Of a DNA stretch of 64,000 nucleotides, positions 1 to 64,000 are shown in pieces. The notes under the pieces were generated by a model that saw only the letters and a list, made by a program, of their open reading frames with translations, had not been told where the DNA came from and made no database searches. Positions within the stretch are counted from its first letter, which is position 1. Each line of letters opens with the position of its first letter. This DNA comes from Amoebophrya sp. A120 (lineage: Eukaryota; Protista; Dinoflagellata), in assembly GCA_905178155.1 (NCBI GenBank), contig CAJINV010000002.1:7737650-7801649 (forward strand). The letters run 5' to 3'. The position numbers and the translations under genes are program-made.

Positions 1-234
1 CATCCATTCAAACTGCCTAAAACTGAGGCTCCAAATGAAGTAATCCTCTTGGCCCCGGCCAAGATAAAAAAGCCCAAAAAGGGGAAAGGTAGAATCTGCC
101 CTAGCACGATGCTACCATCCATCCAAAATGGCCAAAAACGCGCTCCGCTATGCTTCTGGGCACCAAGAGGAGAACTCCCAGAAACGGGGAATATTCAATA
201 CTACACTGCCCGTACCACGAAACAAAATGTGTAC

Positions 235-1485
235 CCCGAGGCCCTGTTCCCCGCCTCTTCGCAAATATTCCAAGCCCAAATCCGTAAAAATCTCCGTCAC
301 GTTCAAATTATCCTTCACGCAGAGCCGGTACAGCTTGAGCCCGAGCCGGGTTGCCAAGCCCTCTACCTCGGCAGGCGTCATCACGGCCTGCTCAATCAGG
401 TCGACCTGGGCGTTTTTTTTTGGATGATTGAAGATCTGTCTGACATCATGAATGACCGCTTCACAAGAACCAGTACATCATCCGCCTTAACGACCACCTC
501 ATCAAAGCAGGTCACATAGAAGAAACACCTTGTTCTGCGCAAGAACGACCACGATGTTGCCACATTCCTCCCGCACCTTATGGAACCAGGACTCTACGGC
601 ATCGAAATCTCGATGGAAAAAAGCCGACGCACCACAACGATCTCTAACCCTGACCTCTAAGCATCTGAAACACAGCGTCAAGATGAAACAGCTTTGAGTT
701 TCGCTTGTGTGTAGTGCCGTGAAGTTGTGCAAAGCCGTTCAGACCATGCAGACGCTCAGACGCACATCGCTTTTTTTCATCGATCCATAAAAAGCTGTCG
801 CGATCGGTTGTGGAGAAGGCTATTATGCAGCAACCTGCTCCGCGGTAATACCCTGTAGTTTTGCCATGGAAGATGAATAAATGCCTGACATTTTTTACCG
901 CCCAACATCAACACTGCAATGTTTTATCCGCATCTCGTCTTGGTGCCCTAGATTATTTGCAGGTACGGGCAGGGGAATCGAAAGCCGTTGGCGTTGCCAT
1001 GTCTTTTCTCCACATTTGTTCAACAACAGTCACTCTCCTCAAAAATCAGCGGAAGAAAAATTAACCCTCTATTGCAGTACCTCTTGTAATCGCGTCGTAC
1101 TCCTCCTGGCCGGCGGTATCCCACAAGAGAAACGTTATTTCCTCATTTGCGACCACCAGCCGCTTCTCCAGGAAGTCTACCGCGAGCGTCTTTTTGTAGT
1201 TGTCCGTGAAAACGCCCTTGGCGAACTTGGTAATCATACTGGTTTTTCCCACCGGCTTGTCCAGGAAAAAACTGTGTGGGACGCGAAAAAGTCCTTAGGT
1301 GAAACCGAAAATCGACTTGGTGGTTCCACAGCATGACAAGGAAGTGTAGGGCTAGGTCTACTTCATGCTTCGCATTGCAGACATTGACATATCACACACT
1401 ACCACAGTATTTTTTTTTTGATTGGATATTGCCCGTTGCCCACCACGATCACCTTCAACGCGGTGTCCACGTCCTGCTCAATCAT
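235..1485 (-). CDS. RAB23: Rab23-like small GTPase, at least 5 exons (1485-1429, 1252-1081, 852-794, 606-529, 405-~235); 3' end unresolved near the window edge
   Basis: Spliced translation MIEQDVDTALKVIVVGNGQ|VGKTSMITKFAKGVFTDNYKKTLAVDFLEK...WDTAGQEEYDAITR|GYYRGAGCCIIAFSTTDRDSF|DAVESW...LAQNK|VDLIEQAVM. G1, G3 and G4 motifs present. 'VVGNG.VGK.SMI', 'GQEE.DAIT' and 'QNK.DL' are Rab23 signatures. Confidence 0.85.
607..793 (-). other. Non-canonical intron with terminal inverted repeats (introner-like), Rab intron 3
   Basis: Removal is needed to join DRDSF to DAVESW. No GT-AG register. Arms tcgatggaaaaaagccga (610-627) and tcgctttttttcatcga (767-783). Confidence 0.75.
1253..1428 (-). other. Non-canonical intron with degenerate inverted repeats, Rab intron 1
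   Basis: Removal is needed to join GNGQ to VGKT within the P-loop. No GT-AG ends. Arms tgtcca..aaaaaactgtg (from ~1258) and cacagtattttttt..tggata (to 1428). Confidence 0.7.
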
Positions 1486-2711
1486 CTTCTGGCGTTAGTA
1501 TTGGCTTCGTCTTCCTTCAGCAACAGTTTTCCGAGCAGCCGGTACAGCAAGCAGAACTAGAATTTGCAGCACAACTCTGGTCCTCTCTTCTCCTGCTCCG
1601 TATTGGTCTTGCAGCTCGCAACGACAGCAACTGTTGCTGTTCTCGTGATTCCGGCTGCCTCTTTTACGCTTGTCGACGCGGCTTCGGTTTACCACGGTCA
1701 TGAAAAACTGTGCCCGCAACGTCAAAGTGTGGTCCTACTAAGAACATTTCATTCCGTGGACAGGAGCAGGACCGCTCCTCCGTAGCCTGCTGAGGGATTC
1801 CTCTTCTTAGGTGCTTTTTCTAGCCCTCCATCAACATTGTAGCTATTTTTGGCGAAAAGGAGCAGGGTCCTGAAGCTGGATCTGTGCTGCAGTGGCGTGA
1901 AGTGCGTTGGAGAGTACAGCTGTGGTCGTGCACCTACCGTATTGTAAGTAGGTGAGCTGAAGGGCGTACTCTTCAATGTTGTTCGTGTTGTCTGGAAATG
2001 TCAGAAATCAGGACGAGAGAGCATCATTTTCATATCGCGTCGTTGCAGGCGTGCAACATGTTGTTCATTGCTATCTTGTCTTTTTATTTTTGTGGTCTTC
2101 TTTTTTTTTTTTGAAAGGGAGCGCTCTCATTCTAGACTCTATCTTCGTCGACTCGCTCTCCGCTCCCACTCCAAACTTCTAAAGTTTCGTTTTTACTTAA
2201 AGTTCCTCTTCTCTGATCATCTTCAAGGCTTCCTTGGTGCACAGAGTCGCAATCTACCGAGGATCGCTCTGTCTCCCAAGTATGGAACTCATTGCGTCTG
2301 ACAGAAAGAACTACTGCTGGACTGCTCGACTTAGGTGCGGCGTCTTGCTGCTTACCTTATGTGCCAAATGAAAGACAGTGGCAACCACGCACAAAAACTA
2401 AAAACAGATTCAGATTTGCTTGATTGGCAGAAAATAAATGTGAGAAGGTAGTCGATCTGTATACAGGGAGCACGCACGCTCAGAGTCGCTGAGACTACAG
2501 AGCCTAAAAAGGGTGAAACAGTCATCGAATGCGAAACGTTTGAATTTTTCAGGTGGTTGTATTCTCAGCTGCAGTTGTCAGTGGCCGACATATAGGGGAC
2601 AAGCGTCGACTCGTGGTGTTGGCTCTGAACCGCAAAGGTTTTCCACACTATAGAAATTTTCCTTTCCTTCCCGCGGTGCCGGTGCGTAGCCGCGGGAATT
2701 TGAAAAATCTA

Positions 2712-5035
2712 CTAGTTGTAAAAGTTTTGGTGGGTCTCCCCTCCCGAAGAACCTCGGCGAAGAAGCTTCCGGCGCTGTGCCTGGGCCGCAAAATGACCCC
2801 GACTACTGCCAGAGCTGACCCTGGTGCTCGCTGTGCTCCTTACTTTTTCTTCGCTCTCCCCCTGCGCACCATCAGCGCCAGCATCAGGATGAAATAAATG
2901 GTCTCGGTGTTCGTTACAAAAGCGCGCCGTGTAAACATAGCTGCAAAGCGGATTCGTGTTCAGCCCAACCATGCCCGCTCCCCAGAGAGCTGCTGCTGCC
3001 AGGGCTACAAAGGCGGCCCCAACTTTAGATCTGCGCGACAACTGAGAGGGGAAACACAACGAATTTGTTTCCGCTGCTGTTTGTTCTGGATCAGTTGTCT
3101 CTCCATGAAACTCTGGAAAAGAGTAACTGTCCCCGCGCAGAAGTGACGCGGTGCTGGCACAGGCAGAGCTTGTTGGGGTTCTTCCTGATGAGAAGCATGA
3201 GATGAACCGGAACCACCAGCAACTGCCAAAGAATTTTCGTCTCCTGCATCTTCACCGTCAGAGCTCGGAAGTAAATGCCTCTGCATCAGTTTTTCTCCTG
3301 TGGTCAGTGGCCGATACTCCCGCTGCGAGCCAGTCCCTTGTCGTGCGGAAGAAAGAAAACCTCGGGAAGTCCGTCCACCCTGCTTCGACGAAGCCGCAGC
3401 ACTCTGCCCGCAGAGCCAGGGATTCCGGGGCGTCCGGTGCGGTCGAGGGGACGACGTGCAGCAATGAATAGAAGTACTTGTAATTCTTGTTTCTGGCGCG
3501 CCCCCTAGTAGCGACCCGCTTTCTTCGTCTTCGTCGGAACCAAAGAGCAAACGCGTTGACGATTCTTCTGTTGGAGAGACAACTGGATTCATATTCACGA
3601 CCGCAACTGCCCTGGAAATGGGTGGAGGAAGAAACTGCTCCGCTTCGTCCTCATGACTGTTACGACCTTCGTCATCTACCGTGAACGTGCCTTCCTGCGC
3701 ATCATGCGCTTCTGCTTCCTCGTAGATCTTCATAGAATTGGTGGATGCAGAAACATCTTCACGATCGTCCTGTCCATCAGAATCTTGCACCTCTTTCCGT
3801 TCGTGGTTATGCAAGCTCGCGGAAATAAAACGTGACCCCGCCGCCGAACCATGAGCATGACAACCGTTTTTACTAGACGCACTCGCGGAAAACGAGCGGC
3901 TCATTTCCTTGTGGAACCGCCAGTGTGTTGAGAAGGAGCACGTTGGGGTCGAACAGGACCGTGCGTGCTGATGCGTGTTCCTGCTCTTTCGACTCGTAGT
4001 AGCAGCACGTGCCTCGCTTGGAAGATGAGACAGATGCTTTTTGTTTTCCGTCTCCGCACCCGAGCGGTGCTTCGCAGGTCCCATGATTGCCTTCCTCTGG
4101 TCACTCCTGACGCTCCTTCGTTCGTGAATCCCCGCACCCACCTCTTTTGCTTCTGCCTCTGCACCAAGATTATCATCTTCTACCGATGACGTGCTCGTTG
4201 AGGTTGACGAGGACGTGGCCTCGTTCACTTCCTCCGCTGACATCAAACTCGTGGGCCGAGTCGTAATTTTCGGCGCTTCATCACGATCGGAAGGAGGTGC
4301 ATGCTCTCCGCTTTGTAGTGTTTTTTTACCACCATCGAACGTGGTACGACAACTGCCAGCGCGGTTCTGAATCTGGTGGTCTTGCTGCAGTTCTCGACGA
4401 TTTCGTCCAGAGTCATTACGATTTCGCTCAGCACTGGCAATCTTCTCGGAATCATGAACTTGTTCCCCAACGACTTCGAATTTTTTGTGTAGCTTCTTCC
4501 TATCCTGTGCTGATCCTGATCCTCCCGCAGCTTCCTCGCATGGTAACACGGTTTTGTTTTGCGTCTTCCTTCCGTCGTCCGACCGGACGACAATCCCAAG
4601 CACATGCTCTCGCTCGCTCTCCGTTAGAAATGCCGGGTAAGGTGGCGGGGGATAGACGTCATAATTTTTCGAGGAGCAAAAAGACAGCGAAAAATTATAG
4701 GCCTGTGTGTCTCTGCTCTTGTCGTGTTCTGGCAAGGCTGGAGTAAAACGCGGCTCGCTTTCTTCTTCCCCCGGAAGGCGGACTCGGCTTACGTTGTAGC
4801 GTCCCTGAGCGTCACCGATTATGTCCAGGTCAGGTTCATTTGCCGGTGATACAAGGTCGGCTTCTCCCACAACACCAGCAGTAGAATTAGAATACGTTGT
4901 TGCTTTCCTCGCCAAAACGTAGTGCCATAATCCACATTCAGGCCGGAAGATTAGCAAACCAGCTACAAACGGTGCACAGAAGCGAGTATGATACATCAAG
5001 AGACGACGATCGAATGTAAGTTTCATCTTCATCAT
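2712..5035 (-). CDS. Hypothetical protein: 676-aa low-complexity ORF 3005-5035, probably spliced to the TM-containing ORF 2712-3059
   Basis: Long ORF with a hydrophobic N-terminal stretch. The overlapping downstream ORF encodes VGAAFVALAAAALWGAGMVG (TM-like). The splice junction was not resolved. Confidence 0.45.
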
Positions 5036-5618
5036 CCTGACTTGAGTAGTAACGATTGATTACCGATTATCTGCTGACTACAGATCAAAGTGCGGGAGAG
5101 AATGCGTCAGTAAATCCAAGTATTTTATTTGTACGACGCGGAAATGTAGTTGCAGCGCTAGTCAGACGAGACAGAGGTCACGAGTCGCCCTTGTCGGAAC
5201 GGACAATCAAATCTAAGCTTTACCGTGCGCGAGCTAATAATTCTCCACCCACTTTGCCAAGCACCCAAAACGATGACTGTAGCTGAGTACCTGTTACGGC
5301 AAAACATCAATTACTTCGAAATAGAACAAAGAAAACTAACATCGGCATTCTTCGTATGTTGAATCGCCATTAAGACGCCGCTTCACAGACCCGCAACTGC
5401 GAGCGTTTTCTATTTTCTATCAATCCAAAGAAGACAGCATAATTGAGTTTCGATTGAGAACTTCAATTCACACTTGAATCCACTCTGGCATCTACAAAAA
5501 TTCAATCGAAATACCAGCTCAACATCTTCGTTGTAGTGCCAGTTGTTACAACTAGAGGTGAAAATCATATGCATGCTTCAAGCTTTGACAGAAATCCACA
5601 CATCACCCATTTTTGCCT

Positions 5619-8600
5619 TCAACAGCAGCCGGTCTCATCTTCATCACCCTTTACTTCGGTTTGCCTTTTCCCTTGCTGGCTGCTCGCAAGAAACCCAAGC
5701 TGCAGCTCTGTATCGTTCTTCGGGGGCGGTCCGTTCTTCACTGGAAGCTGAGGCCCGTTCGTCCTCGGGTCGTACGTCACGTTCGAAATTGGACTCCACG
5801 TGAAGGGCTCCGGCGTGCTAGGGTTGGTGGCGGTGGGGGGGACGGGGAGGGGTAAGATCTTCTCGATCTTATTGTTAGGCGCGCTTTCGACGTTCTTCGG
5901 GTTCTCATCGAGAGACGCAACGCTGTTCGAGGGTTCGGTCAATGGCTGCCCCGTCGTCGGACGACTGGTCAAGGCTTTAATCAATTGCTTTTGTTCTTCC
6001 CCCGCCGGTGCTCCCGTCGAGGTCGTTTTGTTCGCTGTCTGCTCCACAGGCAGCACGCTGGTCGATTTTTCGTCTGCCGCAGTTACTGGCGGTGCCTCGG
6101 AGGCAGTAGTTGATGCTGGCGCCGACGTAGTATTTGGTTCTGGATTTGGTTCCTGTGTGGATGACAACGAAGTTGTTGGTGGAGCCTCTGTCGTAGATGA
6201 TGACGAAGTTGTCGGCGGAGCCTCTGTCGTAGATGATGACGAAGTTGTTGCTGGGGCCTCTGTCGTAGATGATGACGAAGTTGTCGGTGGAGCGTCTGTC
6301 GTAGATGATGGCGAAGTTGTTGGTGGAGCGTCTGTCGTAGATGATGACGAAGTTGTTGGTGGGGCCTCTGTCGTAGATGATGACGAAGTTGTTGGTGGGA
6401 TCTGCGTTGTCGATAAAGTCGCTGGCAGGGCCTGCGTCGTAGGTGTAGATGTTGCTGGGGCCTGCGTTGCAGATAGGGTTGCTGGTGGAGCCTGCGTTGT
6501 AGATGAAGTCGCTGGCAGGGCCCGCGTCGTTGTAGATGCAGCTGTTGCTGGAGCCTGCGCTGTAGATGAAGTCGTTGATGACGGGGCCTGCGTAGTAGTT
6601 CTAGATGCAGCTGTAGAAGTAGAGGTCGTCGTCGAAGTAGTTGTGAGCTTTTCACACTTGTCGCCGTTCAAGGAGAACCCGTCGTGGCACGGCCCTGCAC
6701 ATTTCGCCTCACCCTGATCCGGACAGTCCTTCCCCGTCGCGCCGACACCATTTGCACAGATGCAAGTCTTGCTCTCACACACCGTGCCTCGCAAGTAGTA
6801 CCCCTCATCACATGGCGCCACACACTTATCCGCAAAGGGCGTCGGACAGTCCGTCCCCTTCGCCGGGGTTCCATCCGTGCAGCGGCACCTGTTCAAACGG
6901 CAAACCCATGGGTTTTCGGCATCCGGGTGGTAACCAGGATCGCAGGACCTGCACCTATAATCGCTATGATTGGGACACGAAAAGCCAGTCGCCCCCTCAC
7001 CGTTCGCGCAGCGGCATTCCTTGAGTTCGCAACCGTCGTCGTCGGTTTGGTAGTAGCCAAACCGCGAGCAACTAGTGCACTTGACTGTAGATCCGTCTGC
7101 GTCACATTCCTCCCCCGTAGCGTGCGTACCGTGATCGCAGCGACATTTGTTGATCTCACATACAGTTTGTTCTCCGTCCGTGGTGGTATTCGTGTGGTAC
7201 CCTGTGTGGCACTCCCCGGCAACGCAACCAATCGTGACGTGATGCTCGTGGCACGCCGCTGCATCGATAAGCGGCGTGCCATGTGGGCACCTGCACGTGT
7301 TGGCGACACAAGTGGTGCCATTCAAGTGGTATCCAGCAGTAGGGCACGACACACACTGCTCGGCACCGTCAGTTGTACATGCGGCCCCGGTCGCGCCATC
7401 CCCATGCTCGCAAGTGCACTTTTTCAGCCTGCAAGTTTTGCTTTTGTTCGCAGAATCTAAAACATATCCGTCTTGATCGCGGCACGACGTGCAACTAACC
7501 GCCCCGTTTGTTGGGCAGTCGTGCCCTGTTGCGAAATCTCCGCCCGGACAGGCACAGGTTTTGATTTCGCACTTGCTTCCGTTCAAAAAGTAGCCGCCTT
7601 CGCACGGCTCCACACACTGTGCCTCACCGTGCTTCGGACAGTCTGTTCCTGTCGCGCCATCCCCATGCTCGCAAGTGCACTTTTTCAGCCCGCAAGTTTT
7701 GTTCGCTGAATTCAAGACATATCCGTCTTGATCGCGGCATGAAGTGCAACTAACCGTCCCATTTGTTGGGCAGTCGCGCCCCGTTGCGAAATCTCCACCC
7801 GGACAGACGCACGCTTTTAGGTCGCACTTGGCTCCGTTCAAGAAGTAGCCCTCTTCGCATGGCTCTACACACTGCGCCTCGCCGTGCTTCAGACAGTTTA
7901 TTCCCATCGCGCCATCCCCATGCGCGCAAGTGCATTCTTTCAGCCCGCAAGTTTTGTTCGCTGCATGTAACACATATCCGTCTTGATCGCGGCACGAAGT
8001 GCAACTAACCGCCCCGTTTGTTGGGCAGTCGCGCCCTGTTGCGAAATCTCCACCCGGACAGACACACGCTTTTAGATCGCACTTGGCTCCGTTCAACCAG
8101 TAGCCGTTGTCGCATGGCCCTACACACTGTGCCTGACCATGAATCAGGCAGCCAGCACCGGTCGCGGCGGCACCATTTGCACAGGTGCACACCTTAGTTT
8201 CACACGTTCCTGTTATTGCATTCAGGTAGTACCCCGCATCAGGCTCACAGGCTACACACTTCGGCGCGTTGTGCTCGGGGCACTCAATTCCAGTCGCTCC
8301 CTCTCCGTTCGAGCAGGTGCATACTTTGATGTCACAGGTTGCTGCGCCTGCGTCACTATTGAGGTAATAACCATCGCCGGCTGCGCATGATGCGCATTTC
8401 TGCGTTTCGTGGACGAGACAATCAATGCCGGTCGCCCCATCGCCATTCACACAGGTACACTTGTTTTCTATGCACCGATCGTCCGACTCGGTGTGGTATC
8501 CCGGGTCGCACATCCCCGCGGCGCACCCCGGTGTGATTTCGTGGCTCTCGCACTTCGAAGGGTCCGTCAAGGGCTCGCCGAAGTCGCACTTGCACGTGTT

Positions 8601-9176
8601 GGCGGTACACTCCCGCCCGTCGGCGTCCGTGTTGTGATACCCCGACCTGCAGCTAGCGACCTTGCATCCGACCGTGGATCCGTCTGCGGCGCATCCAATG
8701 CCTCCCGTCGGCGTTCCGTTGTCGCACCTGCAGAGGTTGAGCGCACACATGTCGTTCTCGTCCAAGTGGTAGCCGTTGTTGCACGGTGCCACGCACTTCA
8801 TCACATAGCTCTCCGGGCAGTCCTGTTCCCGCGCACCAGACCCGTGCGCACAGCCGCAGACCTTGGGCACGCAGTTTTCGGTCCAGTCCGGCGCGTTCGA
8901 AAAGCCGTCTTTGCAGGCCCCCGCCACACACCCGACCGTGTCGTCGGTCGGCGCGCACCCGAGGCCACGTTTCTCCTGACCGTGCTCGCAAACGCACGTG
9001 TTTTCCTGACACACACCCCCCTCCGGACGGGAGCCCGGGGCGCAGGTGATCGAGGCCTTGGACGTCGTGGTAGTTGTCGTCGTTGCGACCGGGGGAGCCG
9101 GTGATGCCTCGTCCTCAAAATTCATTCCCGGAACCAGGTTACTGTCCCTGCAGGCGTGTTCCACGGCGATTATCAA
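5619..9176 (-). CDS. Cysteine-rich repeat surface/secreted protein with a Thr/Ser mucin-like stalk; true start unresolved
   Basis: 1185-aa ORF with many CxCxxGxxAxGxxCPxxGxxxCxxCxxGYxL units followed by PPTTSSSSTTEA repeats. Confidence 0.8.
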   Translation of the reverse strand: MIIAVEHACRDSNLVPGMNFEDEASPAPPVATTTTTTTSKASITCAPGSRPEGGVCQENTCVCEHGQEKRGLGCAPTDDTVGCVAGACKDGFSNAPDWTENCVPKVCGCAHGSGAREQDCPESYVMKCVAPCNNGYHLDENDMCALNLCRCDNGTPTGGIGCAADGSTVGCKVASCRSGYHNTDADGRECTANTCKCDFGEPLTDPSKCESHEITPGCAAGMCDPGYHTESDDRCIENKCTCVNGDGATGIDCLVHETQKCASCAAGDGYYLNSDAGAATCDIKVCTCSNGEGATGIECPEHNAPKCVACEPDAGYYLNAITGTCETKVCTCANGAAATGAGCLIHGQAQCVGPCDNGYWLNGAKCDLKACVCPGGDFATGRDCPTNGAVSCTSCRDQDGYVLHAANKTCGLKECTCAHGDGAMGINCLKHGEAQCVEPCEEGYFLNGAKCDLKACVCPGGDFATGRDCPTNGTVSCTSCRDQDGYVLNSANKTCGLKKCTCEHGDGATGTDCPKHGEAQCVEPCEGGYFLNGSKCEIKTCACPGGDFATGHDCPTNGAVSCTSCRDQDGYVLDSANKSKTCRLKKCTCEHGDGATGAACTTDGAEQCVSCPTAGYHLNGTTCVANTCRCPHGTPLIDAAACHEHHVTIGCVAGECHTGYHTNTTTDGEQTVCEINKCRCDHGTHATGEECDADGSTVKCTSCSRFGYYQTDDDGCELKECRCANGEGATGFSCPNHSDYRCRSCDPGYHPDAENPWVCRLNRCRCTDGTPAKGTDCPTPFADKCVAPCDEGYYLRGTVCESKTCICANGVGATGKDCPDQGEAKCAGPCHDGFSLNGDKCEKLTTTSTTTSTSTAASRTTTQAPSSTTSSTAQAPATAASTTTRALPATSSTTQAPPATLSATQAPATSTPTTQALPATLSTTQIPPTTSSSSTTEAPPTTSSSSTTDAPPTTSPSSTTDAPPTTSSSSTTEAPATTSSSSTTEAPPTTSSSSTTEAPPTTSLSSTQEPNPEPNTTSAPASTTASEAPPVTAADEKSTSVLPVEQTANKTTSTGAPAGEEQKQLIKALTSRPTTGQPLTEPSNSVASLDENPKNVESAPNNKIEKILPLPVPPTATNPSTPEPFTWSPISNVTYDPRTNGPQLPVKNGPPPKNDTELQLGFLASSQQGKRQTEVKGDEDETGCC
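6160..6600. repeat. Coding tandem repeats: 36-bp unit (about 6-7 copies) followed by a degenerate ~30-bp unit
   Basis: gaagttgttggtggagcctctgtcgtagatgatgac repeated; encodes the mucin stalk. Confidence 0.85.
7385..8140. repeat. Three near-identical 255-bp coding repeats (85 aa each)
   Basis: Anchor g(c/t)ccc(g/a)tttgttgggcagtc at 7501, 7756 and 8011. Confidence 0.85.
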
Positions 9177-9454
9177 GCCTTGAAAGTAGTAGACCCGAAG
9201 GAAGAACCCTAGAAAGTAAGAAGATGGGGATGATGCGCGCTCGCGGTCGCGCTCAACAAGTCGAAGTCTGCACTGCGCCGCATGAGTAAAACCGGTCGTT
9301 TCTCCTTCATAAAGCTAAATGAAAACGAAAAGAAAGCGCCAGTGCAAAGAAATGCAAATCTGCATTTTTAGGACGGCCACTACATACATACTCATAATAC
9401 ACAGAAACAAGCGCATCTTCTAAATTCTGGGGACAACTTCAGGGTACTTCTTGT

Positions 9455-11743
9455 TCACACTGTGATAGCGTTGACCTGTTCCTCCGACCAATTTGACGAC
9501 CCGCCCATATACTTCATGTAGAAATTACGCCAGAAGGACGACATACCTCCCAACAATTTGCTCCCGTGCCTGAAACAGAGGTCCTCGAGCGAATTCAGCA
9601 GCTCATCAATCTTCGGCTCCTTGACATAGCGCAACAACGAGATGTCCTCCTCCCCAGGTGCAAGCTCGGCCGAAGCAAACACCTCTGTCACATTGCTCCA
9701 CCGCACGTGGCAGGTGCCGTCGCAAATGCGGCCGTCTGCGGGAAAAAAATCGTCCCAGCACTCGTCGGGAAAGTAAAACGCACGGCCGTTCTTCGGGTCC
9801 TTCATGTGGTCGCACGGATTGGAAGTGTGCACGGTTTGGCCGCTGGAGGTTTCGACGATGCGGCAAATGGCACTCGCGTACCTTTCTAGCCGGTCCCGCT
9901 TCGCCACGCAGTCCGCGAAGTCGTCGCAGCCGAAGGTCCGCGTGGTCGTGGTGGTGGTGGTGGTGGGGCTGAACACCTGGTGTACATCGAGCTTCCTGCA
10001 CGCAATCACGGACACGCACGTCAGCCCGACGTTCCTCCAGTTCTTCTCGCCGTGCCGGCCAAGCCAGTGGTGGCCGGTCATGATCCGGTACGTTTTACCC
10101 TTCTGGAACACGGTCGCATTTTCGGGGGAGAAATTCCTTTCTCGAATAAAGTGCAAGTCCGACCCGAAGGGACCCTCGTCCTCGGAGTCGTGAGAGTGGT
10201 CCTCGTCCCCCTCGTCTGGTACCATGATCATGGAACGCACACGCTGGAGTTCATTCTGCTCCACCGCCGCCATCGCGTGGCCGAATTCCGTCGCTTCCCC
10301 GGGCACGGTCGCGAGTTGGCTGGCCGCGCGGTATTTTGTAGGGTCCGTATCCGCCGTTGCAGTAGTTCCCGCGTGTCGAACACTGTAGTCCTGCATTGCT
10401 TGTTTCGAGGCGGCGAAAGGCGCGACAGCGTTGTCGTCTTCGTCCAGCAGGAAAACACCAGACGGGATGGTGGTGCTGTTTTTAATGTTGGCGAACTCGT
10501 TACTACTAGAAGTAGTGATGGCTGATCCGCCCGCCCACATGTCTGGCGTGTCGCAGTGGTAGTAGTCGTCGTCCTCGTCCTGCATCTCCTCGTTTTTGCG
10601 GCAGATGAACTCGAACCCCCCGCTGCGGTAGCGTAGCGTGATTTGCGACACGTCGCCGAGCGACTCGGGAATCGTGAACTTCCCGGTCACGGTTTCGTAC
10701 GGCGGGCCGTAGCCGCCAAAGCAAACCGGCGCGGAGTAGGCGTCGATGAAATCTTCGGGGATTCGCTTCTTGGTCTTGAAGCCGTAGAGGTAGGGGTCCC
10801 GCTCCGGGTTGATGTCGTAGTACCAGTCGGGCCTTTTGTCCTCGTTCGTTTTCTCCGACTCCCCATGGATGATCACACCGGCCTCCAACCGGGGTTCTCC
10901 GTTGTTGCTGAAGTACCGAAATTTGTCCGCCCCGTACTTGCAGGGGTCGGGCAGGTCGAACGTGGGCATCCAGCGCAGGTCGGAGTCACGGGGAACGCCG
11001 TGGAAAAGCGCGTCGTCGTGACGCAGCCAGGGCTTTGCTTTTGGGGGGCTGTAGTTTCGATAAGCTGCGGGCACCGGCGGAAGTTCTGCGGGATTTTCGG
11101 GACTTGGTAGCCCGTTGGTGGAGGCAGCGCGACGAGTTAACTTCTCCTCCAGGTTTTCGTTTTCACCAATAGTGTGGTGGCTTTTCTGTAGGAAATTCGT
11201 GCTGTCTGCGGAGTAACGATTAAAATTTTTCGCCCGGTCAAGGTCATATGCTCGGCCTGCTCGTCCTTTTTGTTCAATAAAACTGCGTCGTGAGGATTCC
11301 GACCTTTCCAGATGAAAATTCAAAAATTCGTTCTTTTCCTTGATAACTACTTCTCGCGCTGCTGACAGCTTTGGCGGAACCCGTTGATGACCATGATCTG
11401 TCGCACGACTCTTGTTCGGCGTTTTAGCTTCGGCACGAGGACGCGCGTTAAGAACTGTGTCAGTCGCGAATTTCTCCGTATACGATCTGGCAGGTACTTT
11501 CCCTGCTTTCCGAGCGGCGTTCGCGAGGAAAGCGAAAGGCTGATGCGTCGAATCTTTTGTTTTGAGATACTGTCGTTCCAATCTTTTGCGTTGGCGAGGT
11601 CCACGGTCCCTGCTCCCATCTCCAAGCCTGCTCAAAACGACAGGGGAAAACCCTTGCACCACCACAAAAATCAAATACATTACCATAGCCGAGATACGGG
11701 AAGCTGCGGAAGGAGACGAAGAGTTTCCTACAATGGAAACCAT
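9455..11743 (-). CDS. Hypothetical secreted protein, 762 aa
   Basis: ATG-initiated. Hydrophobic N-terminal segment (ISAMVMYLIFVVVQG). GC3-biased core with a Cys-containing globular domain, a Thr run and a C-terminal Cys domain. Confidence 0.75.
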   Translation of the reverse strand: MVSIVGNSSSPSAASRISAMVMYLIFVVVQGFSPVVLSRLGDGSRDRGPRQRKRLERQYLKTKDSTHQPFAFLANAARKAGKVPARSYTEKFATDTVLNARPRAEAKTPNKSRATDHGHQRVPPKLSAAREVVIKEKNEFLNFHLERSESSRRSFIEQKGRAGRAYDLDRAKNFNRYSADSTNFLQKSHHTIGENENLEEKLTRRAASTNGLPSPENPAELPPVPAAYRNYSPPKAKPWLRHDDALFHGVPRDSDLRWMPTFDLPDPCKYGADKFRYFSNNGEPRLEAGVIIHGESEKTNEDKRPDWYYDINPERDPYLYGFKTKKRIPEDFIDAYSAPVCFGGYGPPYETVTGKFTIPESLGDVSQITLRYRSGGFEFICRKNEEMQDEDDDYYHCDTPDMWAGGSAITTSSSNEFANIKNSTTIPSGVFLLDEDDNAVAPFAASKQAMQDYSVRHAGTTATADTDPTKYRAASQLATVPGEATEFGHAMAAVEQNELQRVRSMIMVPDEGDEDHSHDSEDEGPFGSDLHFIRERNFSPENATVFQKGKTYRIMTGHHWLGRHGEKNWRNVGLTCVSVIACRKLDVHQVFSPTTTTTTTTRTFGCDDFADCVAKRDRLERYASAICRIVETSSGQTVHTSNPCDHMKDPKNGRAFYFPDECWDDFFPADGRICDGTCHVRWSNVTEVFASAELAPGEEDISLLRYVKEPKIDELLNSLEDLCFRHGSKLLGGMSSFWRNFYMKYMGGSSNWSEEQVNAITV

Positions 11744-12612
11744 CGCTTTTTTTTGCGCAAAACAGGAAAGGCGAGGAACAAAAATTCAGCGTCTTTTACG
11801 GCAATATACAGGGTGTAATTGAGATTATCTTTATGGAAGCACAACTGCTAAAGATAAAGAGAGTTCTCGCCGTTCCAACACTTTTTTTACCAAGCAGAAA
11901 GGTGTTTGAGCCTGGAACTCCTTACCAGGGAGGTGGAAGAACCTGTTCGCTAGTTTCCCAATATTCAACTTCAAACACGGAAAATCACACGAAAAACCAA
12001 GATTCGAAACTACGAAAAGGTAAGCCGGTCACGAAACCAACAAATCACAGTATGCATTTCCAAGATTACGTCTGACATTGCACGAAAAAAAATGAACTTC
12101 TGCACGCAAAGATGACGACGAAGACGTTGAACGAAAGGCCTACCCAAATGCGCTGGACGAGTTTGAGTCGAAAGTTTGTAAAGATCTGACGATGTTTCGA
12201 AGCAGATGCGTCTGGGACTTTTTTGTTCACTAAACCATGAAGCACGAAAAAAGCGTCAGCACAGTGCGATTTTAGCCTTACGGCACGAGCAGAGCGATCC
12301 GATGATAATGCGCGGGGTATGAATCTTGCCTTTAAACGACGAAGAACGCGGTTCCTAGTGGAAGAGCACCAAAGACAAAGTGCTGAGCCCTGAGCGAACG
12401 ATCATGCAGCGCAGTTTTGTGAATTCTCGTAAGTAACGAAACTCATGTGCATATGATCCGCGTGGGGGGTGGCGTTTGCGTCAAGAATTAGAACTCCATG
12501 TTCGTGTACTTCCATGGCGCCGCAGGCAAAACAGCTGTTTCTGACTGTACCGCAGTAAGTAATTTAAATCTGTGGATGTCGCGCTCGCGTAGTTGCTTAT
12601 TAAAGAGTACTA

Positions 12613-15375
12613 CTATTCTGGCCATCTAAACATCAATTCCCTACCCGCTAGCAAGCAAAATGGCACTAGCGGCGCCGCTAGGACAAGGGCCAGCGTCCAC
12701 TTGTTGGAAGTTTGAGAGACTTTGGATTTTGTGCCATTTGCACTGCTCTTTTTCCCACGCGACGAAGTGCCCCCTCCGTCGGTTGACAAGTAAACGTAAA
12801 AGCAGTACTGCAGGATTCCGATGTAAAGGATATCGATCAGAACTGCCGTCACAAACCAGCTCACCAGAAGGTACAGGGAGAAAGCGCATACTAGAAAAAG
12901 CAAAGGCCGGAGCACGTAGAGTACAAATTGCGCAAACAAAACGTCCTCGGCACGTCGGTTCTTTTTCCGTCTGTTCTGCGGGGCAGAAGGTGCAGGCGGC
13001 TTTTTCGTCGTCGTGCCACCTCCATTGATAATTGCCTGCAGCGGTTTTGCTGGCAAGTAATGCTCAGTCAAGCGGGATAGTAGGCTCAGGTTGTTCGTCG
13101 TTTCTATTACGAATTCGTCATGTAACGTGGTGGAAGCTGATGTTGCAGGTCGCGGGAATTGGCTCCCGTCTGGTGGGCCTGACGAAGGATCTTCCACTGG
13201 TGTGGGCATCGTCGCTGTTTTTGTAGCCAGGGTCGTGCTTGCTGCGCCCCTGTTCCTTGTGGTCACATCCTTTACAAAAAAGTCGACCACTGACTCTGGG
13301 CAGTGGTTGTTGATTCCGTAACAGAGAAAGACCGACAGCACGCCGTGGAGGGCCATGCGAGAGAGAAAAATTTTGTTCTTCCGATGAATCTTGTCCCGGT
13401 CGCCTGGTGCGGACGACCGTTTCCTACTTGTCGGAGCAGGACCCCTCGATGACGTTGCTGTGCCTTCATCATCTGCACCAAAGAGGTACAGGTTGGTCGC
13501 CAAGTTGTCCAGTGCTCCTGGCCGGTTTGCGAGCATTTGGCTGATTCTGGCACAAAGGTGTGCTGGACCAGACTGCTGATTGCTCTGATTCGTCGAGGCG
13601 GGAGACAGGCCGCTATTGATGTTCCCACCTGTAGTTGTACAACTCTCGCTCAAAATTCTGGTCAGCTTCGCCACCGTGGTCCGCTGAATCCTCTCCTGTC
13701 GCGCGGCGCGGGCGAGCTCGCACTGGACATTCGCAACGGCAGCAACAGCTGTGTTTGCCGATGTCGTCGCTTGCAGTGTTTTAGCGGAGTCGCTTGCTTG
13801 GCCCTCTTGTTCGTCGTGCGAAACGTTCATACTGTTCGCGTCCCCAGTAAGCACCTGCCGTCTTGCCTCGCGCGCGCTCGCGAAATTCACTTGGACCGGC
13901 TTCACGCGTAACCCCAACACTCGCTTCAGCAGCAATCGCACGAACAAGTCCCGCCACAGAAGCAGTTTCACGTCGGCGTGACAAGTCGGGTCGGTATCCG
14001 TGAACAGCTGGATCAAACCGCAGAGCAACCGGTCGAGCTGCAAAAAGACAGCAGCACTCTTCGCGAAACTGGCGGTAGCAGCAAGAAGCGTCGCGACGGC
14101 CATTGGAGAAGCCTGCAGCAGCGGCAAAGCTCTCCTACTTAGAGCTTTTTCCGCAGCAGGTTGCGCCGTTGCAGTTTCTCTTGACGCAACTGCGAGACTA
14201 GTTCTTTTCCGAACAATTTTTCTTCGAAGCTTCTCGCGCTGCCGCAGAGCAGCGTCGTCGACAAGGTCGCGTTGCCGCCTCACTTCGTTCACTATGCTCC
14301 TCCCGAAACTCGTGTCAACTCGCAGCATCTCCTTGCACAGCGAGCAAAAGGGCAGCGTGAGCCGCGCCATTGCGAAAGCGCAGGCAAAACAGAAAGGCCC
14401 GTGAAGGCACGAGGGTGTTGGCCTATTTGTATGTGCGTCTGCAGCTTTTGTGTCGGATATATCGGAATCTGCCTCACCACCACCTACGAAAGATCCTCGT
14501 CTTGGTTCCTGCACTACCGGGTCACCAAAATACATGTTCCGCGCCACGTACCCGTGGTTGCTCCAAGCGCGCCGACGATCTGTTATATCGAGGTTTCCAG
14601 CAGATGACGGCACAACACCTGCTGAAACCTGGTCAGTCTCATCACCAGAACGAGGCGCGCTTATCTCAGAAGACAAATCAAATGAGCGCACTCTCCGGAC
14701 CTTGAGCACCTCAGAAAGTAGACTTTCATCGTCCTCGTCGTCGCCCACGCTAAAGAAAAAATCTTCGTCGTCGCTGTCTGTCGCCAGGAGAATCCGTTGT
14801 CGCCTTACTTGCTCCGCGATTTGCTTCTTCCTCGCCGCCCTTGGTGATAGATCAACATCATCTGCGTCGCCTACAACTTTATCACTTTTCCCCCCCTTGC
14901 TCCCTGAACAACTTCCGCTTCCTTCAACATCTGGCTCCAGTTCTACGCCAAATCTGTAGCAGCACCGGCTGCAGGTAAAATTGACCTCCTCCTTTTTCGT
15001 AGGCCTCAGCTCCTGCATGCCCACTGCTAAAAGCCGTGTGGCGCGCGCTCTCTCGTCTTCGAGGATTTTCCTTCTGCTGTACTTGCTGGTGGGCGGTTGC
15101 GCGGTCCCTGCCGACGAAGAAGCCGAGGACGCGGAGGAGGCGCCAGTCGTCCTGGACGTCGCTAGTGTCGTGGTATTGTCAACGGCGTCGGAGGCGGCGG
15201 TGGTTGCCGCTATTGATGCGGTGGCACTCTCCACCAGAGGCTCAACATTTTCAAGTCGCGGTTCTTCTGTCTCCACGATATTGTCGTCCTCTTCCTCCTC
15301 CTCCTCGTCGCTGGAAAGAACTGGCGGAGTTTCACACTCCGAAAAGAGCTCAAACTCATCCGGCACAAAGAACAT
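12613..15375 (-). CDS. Putative RING-type zinc-finger membrane protein, 920 aa
   Basis: CSRC ... CLHGPFCFAC ... CSLC fits C3HC4 with a long loop. About three hydrophobic helices near the C-terminus. Confidence 0.6.
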   Translation of the reverse strand: MFFVPDEFELFSECETPPVLSSDEEEEEEDDNIVETEEPRLENVEPLVESATASIAATTAASDAVDNTTTLATSRTTGASSASSASSSAGTAQPPTSKYSRRKILEDERARATRLLAVGMQELRPTKKEEVNFTCSRCCYRFGVELEPDVEGSGSCSGSKGGKSDKVVGDADDVDLSPRAARKKQIAEQVRRQRILLATDSDDEDFFFSVGDDEDDESLLSEVLKVRRVRSFDLSSEISAPRSGDETDQVSAGVVPSSAGNLDITDRRRAWSNHGYVARNMYFGDPVVQEPRRGSFVGGGEADSDISDTKAADAHTNRPTPSCLHGPFCFACAFAMARLTLPFCSLCKEMLRVDTSFGRSIVNEVRRQRDLVDDAALRQREKLRRKIVRKRTSLAVASRETATAQPAAEKALSRRALPLLQASPMAVATLLAATASFAKSAAVFLQLDRLLCGLIQLFTDTDPTCHADVKLLLWRDLFVRLLLKRVLGLRVKPVQVNFASAREARRQVLTGDANSMNVSHDEQEGQASDSAKTLQATTSANTAVAAVANVQCELARAARQERIQRTTVAKLTRILSESCTTTGGNINSGLSPASTNQSNQQSGPAHLCARISQMLANRPGALDNLATNLYLFGADDEGTATSSRGPAPTSRKRSSAPGDRDKIHRKNKIFLSRMALHGVLSVFLCYGINNHCPESVVDFFVKDVTTRNRGAASTTLATKTATMPTPVEDPSSGPPDGSQFPRPATSASTTLHDEFVIETTNNLSLLSRLTEHYLPAKPLQAIINGGGTTTKKPPAPSAPQNRRKKNRRAEDVLFAQFVLYVLRPLLFLVCAFSLYLLVSWFVTAVLIDILYIGILQYCFYVYLSTDGGGTSSRGKKSSANGTKSKVSQTSNKWTLALVLAAPLVPFCLLAGRELMFRWPE

Positions 15376-15542
15376 CTTCTCCTCGCAGTTTTACGCGTTA
15401 GTTGCGTTGCTCGATTACGATTCAACCTCACGCTGCGGTCGTTATATTTCCGCACTGGATGTAGAGCGAGGAACCCGGGGGCGGTAAGAGGTGAAGTTCT
15501 ATATGCACCTCCTGCTTAATGGTTTGTCGTACTTTACTCAGG

Positions 15543-15848
15543 CTAAGTAGTCATCTCCCCCGGGCGCTTCCGGCAATTGCGGATCCATTCGTCGACGAGT
15601 TTTTGCAACACACCCTCACATCCAGGCGTTACCAGCAAATAATCTTTCCGTGAGCCGTCGACGATGTACTCACTGCTGAGGTTGCGCTTCAGGTAGATCA
15701 GGGTGGGGAGGTCGGTCTGAACCATGATGGCTTCCACTTCGTCGATGCCCGGACCGATGGGCGCGCTTTGGTGTGGGTTCTGCCGCTTCAACGAAGTCTG
15801 CGGGTTCAGGAGCGCGCCAGGAGGATCTTGGTGGTGGAACCCAGACAT
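15543..15848 (-). CDS. Small protein resembling TFIIH subunit TFB5/p8
   Basis: AIMVQTDLPTLIYLKRNLSSEYIVDGSRKDYLLVTPGCEGVLQKLVDEWIRN follows the TFB5 pattern (GVLI.CDP..K..L......FII.D.DD.H.FV......LQ..V.E). Recognised by eye only. Confidence 0.45.
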   Translation of the reverse strand: MSGFHHQDPPGALLNPQTSLKRQNPHQSAPIGPGIDEVEAIMVQTDLPTLIYLKRNLSSEYIVDGSRKDYLLVTPGCEGVLQKLVDEWIRNCRKRPGEMTT

Positions 15849-16411
15849 TTATTCCGCTTTCAAAATTCGACGACGAGGGGCAGACAATTTCAAAATTTTC
15901 GCCAGTAGAGGTGCGCGGCTAGATTGTGGGTATGTATTATGCAGCACGTCCACGTACGAAAAGACTATTTGTGTATAATAAATTCGAAAGTGAAAAAATC
16001 AGTAAATCAGATCCGGCTTGTGTAGAACCAGTAGAGCCAAATTGCGTGAGTGTCCACGTAGATCTGCAGAAAGTAGAAAAAACGGCACCGTCGCTGGTAG
16101 AAGAAATTTAAAGTGAAATAGACCGTCAAAAATCAATCGAAGAAAAAAGCGCCCAGAGCGCGCTCTTGCATAGAATGGTGGATCGATGGCGCATCTGGTC
16201 GTGATCCATCCTTAATCACAAAAACGCGACCTGCTCATGTCATTTTTCGACAAGTAAAAAGCAGACGCTTCATCTTCGGGTTAACATTCTCGTAGGATGT
16301 CGGGCTACTCCTGCGTTCGCCTTTATCAAACCGGTGTCTTTATGTGTCGGTCCATGTAAGTAGTCCACCTCTTTCATATGCGTTCGCATTCTTATGCTCT
16401 TTAGATATGTT

Positions 16412-19400
16412 TCACAGCTCTTCCTCCTGCCCCTGCCCGGAGGACGTTTTCTTCACTCGTCCGTCTTTTCTCGCCGTCGCCACTGACCCTGTCACACGAC
16501 CACCCGCAGTTTGTTGACCGGTGGTAGCTATCAAGCCCTTGTTCCCTGTGTAATGCTCCGTATCCTGTGCAAAAGTATCGTACTCGTACTAATTGCAGAT
16601 ATGCATGACAAATGAAATCCAATTTTCTACCTGAAATAGCATGACAAATTGCATTTTTGTTCTTGGAAAAATTTGTAATGCAATTTATACTAATACGATA
16701 GTTTTGCAATGCATACTCCGGGTCCTGCAGCAACACGTAGGCAACTGCGGTCCACCCAGTGAACGGGATCGCCCCAGTGCCCTCGCCGGTGATCGGATCG
16801 TAGTTTTCGTGGAAATTTCCGGACTTTTCAAAGTTCCTCTCGATATTTTTCAGGAAATTTGTTCGCAGCGTAGCCCCGGCGTCCGGCGATTTCCCGTCGG
16901 AATTGAAAAGGTCAAAATGACTGCGTGTGGAGGTGCTGGGCCTCGTCGTGTTTGCTTGTTCCTCTCCAGGTTCTTTCGAGGAAAAGGAGCTGCTTTTGAG
17001 GATCGTGAGCAGATTCAGGTTGGCCCAAATTTTCCCGCGCCAGTAATTCTCCCCCTTGCCCGCCAGCGCGTCAGACTTGGCCAACGATCGGATTCCGTAC
17101 TTGGTCACGAGCTCGGCCTTTACTTTCTTCCCGACCGCCCCACTAGTCTTTTCGATCATCTGACGACTGAAAGGCGAGGAGAGGGCACTACTTTGATGTT
17201 CCTCGTTTATTCCGGAACTATCATCAGCTTCCCCGCCGAAAACAACCTCGGGGAACATAAACGGCAGTAGATTCACGTAGCCGAAGTGCGGACTGTGAAT
17301 TTTCTTGAGATTGTCCTTGTACTCTTTCCTCTTTTCCAAAGGCTTCTCGTACTTCACGCACTGCGGACAGTTGCAGTAGTCGGGACTGGCGCCGCACCAG
17401 CCGGACGGGCTGCAACACTCGCCCACCGGGCACTCCACCCCCGCTCGGGGGTTGCACTGCCCATTTCCATTCAGCCACGGCGGGGTCGTGATCGGCCGAT
17501 TCTTCTTGTCGTGCGGCTGCTTCCCGACGAAATCGGCGAATAGGTGCGATTTTTCATCGAAGTGGTTGTTTTTCAAAGCAGAGCGAAGGTACTGCAGCAT
17601 CAGGTCGTAGTCCAAGGGTCCTCCCGGTGCTATTACTACATCGTCAGCAGTTCTACTGGCGCTGGGACTTCTGGCAACGCCGCTGACTCTATTATTTCGT
17701 GGGCAGAAAGACTGCCAACTATTTCTTCCATCAGGAGCTGCATCCTCCGCCACTTGGATTTGCACATGGCCTGTGACAGCATCAGCAGTCGCGCTCAGCA
17801 AACCGCAGATCTCGCGCATGCTGTAGACGAGCACCATGAACCAGAGGTGGTTGTCCAGGTGGCACTCGTCGTTTTTGTTCACAAACATGCCCCGGGGGTA
17901 GTCGTCCAAGCCGGAAGACAAAACGTGTTTCTCATCCTTCCGGTCCTTCCAGCGGTAGCAGGTGAATTCGTCAATTTTGAAGGTCTTCTCCATAACGCGG
18001 GTGTCTTTTACGAGAGAAAACGGGTTGGTCGTGAGCAAGTACTGCAGAACGTTCGTCAGAGACGCCTCTCCGTCGTTCGGCAGCTGCTGGTTTCGGGGGA
18101 TTTTTGAAACGTTCTCCTGCGTCAAGTGCCACTGCTCGAGCCACTTCGCAATGTGCGGGGTGATTCTGCGGAGGAACAGGATGAACTGTTTCTGGGTGAA
18201 AGGCAATTCTGATTTTGCTTCGTCTTTCTTTTTCTGCTCCGGCTCTGGGGGATGCCCATTCAAAGTTTCGCCCTTCAAGATTGTCTTCTCCCGCTTGAAT
18301 TTTTGCAGCAGTCTCAAGACGCCCAACAGCAACGTCGGCGGGTTCATCACGCCGTATTCTTGCCCCAGAAACTGCTCCGGCACGAAGGATTCGCTTTCCT
18401 TCCCGAGCGGGATTTCCCGCGGGATCCAGCCGCTCTTCGGGTCCTGCAGGGAAAACCAACTGAAAACAATCTCGTAAAACAGCTCCACGTCCCACTCGAG
18501 GAACACGAGTAAGTGGAACCCCTCGTCCCACAGGAACCCCCGCGGGAACATCGCGCGTGCCGGAGTGCCGGTCTTAAGATGAAAAATGTCCTTCGTTCGG
18601 TACTTCTTCCCCTCGGCGTCTTTGAGGAGAAGATTGCCGGCGAACTGTCCAATGCCGCCCAGCAAACTGGCGACTGCGGACTCCAGGGTGTGTTGATTCT
18701 TGCTTCTACTAGTAGACGTTTCTGCGGCAGCTCTTTTCCCAAAGGTATTCGCGACTTTGGTGGAAAATTTTTCCTCCTCGGCCGCAAGCAATTTTTCAGT
18801 GGATAGCTGTTGTACTCCCCCAGACGAAACGGAAGTAGCGTCCGACGTCGATGTTCCTGTTTCTGACTGTATTTCAAAGCTCTGACGTGGATAATTTTTC
18901 TCGCCACCGGCACCGCTCGATGTTGTGTTCGCGGAAAAATTCAGAGGGATCCGCAGCGCAATCCAGGAGGCAGAGAGTCCGTCTTCGAGTTGGTCTTTTG
19001 CGTCAGGCTGCTTTCCGCCGTTCCTCTTCTGCTCTGCCTTTTTTCTCTTCTTGCAATCTTTCCAGACGTTCGGAAAGTCGAAATACAAACTCTTCGTTGC
19101 CTTCGTATCATCTCCGGACTGTATGGCGCAAACTTCCTTTTGCTTGTTCGCTTCTGCCGATGTGACGGAAAAGACACTCTGCGGAACTTTCGTACTATCG
19201 TTGCCTCCCGTACCTTCGGCAGAGAGGGCAAACACCTCATCATCTGCACGCTCCGTGGCCGGAAGGGGTGCTGCACTTTCAGTTTTCTTGTCATCAGCAT
19301 CACGATCATCTCCTTTCTTCACATGAAACGCCACAGTTTCATTCGTGGTTTGCCCATCCCCGGTGGTGCTGTACCAATAAAAAAACACATCGGATAAGGC

Positions 19401-20237
19401 TCCCGCTGCTGAGTTTTTGCTCTTCTTGGAAGTACTAGACTTTTTCCCCGCCGCAACTCCACCATCTGCACTTATATCCCAAACGTCTACTACCACTCGG
19501 AAGCTTGGCTGGCCCTGATTTCTGTTCGAAACACCCGAGACAAACCGAATCTTGAATTCCAGCTGCAGAGCCGTGTCGAAAATCACCTGCTCTCCGTAGT
19601 TGGCCCCGTTGTGCTTGGTCCAGCGAAATTGAACCTCCGAATAAGGAGCCGAGACTGTGTGGTGGCGGTACAGCATGTTTTTCTCCTTTTCCGACTTCTT
19701 GCCGCGCCAGGCGAGGCCAAAGTGCAAAATGGATGCGGTGGTGGGGAGCATGGACGTTGTGCCAGAGGACCCAGCAGATGCAGACGTAGACTCTTCTCCT
19801 CTATAAAAATTTTCTACCGCAGCATCAGGTTCATTCGCTGTTGACGCGGATCCACCACCAGTTCCCGATTGTGACAACGCCAGTGAAAAGTAAGTTCCTG
19901 GCCGCGTTGTTTGCCACGAAGCCTGAGAGGCACGGTACTCGGCGGAAAATGGAAATTCCACTGTTTTCCTCGTCGCAGCCCCAGAAGAAAGTGACGGAAA
20001 CACTGGCTCCGTCGCGGTTCGCTGAATTGCTGGCCTCGTGGTCGCTGTGTGCTGGCCGAAAACATTGCTCCCGGTTTCCGGTGAAAAGAGCCCGAAACCA
20101 CCAAACAATGCGGTGCCATGAAGTAGCAAAGAGAAGCTCATCGTGCACGCAAGCACGATGGTAAAAATTCGGCTCGCATTGACTGCGGGGCTGCTAGGCC
20201 TGCCAAAATGCAGCCAAGCGAGAATGGACTCCAGCAT
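16412..20237 (-). CDS. MOGS: Mannosyl-oligosaccharide glucosidase (ER glucosidase I, GH63), 2 exons (20237-16716, 16555-16412), with an inserted hevein/CBM18 module
   Basis: Motifs PARAMFPRGFLWDEGFH, GWIPRE, NPPTL, LSSGLDDYPR, HFGYVNLLP, YGIRSL, YWRGKIWANLN, FHENYDPITGEG and FTGWT. N-terminal TM anchor. The spliced C-terminus ends QEEEL*. Confidence 0.93.
16556..16715 (-). other. Non-canonical IR intron (160 nt) with 5-bp direct repeat CGGAG
   Basis: Arms tgcaaaagtatcgta (16568-16582) and tacgatagttttgca (16694-16708), 14/15 complementary. ctccg at 16556-16560 and 16716-16720. AT-rich interior. Confidence 0.75.
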
Positions 20238-20689
20238 TGTCGTCGTCGTCACAAAAATCTACTGCAAGCACGGTATTATAGTTCATACATCTTCAATGAG
20301 AAACGGGATCACGTCGAATTTTCCATGTTCTTGCACATCAGAGTTAATACGGAAGTACTTTCGACTACGACTGCATGCAACATACTAATACTAAACTGGA
20401 GACAAACATATGCTTCTGCGCTCCGCTGCTGCATTGCGAATTGGAACAAAGAGGTTTTTATTCACCAACGAGCAGTCGGCCGCTACGTACTGTGCAAAAG
20501 CAAAGCAAGTCCCCATTTCATTTTCGTAGATCTAGAGAGCTCTCAGTTTGAATAACGACAGAAAGCAGGATAAAACACATCCAATGACAATTTGGGTTCG
20601 AATCTCAACAAGAGCGATTGCGATAGGGAAACGCCCGAAATAGCGTGTAGCAAATTTGCGCAACCGCGGACCACGAGGGCGAAAGGCCG

Positions 20690-21960
20690 TCGCAGCGAGC
20701 CTTGCTAGTCCGTCACCGAAGTTTGCGGCACGCAACAAGCCCGCCGCCGGTACTAAGGCGTAGACTGACAACGAAAAGGAGAGGCAACGAACCAACCGCG
20801 CACCCCCGGCCCTCGCCCCAGCCAAGAAAAAAGCGGTCGGCGCGGGGCTGCCTGGGGCCGATTTGTGGCGGGCCGGCGTTGCTTTGGCTGGCCGAGCCCA
20901 TTCATTGGGGCGCCGGGCCGCCAAGGTAAGAAGGCGGGCCGGCGCGCGGGGCGGGCAGGAAGACCGGCCGGCCTGGGTCCCTCCACCCAGAGTAAAGGGG
21001 GCCCTGCCTGGAAACCGCGCGCGGGCCCACCTGGGAAACAGGGCGCCGGGCGAGTCTCGCCGGCCGCGCGCGCCACCGGCCCCACCCTTTCGGCAACAAG
21101 GCTCCCGGGGCCTTGGCGCCGCGATTGCGGGGAGAACGAAGGCAGGAGGGCGCACCCGCAGAAACAAATGGCGGCGCTGATGCGAGAGACGGGCCCCTCC
21201 GGTCCTCATATCTCTGCCGCTTCCGCCGGCGCGCCTCGGTCGTGTTCGAGCGGCAACGCGATGGCCACCTCCGGCCCCGCTTCATCCTCGCGCGCCCTTC
21301 TGTCCGAGGGGCCGCCGAGGTAGGGCCGCCTGCGGCCTTCCAAGGGGGCCAGGACCTGTAGGAGCGGTAGGGCGCCGCCGGCCCCGGGGCGGTGCGCCGC
21401 GCGGGGCCGGCCCGGCCCGGCCCATCGCAGAAGGGCGCGCGCGCCGCGCGCAACCAATGTTCCAGCCCTACGGCGCCAGCAGGGGGGCCGGGCCCGCGGG
21501 CCCGCCCACACTTGCCAGCAGCAGCGGAGCGGGGGGATTCGGGCGGGCCCGCCTGGAGCTCTCGGGCTGGGCCCTGCCCGATTTCTTGTTTCCTGCCCTC
21601 CCCATCCCCGCTAGAGTCGCAAATGCCCCGCGCGCCCTGCCCCCTCGCTTTCCTGGAAGCTCCCGCGGTCTTGTTTGATCTGCATCGGCAACCAGATCAC
21701 GCGCCGCATATCAGGCGGGCACTCCGCTCCCGGCGTCCGCGCCGGGCCGCTCTATCGCGTCGGCTAAATAGATCACCAAGAGGGGGGGCAGGCGTGGGCC
21801 CGGCCCCGGCCTCGCCAACACCACGGCGCCGCGCGCGTCCAGGATCTGGCCCGGCTCAAAATCTGGCAGGCGAACTCGAGGCGCGCCCCCCTTGGCTACA
21901 GGCTCTGCATCGGGGCGGGGTGCGAAGCGTTTTCGAACCACCATCGACGTCCGCCATCCA
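20690..21960. other. Very GC-rich island, probably a degenerate repeat or mobile-element remnant
   Basis: Individual 60-nt lines counted at about 77-93% GC against roughly 50% in the flanks. Many overlapping Arg/Gly/Pro/Ala ORFs, none with recognisable motifs. Confidence 0.5.
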
Positions 21961-22662
21961 CTACCCTGCTGCGCTCCTTCGTGCAGACCCGACTACCTCC
22001 AGACAAGTCTGGAAGGCAAACTGAGCCTGGGGGAACGGGAAGCAAGAGCAACGCATAACAATAAGCGAATAAGTTTAAGTACTATTCTCATTGCGCATGA
22101 AGGCTGTGGAGAACACAATTCGCCAGAAAATCGTTCGGAAGTGCCCTTCTAAAACTGCTTGTTCACCAGTTTTTTTACAGCAATGGCACAGACATTGAAG
22201 ACTCGGTCGATGGTACTCACTTAGCTAATCGGTGGCAACGGTAGACGCTGCTCGTCTGCACTGTCGTTTCATTGCTATGTGTCGCATCACGGCAGAAAAT
22301 TGTTGATCACGAGGTGGACCTCAACCACATCGTCGGTCATCATCTTCACCAAGGCGACGGCGGTCGTTTGATAAATGAAATATGCGGGTGCGAAAAAGTC
22401 TGGTCATTAAATTATTCATGAAGTGGAGATGATCTAGATGATGCTACTCCTCCTAGCCAAAAAAACAACGTATGTTACTGGCGCTCAATGTGTCGCGGTA
22501 GATGTAGATGTCAATAAAAATGATAGAGGTAGGGCGACGGGCCCAGCGCACGTGTGGAAAGTAAAAAACGGAACATGTGGGAAAAAACAGAAATTTTTCT
22601 ACCATCTTGCTCAATGTCAATGAACAATAGCGCTAACTTGGCGCAGCTTCCTCGTCGATCTA

Positions 22663-25600
22663 TCACCCCAGGAACAACACCAGGCAGATGAAGAAGAACA
22701 GCAGTTCTAGACTCCGCGGGTTCTGGTCGTAATAAAACGCTTGCTTGACCCTTCCCAGAAGCTCGTCAAACGCTTTTGTTCCCTGCAACGATGGTGCAAG
22801 AATCAGGCCCCGTTGCGGTTTTGTCTTGTCGTCTTGCTCGCGAAGCGCGTCTGATTCATCGGCGTCATCGAAGACTGAAGACGATTCTTTATCCGGAGGT
22901 TTTTCTTTTCCGCCGAGGCCACCGTCGCTATCAAGTACTGGTCCCGTGAAAATAGAGGGCGTACGGACATCGTCGCCTATGTCCCACAGGCCATCTTCGC
23001 TTCGCGCAAGATAGGAGCCGTTCGCTCCCGCCCGACTGCTTCGCCTTGCGACGCAAACATTCTGCTCGAGCCACAAACGTGTCTGATCGATAAAATCAGC
23101 ACGCCCGAGCTTCGTCAGTACGGACTGCGGCAGACCTGCATCTTCGCCACTTTTCAGGTCGTTCTTTTTCTCTTCGTTCTTTGCGTTCTCTTCTGGGCCG
23201 TTCTGGAGGAGTCCGTCGCTCTTGTTCCCAAATGCCGCGGGGTCGCTCTCATTTCTATCTGCATTCTCCACCAGTACGGCGATTTTTTCCAGTTCCTTTA
23301 GCATCGCCTTGTTATTGTAGAACCCCTCTTGTTGAACACGAAACCCGGGGTAGTCGCAGCACCGCGTGTTTCCGTACAAATGGCTGGGATCTTTTGCCAA
23401 GCTGTCTTCGATCGCCACACAGGTGTTGCGGCAGACCGAGTCGGCGAAGAGGAACGACAAAGTCGCGATCAGTCCGAATCCCGGCGTGGTTGACGTGTTT
23501 TGCGTGATCTGGAACGTGGTCGTGACTGTTGATGAACGCGGTGCGGCGCGCAGTCGTGGGGTAGGACGAGGAGGGGATGAAGACGTATCTGCCTCAGGGT
23601 GTTTGTTCATCTCTCGGGCGAGCACAGGCAACATCATGCTCGGTCGTCGATCGGAGGATCTCTCGTCTTGACGCGGTGAGGAAGAGGATGATCTCGGCCG
23701 ATCTTTTTCCCGGTTAATATTTCTGTCGCCGTACCCGATGGAAAAATGATTTGGAAGTGGCACCTGCTCTGGTGCTCGTGACGACGAAGAAGGAGAAGAA
23801 TCCACGGCGGCTGCAGCTTGTCCTCCGTCTAGTATTTCTTCACGTCTTGTTCGGTGCCCGTCCTCATCCGGTGGCTCAGCCGCGCGTGCGGCAAGCAGAC
23901 TGGTGTTTTGCTCCTCCTGCTCGGAGTGTGCTAAATGGTTATGGTCGGTCTGCTCAACAACAAAGCGATCTCGATGCACCGAAGCCGAGCTTCCGCGCAA
24001 GGACGGTCGTCTTGACATGACGTTGCTGGTATTCGTGAAGAGACCGGCATCCTTTGATCCAGAAGTTCCGACATGGTCATTATGATTGGTTTGCTGTGGC
24101 GTCATCGTGGTCACGCTATCCGCGACAGAGAGTTGCTCTGGGCGGTTGTGGGCGCTACTAGAACGTTCCCGCTCTTCATCTACTGCACACAGAAGTCTAC
24201 GTCTCCTGTTCACCAAAATCGTCAGCCTCCTCTGCAACGCCTTGACCTGCTCTTGCAAGTGCAGGTATTTCAGCGCAAACAGCACCTGTCCCGAGTAGAG
24301 CAGCAACGCGATCACGTGCCGCAGCAAATGCAGCCAAACGTCGTGCCCCCCGTGAAAACTAAACGCCGGTATGAGCTCGAAAAAGAAGTGCCTGAAGAAA
24401 AGCAAGACGAAACTCGTGACCAGCAGCACCATGCGGAAGGGAAGAGTGTGGTTCGAGATAGGCTGGAGATCATCATGATCATGTTGTAGTCGTGCCGTCA
24501 CTGGAACGGGATGACAAGAAGATGGGCGGTTGAATATCTCAGCCTCGTGTTCTTGGTACACTGTGCGATGAGGAAGATCGAGATAATCATCTTGACGCGA
24601 CGAGTTTATGATCTTCGCCGAGGCGGGGGTCGTCGGCTGCTCGAGGGTCTGGTTTTCTCGCCTAATCATGTGCGAGCCTGAAGGTGACCTGCTTGCGGCT
24701 GTGGGAACACTTTCCATTTGTCGTGTCAGTGTTGCAGGGAGAGAAAGGTTGTTGACGGCTCCTGTCGGAGCAGCTGCCTGGTGATGTCGAAGATCGCCGC
24801 TCAGCGCTGCATCTTGTTCTCCCAAACATGACGCTTCCCGGCGCACTGGAGTTTTATTTGCGGAACGTGGTGATGTCCGCACTGCGGGCTGACCGGCTCC
24901 TATTTGTTGCTCATCCGTTGCGGATGAAGAGAACAACCTCGGCCTTGGCGTTCCATCCTCTGCAGCAAAGTGCTGGTGACCCTGATCCACTTCCACCCGC
25001 TCCTCTTCTTTTCGCACTATGCTGATTCTGCTCTTCCCGTACTTTTTAACACAACTTGCTCCATGTCCGCTACGATGGCACGCGGTGGTTCCACATGCCA
25101 CGCTGCAGAAAAAGAACGTGGCGAGGCCGCCACGCAAGAAGAAGGACACACACAGGTCGTACATCTGCGAGAAACCGACGCTGGGGCGAATTTGGTGGCT
25201 TTCGGTCACTAACAGCTCAAAGTCCAGGTTAAAAAAGCCGCGGGGGAGGGGAAAGGTGCCCGCGGGGCTGTAGAGACCGACCATGGTAAGGTAGAGGGTT
25301 GTCAGAGTGAAGAAACTCACTGCAACTAAAAGTTTGGGGTTTCGTCTTTCCTCGTCCTCGATGGTGATCAGAACTTTGTCTTCCTTACGAGCAATCGTGC
25401 CTGTCTCAGGTGGACGTGCATGTTGAGTGTGGCTGCCGTCATCTCGCGGTTGAAAATGGCCGCACTGTTCTTCCTGCTCCTCCTTGTCGCGGTGGTATTC
25501 GTGAGGTTTGGATGACGAAAAAGTATCAAGCCCGGAACTTGCACTTCTCCTCAGCTTTTCGTCCCGCGCAATCTGTAGCTCTACTCCCGGTGCGGCCCCT

Positions 25601-27300
25601 CGCAAATAGGTCAAGAACGCGGCGCTGTGGAGGAAAGCCAGAAAGCCGGCGAACAGGAAGCCGCAACACCAGAGAATCACTACGACTGCTTTCGTGCAAA
25701 AACACCAAAACACCTCCTGCTGCTGCTGGAGGAGGACCTGGGATGAGATCCGACGGGTCAAAGTCGGCTGTTCCTGTAGTTGCGCAGCCCCGTTACTAGT
25801 TGCTGCCGTTCTCGTCAAATCGGCGAAGAAGCCGTAGTAGGGTCTTGTCAGGTCCGGATGCGAAAAGGAGACCCAGGAGACCAATACCCCGCGGAAAAAA
25901 CACAGGTCGCAGATCGCCGAGAGGATCAAAATAGTGATCACCGCTCGGGACATCAAGCTGTCGCGCTTCAGGTAGACGAATTCTGCGGCAGCTCCTCCTC
26001 CTGTTGCACCTTGGTTCGCTCCGTCCGGCTGGAAACCGTCAGTCACAGAAGCTGTAGCACCCCCGCGCTGCAGAACTTTGCGCAGGAACACGTATTGCAG
26101 CCACAGGAAGTAGCTGGAAAAAAGAAACAGCAGGCAGAACAGAAAAATTACCTCGGCGCCGAATGTTGACCCAGGCACGACGGCAGGAGGGGGTGGAGAA
26201 TATGCAGCTGTAGTCGCCGTCGTTTTTGCTGCCGCAAAAGCGATGACGCAGTACCCGATCTGGGTCGCAAGGGAGCACGAGGCTCCGATGGTGTACAAGA
26301 CAGGCAACGGGGTCAATGCACACGCTGCAGGACACGATATTGCTGTTTTACTAGCGCCAAATGTTCGCGCTGCTGCTTGTCCGTCGATGTCGGAGTTAGA
26401 TGAGCTAGGGGACATCAGCCGAACTGAACCCTGACTGTCGACACCAGAACCCACAGGATGTTCATCTTCGGCGGTCACGGCAGGAGCCGCGTTGTTAGGC
26501 GTTTTTAAATGGTATCTAGTTGATGCTGTCATCATGTTGGCTTGCTCCGCCAGTTCGCGTTTCCTTTTATTCGATTCTGCAGGGCGAACCACCACCATTG
26601 CACTTCTGCAGAGCCAGAATACCGAGTAGACCCCGCAAACCTGCTTCGCAAGGTAAAACAATAGAAATTCCAGCGTGAGTGGGATAAACGTGACCTCGCC
26701 GGAGAGGTCGCGCACCGTAAGTACGTTGTTCGTTTCCCCCCAAAGCAGGGTCCAAATCACGAGGACGAGCGGGAAACACAGAAGCAAAAACAGGCTCCAA
26801 AGCCACTTGCAAAAATCCGAGCAGGACTTGCGCTTCCCGCTTGATATTGCAGCGGTGGTAGGACCACGAGGTGGGGCAAGAAGGTGGTGCTCTTGCTGCC
26901 TATTGCTGTTGCTCTGTCGCGCCGCCCCAACGGTGTTGTAGGTGCCCTGTGTGCTGCGAGCTGCCGCATCTTCCGGTGCGACCGCTGCGCCCGAAGCCAG
27001 CGGAGCTGGTCCGGAGCGCTGCGCGTGTCCCTCTCCCTGCTGCGCACTAGCATTACGGCGGTTGAAAAAGCAAGGAAAGAGTGTTCGCAACACGCCCGCG
27101 GTTGTCCACGTGGTTTTCCTGTCGAAAGGATCCACAAGAGGACGCACCACGCTTCGTGTTCTGCGTGCACAACTACTGCAATATGCCAGGACGGTCGCGA
27201 AAAAACGGGTGGTCGCGGGCTGCCGCTGCCGCTCGGCTTGTTCATCAGCCGCCATGCCAAATAACTTTTCCGTCCCTGCTTTCATCTTGGCGTGACACAA
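22663..27300 (-). CDS. Large polytopic membrane protein, at least 1545 aa; may continue in further exons below 22663
   Basis: Uninterrupted 4.6-kb ORF with more than 10 hydrophobic segments separated by low-complexity loops. It ends inside a hydrophobic helix at a GT. Confidence 0.75.
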   Translation of the reverse strand: MCHAKMKAGTEKLFGMAADEQAERQRQPATTRFFATVLAYCSSCARRTRSVVRPLVDPFDRKTTWTTAGVLRTLFPCFFNRRNASAQQGEGHAQRSGPAPLASGAAVAPEDAAARSTQGTYNTVGAARQSNSNRQQEHHLLAPPRGPTTAAISSGKRKSCSDFCKWLWSLFLLLCFPLVLVIWTLLWGETNNVLTVRDLSGEVTFIPLTLEFLLFYLAKQVCGVYSVFWLCRSAMVVVRPAESNKRKRELAEQANMMTASTRYHLKTPNNAAPAVTAEDEHPVGSGVDSQGSVRLMSPSSSNSDIDGQAAARTFGASKTAISCPAACALTPLPVLYTIGASCSLATQIGYCVIAFAAAKTTATTAAYSPPPPAVVPGSTFGAEVIFLFCLLFLFSSYFLWLQYVFLRKVLQRGGATASVTDGFQPDGANQGATGGGAAAEFVYLKRDSLMSRAVITILILSAICDLCFFRGVLVSWVSFSHPDLTRPYYGFFADLTRTAATSNGAAQLQEQPTLTRRISSQVLLQQQQEVFWCFCTKAVVVILWCCGFLFAGFLAFLHSAAFLTYLRGAAPGVELQIARDEKLRRSASSGLDTFSSSKPHEYHRDKEEQEEQCGHFQPRDDGSHTQHARPPETGTIARKEDKVLITIEDEERRNPKLLVAVSFFTLTTLYLTMVGLYSPAGTFPLPRGFFNLDFELLVTESHQIRPSVGFSQMYDLCVSFFLRGGLATFFFCSVACGTTACHRSGHGASCVKKYGKSRISIVRKEEERVEVDQGHQHFAAEDGTPRPRLFSSSATDEQQIGAGQPAVRTSPRSANKTPVRREASCLGEQDAALSGDLRHHQAAAPTGAVNNLSLPATLTRQMESVPTAASRSPSGSHMIRRENQTLEQPTTPASAKIINSSRQDDYLDLPHRTVYQEHEAEIFNRPSSCHPVPVTARLQHDHDDLQPISNHTLPFRMVLLVTSFVLLFFRHFFFELIPAFSFHGGHDVWLHLLRHVIALLLYSGQVLFALKYLHLQEQVKALQRRLTILVNRRRRLLCAVDEERERSSSAHNRPEQLSVADSVTTMTPQQTNHNDHVGTSGSKDAGLFTNTSNVMSRRPSLRGSSASVHRDRFVVEQTDHNHLAHSEQEEQNTSLLAARAAEPPDEDGHRTRREEILDGGQAAAAVDSSPSSSSRAPEQVPLPNHFSIGYGDRNINREKDRPRSSSSSPRQDERSSDRRPSMMLPVLAREMNKHPEADTSSSPPRPTPRLRAAPRSSTVTTTFQITQNTSTTPGFGLIATLSFLFADSVCRNTCVAIEDSLAKDPSHLYGNTRCCDYPGFRVQQEGFYNNKAMLKELEKIAVLVENADRNESDPAAFGNKSDGLLQNGPEENAKNEEKKNDLKSGEDAGLPQSVLTKLGRADFIDQTRLWLEQNVCVARRSSRAGANGSYLARSEDGLWDIGDDVRTPSIFTGPVLDSDGGLGGKEKPPDKESSSVFDDADESDALREQDDKTKPQRGLILAPSLQGTKAFDELLGRVKQAFYYDQNPRSLELLFFFICLVLFLG

Positions 27301-28589
27301 GTCGGGTGTTGATCGCCGGTTTGATCAAACATCTTCATCATGGTCATCGATGTTTCCATGATCACACCTGATTTGATGCGCCAGCTATGCCGAATTCGTG
27401 TGATTGTTATTGGTGGTACTTACAAGCGGTCGACTAGAAGATATTCACACGTACTACCTTTTTAGTAAATCTAATACGTCAACTCGACTAGGACATCAGG
27501 CTGCTAAACACAAATAGAAATAATTCCGGATACGGATTTGAAACAATAAATCATGAGCCTAGTACTGATATATCTAGCGGAAGTCCGGAAAAAAGGCTCG
27601 CGTGCGCAAGCTCCTAGCAACCCACACCAGCGGTCGCAACTGGAGGAATAGGAAACAAAACCCTAGCGATATCCATGATCAAGACAACAACAATAACAAT
27701 ATATCCAGTTTTTATTGCAGCTTTCTTGAGCGCCTTGCTTCGACAGGATCCCAGCAAAATTTTTCATCCCTGTGTGTGCGGCTTCGGCCTATTGGAAAAA
27801 TATCTTTTCTTCGCGATCCGGCTACTGTGAGATCTACTTGAGAGGTCAGGTTCTTCTTGCGCCGTGAACGCAGGTACAGATGCAGAGACGGATCGCTATC
27901 TTTCGCATCATCACGGAAAGATACATGGCAGAAACTTGAAGTCTCATAGCGGAAGGCAACAGACTGACCGCGTGGATTTCGCAACCAACAACAACAGATA
28001 ACTTTTGGCTGGTTCCAGAGAGACGCTACAGGGGCAGAGGCAAGGATTACAGGCTCTGGCTTTTTGGTGGCCCGGACCAATTATACGCGGTGATGAGCAG
28101 CCTAAACCCATACAAGCAGGTGGCTTGCCAAGTGATTCTTTTCCTTCAAGTTCAAGATTTCCATTTCGCACGCACTGTTCGTTTTGCCTCGAGTTCTGAA
28201 ACATTTGTCAAGGTGTGTAAATTGTCAAGAAACAAGTCTGTGCTTGCTGGGCGCGTCAAAAACTTTGTCAGCATTTCTTCGAAACCTTTAAGCGCGTTTG
28301 TTAAGACCCACTTCGCTTTGTGAAATTGCGAGGTAAATCTGTAGGGTCCACCAGAAGTTTAGTACCCGGCTGTTGTAATGTAACTCCAGTAGGAGCTAGT
28401 ACTAGAGCGACGTTCGATTTTACAAGTGAGAGGGCAATTCTCGCCGTCCTCTTTTTGGTTACGACGAAGTACGGTACCTAGCAATAACAAAAACGTCAAG
28501 AACTTTTTGTTTTTCACAACTTTGGAGTCGGTGACTGGAGGTTAACACACAGACACACGACCATTCCAGAACTGTATACTCGACAAGAA

Positions 28590-28909
28590 TGAAACAGAAA
28601 ACCGACAGGGTTCTGTGACTGTGGATCGTGCAACGCATGAGAACACCAGGAAGATCACCAGCGACAGACTGCTACGCAGTCTCAGGAAAAAAGGTTCATC
28701 GTACTAGCAGAAAAGGCAACAAGCACAAGGCTTGAGCCAAACACAGGCAGCATTAGTTCATGTAGTCTCATCCGGATGAATAGGTATTGTATTAGCTAGA
28801 CCCAGTTAACGAGTACGACCCTAGGTAGACGAGTTAACTATCTCCTTAGCTTTCTTACGAGCACAAGCAACCACACGTCACGAACCGAAATTCCCTTGTG
28901 GAGTTAACA
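28590..28909 (-). repeat. 3' LTR
   Basis: Identical to 43739-44058 except g28903 versus a44052. Confidence 0.97.
28731..28741 (-). promoter_or_regulatory. DinoSL 3' core TTTGGCTCAAG in the 3' LTR
   Basis: Plus-strand cttgagccaaa equals the last 11 nt of the dinoflagellate spliced leader DCCGTAGCCATTTTGGCTCAAG, in element sense. Confidence 0.75.
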
Positions 28910-28910
28910 G

Positions 28911-28917
28911 TTCCCCC
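28911..28917 (-). promoter_or_regulatory. Short polypurine tract (GGGGGAA)
   Basis: Lies 1 nt upstream of the 3' LTR on the element sense strand. Confidence 0.6.
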
Positions 28918-29048
28918 GGGTTGTGGAATTGCTTGTGCTCCGCCTTTGAGACTACCATTGTTTTTCTAATCTCAGTTATCTATATTTCAGTATTGTGTCG
29001 TTTATCCTTCCTTGTTTTTCTCCTCCGCTCGTCTCCGTATCGTTCTGT

Positions 29049-29732
29049 TCACTCGTCCAGTATGACGAAGGGCTCGCTCTCCATGTCAACTGCACCCGCC
29101 GCGTATTGTGCGCACGCGGGGTAGTCCTGCATGTTCTTCAGCTCACGGCGATCCTTTGCGGTGGCGTAGTAGACGAAGAAGCGCTGTAACTCAAGCAGCG
29201 TCAACTCTTCTTCGCACAGCTGCATCCTGATGTAGTTGCGCCCGCCGCTCGGACACAAGAGCTGCATGTGGTGGACCACTTTGGCACACTGCTTGGCGAA
29301 ACCGGCGTAGCTGTGCGACGGATCCAACGTGGCGTCCGCGATCAGTGCCCACAGCTCCGGCTGATCCATCCGCAACAGCCCACAGTATCCCAGCATCGTG
29401 CCGCTCAGCTCTTCGTACGCCGCGCTCTTTTGGTAGCGTCCCATCGGCAAGAAGATCTTCATTTGATACTGGTACTCCAATTCAAACGTCGGGATGCAGA
29501 GCAGGCGGGGCAGGTACCGGAACGCGAGACTGTTGCACACCGAGAACCAGGTCCGGGGAATCACCAAAGGAACGGGACCGGAAACACGTTTCCCGTCGAT
29601 GCAGCTCAACACCAGATACAGCTTCTTTCGCCGGCGCTCCATAAGCTTCTTGCAGTCCGACGCGTGGGTGTGGGGAAAGAGACCACACTTCGGGTACTCC
29701 TTCTTCTCGGTAAAAGGATTCCGTCCTGCCAT
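29049..29732 (-). CDS. Accessory ORF-C (227 aa) between pol and the 3' LTR, unknown function
   Basis: ATG at 29732 (MAGRNPFTEKKEYPKC...). Strong GC3 bias. Globular composition with no TM segment or signal peptide. Confidence 0.75.
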   Translation of the reverse strand: MAGRNPFTEKKEYPKCGLFPHTHASDCKKLMERRRKKLYLVLSCIDGKRVSGPVPLVIPRTWFSVCNSLAFRYLPRLLCIPTFELEYQYQMKIFLPMGRYQKSAAYEELSGTMLGYCGLLRMDQPELWALIADATLDPSHSYAGFAKQCAKVVHHMQLLCPSGGRNYIRMQLCEEELTLLELQRFFVYYATAKDRRELKNMQDYPACAQYAAGAVDMESEPFVILDE

Positions 29733-30284
29733 CGTGCTTTCTGTTCGTACTTCCAAATCCAAGTTCGTTCGCGTACTGTCTTCTTGGCTTTACACGGCGG
29801 TGCTACTACACCTCACTTTACAAAAACCAAAAAAGAAATCAGAAAATAGGAAAATTACTGTGGCTGTCTAGGTTTAACTTTTTCTAACGCGTCTGTCGGT
29901 AGAGCTTTTGGTTGTGACTTACAAAATTTTAGTTCGTTCTTACGGTGGGTCGTACTTCTCTCTGAAACATCATCCGCTGTGAAAATGGATTGATGAGTAA
30001 AATGATGTCAAAACAGGCCAGAAAGCTTTCGATGATTGAATTCAAAAACACAAAAATTTCAAGACTCATTACTCTCTTTTGTTGTGTCGTTTTCCTGTAA
30101 ATCTACCGGATCTGGGTCGTTTATTTCGTGCGAACTTTTTGTTTGATTTGTAGTGGTGAATCGTACAAGATTGCTGATGAAGATCTCTTTTTCTTTTAGA
30201 CTTTTCTTTGTTGAGGTTATTCATTTTACACTGTCATTCTCTGAAACTTAAACTAAAATCATACATAGAAAACAAGAAAACGGA

Positions 30285-33200
30285 TCAATTGCTGCTGTTT
30301 CCCGCGGCTGCGGCAGTGGCGTCACCTTCGGTTCCGTCCCACTGCGCGTCTTCTTTGTCGAGCTTCCTCAGCACGCCTACCGCGTCTCCTCGGCGGTCGC
30401 CCGGTCCCGACGGCCACAGCCAATGACCGTTCATAAGCTGTCGCAGTCGGCCTCGTTTTTCATTGACCGACGTCCACCATTTGGTTAAAACGTCGGTCAA
30501 ATTGCTGGGATCCGAAATGTGCAGCAGGTTCCTCCGCGTCTTCCTGTGGAGTTGTCTTGCACGGGCTATTGCGCGGAAAACACAATTGTCCGGCTCCATC
30601 GTCGTGGACCTTGACAGCAACCTTGCTATGACGGAACTGTTGTCAATAAAATCGTGTTGTTCAAAACCTTCTGCAGCAGCGATGATTTCCTCGGTTAAAA
30701 TCCCGTACGGAGTCGGCATTTCCATCTCGGCCAACCGCAACTTGACGCTCTCTGCCTGCTGCGTTCCGCGGTCGTAGCCGAGAGCTTCCGCACCGTAACT
30801 GCCGTCTACCACCGTGTCGTGTACGTGGCAATCCCAGTGCAGAATGGAGGAGCGAAGTGGTCGTGTTTTCTGGATCGAGTCCGCCAACTCCTTCTTGTCG
30901 GTCACCACGAGCAGAAAAGCTGTCATCGGCCGTAACTGCAGTTCGCGCGCTTCTGCGAGACGGGGATCATCCGCGGCCATGAACTCCGCCATGCCGCGGT
31001 CGAGCTTCTCTTTTTCTTCTCCCTTCTGCTTTTTAACCGGCTTGCTTTGAAAACTTCCGTCTGTTATCAACAAAAAGCACGGCTCGGAAAAGTCAAGCCA
31101 CAACCGCAGAAACGTCTGGTCCTGCTCTCTCACCCGCTTCATATCTTGCACCAAGGTGTTTACTCTGCACGCATTTGCGACAGTGCGCTGCTCATCGGCA
31201 CCAGAGGCGAGGGCGCGTTGGGTGTAGATGAACTCACAAAGTCGTTCCGCGACGTACCCCGTACTTCCTCTGACGCCGCGAAGCCGGGTTACTTCTGTTG
31301 GTGTTAGTTTTGCTGCTGGATCTGGTCTTCCACCGTTTATTGTGGCGTCCGTCTCGAATTCGCTTAATTCATCGATTTTTCGGTGCATCGAGAGGTCGAG
31401 AGCTTGGTGTCCGTCCACGGTGACAATCCTGATGCTTTTGCCGGTAAAGTTCGTCCATTCCGACGTTATTTCCTCGAAGCAACTGTCTTCAAGTGAAGAA
31501 AACGCTTTCTTCATTCTGGACTTGATCACTTCGAGGAGGCCCGGGACCGAACCGTCTGCCAGCACCAAGAAATCGCCCACGTGTGAGCCAAAAACTGCAA
31601 CTACGCGGCCTTCTATCCGCAATCTGTAGATGCAGGGTGCCATCGCGGATGGTGGCATGCCCTGGGCCACGAATTCTTCTCGCGACTTGCGATAAAAATA
31701 ATAGGCTGCGTCGAGCAAGCCATATTGTGGCACCCGGATCCGCAAACGCGAATCCGGGTTCAGGTCCAGGTTGTGCTTCTTGTTCAGGATCGCCAATGCG
31801 CCGTCCAAAGCTTCGGCGAAGCGCCCTTGCACGCGCGGAAAACGCATCTCCGGCATCTCCTCGTCCGTGTACGTCCTGCTCTCCTGGAAGGCCCGTGGTA
31901 CATCAAATACCATTCCTACGGTGCGCTTCCACTTTCCAGCGATGACGGACATGAGGCGCAAGTCCAACTCTGAAAGAGTCGGACTTGCATTCTCGGCCGC
32001 CTCGTCCGGCCTCTCTTGTAAGTGTCCCCCCGGAGCCCACCGGCATTTCAATTGCCAGTAGAACTCCGAGAGAAACTTCGCATCGAGAATAAATCGCGAT
32101 GTGAGCAAGAGTTTTTGCTTGCCAGACAGGTTTTCCCCGCTGTTCAGCGCCTTCACCACGTTCGGAAGCTCCTTGTCTTTCTTTGCCACCATCTGACCTT
32201 CTATTTCCTTGGTCAGCGCCATCTTGGTTTCCACCACTCGTAGCAACTCGCTCAGCACCGAGTAGGGCGTCATGTCGGCCATCTTCCTCGCGCTGCGGAG
32301 CCGTTTCCGCTGTGCCGCTGTCATGCCGGCATGGTGACTACTGATCACACTGTGTTCCGCGCGACCGTCTTCCGCGCCAAACGAATCAGCAAATTCGAAG
32401 CGGATGGCACCAGCGGTTTGTTCACGCATTTCTTGCGAGAAAAAGTAGCCGCCCTCGGCGGTGTAGCCTTCGTTGAGGTAGTACTTTACGCACGTACGGT
32501 TCTTCGAGGCGGCGTTGTTCGGGTTTAGTCGTTCCGCGTGGTGCTTTTCCCACACCAAGGTCATACCCTCGATCAGATCGCAGGGCGCCGCCCATCCTTC
32601 CGGCACCGGCTCGTCGTTCAGCATGTTCTTGACTGTGATCCATTCGCTGGCTTCCACGTTAATGCACTTGGCATTGTAACCCTTCACTTTCCGTACTACT
32701 TCTCGCAGTGCCATGCTGGGTTTGTTGACTGGCAGACCGAGCACTTTCGCCTTCCGTGCGTCCCACTTTATGTGTTTCAAAATGTCGAGTCCGCCAAACT
32801 TCTTCTCGCCCTCCTGCTGTGCTTCCAGTTTCAGGTTGTAGGATTGCACTTCCATTATGTCCATCACTGCGTTGAAGTCCTCGAGCGACAGATCGACCAC
32901 GTTGATCTCCGGTGCGCCTGCCAGCTCGTCAAGCTCGTCTTCGGGAATGAAGTTCTCCGCTTCTACTTGCTCGTCGCCGCCTTCCTCGGCGCCGTCATCG
33001 ACGTCTGCGGCGAGACCATCAGCGGGCGCACCTACTTCTTGTTCCTCCTCGGAGTCTGATGCTACTTTTTCGTCCTCTTCTTCACTACCGAGCAAGTCCT
33101 CCTCGGGCAGTCCGTCGTCTTCTTTTGCTGCAGGCTTTGGGGACGCGTTTTGTAGATCAAACTTTACAGTTTTCTTCACCTTGTCTTGCACCAGACGCTC

Positions 33201-36200
33201 CTCCTGCTGAGTCGTTTTCTCATCTTTGTTCTCGTACAGGAATTCTGGACGCGTCTTCTTCATGTCGCTGCGGAGCTTCTTCTCCGGCAGCCACATCCCC
33301 GCTGTGCACAGCTTGTCGTCGCTTTCGTCGCCGCAGAAGACATGTGGACACAGATTTACGCAACGGCATACTTCTCCGGGGAAGTTAGCCTCTACGTACC
33401 GCATTTCGGCGCAGTCGATGCATGGTATTAACCGGCTCTCATTTATTTTCGCACCGCGAAAGTCGTCTTTTGCGACGAGTCCGAAGTTCTCTTCGCGGTC
33501 CACCCGGTCGAAGTATCCCTTGTGCCGGATTTGTGCGAGGATCTGCGGGAGCTTGGGAATGTCCGACATAAACATCTCGACCGTGTCCGGGAGCGCCAAT
33601 GCAAGCTCGTGGTCGATCACCCTCTGCACTTTCTTCTTTGGGATCTTCTGGATAGCAGAGGTGGCGGAGAGTGGCTTCACTCCCCACACGATGCTTCCTT
33701 CCTCGGCCTGCTCGAGATGTCCTGGCACCCACTTCTCTCCCTTATTCTTCCACTCCACGAGGTCGCCGAGTACTGCTTCCGGGCCCCTGCCGTCTTCCGT
33801 GAGGCGCCGGAATAGGAGGCTCAATTCCAGGTGTAGCTCGGGGTCGAGAAACGATTCCAGAACTGCGATCCGCGCGGCGATTCGGTTTTCCGCCCGCTGG
33901 ATCTTACTTATCCGCGCGTCCTCCACGCTCCAGAAGCGGATAGCGGAATCCTCCGGTAGGTCGCCTTTCTGTGCCAACCGCCACTCCTCTCCTTTCTCTA
34001 GGTATGACGTCATCATTTTCCGCTCGCGGCGCGCATGCGCGAGGAGCCGGAGCAGCACTGACAGTGGCAGATCCCGCAGTAACGGGTGCCTCATTGCGGC
34101 GTGAAGGTTGGTCTTCAGATGCAGATGAGAAACTTCAACATCTGCCATTGCTGTCGCGGAATTCCCGGAAACTATTCTCACCCGAATTCCCGCCGCCAGC
34201 AGCAGCGTGGCCAAACCCTCGCTGATATTTTCGGATCCCGGATCCATGATAAGGATCCTTCCGATGTTGTCGAGATTTTCGCTTACAAACTTGCAAACCG
34301 CGTCGGCAGTGGGCTGACCGGAACTCAGCTTCTTATCGCTCTGGTCCGCGTCGTTCAGGCCTAACAGTTGGTCGTTTTCATTTTTGGTTTTATTGCCGAT
34401 GGCCAGTGGTTTCCCGTCTCCGTCCACCGGCGCGGGGTCGTCCGCGTAGTTCGCGCACTCAGCGAGTGTGATCCATTTCGGTCCGATGAAGTCCAGCCAG
34501 ATGTCGCCGCTGATCTTGCGCAGCAACTGCACTACCGTATTTGGCTGGATGAGCATGTCGCCAGACACAAAGGCTGTGTCTAACATACTCACGGCCGACA
34601 GGTCCACGGTGGACCAAGAGCCTATGGCTCGCTCCATCGGCCATGTCGTGTATCTCACGTTCGAGAAACTTTTCCTCATTGCCGCGTCGATCGCGGTCCT
34701 CAAATCCCGGAAGGGGATGCTGCGGAACTTCCCCTTCGCGAGCTTCGTCATGAGCTTGGCGTCAAGCTTACCTGCATGACGGTGCGTCATCGCTCTGAGG
34801 TACGCGTACACCTCGGCCTGGCGCCTCGTCAGGTTTCGGCGCGGGTCGAAAGGAACGGTCACGCTTTTGCCGTCGTGCGCGTCTTGGGTCGGTGATACCA
34901 ACCCGTATCCGAACCTTGTTACCCGGCCGTCCGATGTCGGCCGCTCACCATTCGCTGCGAGCAACGAAACCAGACTCATGTGTGCAGCTCGTTTCTCCGA
35001 TCTCAGTCGTAATTGATCGCCAACCAGTTCGGCAACGGCGACGGCCCCTTGCTTTCCGTTTCCGGTGAAAAGCGCGCAGCCAGCCCGGTACTTCATCAGG
35101 AAACGCTTACTCCGTTCGAACAGATCCTGATATTCCGGCATCTCCTTGATACGATCCTGCGCCCTCTTGGACAGGCCGGCTTCGCCTTCTTGGAACACCG
35201 ACTGAATGCTCTTCGGCACGGGGAACTGCAGCGTCCGCCCGCGTAGCTGCAAAGCGACATGCTTTCCTGAGTCCGCGGAGGCAACGCGCCGCCCGCTCAG
35301 AGCTGTAATCGATTCTGTGGCCCGCTTCCACTGCTTGATTTTGCTATTATTCGTGTACCTGGAGATCACAGGTATTCCGAAGCCACTGCGGTCGTGCACG
35401 GGCTCGCTTCCGCGCACCTGTTGGTCGAAGAAATACACCGCGACGATATTCCGGTGTGTTTCTCCTCGAAGTGGTAATTCTGCGTTGATTAAATTCGCGT
35501 TTTGGTTAGAAAAATTGTTGAGACTTTGTAGTTTGTTTCTGACTTCGTCGAGATCGTGTATTACTCTGGTTCGCGCCCGTATGTCGGCGCCCGTTGGTTT
35601 GGGTGCGTGGGTTGCACCGACCAAGATTCTTGCGCATGCGTACATTTTTGCTACATCAATTGCCATTCCGTTGTCGTTCGGCTTTTGATTCGCAGTAGAA
35701 GTTCCCGTTGGTAGCTCTCGGCTCCCGACTGGTGCTGCTGACGAAGAAGATGAAGACGAGGCAGGATTGTTCTGTGCCTCCAGCAGCGTGGGAAAGATTC
35801 TTGTATGGTCTGGATGTGGGAAAGATATCTGATTCGTGCTAGTTTTTCTGTTCTTCGCGGCCCGCATCACGCTTGCGGTAGTCGCGAATCCGGCTTCGAT
35901 CTGCTTTCGTACTGCTCGCAGAAAATCAGGAGTAAGTTCTTCAAAAATATCCATCATGCACTGGTTGTCGACCGGTTCCGTTTCCCACGCGCCGCAACGG
36001 CCGTGTCCGGTATCCGGGTCGATGCCGATTTTGAACTGGCGCATGAACTCCAATCCGATCAGGTTCGTTGCAGGTTGTGGCCACTCCCGGTCGTCGACCA
36101 CGATACAGTGCACCAGACCGGCTGGCACCTTGCAACCGTGCGGCAACGCCACAATTACTTCTGCAATACCAAGGACTTTAGTTGCGCCTCCCGCGGTAGA

Positions 36201-36662
36201 CGCCTCCAGCGGGACGTTGGTAAATTCTAATTTGATTCCGTGCTGCAGACAAAAACGGTGGCGCTCCTCCAAAGCCACCACTCCCATAAACAATAATCGG
36301 CTAAACCCGCTGTCGATCAGAAATTTTGCGATATCCTTCATGCTGGCGCTCATCACTTTCAGGTCTTTCAAGTCAAGTAGAATGCTCTGTATCACGGCTT
36401 TCAGGTGGACAGCCGCCTTGTTGACCGGGACTATTTTCTCCGGCTGGTTCACATATTTTTCTCGTTCAAATTGTTCTGTTTGCGGAAGAGGGTTCGGATT
36501 CTTCCTGCAGAGGTAGTACTCCTTCGGCCTGCTAATTTTCTTTTTGTCGATCAAGTTCTTCTTCACGATGCTGCTCACGAAAAGTTCGTTGTTAGTCGGT
36601 GGCTTTTCGTTTTGGTTTCCGGCCGCGTAGTCCGACTTGTCTACGGGCCGTCCCGGAAATCC
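30285..36662 (-). CDS. pol: Pol polyprotein (protease-integrase-RT-RNase H), in the -1 frame relative to gag
   Basis: PR: FLIDSGFS and NLIGLEF. IN: MLDTAF...IMDPGSEN-(D35E)-DVEVSH. RT: FDVPRAF, QYGLLDAA, SHVGDFL. RH: ITDGSF, GAEALG, IDNSSV, LTDVLTK. The frame is open from the slippery site at 36662. Confidence 0.95.
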   Translation of the reverse strand, partial: GFPGRPVDKSDYAAGNQNEKPPTNNELFVSSIVKKNLIDKKKISRPKEYYLCRKNPNPLPQTEQFEREKYVNQPEKIVPVNKAAVHLKAVIQSILLDLKDLKVMSASMKDIAKFLIDSGFSRLLFMGVVALEERHRFCLQHGIKLEFTNVPLEASTAGGATKVLGIAEVIVALPHGCKVPAGLVHCIVVDDREWPQPATNLIGLEFMRQFKIGIDPDTGHGRCGAWETEPVDNQCMMDIFEELTPDFLRAVRKQIEAGFATTASVMRAAKNRKTSTNQISFPHPDHTRIFPTLLEAQNNPASSSSSSSAAPVGSRELPTGTSTANQKPNDNGMAIDVAKMYACARILVGATHAPKPTGADIRARTRVIHDLDEVRNKLQSLNNFSNQNANLINAELPLRGETHRNIVAVYFFDQQVRGSEPVHDRSGFGIPVISRYTNNSKIKQWKRATESITALSGRRVASADSGKHVALQLRGRTLQFPVPKSIQSVFQEGEAGLSKRAQDRIKEMPEYQDLFERSKRFLMKYRAGCALFTGNGKQGAVAVAELVGDQLRLRSEKRAAHMSLVSLLAANGERPTSDGRVTRFGYGLVSPTQDAHDGKSVTVPFDPRRNLTRRQAEVYAYLRAMTHRHAGKLDAKLMTKLAKGKFRSIPFRDLRTAIDAAMRKSFSNVRYTTWPMERAIGSWSTVDLSAVSMLDTAFVSGDMLIQPNTVVQLLRKISGDIWLDFIGPKWITLAECANYADDPAPVDGDGKPLAIGNKTKNENDQLLGLNDADQSDKKLSSGQPTADAVCKFVSENLDNIGRILIMDPGSENISEGLATLLLAAGIRVRIVSGNSATAMADVEVSHLHLKTNLHAAMRHPLLRDLPLSVLLRLLAHARRERKMMTSYLEKGEEWRLAQKGDLPEDSAIRFWSVEDARISKIQRAENRIAARIAVLESFLDPELHLELSLLFRRLTEDGRGPEAVLGDLVEWKNKGEKWVPGHLEQAEEGSIVWGVKPLSATSAIQKIPKKKVQRVIDHELALALPDTVEMFMSDIPKLPQILAQIRHKGYFDRVDREENFGLVAKDDFRGAKINESRLIPCIDCAEMRYVEANFPGEVCRCVNLCPHVFCGDESDDKLCTAGMWLPEKKLRSDMKKTRPEFLYENKDEKTTQQEERLVQDKVKKTVKFDLQNASPKPAAKEDDGLPEEDLLGSEEEDEKVASDSEEEQEVGAPADGLAADVDDGAEEGGDEQVEAENFIPEDELDELAGAPEINVVDLSLEDFNAVMDIMEVQSYNLKLEAQQEGEKKFGGLDILKHIKWDARKAKVLGLPVNKPSMALREVVRKVKGYNAKCINVEASEWITVKNMLNDEPVPEGWAAPCDLIEGMTLVWEKHHAERLNPNNAASKNRTCVKYYLNEGYTAEGGYFFSQEMREQTAGAIRFEFADSFGAEDGRAEHSVISSHHAGMTAAQRKRLRSARKMADMTPYSVLSELLRVVETKMALTKEIEGQMVAKKDKELPNVVKALNSGENLSGKQKLLLTSRFILDAKFLSEFYWQLKCRWAPGGHLQERPDEAAENASPTLSELDLRLMSVIAGKWKRTVGMVFDVPRAFQESRTYTDEEMPEMRFPRVQGRFAEALDGALAILNKKHNLDLNPDSRLRIRVPQYGLLDAAYYFYRKSREEFVAQGMPPSAMAPCIYRLRIEGRVVAVFGSHVGDFLVLADGSVPGLLEVIKSRMKKAFSSLEDSCFEEITSEWTNFTGKSIRIVTVDGHQALDLSMHRKIDELSEFETDATINGGRPDPAAKLTPTEVTRLRGVRGSTGYVAERLCEFIYTQRALASGADEQRTVANACRVNTLVQDMKRVREQDQTFLRLWLDFSEPCFLLITDGSFQSKPVKKQKGEEKEKLDRGMAEFMAADDPRLAEARELQLRPMTAFLLVVTDKKELADSIQKTRPLRSSILHWDCHVHDTVVDGSYGAEALGYDRGTQQAESVKLRLAEMEMPTPYGILTEEIIAAAEGFEQHDFIDNSSVIARLLSRSTTMEPDNCVFRAIARARQLHRKTRRNLLHISDPSNLTDVLTKWWTSVNEKRGRLRQLMNGHWLWPSGPGDRRGDAVGVLRKLDKEDAQWDGTEGDATAAAAGNSSN
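36594..36662 (-). promoter_or_regulatory. Predicted -1 programmed ribosomal frameshift signal (G GAU UUC plus H-type pseudoknot)
   Basis: Heptamer at 36662-36656 in gag phase, then a 5-nt spacer. Stem 1 is CGGCCCGUAG/CUACG(C)GGCCG. Loop AGUCGG pairs with CCGACU (36599-36594). Confidence 0.8.
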
Positions 36663-39600
36663 CGGTCGAGGTACAAACCATCCTCGTCGTAGTCGTACTC
36701 CTCTTCTTCGACTGTGTCGTCCCCGCCGGCCGGGACCGTACCAGCCGTCGCGGCGGCGCTCGCCGCGTCGCTAACCTGAGCCGGATTCACGCTCAGGCTC
36801 GGTTGCTGCGTGGTGGTACTGGTCGTCGGTTCCGCAACGTACTCCCCGAGCCAAAACTCTTCGTCCATATCGCCCATTTCGATCCCCACCGTGTGCTGGA
36901 CTAGGCCGTCGGTATCCACAAATTGGATACTCGCGAAAAATTTTTTATTTCCACGTCGCTTGCCACCGCCCTTCTTACCCTTCTTGCCCCCCTTTCGGGC
37001 GTTCCGCTTGAACTTGCGAAAGAACTGGGCGGCCTTGATGCAGAGCGAGTACACGGGGCAGTTGTCACGGTCGTGGGACGGGCTTTTGCAGGTTGTACAG
37101 GTTCGCGCGCTGTTGATTCCCGGTTTATTAAAATTACATTCCGCCTTTTTGTGTCCCACCTTTCCGCAAGACCAACAAACAATGTTGCCCTTTGCGGGTT
37201 GTATTTTATCGCCGAATTTGGCGAACGCCGCCGCCATCACCTGCGGCTGGTGGACCTCTTCGCACATGATAACCTCCTCGGCGGTTTCGCGCCCAGCGCT
37301 GCAACCGCAGCCGCTCATTCCGAGGTGGTTGATGTGGAAGGAGAAAGCGTTGGCCGCTTTTGATTTCGACTTGTAATTGATAATGGCGGAACTGGTCCGG
37401 ATGTTCCGGTCGAGACTGACGTAAGCCATGATCTCCTTGAAGTACGGCCACGCACGCGTCAAGCGCATCCGTTTCTTCTTCTTCATCTTGCTGGTGGAGA
37501 ACATCATGACCTCGCGCAGGAACGCGTCGTCGATGGGAATGCGATCGCGAAATTCCGCGAGCAGCCGCAACTGGTCTACCTCGCTCTTCGGATTGATCGT
37601 AATCCCCATCGCAAGCGCCGCGCGCCGGAACTTGGCCAACTCCAGCCACATGTTGGCATTTTTCTTGTTCCAATCGCCTTCTTGCACGGACCAATTCTTC
37701 AGACGGTCGTTGATGTCGGATGCCATTTGGCCGTAGAGCTCGGTCAAGGAGGTGAAGTAGTTGAGGACGGTGCACGAGTTCAATTTGTCCCGGTCGATGT
37801 AGCCGAGCGCGAGGATGTCAGTTTTCTGATCCTCGGTGTGCGCTTCCATCCAGTGCTTCCGCACGAGGACGGTCTCTGCGCTCAGCGCCACCGCCCGGTC
37901 GGTGTCAATGCATCCCTTTAGGTGCATTTCTAACTCCATTTTCCAGCTCGCGAGCTTCATCGAGGAGCTGAATTTTGGTGGACCAGCGGCAACATACTGT
38001 CGGAAGTCGATTTTCGTCTTCTGTGCCGATGTCAAGGTCTTGCCCTCCGCGATGTGCGTCGACTCGAGCGGAACGTCGAAATTACCGATGGTACCGACGA
38101 GAATGCCATCCGCATTCATCACGAGCCCGATCTTCCCTTCTTCGGGGGTCGTGTTGGCCGACGGCCGGGCGGCATCCAGGTTCAGCCGCTTGACCTCCAC
38201 GCGCTCCTCCTTCAGGATGCCCTTGCCCTTTGCCTTGTTCCCATAACCGTCACGACCATCATCACCGTCGTCTCCACCGTGACCGCCGCCTTGACTGTTG
38301 TCGTTGTTGCCCCCGTTGCCGTTTCCACCGCCGGCACCACTACTACCGCCGCCTACCATGTTGGGCTGCTGAGTGTAGTGTTTCTCGTAATCTTTGGAAG
38401 ACCAGTTCTTCCGCTTCTTGATGTCATCGTCGTCGTCAACCGCGGATCCATTGTCAGAAGAAGTTTCGGATTCCGAAGACGAGGATGACGAACTACCGCC
38501 ATCGTCCCCACCGTCGCCTCCGGCGGCCGCCTTCTTCAACGCGCGCTTTCGCTTCTTCTTTTCGGCGCCGCTCGTCCTCTTACTCTTCTTTGTCGTCGTC
38601 GAAAAGGCGTCTTCTTCGGCCTCGGCCTGACCAGCTTCGGCCGCAGCGAATGCTGCCGCCGAGTATCCGGCCGCGATGGTAGCACGCTCCACTTCCTTCG
38701 GGTGCAAACCTGGCAAGAACTCGCTTGCCGCATAGTCCGGGTCTTCTTCGATGTAGTACTTCTTCTCGTTGCGGATTTTGCTACCGAGAGAACTGGCGAC
38801 GGACGCAGCGCGACTCCGCGTCGTCACGTCTTCCGCAACTTCGCCGCTCAGAATGTTGCATTCACGGGCTGTTGCCCCCGTCGATCCGATGTTGAAATGT
38901 TGCACCGTCGACTGCTGTTGCAAAGACGCAGTTGCAGCTGCAGCTCGTGCCTTCTCCTTTTCCAATGCCGCAAGTGCTTGATCGGTGGCATTCGTCGCAT
39001 TCTGCAGGAGGTGCACGTATCGGCCTTCCATTTCCTGCATCTGCTGTTGCATGTAGGTCTGCATCTGCGCCATATTCGCCTGGGCTTGCCCTTGCAACCC
39101 TGCCACGCTTGCGGACAGGTTGTCGGCTTGGTTCTGCAGTCCCTGCATGTTGTTGACGATTTGGTTTGTATTGTTGTTCTGGGTTGTCTTGATCTCGTCG
39201 ACTACCTGCTTGGCCGCGGTCAGCTCCGTCACCACTTTGTTATCGAGGTTGGCGATGTTGTCCTGCGCGGCCGCCACCTGCGCGGTCGTGTTGCTTGCCA
39301 GCCCGTCGAGCTCGGTTTTCGCAGCGCGCAGTTCCTTTTCATGGTCGTTACGCAGTTCCGACACTGCGTTTTGCGCGTCCATGGACGTGGCCGCCGCGCC
39401 AACCGCTGCTGTTGCTGCTCCGACGGCGGCCTGTTCGGCATCACGGGCATGTCCCATCCAGTTCTGTACGCCCTTGCGCATTCGGCCCTTGAAATCGGTC
39501 CATTCCTCGTACCAGCGTGCCCACTGCTCCTCGGACCAATGGCCGTAATTTGCGTTGTTGTATCCGTGCTCGGGTCCGTATGTGTCTGGACCATACGGCC

Positions 39601-39823
39601 CTTTCTTGCCCCCGTAGTTGTTCATCCATTTTCCTTTGTTTTTATTTCCATATCCGTTGTCGTTGGTACCCACTTGGTAGTTGTTGTAGTTGTAATTTTG
39701 CAGCTGGTAGTTTCCGTTCCGGCTGCTGCGCCGCGACGTCATCGATTCGTCGGACGTCGGGTTCCCATCCTGCAGCGCACGCTGTCCAGCGGCCGCTCCC
39801 TTGCCTTGCCCTGGACCTCCCAT
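36641..39823 (-). CDS. gag: Gag (1060 aa) with an N/Y/G-rich N-terminus, coiled coil and two CCHC zinc knuckles
   Basis: CWSCGKVGHKKAEC and CTTCKSPSHDRDNC followed by a basic patch. Located upstream of pol. Confidence 0.9.
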   Translation of the reverse strand: MGGPGQGKGAAAGQRALQDGNPTSDESMTSRRSSRNGNYQLQNYNYNNYQVGTNDNGYGNKNKGKWMNNYGGKKGPYGPDTYGPEHGYNNANYGHWSEEQWARWYEEWTDFKGRMRKGVQNWMGHARDAEQAAVGAATAAVGAAATSMDAQNAVSELRNDHEKELRAAKTELDGLASNTTAQVAAAQDNIANLDNKVVTELTAAKQVVDEIKTTQNNNTNQIVNNMQGLQNQADNLSASVAGLQGQAQANMAQMQTYMQQQMQEMEGRYVHLLQNATNATDQALAALEKEKARAAAATASLQQQSTVQHFNIGSTGATARECNILSGEVAEDVTTRSRAASVASSLGSKIRNEKKYYIEEDPDYAASEFLPGLHPKEVERATIAAGYSAAAFAAAEAGQAEAEEDAFSTTTKKSKRTSGAEKKKRKRALKKAAAGGDGGDDGGSSSSSSSESETSSDNGSAVDDDDDIKKRKNWSSKDYEKHYTQQPNMVGGGSSGAGGGNGNGGNNDNSQGGGHGGDDGDDGRDGYGNKAKGKGILKEERVEVKRLNLDAARPSANTTPEEGKIGLVMNADGILVGTIGNFDVPLESTHIAEGKTLTSAQKTKIDFRQYVAAGPPKFSSSMKLASWKMELEMHLKGCIDTDRAVALSAETVLVRKHWMEAHTEDQKTDILALGYIDRDKLNSCTVLNYFTSLTELYGQMASDINDRLKNWSVQEGDWNKKNANMWLELAKFRRAALAMGITINPKSEVDQLRLLAEFRDRIPIDDAFLREVMMFSTSKMKKKKRMRLTRAWPYFKEIMAYVSLDRNIRTSSAIINYKSKSKAANAFSFHINHLGMSGCGCSAGRETAEEVIMCEEVHQPQVMAAAFAKFGDKIQPAKGNIVCWSCGKVGHKKAECNFNKPGINSARTCTTCKSPSHDRDNCPVYSLCIKAAQFFRKFKRNARKGGKKGKKGGGKRRGNKKFFASIQFVDTDGLVQHTVGIEMGDMDEEFWLGEYVAEPTTSTTTQQPSLSVNPAQVSDAASAAATAGTVPAGGDDTVEEEEYDYDEDGLYLDRDFRDGP

Positions 39824-40489
39824 TTTGCGCTTCTACGGCTCGTTACACCAAAAGAGGTAGAAGGCGAAGATGATGAGAAGAAAACCGCCGAACACACAAA
39901 GTGCGACGATCTCGATTATTTTCCAGAAGAAGATGCTGACGGCGGTCTGCAGGCAGCCGCACATACGGGCTCCGTTCGTTCACTTCTTACGGGACTTGGT
40001 TAGTTGGGGATTAGTTTTGTTTTTCCAGTGCGTCGACTAGTCGAGCGCACCTAGCTGGGGAGACTTGCGCACTACACCTTAGTGCTGCTAAATCCTGGTT
40101 TTGATGGGCAAAGTCTTAGATTGTCGAACTCCGTGATTCCGGTCGGTTAGGCCTTTTTCGTTTGCGGGTGATACTGCAGATTGGCGGTTCTGATTTTGCT
40201 TCTCGGTTTCGACATAAACAAACGACAGACGAATTTTCGATACTGCGATTTGCGATTTGCGTTACGGCAATTTTGCGATCGAGAAACAAAAGACACCGAG
40301 TCGATACTTCGTTCTTTCGGGCGCAGCCGCCGCACTCCTATTTCTGCTTATTCTTCCAAGAAACAAAAAGGTGCACAGATTCGAAAGCTGAATTCCGGCT
40401 CCAAGAAATCAGAAAAGAGGAAAATCGAAACGGGCTTCATCAAACTTTCGTCACAAAAAACTTGCTGGTGCCGGTGCTCCTGTCCCCGG

Positions 40490-41317
40490 CTACTCCGCTT
40501 TCTTCCGGCACGGGTTCTGGCTGTACCGCCACCACGCCGAGTTGAAAGATTCGCTTGAAGATTCCGATGGTGTTGGTGGTCGGTCTTTTCTTACACGTAG
40601 CTCGTCGATTTGTTCCTGCTGGAGAATCTTCCAACGCCGACTCTCCGTGCAGTTTACGTCGCGATTAAGCGCATGGATCAAATCGAGGTCCTCGTCCAGT
40701 TCCTTACCGAATTCTATCACCGACATGAACAGGTCACAGAGCGGGTCGGTAATCTTGAGCCGCATCTTCTCTGGCGCCATGAGCAGTTTCCCGGTCCTGG
40801 TCGCCAGCAGCTTGACGCTCACGTCGCTGAGTTTCTTCTTCTCGAAATCGGGTAGTTTCGCCGTGGGAACGGTGTAGGCAATATCCTTCAGGATGGCTTC
40901 GTAGCCGAGCTCTTGGTTGATTTGCTCGCGCTGGGCGAGTAAGTTCTCGATCTGCTGGTAGTGTCCGAGATGCCATGGCACGGCATACCCGGTAAGGAAA
41001 TCTTTCAAAAATTGGGTAGTTGTTTCGGAATACTGATTTTCTGCGCTGGATTCGAAGATAAAATTGCTGCCGGAGCTGTTGCTGCTGCTCCGTCCGAGTT
41101 CACTGCTGTTTGCGTTCTGCGAAAGAAATGCTGGAAGAGGTAGTTCTTTTGATTTGTTGTCAAAGGTTGGAGAAGGCTTGTAGCTCGGCGAAATTACATT
41201 TTTGCTGTTTAAAAGTTGTTTGTCGCTCGACTCAGCTCTGGGCGTCCGCTGTGGTCCAGAACCGCAGAGTTTCCCGGGAGCGCTCCCGCGTCGGGCTTGG
41301 CTCGAACTCGGGTTCAT
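40490..41317 (-). CDS. Accessory ORF-B upstream of gag, unknown function (helical core ~41020-40570)
   Basis: First ATG at 41317. GC3-biased core FLKDFLTGYAVPWHLGHYQQIENLL... The start is uncertain. Confidence 0.6.
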   Translation of the reverse strand: MNPSSSQARRGSAPGKLCGSGPQRTPRAESSDKQLLNSKNVISPSYKPSPTFDNKSKELPLPAFLSQNANSSELGRSSSNSSGSNFIFESSAENQYSETTTQFLKDFLTGYAVPWHLGHYQQIENLLAQREQINQELGYEAILKDIAYTVPTAKLPDFEKKKLSDVSVKLLATRTGKLLMAPEKMRLKITDPLCDLFMSVIEFGKELDEDLDLIHALNRDVNCTESRRWKILQQEQIDELRVRKDRPPTPSESSSESFNSAWWRYSQNPCRKKAE

Positions 41318-41725
41318 TGTTCGCTCCGGGACACACCGCCGCACGGTGTCCGTGTGCACCGCAAATCCAGCAGCGCAGGCCGCTACGTTGGCCGCTCGTC
41401 TGGTTTCCGATGAAGTCAACGGGATCGGGCCCCAATGGGCCCGGAAATAAAAAAATCATGAATCCCAAAAGAAAAACGAAAAAAAAATTTTTGCACTGCC
41501 GCCCTATTGTGCCAAACCACTCCGCCGGGGCTCGCTCGATAGGAAATCTGTAGGCCCTAAAATAACGCCGGGGCTTTGTCAACAGGCTGCGGACCTGTGG
41601 GCTCCGGGGTTTTCGAAGAACTGCGCCACATGAAATCGAGCACGCAACTTTTGTTCGGGCAAACACAACGTCACCGAAAAAAAAGAAAAACACCGAATAA
41701 ATTTGCGCCAAAAAGTTGCTTTCTT

Positions 41726-41886
41726 TGCGACATGAGTGCGACACGGGTGCGACACCGGTGCGACACGGGTGCGACATTTTTCGGGTTCTTCCTGAAATCC
41801 CTAAGAAAAAAAAAACCACGGCCGAAAGCCGATTTTTTTTAATTATTTCAGATTTTTTGTCGCAACAAAGGCGATTTTTTGTCGCA
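41726..41886. repeat. Array of TGCGACA motifs: 5 direct copies at 11-bp period plus 2 inverted copies
   Basis: Direct copies start at 41726, 41737, 41748, 41759 and 41770. TGTCGCA at 41858 and 41880, each preceded by GATTTTT. Confidence 0.85.
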
Positions 41887-42106
41887 GAATTAATTGGCCA
41901 CTCGCCCGACCAAAACTTTCCCACCCAGCATCCCTCTCCCATCCCGAAGCACACACCGGCAACATGGGCTCCCTCTGCCGGCCCCACTCCAATCCCTTGC
42001 GCCCACGCCTGCTTTTCCCGCCCAACCCACAAACCCAAGACACACAACCAGAAAAAGAAAACGCACCAGCGAGCGGCTGCAAGAACTGCAAAAACCCTGC
42101 GAAAAC

Positions 42107-42991
42107 TTAAAAGCGCGAAAATTTTCCGGCTTTTGTGATTTTTTTGCTTTTCTGACTACTGGGGGCCGATCCCGTTGAATGAAGGGGTCTCCGTTCAGGC
42201 CGGCGTGGTTCCACACTCCGTCCTGCGTGTACTGCGTACCCGAGTACGCACTCGTTCCGTTGATTGTTCGCCGGCGTATAGCCGGTTACCTGCCAGAACA
42301 GGACCAGGCTGTTCAGACTCAACACCGGATTGAACGATGAATTCGCCACGCGTGCCTGCTGTTCCTGGTTCCAGTAGAACAAGAAGTCCTTCTCCGCGCT
42401 CACGGTTGTCCCGAACGGCTTCGGGTGTCCGAGAAACAACGGACCCGGGAAGAGGCGACTCAGGCTGAAGACACCAGCCGGAGGCTGCCCGTTGTCGTAC
42501 GGAAACTGTGCTTCAAGTGCCTCGCGATCGCCGTAGTGCGTGGTCGGGTTTGGTTCCCGACTGTCGTACAGCACCAGTTTTCCTTCCGTGAGAGCCGGAC
42601 CTTCTTCTCCGAAGCTGTCCTGCAGGTCCAACTCTAATCCTGGCGCTTCCAACAGCGAGGGCACGTACCGTCCGAGATGGAAGGGCACCTTCACGATCTG
42701 GTAGACGAAAGTGCCGGGCAGCGGGCTGCAGATGCAGAGCGTTTTTCCGCCCCACAAGTGGTGGCTTACCCGCTGCAGGTCGGATTCCGGTATCCACGTC
42801 TTTAACCGGAAATGCACCGCGCGCGCGTTCGGTGGTGGTTTGTCAAAGTGGCCGCTGTAGCGCCACACGAGGCACCGGTCGCCGAGCTGACAGACGAGAA
42901 CGGGTTTTCCGTCGTTTGCGTCCAAAGCAGCGATCAGCTCGTTGAGATTTGCTTCGTAGGTTCGGAGTCGCTTTGGTGCGATCAGGCTCAT
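42107..42991 (-). CDS. Accessory ORF-A upstream of gag (~294 aa), unknown function
   Basis: ATG at 42991 (MSLIAPKRLRTYEANLNE...) marks the onset of GC3-biased, globular sequence within the 466-codon frame. Confidence 0.65.
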   Translation of the reverse strand: MSLIAPKRLRTYEANLNELIAALDANDGKPVLVCQLGDRCLVWRYSGHFDKPPPNARAVHFRLKTWIPESDLQRVSHHLWGGKTLCICSPLPGTFVYQIVKVPFHLGRYVPSLLEAPGLELDLQDSFGEEGPALTEGKLVLYDSREPNPTTHYGDREALEAQFPYDNGQPPAGVFSLSRLFPGPLFLGHPKPFGTTVSAEKDFLFYWNQEQQARVANSSFNPVLSLNSLVLFWQVTGYTPANNQRNECVLGYAVHAGRSVEPRRPERRPLHSTGSAPSSQKSKKITKAGKFSRF

Positions 42992-43726
42992 TATTGCTAA
43001 CTTAAATTTTGTCGATATTCCGCTTCCGTTTGGCCAAATCCGATAGACTATTCCGAGATGTTTGTTTTTGTTATTCCTTTTTGTCGAACTGCTGCGTCGT
43101 TCTCGATAAACTTTTCCGCTTTGCGATTGTTTATCCATGAAAAATCCGTTAAAGATTTTTCTCTCAAGCGATTGCGATTTGAAGATAAAATTGCACGAAT
43201 TCCGTTTTGCGAAATAGACGATCTTTCGATGGATTTGTTCACGAAAAGAAACACTTCCGGGCACTTGACGATGCAGTCGAGGAAGTGGTGCTCGTTTACG
43301 AAACCGGGGTCCAACTGCCCCGGACGAATCTGGTTGGATGACGCAACTTGTCATGGTGGAAGAGGAAGCCGTGGAACAAATCTCCTCTTCCCGCGGTTCG
43401 ACGTAACTTGTCGGAATCGAGGTGACAAAACTTGTCATGCTGGTGGCGTCAACTTGCCGGAATGTTGGCGTACACTTGCCGATGGGATGGCGTAACTTGC
43501 CGATCACACATTCATCGCTGTGTTTTGAAGCTCTTCACTGGCTGAAAAAGACCTCACTTGTCGTGTTCGCCGCGCCGTGTACTGGCTCCGCGGCGGGTAG
43601 TCAAACATGTGGTCGCCGTGGAACGGAAGCATATGTTTTGACACAATACTGACATAGCTAGTTTACCCTTCTTGTAGTCGCTAGTGACTCCCGTCACTGG
43701 TGATCAAATGGTTGCATAACCTCTGT

Positions 43727-43737
43727 CTCCGCTACCA
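43727..43737 (-). promoter_or_regulatory. Primer-binding site TGGTAGCGGAG (initiator tRNA-Met type)
   Basis: Lies 1 nt inside the 5' LTR boundary. Complementary to a tRNA 3' end CUCCGCUACCA (U72, A73, CCA), as in eukaryotic iMet tRNAs. Confidence 0.85.
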
Positions 43738-43738
43738 C

Positions 43739-44058
43739 TGAAACAGAAAACCGACAGGGTTCTGTGACTGTGGATCGTGCAACGCATGAGAACACCAGGA
43801 AGATCACCAGCGACAGACTGCTACGCAGTCTCAGGAAAAAAGGTTCATCGTACTAGCAGAAAAGGCAACAAGCACAAGGCTTGAGCCAAACACAGGCAGC
43901 ATTAGTTCATGTAGTCTCATCCGGATGAATAGGTATTGTATTAGCTAGACCCAGTTAACGAGTACGACCCTAGGTAGACGAGTTAACTATCTCCTTAGCT
44001 TTCTTACGAGCACAAGCAACCACACGTCACGAACCGAAATTCCCTTGTGGAATTAACA
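43739..44058 (-). repeat. 5' LTR (contains the DinoSL core at 43880-43890)
   Basis: 319/320 identical to the 3' LTR and adjacent to the PBS. Confidence 0.97.
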
Positions 44059-44119
44059 AGAACATACTTTGTCTTTCAGAGAAAGTAGGATCCGATAATA
44101 AAACAGCCGTCTTCACGAT

Positions 44120-47100
44120 TCAGGCGTCGTCCTCTGCCGTAGCGCTTCCCAGCAGCTGTTGCAGCATAGAGAGGTCAATCCTATCTGGGAAATGAAGGGC
44201 GCTCTCATCGGGCGCATCTTGCTGGCCCTCGTTTGATGCTTTTGCTTCCAAAATCAATCGAGCTGGAAAATTATCCTGGTCGTGGAGCAGCTCGTCCCCG
44301 TAACCGTACAATTGGAATTCTCGTGGTAGTGCAGCTGACGAGACTCCAACTAAATCGCGCTGCCGCTGTCCTGCTGCGGAGGAGTTGTTTCCTTGCAGGT
44401 AGAAATGGGGATCGCCACCGTCATCCTCCAAGACATCGTACGTCATGTCGTTGTAGAAGCTGTACATTGTCGTGCTCGTCGGCGGCGAGACAGAAGCAGG
44501 AGGGCTGCTAGTCGAGGCCGCTCTCGCGGACCTTCGCGCCTCTTTCTTCTCTTTTTTCTTCTGGAGCTTGTCTCGCACAACGCCTTCCTTGGCCGACGGC
44601 GACGACGTCGTTCCACTACTACTATTACTTCCGCCGAGGGGAAGACGAGACGAGGGCTCGAAGTACGAGCTGCCTCTACTTTTGGAAGGCTTCAACAAGT
44701 TTTGCGCGGCCGCCGCGGCAGAGGAATCATTGGAAGGTGGACTGGTCGTGGCACGACCAGCAGGACCACCACCACCATGATCTTCGCTACTGTTTGCCGC
44801 CCCACTAGCACTCCTCCGCGCCTGCTTCCTTTCCTTCCGCTCCTCTTTCCGCAAAACAGATTTCTGTGCCACGTCAAACAGACTGTCTTCGCTCACCATG
44901 TCCACGCCGAACGAAACGCGCTTCGACATTCGGGACGAAGCGTTGGAGCTCGGGGACGATTTTTTGCCCGTGTTTCTCATGTCCTCCAGTCTGATCTTGT
45001 CGATTGTGGACATAATGATCGGGGGGCGGATGGTACTACTCGCTGCAGTCAAGCCTTTTTCATCTACTTTTCCTGAACTACTAGTCTGTTGAGATGAACT
45101 CGAGATGTTGAGCGAGTCTTTATTTTTGCTTCTCGACGAGGCGGAAGGTGATCGAGAGGGTGAATCTTTCTCTTTTGATGCTGTTCTTCCATCTGCAGCA
45201 GCAATTACTCCAGAACCCACCCGGTGATCATCCAAGCTGGTGGTCTTCGCTAAGTTTTTATTCAGGAGCGTGTTCAGCTTCAGCTCACTCTTTCGCACCT
45301 TCGAGAACGCAGACGTGGACTCCCGCTTGTTGCTTTTCGACGATCGGGAGGATGCTGTTTGGGGTATTGCACCTTCAGCCCCTGCTCGTCCCATCGACGC
45401 TGTCTCTACTGCGCTTCCACTAACAGCAGCGACTTCAGAATCCCGCGTTTTGTAGTTCTTTGCAGGACTACTTGTCTCGGGAGATGACGAGGTTGTCGTT
45501 TTTGAACTCTTTTTTTTCTTTTTCACCGCAGGAGCAGTTGCCAACAAGTTGTTACTCTTCATCGACGCAGCGACCTCGCTTCTCAATTCGTGCATCCTGG
45601 CACGGGCGTCTGCCAAATTGATCAACACGTCTTCGTGCGAGCGATCTTCCTTTTCTCGTTCCTCCTGAACCTGATCCTGCAGAAATGCCTTCATGATCTC
45701 GGCCTCATTATCGGACGAACTCGAGGAGGAACCACTTTTATTACTATTCCCGTAATACTCTCTCCCGATGTGTTCTGCCCCGATTGCCGCATATTTGGCC
45801 CGGTATTTCTGTTTGTGCTCTTTCTCGTACTGCTCCTGCAGTTTCTGTTTCTCCTCCTTCTCTGCCTCCCGGTCCTTCATATCCTCTTGGAGCTTGTCTG
45901 CGTGCTCCAGCCGGCGCGCGTGCAGTTTCACGTGCTTACCGAGGGAATCGGCAACCGCACCCGGGGATGTGGGACTTGTATGCGCGTTCTTTTTCTTGTT
46001 TTTGAGGTTTTCGTCTTTTTCTTTCTTCGTTGCAGCATTTTTATGACCAGCCGCGTCGTCCCCAGCATCGAGCGTCGTAGTCATTGCACCAGTTGGGCCG
46101 GTTGAGGAAGAAGGAGGGCTTTTGGACGAACTCGTGCTTGTAGCTTTCACGGACACCATTTTCGTGTCGGGACTGTGCTGCAACGTGTAAACAGCCTGCT
46201 CGATCTGCGCCAAATCCTCCTCGTGCAAGCTGTCCGGGTCTTGCTGCAAATCGAACACGAGTTTCCGAGTGCTTCCCGGCGTTTCGTCCGCGTCGGAGTA
46301 AACAACGTCATTGTGTTGTGGGGTTTCTTTCGTACTCTTCTGGACTTTTGTCTTGCCCTTGTCGGACTTAATATCACCCTCTGCAGCTGCTCTACTTCCC
46401 ACCACTTCGGCTCCCGAAGTTGTCGTGTCTTCCGACCGCACAGAAGATTCATCCTTGCTCGACTTCTTTGAAGACAGCACGCGTTTTATTTTCGAACCAC
46501 CACCAACGTTTTTCACAATGCCACCAGCGCCCGTCGCGTTCCACTGCTTGGCCCCCGCAGTCAAAAGCGAATGCGCAGCGAGGACGAGATCGGACTTGTG
46601 TTCGTCGTGATCGCCCTCAGAGGACCCGGACGAAAAACGCACGTCGTGTTCCGGCGGTTGAGCAGTTCTTGGAACCTGGCTCCCTTCTGCTTTCACTTTC
46701 TTTGCTTTCGTCTTACCCTGCTGCTTGTTGGAGGTTGTACGAAAACCGCTACTTACGTCAACATCCGTCGTCTGTGATGGAGACGTCGGTGATCGCTCCT
46801 GTTGCGCCTGCGCCGAAGCTACTGTTGCTGCATGCGCTTTAACCGTTCCACCCGAAACTTCTTTCCGATCGAGCACTGAATTCTTCTCACGCGGTTCTGG
46901 TGCTGGTGCACCTTCAGTCCCTACTTGATGTTCATCTGCATGTGGAGACACAACAAGACCTGAAGTAGATGCAGCAGCTTGTTCTTCTGACGCAACCGCG
47001 GCAGCCCTCTCGCCTCCTGGCACTGAAGTAGAAACGGGGCCCGTCTTCGATGAAAAGAGACTGCTCGACGTTTTCGTCTTTGTCTTCCCACTCTCCAATC

Positions 47101-50100
47101 GCCTGATTTTATTCGCAACCGGAGCCGCCTTCGCCGCCGCAATCTCCTTCGCGTGCGGCGTGTTCTCGTGCGCAACACTGGCGGAAGCAGATTTCGCCTT
47201 GCTCACGGGTGATTCGAACGCGGTGGAAGAGCCTTGGCCCATGTGGTGCCGGATTTTCCACCGCATAAAGGTTTGCATCAGCATATATCGGCTCGGCCTC
47301 CTCGCGAACATCGACGAAGCAGCCTGCGTCTTCGCCGCCGCAATCGACTTTCTGCTGAGCGTAGCGCTGCCGCTGCTGGCTGTCGCGGTGTTTACTGCTG
47401 CTTCGGTAATATCCATTACAACGTCCTCGCCGTTTACTTGCTCCTCTGTCTCCGTGGGCTTCTCGTCTTCCTGCTCGCCATCGACGATAATGAAGCTATC
47501 ATCAACAACGTCCGCCTGCTCGTCCGGCGGTGGCGCACTCGCGAGGAGGCGTTCGACTGTGCTTTTCTTCACGATGCTGTCCAACACCGGATCCGGAGGC
47601 GGAGCGGAGGTCTTGTCCACATTTTCGTCTGCGACTTGTGACTTTGTGGATCGGCGTTTCACAACACGAACCATGCGCTTCATCTTTTTTTTCGGCGCCG
47701 CATCGGAAGTAGTGGAAGAAGCAGCTTGATTCTGCTGTAGACGCTGTTTTTCCGCGAATGCGACTTCAGCTTGTTGTTGAGCCAGGATATTACCTTCGAG
47801 AGGAGCGAATTTCAACTTATTTGTTCTCTCCCCTACAACTTGAAGATAAGCTCCTGTAGCTATGAGGTCTTGGTCATCTTGATTTTTGTTTCCACCATCA
47901 GCTGCCGTGTTTTCAGGTCGTGCCTGCTCCACGACAGGATGCTCGACGGGCGATACACTTCTGGAGGCTGTAGGTGTGCTGCCTTGTTTCCCTTTCATTT
48001 TCTGAACGATGCCCATACCGCCAGAACTCCTTGACGATCTTCGACGAGAGGTTACGGACGAAGCTTCCACGTTGGCGTTGGTCTTATCAGTCGATGTGCT
48101 TCTCTTCCCTGTTTCTTTCGATGTTCGTACCAAGGTCGAGTTGATCATGTCTTTATGTTCTTTGTCAAACATTGCGACCCGGGACAAAATTGAAGGCGAT
48201 GGAGTACCCGCGTCTTTGGTCAGCGCCTTCTGGTGTCCTTCATCACCAGCTTCATCTACTCCTTCCTCGAAAATCAGCGCCTTACCGGCTGTTGTACCAG
48301 CAACCGCTTGCTGCACAACAAGCTCCGATCTCTCCCCCTCCGCGTGGGGGGCGCGCAGGTGCTTCGTATGCGGCTCCTCTTTCATCTCATGAGCAACATC
48401 GGCTCTATCCTCCGCTACTTGGTCAAACGCGCCACCCAAACTGCGATGGTGCGCTTGCTCGGGATGGGAGTGCAAGGAGTGACTCCCGAATTTTGACGCT
48501 GATGCGGAGATGCCCGCTGATGTGTGCCCCAGAAAGTGGTGTTGTGAAGCGGGAGTTTTGTTCGCTGCTTGTTCTGTTCCCTGTTCAGCAGCTTGTTCCG
48601 GTGGCGGTCTTATTTCTTCTTCCGCGGTTAAACCACGACGACCCTTTTCAAGTTCATGCTCCGCCTTCATTTTTTCCTTTTCCAACCGGCTGTGGAATTC
48701 CGCGTAGCCGCCAACCTTCGAAATCTTTTGCAGCGTGACCGATTGCCGGACCACGGACTGCTTCCACTCCGGCGGCACCATGCCCACCGCAGCTTGGTCC
48801 AGCCTGGACTGCAGAAATTCGTTCGTTTCTTCGTGCTCCTTCAGCTTCGAATGTAGCGCGGTCTTCTCGCTCTCGTGCGCTTTCAGCGCTTTTTCGAATC
48901 GAGCCTTCTCCTTCTCCCGGTCTTCCCTTTCTTTCTTCCTTTGCTGGATCAAATTCTTGACCGAATTGTGGATATCGCTCGACGGGCTGGTCGTACTCGC
49001 CGCTGGTGAAGCACGACCAGGTGAGGATGCAACTACGACACCGCCGCCTCGTACACCTGGTGGAGACTCGATGTCGAATGTTGCCGGGACCGGAATACCG
49101 TCGCTGCTCCCGACGGATTTTTCGTTCGGACTCTTGATGATGTTGGACGCAAGCTTCGGCTTCTTCTTCTGCTGCACCGAAGGCTGCGACAGGTTCGTCG
49201 CACGGCCAGAATGCCCTAGTACTTGTACCCCCGTCGTGGTTGCGGTAGCCGTCGTGGTTGCGGTAGTAGTTCCAGTAAACAGCAGTTCCTGCACTTGGCG
49301 AATGTCGGTGTCGCGGGAGGACAGTTCCGCGTTCAATCGTTCGATTTCCGCCTCGTACCCAGACACCTTTCCGAACAACCGCGCGTTTTCCTGCTCGAGT
49401 TTCGTCTTCTCAAAAACGAGGTTTTCGTTATCCACCTTGCTGTTCTGCAAGACGCTGTGCAGCTGGTTCACCTCGACCCGTAGCCGGTCGCCCTCCATCT
49501 TCAGTTTCTGCTGCTGCGCGGACAGGTTTTTCGTCAGCAACTCTTCGTGCTCCTTCTTCAACTTGTCGTACTCCTCTTCTACGAACTGCAACTTCTCCTT
49601 GTTCTGCAGAAAATCCTCGACTTTCTTCCGCTGCTTCTTTTTCTCACTCAGCATCTGCTTCACCTTCTGCTGCAGAAACTCGTGGCTCTGCTTCAGGTCC
49701 AGAATGGTTTTCGTGTAGTTCGCTTCCATCTCCTTGATCAGCTGCTCCTTCTGCTCCGTCTCTTTCAGCAAATTGTCGAACTTCTTCATCCTGGTCTGCA
49801 CGGAATCCGCATTCTGTTTCGACGAAATCCGCAGCCGCGGGGGCAGCAGGGCTTTATTCGCAGAGGTTCTTTGATGTGCTTGGTCAGAACCTTCAATTTC
49901 CGTCGCCGACGGCGGCTTATTTGCATCTTGTTTTCCATCTGCCTCCACAACATTTGAATCAGCGGCCGACCCTTCGTTTACAAACTTGACTGACCCCGTA
50001 GCTGTACTGGCGCGCTTTGATGAAGTTCTTGTGGTTGTCTCGTTTTTCTTCTCCAAATCTCCCAAGTCCAATCCCCCAACATCGGGCTCAATGTCTCCGA

Positions 50101-52531
50101 AGAAGTTTTCCGTGCTCAGCAGCATGTCTTGCTGCTTCTGCAAATCGTCAAACACCATCTTCATCCGTTTCTCCACCTCTTCCCGCGCGGTCACTTGCTC
50201 TTCGAACGCGGCACCGGCGTCCTGCAGTTCCAGTTTCAAGGCGTTCACTTCTTGCCGCAACAACTTGTTCTCGGCCTCGGTGAACTCCCGGTTGTCCAGT
50301 TTCTGCTGCTTCAACCGTTCCATTTGCTCCTTGAAGGTCTCTTCCATGGTTTCCATCTGCTTGTTCAGCCGCTCCTGCGCTGTGTACTCCAAATTCTCCT
50401 TCTCCCACGTGTGCGAGCGCACCAGAAATTCGTGCCGGTCCACCGCTTTTTCTAACTTTTTCTCTACGGCGGTCAAGCTCTTGCTCTTCGTGTTGTACAT
50501 GTGCAGAAATTGCTCGCGAAATTCCGACCGCATCATGTGGAGGTAGTCGTCGAGAATTTTTCGCTCCTCGACGGGCAGATACTTGTTCTTCATGAACTCC
50601 ACATGCTCGTACAGCTCCGACGCCTGCTGCGTCTTCTCGTCCTTCGCTTCTGTGGCTGTTTTTGGAGCCGTGATCGTGACGACCCCACTGGTTCTTGTCT
50701 TATTGTCTGCTTTGATGCTCAGCCTTCTCGAAGCAGGCTTCTGTTTTGAAGACGTCGCACCAGCGCCTTCTACTTCACCAGCTTCTTCCTCTTCAACGCC
50801 GGCTTCCATCACCAAGGACTCGGCGGCGGCCCGCTCCCCCTCCGCGGAAATCACCCTCGAGAAAGGTGCTCCAGCAGACGCAGATCTTGCCAGCATCAGC
50901 CGCCCCTTCCCCGGCACCGGCAGCGGGCTGGACGGCATCGGGCGGGGCACGGGCATCATGTCAGAGCCAATCGCCCGGGGAGAGGGAGCTTTCGCCTTCG
51001 CGCCAGAACTCTGAGGTCGGGTTCGCAACCTGGCACCTTTACTGCCTGGTGTGGTTGCTGTCGTCCCAGCAGCAGCGGTAGAAGATGGCACTTTCTTCGC
51101 TGAAGAGCCCGCGATACTGGACGAGCTGCGACGACTCCGGCGGATTCCGTCTGCGGACACGAGTGGGCTAGATTTCCGTTTCTTTGAGCTGCCGCTTTTC
51201 GTTGTCGCGCTGCTCCTACTTCTGCGGTTGCCCGCCGCGGACGCCGAACCAAGAACACTTCTCGGACTTGCAGTCTTCGTCTTGTTCATCCCTTTTGGTC
51301 TTACTTTCCCCGGGCTAGTAGTACTGTGACCGCTGCTTGGACTGGCACTCTGGATTCTCTTTCTCCCTGTGGCCGTACCGTCCGACATCAGTTTGGCCGG
51401 TGGCGAGCCACCCGCTGCCTGCGCCTTCTTGTCTCCCCGTTGCCGAGAATTATGGCTCGACAACTTGCTCTGCGGCGAAGCGGAAGCCGACGCTGATGCT
51501 GATCGGACCGTATTACCACTAGCAGCGGCACCTCTACCTCTATTCGCATTAGCCCTGGAGGTCCCCGCGTCTTTGCTGGTGATCTTCCTAGCACCGCTGC
51601 GGACCTTGAAGTTGTGCAGTGCCTGGGTCCTGTCAATCCCCACATCCTCCAGCGCTTGTCCGAAATCCAGCTCTTGCTCCAGGTCCGCGTACTCGGCCTC
51701 GAGCGATTCCTTATCCAGTCTTAAATTTTCGTAGGACTTTTTCAACAGGTTCGCTCGTTTTTCGGTCAGCTTCAGGCTGGACAAATGCAGGTCCCGTTCG
51801 GACTGCAAATTCGACACCCTGTCAATCAGCTGCTCGTTCTGCTGCTTCAATTCGTGCGACAACTTCGAAGCGATGACCTCTTTTTCGTAGTCAAGGTGGA
51901 GGGACTGGTAGTCTTTTTGTAACTTGACAAACTCGGTTTGCAACTCGGACTTCTCGGTCTGGATCTTGTTGTGCGTCTCCAGCAGCTCTAAATGCTTTTC
52001 CTTCAGCTTCTCATGCATCGAGTGCAGCAACGGCGGCGGATGGGTGGTGGAAACGGATGCTAATAATCCCTTGCCTCGAAGTCCGCGGTGATGTTCTTGA
52101 TGCCCGTGGTGCGGGTGTGGAGGCATAGGAGCCGATGCATTTGGGTTCAAGGCCACACTTTTGTCGTCGACGACATGATGTGGATGCTGGTGCAAAGCAA
52201 TGTGAGGATGCGGGTGCGCCGAAGCCGGCGCAGCGTGTTGCGGCGCATTGTGATGGGACCACGCATTGTGATGGGACACATTGTGATGGGACACATTGTG
52301 ATGCGGCGCAGCTGCGTGCTGTGGCCCAGAAGAAGGTGTCCCCTGCTGCTGTCCGGAAGCATTCGTCCGGAAGTGGTGCGTTGTCCCTGAGGCAGCCGCA
52401 GCTCTCGTGTGCGGGTGGAAGTTGTGTTTGATAGTCGCGAGTGCTTTATTCTTTCCGAGCGTCGACGATGATCCCAAGGTTGCAGTGTGGGTCGCCGCAG
52501 CGGGCGAAGTGGTGGTCGGAGTCGTTGGCAT
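44120..52531 (-). CDS. Giant coiled-coil/low-complexity protein, 2803 aa
   Basis: Uninterrupted 8.4-kb ORF with a His-rich N-terminus, several long E/K/Q/L heptad regions and Ser/Thr-rich linkers. Confidence 0.85.
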   Translation of the reverse strand: MPTTPTTTSPAAATHTATLGSSSTLGKNKALATIKHNFHPHTRAAAASGTTHHFRTNASGQQQGTPSSGPQHAAAPHHNVSHHNVSHHNAWSHHNAPQHAAPASAHPHPHIALHQHPHHVVDDKSVALNPNASAPMPPHPHHGHQEHHRGLRGKGLLASVSTTHPPPLLHSMHEKLKEKHLELLETHNKIQTEKSELQTEFVKLQKDYQSLHLDYEKEVIASKLSHELKQQNEQLIDRVSNLQSERDLHLSSLKLTEKRANLLKKSYENLRLDKESLEAEYADLEQELDFGQALEDVGIDRTQALHNFKVRSGARKITSKDAGTSRANANRGRGAAASGNTVRSASASASASPQSKLSSHNSRQRGDKKAQAAGGSPPAKLMSDGTATGRKRIQSASPSSGHSTTSPGKVRPKGMNKTKTASPRSVLGSASAAGNRRSRSSATTKSGSSKKRKSSPLVSADGIRRSRRSSSSIAGSSAKKVPSSTAAAGTTATTPGSKGARLRTRPQSSGAKAKAPSPRAIGSDMMPVPRPMPSSPLPVPGKGRLMLARSASAGAPFSRVISAEGERAAAESLVMEAGVEEEEAGEVEGAGATSSKQKPASRRLSIKADNKTRTSGVVTITAPKTATEAKDEKTQQASELYEHVEFMKNKYLPVEERKILDDYLHMMRSEFREQFLHMYNTKSKSLTAVEKKLEKAVDRHEFLVRSHTWEKENLEYTAQERLNKQMETMEETFKEQMERLKQQKLDNREFTEAENKLLRQEVNALKLELQDAGAAFEEQVTAREEVEKRMKMVFDDLQKQQDMLLSTENFFGDIEPDVGGLDLGDLEKKNETTTRTSSKRASTATGSVKFVNEGSAADSNVVEADGKQDANKPPSATEIEGSDQAHQRTSANKALLPPRLRISSKQNADSVQTRMKKFDNLLKETEQKEQLIKEMEANYTKTILDLKQSHEFLQQKVKQMLSEKKKQRKKVEDFLQNKEKLQFVEEEYDKLKKEHEELLTKNLSAQQQKLKMEGDRLRVEVNQLHSVLQNSKVDNENLVFEKTKLEQENARLFGKVSGYEAEIERLNAELSSRDTDIRQVQELLFTGTTTATTTATATTTGVQVLGHSGRATNLSQPSVQQKKKPKLASNIIKSPNEKSVGSSDGIPVPATFDIESPPGVRGGGVVVASSPGRASPAASTTSPSSDIHNSVKNLIQQRKKEREDREKEKARFEKALKAHESEKTALHSKLKEHEETNEFLQSRLDQAAVGMVPPEWKQSVVRQSVTLQKISKVGGYAEFHSRLEKEKMKAEHELEKGRRGLTAEEEIRPPPEQAAEQGTEQAANKTPASQHHFLGHTSAGISASASKFGSHSLHSHPEQAHHRSLGGAFDQVAEDRADVAHEMKEEPHTKHLRAPHAEGERSELVVQQAVAGTTAGKALIFEEGVDEAGDEGHQKALTKDAGTPSPSILSRVAMFDKEHKDMINSTLVRTSKETGKRSTSTDKTNANVEASSVTSRRRSSRSSGGMGIVQKMKGKQGSTPTASRSVSPVEHPVVEQARPENTAADGGNKNQDDQDLIATGAYLQVVGERTNKLKFAPLEGNILAQQQAEVAFAEKQRLQQNQAASSTTSDAAPKKKMKRMVRVVKRRSTKSQVADENVDKTSAPPPDPVLDSIVKKSTVERLLASAPPPDEQADVVDDSFIIVDGEQEDEKPTETEEQVNGEDVVMDITEAAVNTATASSGSATLSRKSIAAAKTQAASSMFARRPSRYMLMQTFMRWKIRHHMGQGSSTAFESPVSKAKSASASVAHENTPHAKEIAAAKAAPVANKIRRLESGKTKTKTSSSLFSSKTGPVSTSVPGGERAAAVASEEQAAASTSGLVVSPHADEHQVGTEGAPAPEPREKNSVLDRKEVSGGTVKAHAATVASAQAQQERSPTSPSQTTDVDVSSGFRTTSNKQQGKTKAKKVKAEGSQVPRTAQPPEHDVRFSSGSSEGDHDEHKSDLVLAAHSLLTAGAKQWNATGAGGIVKNVGGGSKIKRVLSSKKSSKDESSVRSEDTTTSGAEVVGSRAAAEGDIKSDKGKTKVQKSTKETPQHNDVVYSDADETPGSTRKLVFDLQQDPDSLHEEDLAQIEQAVYTLQHSPDTKMVSVKATSTSSSKSPPSSSTGPTGAMTTTLDAGDDAAGHKNAATKKEKDENLKNKKKNAHTSPTSPGAVADSLGKHVKLHARRLEHADKLQEDMKDREAEKEEKQKLQEQYEKEHKQKYRAKYAAIGAEHIGREYYGNSNKSGSSSSSSDNEAEIMKAFLQDQVQEEREKEDRSHEDVLINLADARARMHELRSEVAASMKSNNLLATAPAVKKKKKSSKTTTSSSPETSSPAKNYKTRDSEVAAVSGSAVETASMGRAGAEGAIPQTASSRSSKSNKRESTSAFSKVRKSELKLNTLLNKNLAKTTSLDDHRVGSGVIAAADGRTASKEKDSPSRSPSASSRSKNKDSLNISSSSQQTSSSGKVDEKGLTAASSTIRPPIIMSTIDKIRLEDMRNTGKKSSPSSNASSRMSKRVSFGVDMVSEDSLFDVAQKSVLRKEERKERKQARRSASGAANSSEDHGGGGPAGRATTSPPSNDSSAAAAAQNLLKPSKSRGSSYFEPSSRLPLGGSNSSSGTTSSPSAKEGVVRDKLQKKKEKKEARRSARAASTSSPPASVSPPTSTTMYSFYNDMTYDVLEDDGGDPHFYLQGNNSSAAGQRQRDLVGVSSAALPREFQLYGYGDELLHDQDNFPARLILEAKASNEGQQDAPDESALHFPDRIDLSMLQQLLGSATAEDDA
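52246..52303. repeat. Short coding repeat cattgtgatgggac (HHNVS x3-4)
   Basis: Directly visible 15-18-bp units. Confidence 0.8.
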
Positions 52532-52988
52532 GTCGTTTTGCTTTGCTAGTTGTACTCCATTTTCCTACATCAAAGACACAGCCTCGTGCACGACGAAGCG
52601 TTTGTTGTCCAGTTTCAATGAATGCTGATGAATGTAAGTACCAAAAATTACATAACGTAACAAGAGACTGCGACGTAGTAAAAACAAGATAAAGCAGCCG
52701 GAGGGGAACGAGAAACGACAACGACCACCAGACTACGAGAAACGCTCTCAAGGCAGACTACAACGATTGCTCAAACTCAATTCCGATGGATGCGCTCATC
52801 TAAACCAACGTATCAATGACCATGAGCGTTATTTCTTGTACAACGAGATTATATCACGAAGCCAGCGAATATGGTCACTCCTTTTCGAGCGTACGAGTAA
52901 ACGAAGTTTTCGCGACGAGGAAGACAAGCCAAAACATCCGCAAACAAATTCCGCATGCATTGAATGGCCATCGCCATGGCATTGATTT

Positions 52989-54824
52989 TCATTGATTTGC
53001 GCACCTATCCATGCAAGGTTGCCGTGAGCAATGAAGATCATCTTCTGCTTTATTGAGATGCTTTCTCTTAGTCCTACGGACCGCTCTACTGCTTTCGTTC
53101 CTTTTCGTGAGAACAAGATTTGACTCCATCATGTCTTCACGCCTCCTTCGCCGCATTGCACCTATTTTCGAACGTACACGGCTCCCCCGGCGGATCCGCC
53201 TTCGGCGCTGTCGGGTCGCGATCCAAAGTCAACGGTTTGCTGACGCCGAACGCCTTCTCGTCCGGATCGTCAAATAGGGCGTCGGCCGGGTCTTGCGGTG
53301 GCGGTGGTTCTACTTCCGAAGCACCCTCGTCCCCATTTCCAGCATTCGGGAACAGATCGTTCCCGTTCTTATAGAAGTGCACAACTCCCCCTCTCCCTCA
53401 TTTGTATTGCTGCATGAACAGCAATACAAGCGCCAGCAAGAATACAGGTTTCGCATGACAAATTTGGACAGCATTGTAGTGCTATTTGGGCTACCAGAAC
53501 TTGTCAAGCAAACAGTGCCAAGAGCCAAGGCGTAAATTAGGTATTTTGCATGACAAATGAGGGGGAGGGGGAGTTGTGCACTCTCATAGTTCTCGCCCGC
53601 GATGTAGATCCCACCAGACGCGTAGTATCCTAAGTAAGAACGTACCCACGCCATAGCTGTCATGCAGATCTGCATGCTCAAAATGTTTGCCATGTGGATC
53701 CCCATGAGAAGCGTTTTCTAGTCGTGTTTTGGAATTTGTAATGCTCTAATCAGCATAATAGGCTAGAGCTGTGATGCTGCTGAGCTAGCTCAAACAGCAC
53801 TGCACTACGAGTTCAAGTTTGTCATGCAAAACAGGCAAAACTTGTAGATTTGTCTAGCAATTTTTGCATCTTGACTATGGTGTGGGGACGTTTTTACTCA
53901 GAATACGTAGCCGGCAAAATTCGCCGCCTTCTCGCTGTTGCTCATGCCCGTAGTTCCCGCTTTGCTCAACGCAAATTTCGGCTTCGGGTAGGGTCTGAAC
54001 AAATTCTTTTCGTGAAATGGGTTTTCCACCTGCCCGTACTCATCCACGGGGCCGTTCGGGAGCCAGAACCACCCCCGATTGCGCCCGTGGGTGAGGGAGT
54101 CCTGCGAGCGGAACCGGTGCGAGCTGTAGCCGTCGGTGCCATTCGTCGCTCCGGAACTTTCACTGTCGTCCCCCGTGCCAGAACTCCCGTCGCCGCGCGG
54201 GGCGCTCGCATCGGGCAGGCCGTCGAAGGCGGAGGGGGAGCCGGGAGGGTTACTGTTATTTTCATCTCCATTTTTGCCATGCAGGTTCTCGAGTTCTTGG
54301 CTCTCCTCGTTTCTGTAGTCGTCGTTCATGCCATTGTCCTCCGCCGGCGTCGGGTCGTGCTCCGGAAACTTGTGCGTGTAGGTGTGCCCGAAGGTTTTGG
54401 CCCCCTTGCGCTCGTCAACCACGAGGCCGCGCGGGTCCGGTTGCAGGTAGTCCAACGGCGGCTTCTCGTCTGGCGTCTGCTCTTCGCGCTTGGGCTCCGG
54501 TTCCGGGGTTTTCACGTAGTCCTCGCCGCGCTCGCCAAATTTTCTTGGCGTCGAAAGAAACGGATTGGGGTCGGTCGGGCTGAAACCAGTGAGGATTTTC
54601 ACATACGGTCTGGTTCTTGAAAGGCCCGTGCGGCGGAGGACAAGCTTTTGAGTTGTGCTGCTGCCGGCAAAAAAGCTCGAAAATGTCTCGAGGACGTTGT
54701 GTAGTAGCTCATTTATCGTCCCTGTTTTTGCGACCTCACTCGTGCGACTTGCAGCCGCTGAAAAACCTCCGCTGCTGCCCAAAGATGCACCTTCGTCTAG
54801 CAGCAGTGCCTGCTTTGCAAGCAT
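52989..54824 (-). CDS. Hypothetical multi-exon protein (54824-53907, ~53621-53586, 53370-53162, possibly 53004-52989)
   Basis: Removing the repeat-bounded introns gives a continuous frame ...ANFAGY|ASGGIYIAGENY|KNGNDLFP...CTFENR|CANQ*. Confidence 0.65.
53371..53585 (-). other. Introner-like intron (215 nt) with 30-bp inverted repeats
   Basis: 53376-53405 versus 53553-53582 are 29/30 complementary. Direct repeat CTAT(R)AG at the junctions. Confidence 0.85.
53622..53906 (-). other. Introner-like intron (~285 nt) with 42-bp imperfect inverted repeats
   Basis: 53625-53666 versus 53865-53906. Direct repeat CTACG. GT...AC in one register. Confidence 0.8.
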
Positions 54825-55167
54825 CTTTCAACGACGTAGTCAATAATTTGCTCGCTGTGTATATTTTCCAAACGCGCACTAATCTTGCTGCCAGTTCCAG
54901 TTGTCTGCACTTGGCTTGGTACCCCACTACACGCATCCTCATGATCCGACCGCATCGAGATCCGAATCCGAAACGTGTATTCATCAAGTAATTATTTGCC
55001 ACAACGATTCTTCCGACTTTTTACGAGGACGGTCTTCTCAGCGAGTGAAGCTTCAGCGACAGCTGGTACCATCGTGCGAAGATAAGCGAAACATCGATTC
55101 GAAACTGTCCATGTCTCGCATATGACATTGCACTAGCCGCTGGAATCATTATGCCGATTCAACGATT

Positions 55168-56997
55168 TCAGAGTCGAGATCTCGACGAGCAGCCTCCTGT
55201 AGTGGTAAACGATGTTCCACCGCTAGCACCTGTAGCGTGTTGACGTACTAGTGCTTCTGCTTCTTCCTCACTATTCCACACGCGATTCTGTGTCCACAGG
55301 ACAGGCACTGTAGTTTCCACGACGATCTCCTCCGCCCCGTCTTCGATTTGATTACACGTCGAAACCAATTTTCCAAACGAGAGCTCGTCGTTCCGCAAGT
55401 TCCACTTCAGGCCTCTCGTCGTCACTCTTGGGAGCGAAGAAGGTGGTGACGAGCCGGGTCCTCCGGGCGTAGCTTCGGTCGAAGATGTTGACGCTGCCAG
55501 GGGAATCAAACCCACCTTCAACGAAGGCTTTCCTGGTACAGGAGCGCTTGTTTCGGTCCCGGTGTGCTTATGATCATCTTCGCGGCGAACTCGTGGCAAC
55601 GGTATTACCGTCCGCCCGCGTGGCAAGCAGCACATCAGGGAATCGCCGTCGGAAGTGCAGACGAGTGGGAGAAACAACTGCGAGCTGTGATATTCTCCGC
55701 CTCTGTAATAATCTTCTGGTGCATGTTGATCACGGTTGTTTTCACAGCTGTATTTGTACAGTGTGTTGCACAGGGCGAAAAAGTGGTCTGTTCTGCCCTT
55801 CACACCCGCAAATTTTCCAACGATCTCCACACCCGCGGTAAACACCCTCGGGTCAATCAAGGAGAGGGCTTTTTCTAAATCTGTCGTGTTCTGGTCCGGC
55901 ATGTGCAGCATGGGAGTGCCGTCAGAAATTTCGTAAACCGCTTCCACCATGTTGTTGAAATTAAACTCAATGTTGTTTTGCGGAAGCTTCTTCAGCCGTA
56001 ACTTCTCGACGACTGGCTTTAATCGATTGTAGCGAATTTCCTTGGCAGACACAGGGTCCAGCACATGAAGATCGTGGTGGGCTTCGCGCCGGCTGAGGTG
56101 GTCGTGGGGCAAAGTGTTCTTTTCCATGGAACACGAACGAAAAAACGCAGCTGGCATAAACCTTTGGAAAAACGTCGGCGCAAGATAGGGCTCGACTTCT
56201 CCTGCTTCGTTGACCTGGTGCTTCGTGGGGCGTGTGATGAACGCAATATCCTCGTCTGTTAACGTTGATGAGGGTATTTCAGATTTGCTTCGATTTTCTG
56301 CAGCTGCAGTGCTGACAGCACAAATACCGTCTTGTTCACGACCCACTGTTGCCGTCAAAATTTCGTCCGCCCATTCGTGAAAACTTCTGCACACGAGTGC
56401 TGGAACATCGGCCTCTTGAGCGGCATCTGCTTTCCGCTCCGACTGCAGCTTTCTGGTTGACAGTGCCACATCCCCAGCCGCCACGCTCGGGATCTCCAGG
56501 AAACTAGAGTCCATGTCTCCCACGACTAGGTCCGGTAGAAGGCCAAACTGCGTTTTCAACTTGCGGTAGGCTCCGTCGGTGGCGACCCGCAAGCTGGCAT
56601 CCTTCCAGCAACGATGGTTTGGCGCCAGCAGTTTCGGATACTGGGTATTCAGAAAAATCCGTGCGAGCTTCTCGCTACTTTCGTTTTCCGACGTCCCACT
56701 TGGTCTTGGATGATCGATTCCTTGCACGCGGCGCAGCAACAAAGTCAGCCGCTCATTTGCTGAGATCGATGTGGGAGCTTGTTTTGATGCAGAAGAGCCC
56801 TCTCCGCGGCCGCTGGCACCGTCGGATTCCTCCGCGCGTACAGTATTGGAGACACCCCTGCTACCTGTCCGCAGCATGGCTGGTGTGTGGCTCGCCTTTT
56901 GGCACGCGCGTGCTCTAGCACTTCTACTGCCACGGTGATACGACAAGACAGAAGTGGTCCTCGCGCATTTTGATGCTCTGAGAAAGGCCAAAGCCAT
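55168..56997 (-). CDS. TPK1: Thiamine pyrophosphokinase with a long insertion
   Basis: ATDGAY, PDLVVGDMDS, DQNTTDLEKAL, GRTDHFF, VGLIPL, VTTRGLKWNL, FGKLVSTCN. Confidence 0.92.
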   Translation of the reverse strand: MALAFLRASKCARTTSVLSYHRGSRSARARACQKASHTPAMLRTGSRGVSNTVRAEESDGASGRGEGSSASKQAPTSISANERLTLLLRRVQGIDHPRPSGTSENESSEKLARIFLNTQYPKLLAPNHRCWKDASLRVATDGAYRKLKTQFGLLPDLVVGDMDSSFLEIPSVAAGDVALSTRKLQSERKADAAQEADVPALVCRSFHEWADEILTATVGREQDGICAVSTAAAENRSKSEIPSSTLTDEDIAFITRPTKHQVNEAGEVEPYLAPTFFQRFMPAAFFRSCSMEKNTLPHDHLSRREAHHDLHVLDPVSAKEIRYNRLKPVVEKLRLKKLPQNNIEFNFNNMVEAVYEISDGTPMLHMPDQNTTDLEKALSLIDPRVFTAGVEIVGKFAGVKGRTDHFFALCNTLYKYSCENNRDQHAPEDYYRGGEYHSSQLFLPLVCTSDGDSLMCCLPRGRTVIPLPRVRREDDHKHTGTETSAPVPGKPSLKVGLIPLAASTSSTEATPGGPGSSPPSSLPRVTTRGLKWNLRNDELSFGKLVSTCNQIEDGAEEIVVETTVPVLWTQNRVWNSEEEAEALVRQHATGASGGTSFTTTGGCSSRSRL

Positions 56998-57390
56998 CGT
57001 CAACTTGAACGGCTGCTACGTACACGTGTGATACTGTGGTTGCTCACATGATGTTCGTATGGTTGACTTCTTCCAAAACATATGAAATCGGAAAAGGCTC
57101 GCAGCACCTATGACTACGGGTAAAATTCGTTGAAAAGAGTAATAAAGCAAGGGGCGTCATAGTTTGTCCCGTGTGGAACTGTAGAGGTCTGCGGCAATGA
57201 GGCATATAAAGGAACCACTAAACACAAACTTACCATCTCGATGCCGGCAATTGTGAAGACCGCGTGGTGTCTGTTCATCGCGATCACCAAAAATCACACA
57301 TCTTTTAGGTCGCGTTTCACTACTTTCATCTTTACATTTACTGCATTCATTCCCGTCCATATATGACCGGCGAATACGAATACGATCGCT

Positions 57391-59860
57391 TCATCGCATG
57401 GTTACTGCCGTCTCACCACTGGTGGCCAAAAATACAGAAGGGCCAGCAGGAGTACCATTCTCCTGGCTGTCACAAGTGCGACTGTAGTCTGTTTTTTGAA
57501 AACTAAAAGTGACGAAGACATCGCCACGCAGAAAGAAGGTCTGCCCGGGCAAAATCTGGAAAAATTCTTCGCTCTCGGGTGGCTGTTCTTCAACCTCCTG
57601 GTCGTTGTTCTTCACCGTGTTTCCAAAACCGCCGGCGACTTCTACTTCAACAATTGTGGTCCCGTGCGCTGCTGTAGGCCCCGGTCGTAATGATCCACCA
57701 CTACTCGAGGGCTGGATGGCAAACATGATGCTGGCAGTCGGAAGGTAGATCCTTCCCGAAGAGACTTTCGTCTCTGACTGCAATCGGGACGGCAGAGCGA
57801 CAATCTCCAACACCTGTTTCAAAAGGCACGAGCATGTACATGTTACTTCTACTTTATCAAATTACGTAAAAGAGGCGCTCGGAGGTCAAAAACTTGGTGA
57901 ATTACTAAATCATGAATCCAGTTGTACATTGTCACAGTAGCCACGACTCAACAGGCTATACCTGAAAGTCGAAAACGGGTGGCGGCGCGCGGTAGAGGTG
58001 GACGTGGACACCGTCTTCTTCTAGATCCTGATCTGGTATACTTTTCGGACCGGTTTTTGTTTTCAAATCTTTTTCCCCTCCACGACCACCTACTCCGCCA
58101 AGAAGCTCGCTGCTTCGTACACACTCCCCGGTTTCCACCAGATCGTCGCTGTAGTCGCATATCTTCAACAACAAGTCCACGTCTTTAAACTTCGGCGTCA
58201 ATCCCGCACGAATGACGTTGTCCGAAAGCGCCATGCACTCCACGCAGTTGCCGTTCAAGTACGCGTGCGGCACGTTCGCCTTACAGAAGAGGAAGGTTTT
58301 TGATTTTCCAAGTTTCACCGCTGCGGTTTGAACTTCAAGACGACGTTCATCAGGTTCATCTGCAGCTTGTGACGAAATTAGTGCGCCGTCTGTTGTAGCA
58401 GGAGCTGTGTCAACATGGTTGTCCACGATGACGTAATTGAGAAAAAACACGGAAAAAATCCCGACGTCATTGGGGTACTGGTGGTTTAAGCGCAGAACCA
58501 ATTTCTTCAGCTTATCGTCCAGAAAATGGTCCTCGTTCTCCGCGTTTGCCACTTCTATCCTCTTGACCAAACTGTCCAGCAAAGCCGCGATCTTCTTCCC
58601 GTCCTGCCGCATCAAAGCGGCATACAGTTCCGAAATCTTGCTCGACGCAGTTGATGCCGTTTGAACACCACTGCAGGCTTCTTGCAACTCGGGTAGCAGC
58701 TCCAGAAACGCTCGAATCTCCTTCTCCGGGCGAAAGCCCATCAAGGCCTCAAAGGGTCCGGGGCCGAGCGGTATCGCAATCTCGGGTTTGTGGTTTGCGT
58801 CCTTGTAAATGTCCGGGTGCTCGCGAAACAGCCTCTGCGCAGTGGGTTTGTCCGGGTGGAGTTGGATCGACAGGGCGGTCGACACGGAAAGTACCTTGAA
58901 AAGAAAGGACAAGTCATGAGGAGGGATTGAATCAGCTGCCGCTGATGTAGTTGCAGTTGCCATCGACGTCTTTGTGCCGTTGCCAACGTGGTTCTCTCTC
59001 ATCGTCGCCGCCGTTCCTCCATTAGCGTGAAGATGTTCATCACGGCCATTGTTCTCTGCTACAACACCGTTGCCCGCATGATGGTTCAATTGCGCCACAG
59101 TTGTAGGTCCAAGAACGGTTCCAGCTGCTGCGTTTCCATTCTTTCCATTGATCGACGCACTGCTGCTGCCTCTCCTCGCCGCGGCGGTCGTTGTAGTTCC
59201 TCGCAGCCAGTAATCGGGATCTTCTTCGATCACCGAGGCTAGGGAGGAAACCTCCCCGCGCGAGGACGAGGAGGCCGTCGTTCCGGACCTGAGGGAGGTG
59301 GACGACGATGATATTGTTGTGGTCGTGGACCTCGTTGTTCTCCGGACCGTGCTTCGGGTCTTTTCCCGCAGGACCTGCGCCATCCCGTTCACGTGCTATC
59401 GCAAGAAAAAAGTGTTACAGTTACACACTGTCGTGTTGCAAGACCGGCAACACAGACCACCTTTCTCATGCAGGAAATGCTTGGGAGCCTCGTTTCCTTC
59501 CTGTTTTCCCTTATGATCTTCGCATTACAAGTTTTCTGTGCCGCACAGAGAAAATTTGTGATGCAGAAACTCCAACAAGTGTGTAACTGTAACACTTTTT
59601 TCTGGTGATACGTGCGTGCCCATCCAGAGTTCGGCGTACGGCTTCTCGTCCTCCACCGCATGTTCCTCCAGGAACCCGGCCACACTCGACCGCGTACCCT
59701 TCACGCCCCAAGCGTAGTTTTGCACGGCTGGCTGGAGGAGGAGGCAGAGCGGTAGGTCTTTCTGCTCTTCCTGCCGCGCTGCGGGGTGGTGGCCATTCTG
59801 GAGGTTGTGCTCGTCTATGATGTCCCCTGGTGCGGCGGCCCCCGTGACAATGGAGGTCAT
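57391..59860 (-). CDS. MPI: Mannose-6-phosphate isomerase type I, 3 exons (59860-59612, 59392-57962, 57813-57391)
   Basis: QNYAWG, PYAELWMGTH|VNG, FLFKVLSV..ALSIQLHPDK, YKDANHKPE, PHAYLNGNCVECMALSDNVIRAGLTPKFKD. Intron 2 (57814-57961) is canonical GT-AG. Confidence 0.95.
59393..59611 (-). other. Introner-like intron (219 nt) with perfect 26-bp inverted repeats and a 6-bp direct repeat
   Basis: agaaaaaagtgttacagttacacact (59404-59429) is the exact reverse complement of 59578-59603. acgtgc at 59391-59396 and 59610-59615. Confidence 0.92.
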
Positions 59861-60450
59861 TTTCAGGAAAATGCAGGACCGCTATTGCCCAACGCCCAAA
59901 ATCAATCGACGAGGAAACAGACAAGAACTACAAGCAGCATGGTGATGTTTGCACAAAGCGTCTAACAAAATGCTTTCTCTCACGACGCGGAGACTAAGCT
60001 ACGAAGTGATCTCCTTTTTGTGATCTCCTTTTGAACTTGAACCTCACAGCGCGGTGGATCATCTTTTCTTCCGGACACCGCACATGAAAAGCAACGTGAA
60101 AAGCAAAAGCTTGCTTGATCGTCGCAACAAAACGCCGGCAGGATCAGGAAACACAGAGCGAGAAGTATAATAACTTAATTGGCGCATCGAAGATCAGATG
60201 GTGCAGCGCTACAAGGGGAAATAAACGAGGAATACGAGCTGCGCAGTCTACTTTTTTTGCGTAAAAAGTGTAGTACTTCAACTTCTCCGAGGCCTTGCGG
60301 GATTTATAGCCCGCAAAACTCAATGTTCGTCTTGGTCTCACCATTTGCGCTGGCAGATCATCTTCGTCGCAGCGAATTCTTCTGCGTCGCATCATGTGGT
60401 CCTGTCCAGGTCGAGTTTAGTATTTACGTGCGTAATTACCTTACTTTCAG

Positions 60451-62925
60451 CTACCTTGTTTTGCTCCCTTTCCGCACCTCCTTTGACATCTCGCCGCCCT
60501 TGAAGGAGCTCGTCTGCTGACCATGGACTTGTTCGCTCGACGATTCATCTTTTTCAGATTCTGCCTCTTCCTCTTCACCCGCCTGATCCCCATAGTCCTC
60601 ATCGCCCAGAAATCTGCGGTCGACCGCACCCCAGACCTTCGGCAGTCTCCAGCAGAGCAGACAACGCAGCAGGAACGGCAAGAAGCAGCCCACGTAAATC
60701 GCCATGACGAAGAACTTCCGCTCCAGGAAAACGCCCTGCGAGTAGTTCCCGATGGCGTTTCCCAAGGACCACACGGTCAGCATGTCCGCCAGCGTCTTCC
60801 CGTATTTTTCCTTGCCCTCCTTGCTCGTGCAGTAGGTGCTGAAGTACACCGTGAACGTGTTGTTATAGGCGACGGTGCAGGCCCACGTGACGGCCAGCAG
60901 AACGGTAAAAACAACCATGGCGATAGAAGCGAAATTTGTATCGCCGCGCAAAAAGGATGACAAATCGACTGCAGACGTAGGGACAGCTGCCCCAAGCGCT
61001 ACCCCAGACGATGATGTTACGCTTGTTGCAGATGAGTCGTTGTCGTAGGTAAACAACACGTAGGCCGCAACCAGCAAGATTCCTAGCAAAAAGTTCGTGA
61101 CTGCCTGATAGAAAACGGCGTCGAGTAGTTTCTTCTCCACCGGAATCAGCTGCGGTCCTTGCCACAGTGGCCTACTGCCGTGTGTTGTTGAACCTGCCGC
61201 TGCATTCGAAAACTGGTTGAAGTAAATCAGGAAGAAATTGCTCGCGAACGGGCCCGCCATGCCGGCGAAGTTGATAAAAGTGCTGAGCTGCAGCCAGAGC
61301 TCCTTGGAAATGTGCTTGAAAAAGATAGGAAGCAGCACGGTTTGCGCCGGGTAGATGAAAAGGTTGGTCACCAGTGTGTTCACCATTAGCAGTGCGCGGG
61401 CACGCTCAAACACGGTCTCCGACTTCAGGATCGACGCGAAGGGCATCAGTTTTCGCGGGGAGACCACAAACGAGAGGAAAGAGCGAGGAAAGAACTTTCG
61501 AAAAAACCCGACTGGACGATGACGCCGACTTTTGCTCTCATCGCCACTTGTTTGGAGGTCGCCAGTAGCTGCAGAAGTGGATGATGCTTCGCTTTGGTCA
61601 CTGCTAGTGGGGGCTCCCCGTGATAGTACATCGTCCTCCTGCTGCTCCTCACTGGCTGACGGAGCATTGGACGAGGTCGGGTCCAAATTATCTCCGTGTC
61701 CGTTCTCATGATCGTCTCCCATTGTATTTTTGCCATGGGGTTTTCGTCTCCTCATGGTGGAAGATGCGGACGCTTGGGCTTGCGGGTCAGCCCTAGAGTT
61801 CGCACCTACTTCTACCTCATCGGTGATTTTCTCCCAAGTTGTCTCGTCCGTGTCCGTTGTTTCTTCTGGATGTCCAACGCCGTTGGGTGAATAGGATGAA
61901 GCAACCCCATTTTTCCTTTTCGCTAAACTAGTAGCCGATCCCCGTCCACGCGCTCGCACTTTGAACAAAACCACCAACTTGGCCAGAATTCCGACGAAAT
62001 GCACGAAGACGAAAACTAGGTAGATCGAGTCTGCGGTACTGTAGCTGCCGCTGTTCTCGTCGTGATTTTTGGTGCAGCTCGTCCGCTTCGAAGTTTGAAG
62101 ATCATGTTCTCCATCGGCCGCGGTTCTTGAAGATGATGTTGCTGTTTTTTCATCTGCTCTTGAAGATGAAATTGCCCCACTGTAGTAGTTCGTCGCGGTG
62201 AGAACGGGCAGCAAAAACGCCAGCAGCGTGCTGCTCAGAGAGCGGACGATTTTCTGGCTGGTTGCGTCCAGGGACTGCAAGAGAATTTGGTCTTTCTCCG
62301 CTTCCAGGGCAAAACTCGTCGCGGGAACCGCCGCCGTCAACAGCTGCCCGAGCGCGAGCCAGCTGGTAATTACTGCTTGCAACAGAAATGTGGCCGGGGG
62401 AAGGTTTTCCTGGAGAAATGTCGTCGCTCTTTCGATCGCAGCTGACGAGAAAAACGCGGAGAGCAGCGCGTTGAAATCATACTGCGTGGAAAAAATTCCG
62501 AAAAATTGACTGGGAGCAGTGTCGCGACCAAAAGAACGATATTCCGTCGCTTGCCCTGTTCCATTTCCAGCACTACTTCCGGCCGTAGCGGTGACAAACA
62601 AAGCGACGTTCAGCAACAGCAAACCCACGTCAAGGAGGATGAAGAAGACGAGTTGCAGCCCTTGGCAGTAGTCCACCACATTGCCTGCCACCTGCAGCAC
62701 CACAATGCGGCTCAAACTGTTTACGGTCTGGCTGTTCGCAAAAAGCTTGATTTTCTCCCCCTGCAGCAGAGAAAGCTGGCAAAATCGTGTGAGTAGCGAG
62801 CCACCCAAGCGAAAGGAAAACGCGCCCAGGGTGTAGAAGCCAAGCAGAGAATAGTTGGAGGTGCGGCCGCTCCTGGTGCCTGCAGCAGCCTCTTGTCCTG
62901 GCGGGGCCTGCACAAAGTTGTCCAT
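60451..62925 (-). CDS. MFS-like transporter
   Basis: Two bundles of hydrophobic helices around a long hydrophilic central loop. Motif-A-like VAGNVVDY after TM2. ATG at 62925. Confidence 0.7.
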   Translation of the reverse strand: MDNFVQAPPGQEAAAGTRSGRTSNYSLLGFYTLGAFSFRLGGSLLTRFCQLSLLQGEKIKLFANSQTVNSLSRIVVLQVAGNVVDYCQGLQLVFFILLDVGLLLLNVALFVTATAGSSAGNGTGQATEYRSFGRDTAPSQFFGIFSTQYDFNALLSAFFSSAAIERATTFLQENLPPATFLLQAVITSWLALGQLLTAAVPATSFALEAEKDQILLQSLDATSQKIVRSLSSTLLAFLLPVLTATNYYSGAISSSRADEKTATSSSRTAADGEHDLQTSKRTSCTKNHDENSGSYSTADSIYLVFVFVHFVGILAKLVVLFKVRARGRGSATSLAKRKNGVASSYSPNGVGHPEETTDTDETTWEKITDEVEVGANSRADPQAQASASSTMRRRKPHGKNTMGDDHENGHGDNLDPTSSNAPSASEEQQEDDVLSRGAPTSSDQSEASSTSAATGDLQTSGDESKSRRHRPVGFFRKFFPRSFLSFVVSPRKLMPFASILKSETVFERARALLMVNTLVTNLFIYPAQTVLLPIFFKHISKELWLQLSTFINFAGMAGPFASNFFLIYFNQFSNAAAGSTTHGSRPLWQGPQLIPVEKKLLDAVFYQAVTNFLLGILLVAAYVLFTYDNDSSATSVTSSSGVALGAAVPTSAVDLSSFLRGDTNFASIAMVVFTVLLAVTWACTVAYNNTFTVYFSTYCTSKEGKEKYGKTLADMLTVWSLGNAIGNYSQGVFLERKFFVMAIYVGCFLPFLLRCLLCWRLPKVWGAVDRRFLGDEDYGDQAGEEEEAESEKDESSSEQVHGQQTSSFKGGEMSKEVRKGSKTR

Positions 62926-64000
62926 GTTATCTTTTCTTCTCCATGACTTACTGATGCTCCTTCTACCCGAATAACCACGATTTCGTGGTGAGCCTAAGCG
63001 CAAGAACGCGACTTAACAAACTCTTCATCAAGTCACTTAATTTGAGATTGGAACGCCTGTCTACTTGTTTGACGAAGTATATTGATGATGTCCGCAACAC
63101 TACCTTCGTCTTCCTGAAAGACTTGCCATGGAAGTTCGAGTTCCATGTACTCATTCAACCCTGCATTTCATCATATTGTCAGGTGGATATGGATTACCGA
63201 CAAGGACAACACCATCGAGGTGGGACAAGAAGCGGGATCTCGTCTAGAAAAAAGATCTTTGTCTTTCGGCACTGCTTTTTCCGACAACTTGACCGACTGC
63301 AGTCCAGCTCTATTCGGAAAATAATGTGCGCTACGTTTCTCAGCTTCGATCATGATGGTAGATAGTGCTTGAGCTGGATGGTGCTTCATAGGCCTTGCAT
63401 GACACTATATTTGGTGTGTTTCTCGCTCCTTCTGATGCTTGAGGTTGACGAGCGGCCTGAACATGAACGTGAACCTGATCTTGTTCTTTATGAAAAACAA
63501 AAAGAAACACGATCGCAAAACAAAAAGAATGAACGGAAAGCCTTTGGCGAAGCATCGTTCAGGGGCGGGCCTGGTGGTCCCCTGTCTCGTACTCTTGCAA
63601 CAAACATGCAGCTGTGGTGTTGTTTGCGCTTCCGCAAAAAAAACGTTCCTACCTGAACGTACGAACGTCTGGAAGGGGAATTCACGTTGTTGGCCATCTG
63701 GCTTATTTGCAAACGCACGACTCTGCGGACACAGGGGTAAAAATGGGATTGGGAATAAAAGTACGATATACAACCGAGTAGCACTTTTCCTTTTCTAGTT
63801 AGATCACTACAGTACAAAAAAACAAGCTCAAACACGATGACATGCTATATACTAGGGTGGGATCGACGGTAAAGCCAGGAAATGGGATTTTTGCGTACGC
63901 GCTTCTCAAATAAGCTGAGCGGGAAAAGCCTCCCATGCAATACAACTTTTAGTTGGGCAATCCTAGAATGAAAAACATGAAAGTAAAAATACCTGCTGTA

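Follow-up and report, generated by a model that had tools for sequence, protein, structure and literature searches.

Accessory ORFs are reported mostly for gypsy elements and retroviruses. For copia elements, the accessible portion of a plant-wide screen reports no domain gain in consensus sequences (PMC9289625), the known exception there and in part of a second source being an env-like ORF 3' of pol (PMC5408684, PMC9289625). The 64,000-nt stretch of Amoebophrya sp. A120 DNA analyzed here (the window) holds an element of copia-type gene order with two ORFs before gag and one after pol, raising the question of whether this multi-gene layout is the trait of a lineage or an accident of one copy. 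In the reading that we regard as probable, the element is a highly divergent LTR retrotransposon of Ty1/copia type; this copy of it inserted recently and has likely been disabled, and the lineage likely has accessory genes of its own around gag-pol.

Structure and condition of the window copy

All ORFs are on the minus strand, and the order is PBS, ORF-A, ORF-B, gag, (−1) pol (protease, integrase, RT, RNase H), ORF-C, PPT (Table 1), bearing out the gene order and single orientation of a preliminary description. Paired TG...CA LTRs, TSD, PBS and PPT are all present, as in Ty1/copia elements, in which the usual TSD is 5 bp rather than 4 bp. The PBS core reads (G)TGGTAGCGGAGA; no tRNA gene was found within the 64-kb window. 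The LTRs are nearly identical and the TSD is intact, in keeping with a young element; the single LTR mismatch predicts ~22 internal changes (95% range 0.6–122).

Table 1. Features of the element (window coordinates)
Feature	Position	Strand	Remarks
5' LTR	43739..44058	minus	320 nt, TG...CA ends; 1 mismatch vs. 3' LTR
3' LTR	28590..28909	minus	320 nt
TSD AGAA, 4 bp	28586..28589	plus	second copy 44059–44062
PBS TGGTAGCGGAGAC	43725..43737	minus	starts 1 nt past LTR
Polypurine tract (PPT)	28910..28920	minus	purine-rich
ORF-A, 5' part	42179..42991	minus	start ATG 42991; coding frame shifts near 42262–42266
Nested non-autonomous TIR element (MITE/introner-like)	41416..42178		763 nt; 6-nt direct repeat ATGAAG at flanks
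ORF-A, detached 3' end	41232..41414	minus	CCHC zinc knuckle; in register with +1 frame across empty site
ORF-B	40490..41317	minus	275 aa; true start uncertain
gag	36641..39823	minus	1060 aa; N-terminal half of low complexity, two CCHC knuckles toward the C-terminus
Predicted −1 frameshift signal	36620..36662	minus	G GAT TTC then stem-loop
pol	30285..36770	minus	protease (DSG), long stretch between assigned domains, integrase D-D-E, four-Cys module, RT, RNase H (D-E-D-D)
ORF-C	29049..29732	minus	227 aa

The size of 15.5 kb given earlier holds for the total span, of which 769 nt is a secondary insertion that had been missed; once this is subtracted, the native length is 14,700 nt (14.7 kb). Likewise gag does lie behind two ORFs, at a native distance of ~3.15 kb from the 5' LTR and not ~3.9 kb. 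A sister copy of the element skips exactly these 769 nt. The insert has TIRs (19 nt, 95%) and is multi-copy, with contig depth of 241–294 vs. ~22–24 elsewhere and several different flanks. As a non-coding, multi-copy sequence with TIRs and direct repeats, lying within coding sequence, it resembles the Amoebophrya introner elements and MITEs described in the available parts of two reports (PMC7789003, PMC12130899), although its direct repeat of 6 nt exceeds the 3–5 nt given for introners in the former, and its splicing is only putative, as none of the RNA or possible-RNA contigs extends across the site.

The pol frame is −1 relative to gag, which it overlaps. The stem-loop of the predicted signal has a fold z of −2.18 and was equaled in stability by 2 of 200 shuffles; by analogy with copia biology, ribosomes slipping back one nucleotide at G GAU UUC, aided by this hairpin, would produce Pol. 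Gag carries the CCHC knuckles of a nucleocapsid, although its zf-CCHC match (E 0.014) is below cut-off, and an alignment of 334 aa with the gag portion of a relative, P0004, shows 28% identity. The ~2,100-aa pol has no direct Pfam match and no PDB match; its domains were assigned by motif, not Pfam, with a motif table over nine relatives, and lie at residues 150 (protease), 728–877 (integrase), 1556–1730 (RT) and 1901–2090 (RNase H). The element also carries RWAPGGH, a diagnostic motif. Past the integrase core is a module whose four Cys are invariant in 9/9 rows; it may resemble a CW-type zinc finger, with no match to the zf-CW profile or PDB.

RT motif C reads HVGD and not HVDD (codon 31577–31575), lacking one Asp of the catalytic xxDD that an autonomous copia copy would retain. 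The contigs agree on this reading. An assembly error was considered and set aside, as DNA contigs showed 0 differences; those runs may be the source of the assembly. Among nine pols, VDD is found in six, HVGD in the window element and P0004, and VDA in P0003. Given P0004, HVGD may be a sub-lineage trait. With this RT the window copy, young yet damaged, is likely dead, and its damage is probably post-insertion decay. A description as five intact ORFs in an active copy is not supported: ORF-A is broken, RT motif C is short of one Asp, and the 769-nt insertion is present.

Placement among LTR retrotransposons

Single pol sequences found no match in Pfam, and since pol is invisible to it, elements of this kind would slip past routine TE annotation. 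A family profile nonetheless matched P0008, which bears RVT_2, at a database-wide E of 5.9e–9, in an alignment that runs through RT motifs A–C and marks the RT as copia-type. The pol order of protease, integrase, RT and RNase H, conserved over the relatives, is that of Ty1/copia. In the RT tree, with one copia outgroup as reference and neither gypsy nor Bel, the window element sits on a very long branch and its position is not fixed. With P0008 as its nearest sampled member, Ty1/copia (Pseudoviridae) shares with the element the TG...CA LTRs, PBS, PPT, TSD, CCHC gag, domain order and copia-like RT motifs; the native length, the long pol without Pfam or PDB match, RWAPGGH, the two pre-gag ORFs, the four-Cys module and the 4-bp TSD set the element apart.

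Similar layouts are known elsewhere. Walleye dermal sarcoma virus, a complex retrovirus, has an ORF between its 5' LTR and gag and further ORFs near its 3' LTR, but the window element has no env and has copia domain order, and no sequence relation is shown. Sireviruses (SIRE-1) are copia elements in which an env-like ORF stands 3' of pol, according to the accessible parts of two sources (PMC5408684, PMC9289625). They share the copia order and, between pol and the 3' LTR, an additional sense ORF, whereas in the window element ORF-C has no transmembrane helix or homolog, upstream ORFs are present and the host is not a plant. The giant Ty3/gypsy elements Ogre and Burro likewise have interiors >11 kb with further ORFs whose function is unknown, and in a planarian Burro-like element an accessory ORF lies upstream; they have the gypsy order, whereas in the window element integrase motifs precede RT, ruling out the order of Ogre/Tat, and Ogre owes its size mostly to long LTRs (1.9–6.5 kb, vs. 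320 nt here), as described in the available part of the source (PMC6431247). Scans of viral contigs for the locus and a first metagenome scan were blank, and Rfam gave one match only, at chance level.

Accessory ORFs and two relatives

In each of the three accessory regions, ORFs of the observed length arose in 0/500 shuffles, and codon use is coding-like in the ORF-A core, ORF-B and ORF-C (z 5.8, 4.6 and 6.9). The long ORF-A frame lacks this signal in its initial 149 codons (43438–42992; z −0.8), and coding starts at ATG 42991; past the frame change the signal continues in the +1 frame (z 3.0). The ORF-A stop at 42107 falls within the nested element. Frameshift and insert together separate ORF-A from its knuckle end, which overlaps ORF-B by 86 nt, has no codon signal when taken alone (z 0.6) and falls short of the cut-off in its matches to zf-CCHC_6 (E 0.004) and zf-CCHC (E 0.019).

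Homologs of ORF-A numbered 0 among 1.84 billion representatives, and those of ORF-C 0 of 143 candidates at E 10; ORF-B was compared with Pfam and locally only. No accessory core frame matched Pfam. In the ESM Atlas, ORF-C had no usable match and ORF-A only scores of 0.81, to unnamed clusters. AlphaFold models built from single sequences were of poor quality (pLDDT 35.7 and 32.3), and the best fold-search hit for ORF-A, an FtsH periplasmic domain (Z 5.8), was dismissed as within noise. Near its N-terminus, ORF-C carries clustered Cys and His residues and a basic stretch. No transmembrane helix was found in the accessory proteins (the ORF-C hydropathy maximum is 1.17 in a 19-residue window), and none of them looks like env.

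The sister copy, ~80% identical, is present in the same DNA run at single-copy depth (42.9–44.7 vs. 45.3 for its flank) and is colinear with the window copy (3' contig of 3234 nt vs. 3186). Its indels of 1+3 nt at 42262/42264 bring ORF-A into frame with the knuckle, and another of 7 nt lies immediately upstream of the ORF-A ATG; a 58/67-nt GT-AG intron at 42289, considered as the source of the ORF-A frame change, is disfavored because these indels explain it. The sister matches the knuckle region (41222–41409), ORF-C (29294–29453 and 29607–29669) and, at a threshold of at least 80%, both ends of ORF-B but not its core (40585–41222). Loss of 40100–43600 or 29000–30200 from other copies, which the preliminary description had taken to count against a lineage, is not seen here, blocks in both being matched.

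A distant relative (L001), with RT 32% identical to that of the window, is intact at 12.9 kb, with identical 435-nt LTRs, a 4-bp TSD (ATTC), gag-TGA-pol in frame, HVDD intact and a clearer zf-CCHC match in gag (E 1.6e–7). The same G-TGGTAGCGGAGA stands 3' of its LTR, making its PBS identical to that of the window element, and upstream of gag it has ORFs of 165 and 386 aa (0/500 shuffles each). Because the sister matches parts of all three ORFs and this distant relative has two upstream genes, the multi-gene layout is likely, as judged from sequence, to characterize an undescribed lineage and not to be accidental. The earlier proposal of an undescribed complex copia-order lineage thereby gains support, but not that of one conserved accessory gene set: homology between the L001 upstream ORFs and the window accessory ORFs was not detectable, and 3' of its pol there is no sense ORF of at least 80 aa. 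A copia lineage with two pre-gag genes, in relatives down to 32% RT identity, broadens the known range of Pseudoviridae genomes.

That lack of homology would also be expected if the extra ORFs were roleless passengers, host genes or pieces of other retroelements (e.g., a second gag) captured once in the ancestor of the two ~80% identical copies; the knuckle at the end of ORF-A is of the gag-like CCHC kind, ORF-A is already broken in the window copy, and in its core ORF-B falls short of an 80% match to the sister. We nonetheless consider passengers quite improbable, since frames and codon bias survive ~20% divergence with visible changes mostly synonymous, the two-ORF layout behind an identical PBS recurs in L001, and no host homolog was found for ORF-A or ORF-C. 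The selection check called for earlier could be made in part: among the 40 of 914 substitutions listed, 10 of the 17 in ORF-A are third-position (P = 0.027), and with the frame changed at the indel these give 9 synonymous and 5 non-synonymous codons (2 and 14 in the opposite frames); the check extends to only these 17, with 0 in ORF-B or ORF-C among those listed.

Still more doubtful, in our estimate, is that the upstream ORFs are N-terminal Gag modules split off from gag and not new accessory genes. The second L001 ORF is Lys/Ser-rich with coiled-coil-like parts, as are stretches of the window and P0004 gags, and the L001 gag is the shorter (687 vs. 1060 aa), but the N-terminal part of the window gag scores a shuffle z of only 0.5 against that ORF, and the window gag is long with two upstream ORFs still present.

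Predicted expression in a probable lineage with accessory genes

If the layout is a lineage trait, the expression of gag has to be accounted for, and since gag sits ~3 kb behind two ORFs we propose splicing of a long transcript. Following copia biology, the LTR would drive an RNA whose reverse transcription is primed at the PBS by a host tRNA, with integration producing a 4-bp duplication. We lean slightly toward gag-pol, ORF-B and ORF-C being translated from shorter RNAs, derived from the long transcript by cis splicing or spliced-leader addition at spacers rich in pyrimidines, with the unprocessed RNA being packaged. More speculatively, and with little confidence, the knuckle-bearing ORF-A protein might bind the full-length RNA, protecting it or aiding its delivery, and ORF-C might act as a regulator in the nucleus. 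The full picture, a complex lineage of copia elements in dinoflagellate-like protists with a genome run like a retroviral polycistron, in which host spliced-leader machinery cuts one LTR RNA into accessory and gag-pol mRNAs while ORF-A shields the packaged RNA, is one that we advance tentatively, as an unlikely reading; if true, here would be a retroelement organized around trans-splicing, and an immediate example of polycistrons being resolved in a group without prior demonstration. The locus, small and defined, suits testing spliced-leader resolution of polycistronic RNA in these protists.

The full dinoflagellate leader sequence is absent from the window. Contigs that may derive from RNA (X3, X7–X9) cover the flanks, LTR and insert and leave the interior nearly bare (one 215-nt pol piece, depth 2.1), a coverage that weighs neither way; raw RNA runs X4 and X5 gave 0 and 1 reads, too few for any test. 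Splicing of a long RNA would be unneeded if the lineage trait were kept with each ORF driven by a separate internal promoter located within the spacers, which we hold to be the less probable arrangement, though a real contender. The inter-ORF spacers (550–750 nt) do have GC below that of the ORFs (0.37–0.48), and two share a 23-nt pyrimidine motif (22/23 identical); Farhat 2021, in its accessible part, describes regulation as pre-transcriptional, with no sign that Amoebophrya gene blocks are co-regulated as polycistrons (PMC7789003). Against internal promoters, both the shared motif and a pyrimidine tract 5' of gag read as pyrimidine runs followed by AG, in the manner of splice acceptors.

Ends and layout of the element

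The preliminary description had claimed a near-identical LTR pair and the order 5'LTR-PBS-ORF-A-ORF-B-gag-(-1)-pol-ORF-C-PPT-3'LTR (ORF-A and ORF-B are extra frames ahead of gag, ORF-C one after pol). Both claims were borne out: LTR comparison confirmed a mismatch at 1 position in 320 nt and an undamaged target-site duplication (TSD), and the layout was found on the minus strand. This is a genuine LTR retroelement. The size of 15.5 kb with five ORFs held in part: there are five co-oriented genes, but the native length is 14,700 nt once a nested insert is discounted, and ORF-A is broken. From one LTR mismatch in 320 nt, some 22 changes are expected to have accumulated in the interior after insertion (95% range 0.6–122), enough to account for the damage in the window copy.

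Features of the element and matching blocks of its sister copy (window coordinates)
Feature	Position	Strand	Details
LTR pair	28590-28909, 43739-44058	minus	320 nt each, TG...CA ends
Target-site duplication	flanks both LTRs		4 bp, AGAA
PBS	directly after 5' LTR	minus	G-TGGTAGCGGAGA
gag	39823-36641	minus	1060 aa, two knuckles
Predicted frameshift signal	just ahead of gag stop	minus	G GAT TTC + hairpin, z -2.18
pol	36770-30285	minus	overlaps gag, -1 frame
Purine-rich tract	directly ahead of 3' LTR	minus	
Separate TIR element (insert)	41416-42178		19-nt terminal inverted repeats, 6-nt direct repeat, no coding signal
Sister blocks, ORF-C	29294-29453, 29607-29669		also pol and gag
Sister block, ORF-B 3' end	40517-40585		
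Sister blocks, knuckle and ORF-A	41222-41409 (knuckle); 42179-42433, 42624-43055 (ORF-A)		also PBS side

A divergent pol family of copia order

Pol had no match in Pfam or PDB searches. Six EukProt proteins, one NCBI protein and two loci are related to it, at 27–51% identity over RT-RNase H. Nine pols show their motifs in copia order (protease D(S/T)G, integrase D-D-E, RT, then RNase H), with gaps in truncated or decayed rows. The family profile reached one ordinary RVT_2 protein, P0008 (E 5.9e-9), in an alignment spanning RT motifs A–C. The RT phylogeny that had been proposed gave a partial answer: a 10-row tree (none dropped, P0008 as single outgroup) shows no more than that the family lies far from P0008.

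Replication would proceed as in copia. At RT motif C, 6 of the 9 pols read VDD and one reads VDA; the window copy has HVGD, and VGD stands in P0004, a database relative that additionally lacks other conserved residues. Reverse transcriptases use the first Asp of this motif in catalysis, and since HVGD lacks it the window copy is likely incapable of copying itself. DNA contigs agree with the window at this site without differences, an agreement to be read, like contig depth, with runs X1 and X2 as perhaps the source of the assembly itself.

A module after the integrase core (33276-33458, minus strand) has four Cys, Arg, Asp and Trp invariant across 9 of 9 relatives; by eye, the stretch ahead of it is SH3-like. 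The spacing presumably resembles that of CW zinc fingers, an assignment unsupported by Pfam and PDB searches; the module could serve in chromatin targeting.

Accessory ORFs, nested insert and sister copy

Codon use is coding-like in ORF-A from the ATG at 42991 (z 5.8), ORF-B (z 4.6) and ORF-C (z 6.9), and none of the 500 shuffles made for each accessory region produced a frame of such length. The long ORF-A frame ends within the insert. Near 42260 the codon signal passes to the +1 frame (z 3.0); read through the empty insertion site, this frame runs on to a CCHC knuckle. Native ORF-A is thus predicted to be about 328 aa with the knuckle at its end, and in the window copy it is disrupted by frameshift and insert. 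A hydropathy scan found no transmembrane helix in any accessory protein, so none is env-like. Homology and fold searches with the extra ORFs, along the lines proposed, were all blank, for ORF-B over Pfam and local comparisons; RNA binding by ORF-A (from its knuckle) and a nuclear regulator role for ORF-C (from a Cys/His cluster and basic run) are therefore speculation.

The insert has several distinct flanks and a contig depth of 241–294 vs. 19–25 elsewhere. Judged structurally from its DNA, it is like the MITE-like introners of Amoebophrya as described in PMC7789003, but its direct repeat is longer.

By contig depth, a rough copy-number measure, the interior is single-copy at 85% likeness; at 80%, a sister from the same DNA run appears at single-copy depth (42.9–44.7 vs. 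flank 45.3), colinear with the window element and ~18–23% diverged in pol. We infer that the two contig sets of the sister belong to a single element, given their depth and a joint that puts another copy of the insert in its gag. A sister-depth contig passes from gag 38122 to the insert end 41416, so the sister gag likely contains a separate member of this insert family. The joints (15 of 26 listed) and indels (12 of 58 listed) show that the sister lacks exactly 769 nt at the insert site (insert plus one repeat); it is also short of 1+3 nt at 42262/42264 and carries 7 additional nt directly upstream of ATG 42991.

The finding that would have counted against the first description, other copies lacking 40100-43600 or 29000-30200, did not turn up: blocks of the sister match within both regions. 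Retention holds in part, with blocks in all three accessory ORFs but the ORF-B core unmatched at 80%. Selection could be gauged for ORF-A only: among the 40 of 914 substitutions listed, 17 fall in ORF-A and none in ORF-B or ORF-C. Ten of the 17 are third-position, with the frame switching at the indel (p 0.027), and codons give 9 synonymous vs. 5 non-synonymous changes (opposite frames, 2 and 14).

A distant relative, expression and surroundings

L001, one of the two related loci, is a complete 12.9-kb element (RT 32% identical to that of the window element) with identical 435-nt LTRs, a 4-bp TSD, the same G-TGGTAGCGGAGA and undamaged RT HVDD. Two co-oriented coding-like ORFs (165 and 386 aa) precede its gag, and neither resembles ORF-A, -B or -C (z no higher than 1.7); the layout is common to both elements, and the accessory genes are thus either fast-evolving or replaced. 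A complex copia-order lineage, as first described, stands as to the two ORFs ahead of gag but not as a fixed accessory gene set; the other locus, L002, is a partial contig without bearing on upstream ORFs. The gag-pol junction is not uniform across the lineage: gag and pol of the window element overlap in the -1 frame (36641-36770), and L001 has an in-frame TGA (5792-5794) that is likely passed by readthrough. No sense ORF of 80 aa or more was found after pol in L001; the sole frame there, before the 3' LTR, is antisense (12119-12646, minus strand; 175 aa), contains a hydrophobic segment and has a weak codon signal.

Searches of open full-text literature turned up neither the lineage nor any copia element in which ORFs precede gag; Repbase-type libraries and subscription journals, outside that scope, may already contain an annotation. 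In published work, Amoebophrya LTR families are unspecified, env-like ORFs are described for copia elements and extra ORFs mostly for gypsy (PMC7789003, PMC12130899, PMC2774666, PMC5408684, PMC9289625, PMC6431247).

For expression we lean slightly toward shorter RNAs, which leader or cis splicing would derive from the LTR-driven transcript. The spacers are 550–750 nt, of lower GC, and two share a 23-nt pyrimidine motif; a pyrimidine tract and AG lie directly ahead of gag. In Amoebophrya, 18.5–37.8% of transcripts carry truncated leaders according to PMC7789003, which nevertheless sees no polycistronic co-regulation. Internal promoters driving the accessory ORFs and gag are a tentative alternative, and internal initiation supplying gag and accessory proteins is improbable.

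Some 60 nt (44059-44120) separate the element from the end of an intronless host ORF of 2,800 codons, behind whose stop it lies; it is co-oriented with both adjoining host ORFs, neither with a Pfam match. Gene-dense, co-oriented surroundings, the introner-like insert and homologs confined to eukaryotes suggest that the host is probably a syndinian dinoflagellate, for instance Amoebophrya. Contigs of two runs (X3 and X8) join near-identical LTR copies to other flanks (28589-28718, 43895-44059), so at least one further LTR, solo or in an element, lies elsewhere. Possible-RNA contigs from four runs cover the flank past the 3' LTR (28075-28617), one entering the LTR; they may reflect LTR read-out in the direction of the neighbouring host gene, or a transcript that lacks annotation. 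Farther off lie tandem coding-like repeats (6121-8206; units of 30–36 nt, and Cys-rich ones of 255 nt), which may belong to a surface protein gene, and a GC-rich island (21001-22000; 0.73 vs. ~0.53 window-wide).

Follow-up and report, generated by a model that had tools for sequence, protein, structure and literature searches.

How does an LTR retrotransposon define the ends of its RNA in a host which replaces the 5' ends of its messengers by trans-splicing? LTR elements normally delimit R through start and poly(A) sites of their own. A trans-splicing host breaks this usual logic, and a documented case, Cer1, avoids the splice (PMC3315495; papers are cited by PMC number for those excerpts of them that were available). 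The question is raised by Amoebophrya sp. A120, a parasitic dinoflagellate with co-oriented gene blocks and a truncated dinoflagellate spliced leader (DinoSL) on at least 37.8% of its transcripts (PMC7789003): within a window of 64,000 nucleotides, as we call the whole stretch of DNA analysed, lies a young Ty1/copia retrotransposon with the 3' half of the host's spliced leader (SL) in its LTRs.

The element and the leader motif in its LTRs

The retroelement spans 15.5 kb of the minus strand (Table 1) in a block of long minus-strand ORFs, which makes up the window; a neighbouring phosphomannose isomerase matches a protein of Amoebophrya sp. A120 at 100% identity. Its layout, LTR-PBS-gag-pol-PPT-LTR, resembles Ty1/copia, and several features of that group are present: two direct LTRs bounded by TG...CA with PBS and PPT, the CCHC knuckle of gag and, by way of homologues, RVT_2 (PF07727). 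The primer-binding site (PBS) TGGTAGCGGAG we take to be of the initiator tRNA-Met type. Both gag knuckles are visible in the sequence, while the zf-CCHC profile match (E 0.014) stays below the Pfam cut-off, and the A120 gag is 28% identical to that of a relative (P0123). No direct Pfam match to pol was obtained; RT-RNase H lies at the end of the ORF, and the order PR-INT-RT-RNase H was read by eye from motifs, without a profile match. Used as a query, the RT-RNase H region of pol retrieved 60 relatives; 11 of the 14 closest ones looked up belong to Amoebophrya AT5.2 or A25, and RVT_2 was present in 18 of the 26 relatives scanned, including P0134 and P0137, so that by transitive homology the element can be regarded as a diverged Ty1/copia. 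It departs from Ty1/copia elements, as far as the available excerpts describe them, in the SL tail of its LTRs, its length, three extra ORFs, the lack of a direct Pfam match and its target-site duplication (TSD).

A TSD of 5 bp is usual for Ty1/copia, and the 4 bp found here deviate from a trait that is typical, not defining. An intact RT motif of the YxDD type is lacking, the A120 copy having HVGDF and most homologues HVDD, and as the role of the aspartate in this motif is known, the A120 copy probably is inactive. HVGD in place of HVDD occurs in four Amoebophrya pols (A120 at 31583, P0123, P0130 and P0137), which are scattered in a quick tree, and is absent from all more distant matches in which the RT motif was found; it is a recurrent change of a catalytic residue.

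About 4 kb (39833-43726) holding two ORFs lie ahead of gag, and a third ORF (29049-29789) follows pol. For none of the three was a Pfam or PHROG family found, and single-sequence folds reached a pLDDT of 34 (ORF A) and 32 (ORF C). A 43-nt inverted repeat (41416-41458 and 42136-42178) flanks 677 nt between ORF A and a CCHC-coding stretch; it possibly represents an introner within the element, splitting one gene. Elsewhere in the window, a host GH63 glycosidase ORF (16401-20258) has an internal chitin-binding-like stretch below the Pfam cut-off, a cysteine-rich host ORF (5619-9314) contains tandem repeats of 36, 30 and 255 nt, and the segment 20001-22000 is GC-rich (64%) with no recognised gene.

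Table 1. Features of the A120 retroelement, in window coordinates
Feature	Position	Strand	Remarks
5' LTR	43739..44058	-	320 bp, TG...CA; 319/320 identical to 3' LTR
3' LTR	28590..28909	-	320 bp, TG...CA
SL core TTTGGCTCAAG, 5' LTR	43880..43890	-	LTR nt 169-179; putative trans-splice acceptor and start of R
SL core TTTGGCTCAAG, 3' LTR	28731..28741	-	putative landing site of minus-strand transfer
AG-free zone upstream of motif	43891..43915	-	contains CTAAT at 43905-43901
Primer-binding site TGGTAGCGGAG	43727..43737	-	1 nt past LTR; same PBS after CA in metagenome LTRs
Polypurine tract (PPT) GGGGGAA	28911..28917	-	precedes 3' LTR
TSD TTCT (4 bp), left copy	44059..44062	-	
TSD TTCT (4 bp), right copy	28586..28589	-	
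gag	36641..39832	-	1063 aa stop to stop; two CCHC knuckles
pol	30285..36770	-	2161 aa; overlaps gag in another frame; RT motif HVGDF at 31583
Extra ORF A	42107..43534	-	between PBS and gag; no family found
Extra ORF B	40490..41455	-	no family found
Extra ORF C	29049..29789	-	between pol and PPT; no family found

The motif TTTGGCTCAAG consists of the last 11 bases of the host mRNA leader, and it is found in both LTRs, exact and in sense, at the minus-strand positions for which an earlier note on this DNA had claimed it (43890-43880 and 28741-28731). These are the only two matches in the window, even when one mismatch is allowed, and since the LTRs are identical at 319 of 320 positions, the two copies count as one event. 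The chance probability of 1.5e-4 put forward in that note agrees with dinucleotide shuffles of the LTR, 15 of 100,000 of which hold a 3' suffix of the SL of at least 11 nt in sense (68 of 100,000 for any 11-mer of the SL on either strand). At the level of the window, the expectation at up to one mismatch (mean 1.96, against 2 observed) is that of chance; what carries the case is the exactness of the match, its position within the LTR and the fact that it recurs. The match ends at 11 nt, is followed by CC and includes nothing of the 5' half of the leader, which rules out both an SL RNA gene and a retrogene relic of 15 nt. The former was rejected on the length of the match, CC in place of the GT donor and the lack of an Rfam match in the window, and a relic of the DinoRL type because the 11-mer sits inside an LTR and not, as a 15-nt relic, directly before a host CDS. 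The distance from motif to PBS is 142 nt in A120. The fold of the whole LTR is no better than that of shuffled sequences (z -0.6).

Strain AT5 has the canonical leader in its genome (PMC6482013, section 6 and Table S3). Scaffold1358 of AT5 contains two identical same-strand 15-mers ending in the 11-nt core, at 27947 and 33550 and thus 5603 bp apart (PMC6482013), spaced as an LTR pair would be, and scaffold286 contains two full leaders 8804 bp apart (PMC6482013, Table S3).

Recurrence in metagenome LTR families

Metagenome contigs were scanned for the motif at 101-161 nt before TGGTAGCRGAG; as this pattern demanded the motif, the resulting counts give no frequency of the motif among dinoflagellate copia LTRs. 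Of the 104 loci found, 95 have the G form of the PBS and 9 the A form. CA stands directly before the PBS in 81 of the 95 G-form loci (1 in 16 expected) and within one nucleotide of it in 84, and directly after the PBS a C, a base outside the scan pattern, is found in 93. Given that neither of these flanks was part of the pattern, most loci are true LTR-PBS junctions. With the A form, CA lies within one base in 2 of 9 loci, and there are chance loci as well (three without either mark, two among bacterial genes).

The 104 loci fall into 55 clusters, of which the 36 with CA and the 12-base PBS are considered here as LTR families. None of the 36 showed similarity to the A120 LTR in blastn. The motif is thus conserved at an equivalent place and in the same orientation in many unrelated LTR families, which is what the earlier note had asked of it; as 22 of the 36 are linked by protein similarity, 36 families do not mean 36 origins. 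Among 50 ORFs scanned, RVT_2 was found in nine upstream ORFs and zf-CCHC in nine downstream ones, and a PPT followed by TG is clear in several loci (for example L005, L018, L031 and L078), though the detector also gave poor candidates and blanks. Reverse transcriptases were recovered from 15 loci in 6 clusters, and a quick RT tree resolved three deep lineages: A120 with the other Amoebophrya sequences, L058 and a clade of 14 rows. In blastp against the A120 RT, the metagenome RTs gave no match at E 10. Judging from the leader and the shared PBS alone, we infer that the hosts of the metagenome families are dinoflagellates.

Further peculiarities of these loci deserve mention. The RT motif of L005 is HGDD, and in L029, L030 and L075 long ORFs of no known family precede the LTR. 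A second partial leader follows within a few bases of the motif in L057, L058, L066, L083, L085, L088 and L100; these second copies vary within one family, and slippage would also explain them. L042 has a further leader copy 90 nt downstream. Only 5 of the 36 families have the leader's Sm-like ATTTTGG intact, and the base after the motif is G in 3 of 36 and part of a GT in 0 of 36.

By protein, no locus related to A120 was found in viral or metagenome contigs. The viral contigs yielded 0 hits to the combined motif and PBS pattern, as did the reverse-complement control (0), and the motif, at 10 or more of 11 matches, was upstream of 0 of 112 PBS-like sites in 111 loci; these sites probably are mostly chance 14-mers and serve as background, not as an LTR census.

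Candidate acceptor signals, the putative U3/R boundary and competing explanations

If the motif were spliced at its terminal AG, other AGs should be scarce before it. With one locus taken per cluster (36 clusters), the 20 nt before the motif contain AG at 10 of 720 positions (Fisher 4e-11) and the last 15 nt at 6 of 540 (Fisher 6e-10), as compared to 316 of 4608 (~7%) for the flanking windows; such a depletion arose in 0 of 20,000 composition-preserving shuffles. AG is the most depleted of the 16 dinucleotides, GA being little affected (observed/expected 0.87). The 20-nt zone is free of AG in 27 of 36 families, compared to 7-12 of 36 in six control windows, and the median distance to the previous AG is 33 nt compared to 17 nt for control AGs (36 nt in A120). 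The effect persists in 24 families (7/480, p 1e-7), that is, after seven clusters of the large RT clade and five near-full leader copies are set aside. A terminal AG with an AG-free zone upstream is present, as in 3' splice sites, and the exclusion of AG before the motif indicates selection.

Other signals of an acceptor are less evident. AAG is a less usual acceptor than YAG, and no pyrimidine tract precedes the motif across the 36 families. The CTAAT which the earlier note had seen about 22 nt upstream of the terminal AG does lie there (43905-43901); its proposed role as a branch point found no support, the consensus not being enriched across the families (CTRAY in 5 of 36, against 2, 5 and 4 in control windows, a consensus which may not be that of the host). 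YTNAY occurs in 21 of 36 families and in 8, 17 and 12 of the controls.

The extent of the leader copies is informative as well. In 28 of the 36 families there is no match to the SL beyond the 11-mer, and the base before it is the T of the leader in only 8. Nine of the 55 clusters extend into the 5' half, with 8-10 of the 10 upstream bases. The internal AG of the leader, a site of re-splicing in dinoflagellate retrogenes (PMC12014239), is lost in all seven longer leaders that differ at one or two of the ten 5' bases (7/7, p ~9e-5), by several different substitutions; four of these seven copies lack the CA mark. It is kept in L042 and L076, which have a perfect leader.

Our main reading, to which we assign a probability of roughly two in three, is that the final AG of the motif would serve as a trans-splice acceptor, the host leader supplying both the start of R and the homology for strand transfer. 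The earlier note had offered two interpretations, trans-splicing at this AG or a start on an encoded SL mimic; the first fits better and the second less well, because 28 of 36 families stop at the 11-mer and the longer copies lose their internal AG. Transcription beginning at or just before the motif, on an imitation of the SL or a core promoter of the TTTG type and without trans-splicing, is in our estimate rather unlikely. The nine extended clusters, two of them perfect, would suit such a mimic, and an RNA virus of Symbiodinium has been suggested to mimic the SL, TTTT taking the place of TATA (PMC9651163). A mimic should, however, retain the cap-proximal half, which most families do not possess, and a promoter predicts neither a specific depletion of AG nor the loss of internal AGs.

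Where in the LTR the motif lies can be asked from the divergence of related copies. For 273 within-cluster pairs, which are non-independent and mostly from one clade, identity was compared over 40 nt on each side of a junction. Among pairs at least 85% alike upstream of the motif, 43 of 91 are less than 60% alike downstream of it, while the same break was seen in 0 of 24, 0 of 30 and 0 of 22 pairs at three other junctions. With the two sides exchanged, the motif does not stand out (1 of 22, compared to 9 of 30, 5 of 91 and 0 of 23 elsewhere), and much of the asymmetry may thus come from fast change of U5. A sharp break of identity between putative U3 and R-U5 sequence at the motif supports the view, expressed in the earlier note from its mid-LTR position, that it marks the U3/R boundary; a start site at the motif would place the breakpoint there equally well. 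Two clean mosaics, and only two, were seen. L096 equals L074 on its upstream side (80/80) and L064 on its downstream side (first 60 nt identical), and the second case is L102 in relation to L014 and L092; two downstream types occur with two unrelated upstream types, changing over at the motif, as would be expected if minus-strand transfer lands there. Chimeras of amplification would be the alternative. An 11-base overlap is shorter than the usual assembly words.

In the trans-splicing reading, the cycle might run as follows. RNA polymerase would enter the 5' LTR either from U3 or by way of the block of host genes in the same orientation, and the host SL would be joined at the terminal AG, re-creating TTTGGCTCAAG at the 5' end of an RNA that would be capped like a host mRNA. 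In LTR elements the tRNA-primed minus strand copies U5 up to the RNA 5' end and then jumps to the RNA 3' end. Here, the 3' end of the strong-stop DNA, complementary to the SL tail, would pair with the 11-mer ending U3 of the 3' LTR, so that the motif would be restored from the host SL at every round of copying, and selection would act against competing AGs in the zone upstream. This scheme is built on sequence (the motif, its placement and recurrence, AG depletion, loss of internal AGs and identity breaks), from which we infer the RNA ends. A more far-reaching and tentative version, possible though we would not bet on it, uses both LTRs: the genomic RNA would be excised from read-through transcripts, with the SL joined at the 5' copy and cleavage at the 3' copy. 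The suggestion that the element captures genes by switching onto SL-bearing host mRNAs was not borne out, as no host homologue was found for the three extra ORFs and no captured gene was seen. Its direction also had to be corrected: strong-stop DNA gains nothing by jumping to the 5' leader of a host mRNA, whereas a host cDNA, on reaching the leader, could jump into U3.

Could the motif be a neutral fossil, left by a past reverse transcription of SL-capped element RNA into the LTR, and now without a role? In dinoflagellates, relic leaders left by the recycling of mRNA are a common feature (PMC12014239, PMC7245778), and the short tandem second copies after the motif in seven loci would agree with such an origin. 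We regard this as unlikely: the exclusion of AG implies selection, the retrogene relics are 15-mers after an internal AG and differ from the 11-mer (PMC12014239), and the exact 11-mer, its exactness being set by the scan pattern, persists amid dissimilar flanks and with RTs that have no blastp match to A120.

A further source of data was run X3, which provides contigs only, of RNA type by guess, and contigs cannot show RNA ends. Three raw-read runs (X8-X10), in which this organism is absent, gave 0, 0 and 38 reads, the 38 being spurious. Depth is about 13-16 over the 3' end of a host gene and the LTR, and the element interior has none save for one spurious piece of 34 bases, hence no genomic RNA of the element was sampled. 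One contig reads through the motif unspliced, and the sequence to either side of the motif is genomic; this contig has three differences upstream of the motif, and its flank comes from another locus. Among the X3 matches listed, none has a loose SL end at the motif. The host-gene contig stops at 44056, which would be the branch-off point expected for an element-free allele, and the first three bases of the LTR equal the three bases after the right TSD. In another contig (depth 7), LTR nt 28 is followed directly by nt 301, so that 272 nt (43759-44030; LTR nt 29-300) are skipped, and the sequence runs on into the flank on the far side of the 3' LTR. The skipped stretch has GT..AC ends, which pair as a stem in the predicted fold. 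The skip fits an intron of the non-canonical kind bounded by inverted repeats (IR), whose excision would take out the greater part of a solo LTR or the entire 15-kb element, and LTR-derived introners (PMC12130899) and IR-bounded non-canonical introns (PMC7789003) are described for Amoebophrya A120; these concern removal from host RNA, not the SL motif. The setting may be a host 3' UTR, and the contig may also reflect a DNA deletion or a library artefact.

The X3 contigs, spanning the LTR and the upstream host gene and not the element interior, would suit a signal whose effect is confined to the RNA 3' end or to host read-through RNA, with a genomic RNA that starts elsewhere, as in Cer1 with its SL1-spliced subgenomic but unspliced genomic RNA (PMC3315495). 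We hold this to be very unlikely, as the spelling of the SL tail and the mosaics joined at the motif would then be left unexplained. That the A120 match arose by chance is scarcely credible, in spite of the many windows scanned and a recurrence known from metagenome families and not from the clade of A120 itself, in view of p ~1.5e-4, the agreement of its 142-nt PBS spacing and 36-nt AG-free distance with the 36 families and the 0 of 112 PBS-like sites in viral contigs.

Known systems and significance

Several known systems share part of this picture. Dinoflagellate retrogenes of the DinoRL type also carry the 3' part of the SL encoded in DNA, through reverse transcription of trans-spliced RNA (PMC12014239, PMC7245778, PMC3229502), but there the relic is a 15-mer before host genes, exposed by re-splicing at the internal AG. 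LTRs of the A120 type instead have an 11-mer in the middle of both repeats, avoid the internal AG and appear to be under selection. Cer1 of C. elegans, a Ty3/gypsy element, is likewise an LTR retrotransposon that has an SL acceptor and whose host practises trans-splicing; SL1 is found only on its 2.4-kb spliced RNA, the 8-kb gag-pol RNA skips the site, and the available excerpts of the paper describe no SL copy in the LTR (PMC3315495). A +ssRNA virus of Symbiodinium resembles the A120 element in that a parasite genome bears the leader of its host, with DinoSL at the transcript 5' end (Levin et al. 2017, via PMC9651163). It differs in being an RNA virus with neither LTR nor strand transfer, for which mimicry in translation was proposed (PMC9651163).

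We found no published report of a leader inside LTRs, though a prior mention may exist in subscription papers or in supplements published as pictures. The available excerpts of PMC4558846, PMC9399869, PMC3101222, PMC5890265, PMC3942190 and PMC12584245 do not describe it, nor do those of PMC3229502, PMC3315495, PMC6050394, PMC9651163, PMC7245778, PMC12130899, PMC12014239, PMC7789003 and PMC6482013.

The SL tail in Ty1/copia LTRs is real and apparently widespread, and the sequence evidence points to an acceptor at the U3/R boundary, for which the tail would be a simple marker. Many genomic matches to a 'truncated SL' may accordingly be LTRs and not retrogenes. A copia RT is suspected behind dinoflagellate retrogenes, by a mechanism described as unknown (PMC6050394); the present finding makes it testable which RT makes them, and how. 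If the two-LTR version were true, R would be the 11-nt leader tail, common to all families and to host cDNAs that reach the leader; with such a universal R, unrelated elements could swap U3 and U5, and host cDNAs would gain access to the copia pathway, a concrete route for the recycling of dinoflagellate mRNA. Should the trans-splicing reading hold, the use of the host leader as strand-transfer homology throughout a lineage would constitute a new link between splicing and reverse transcription.
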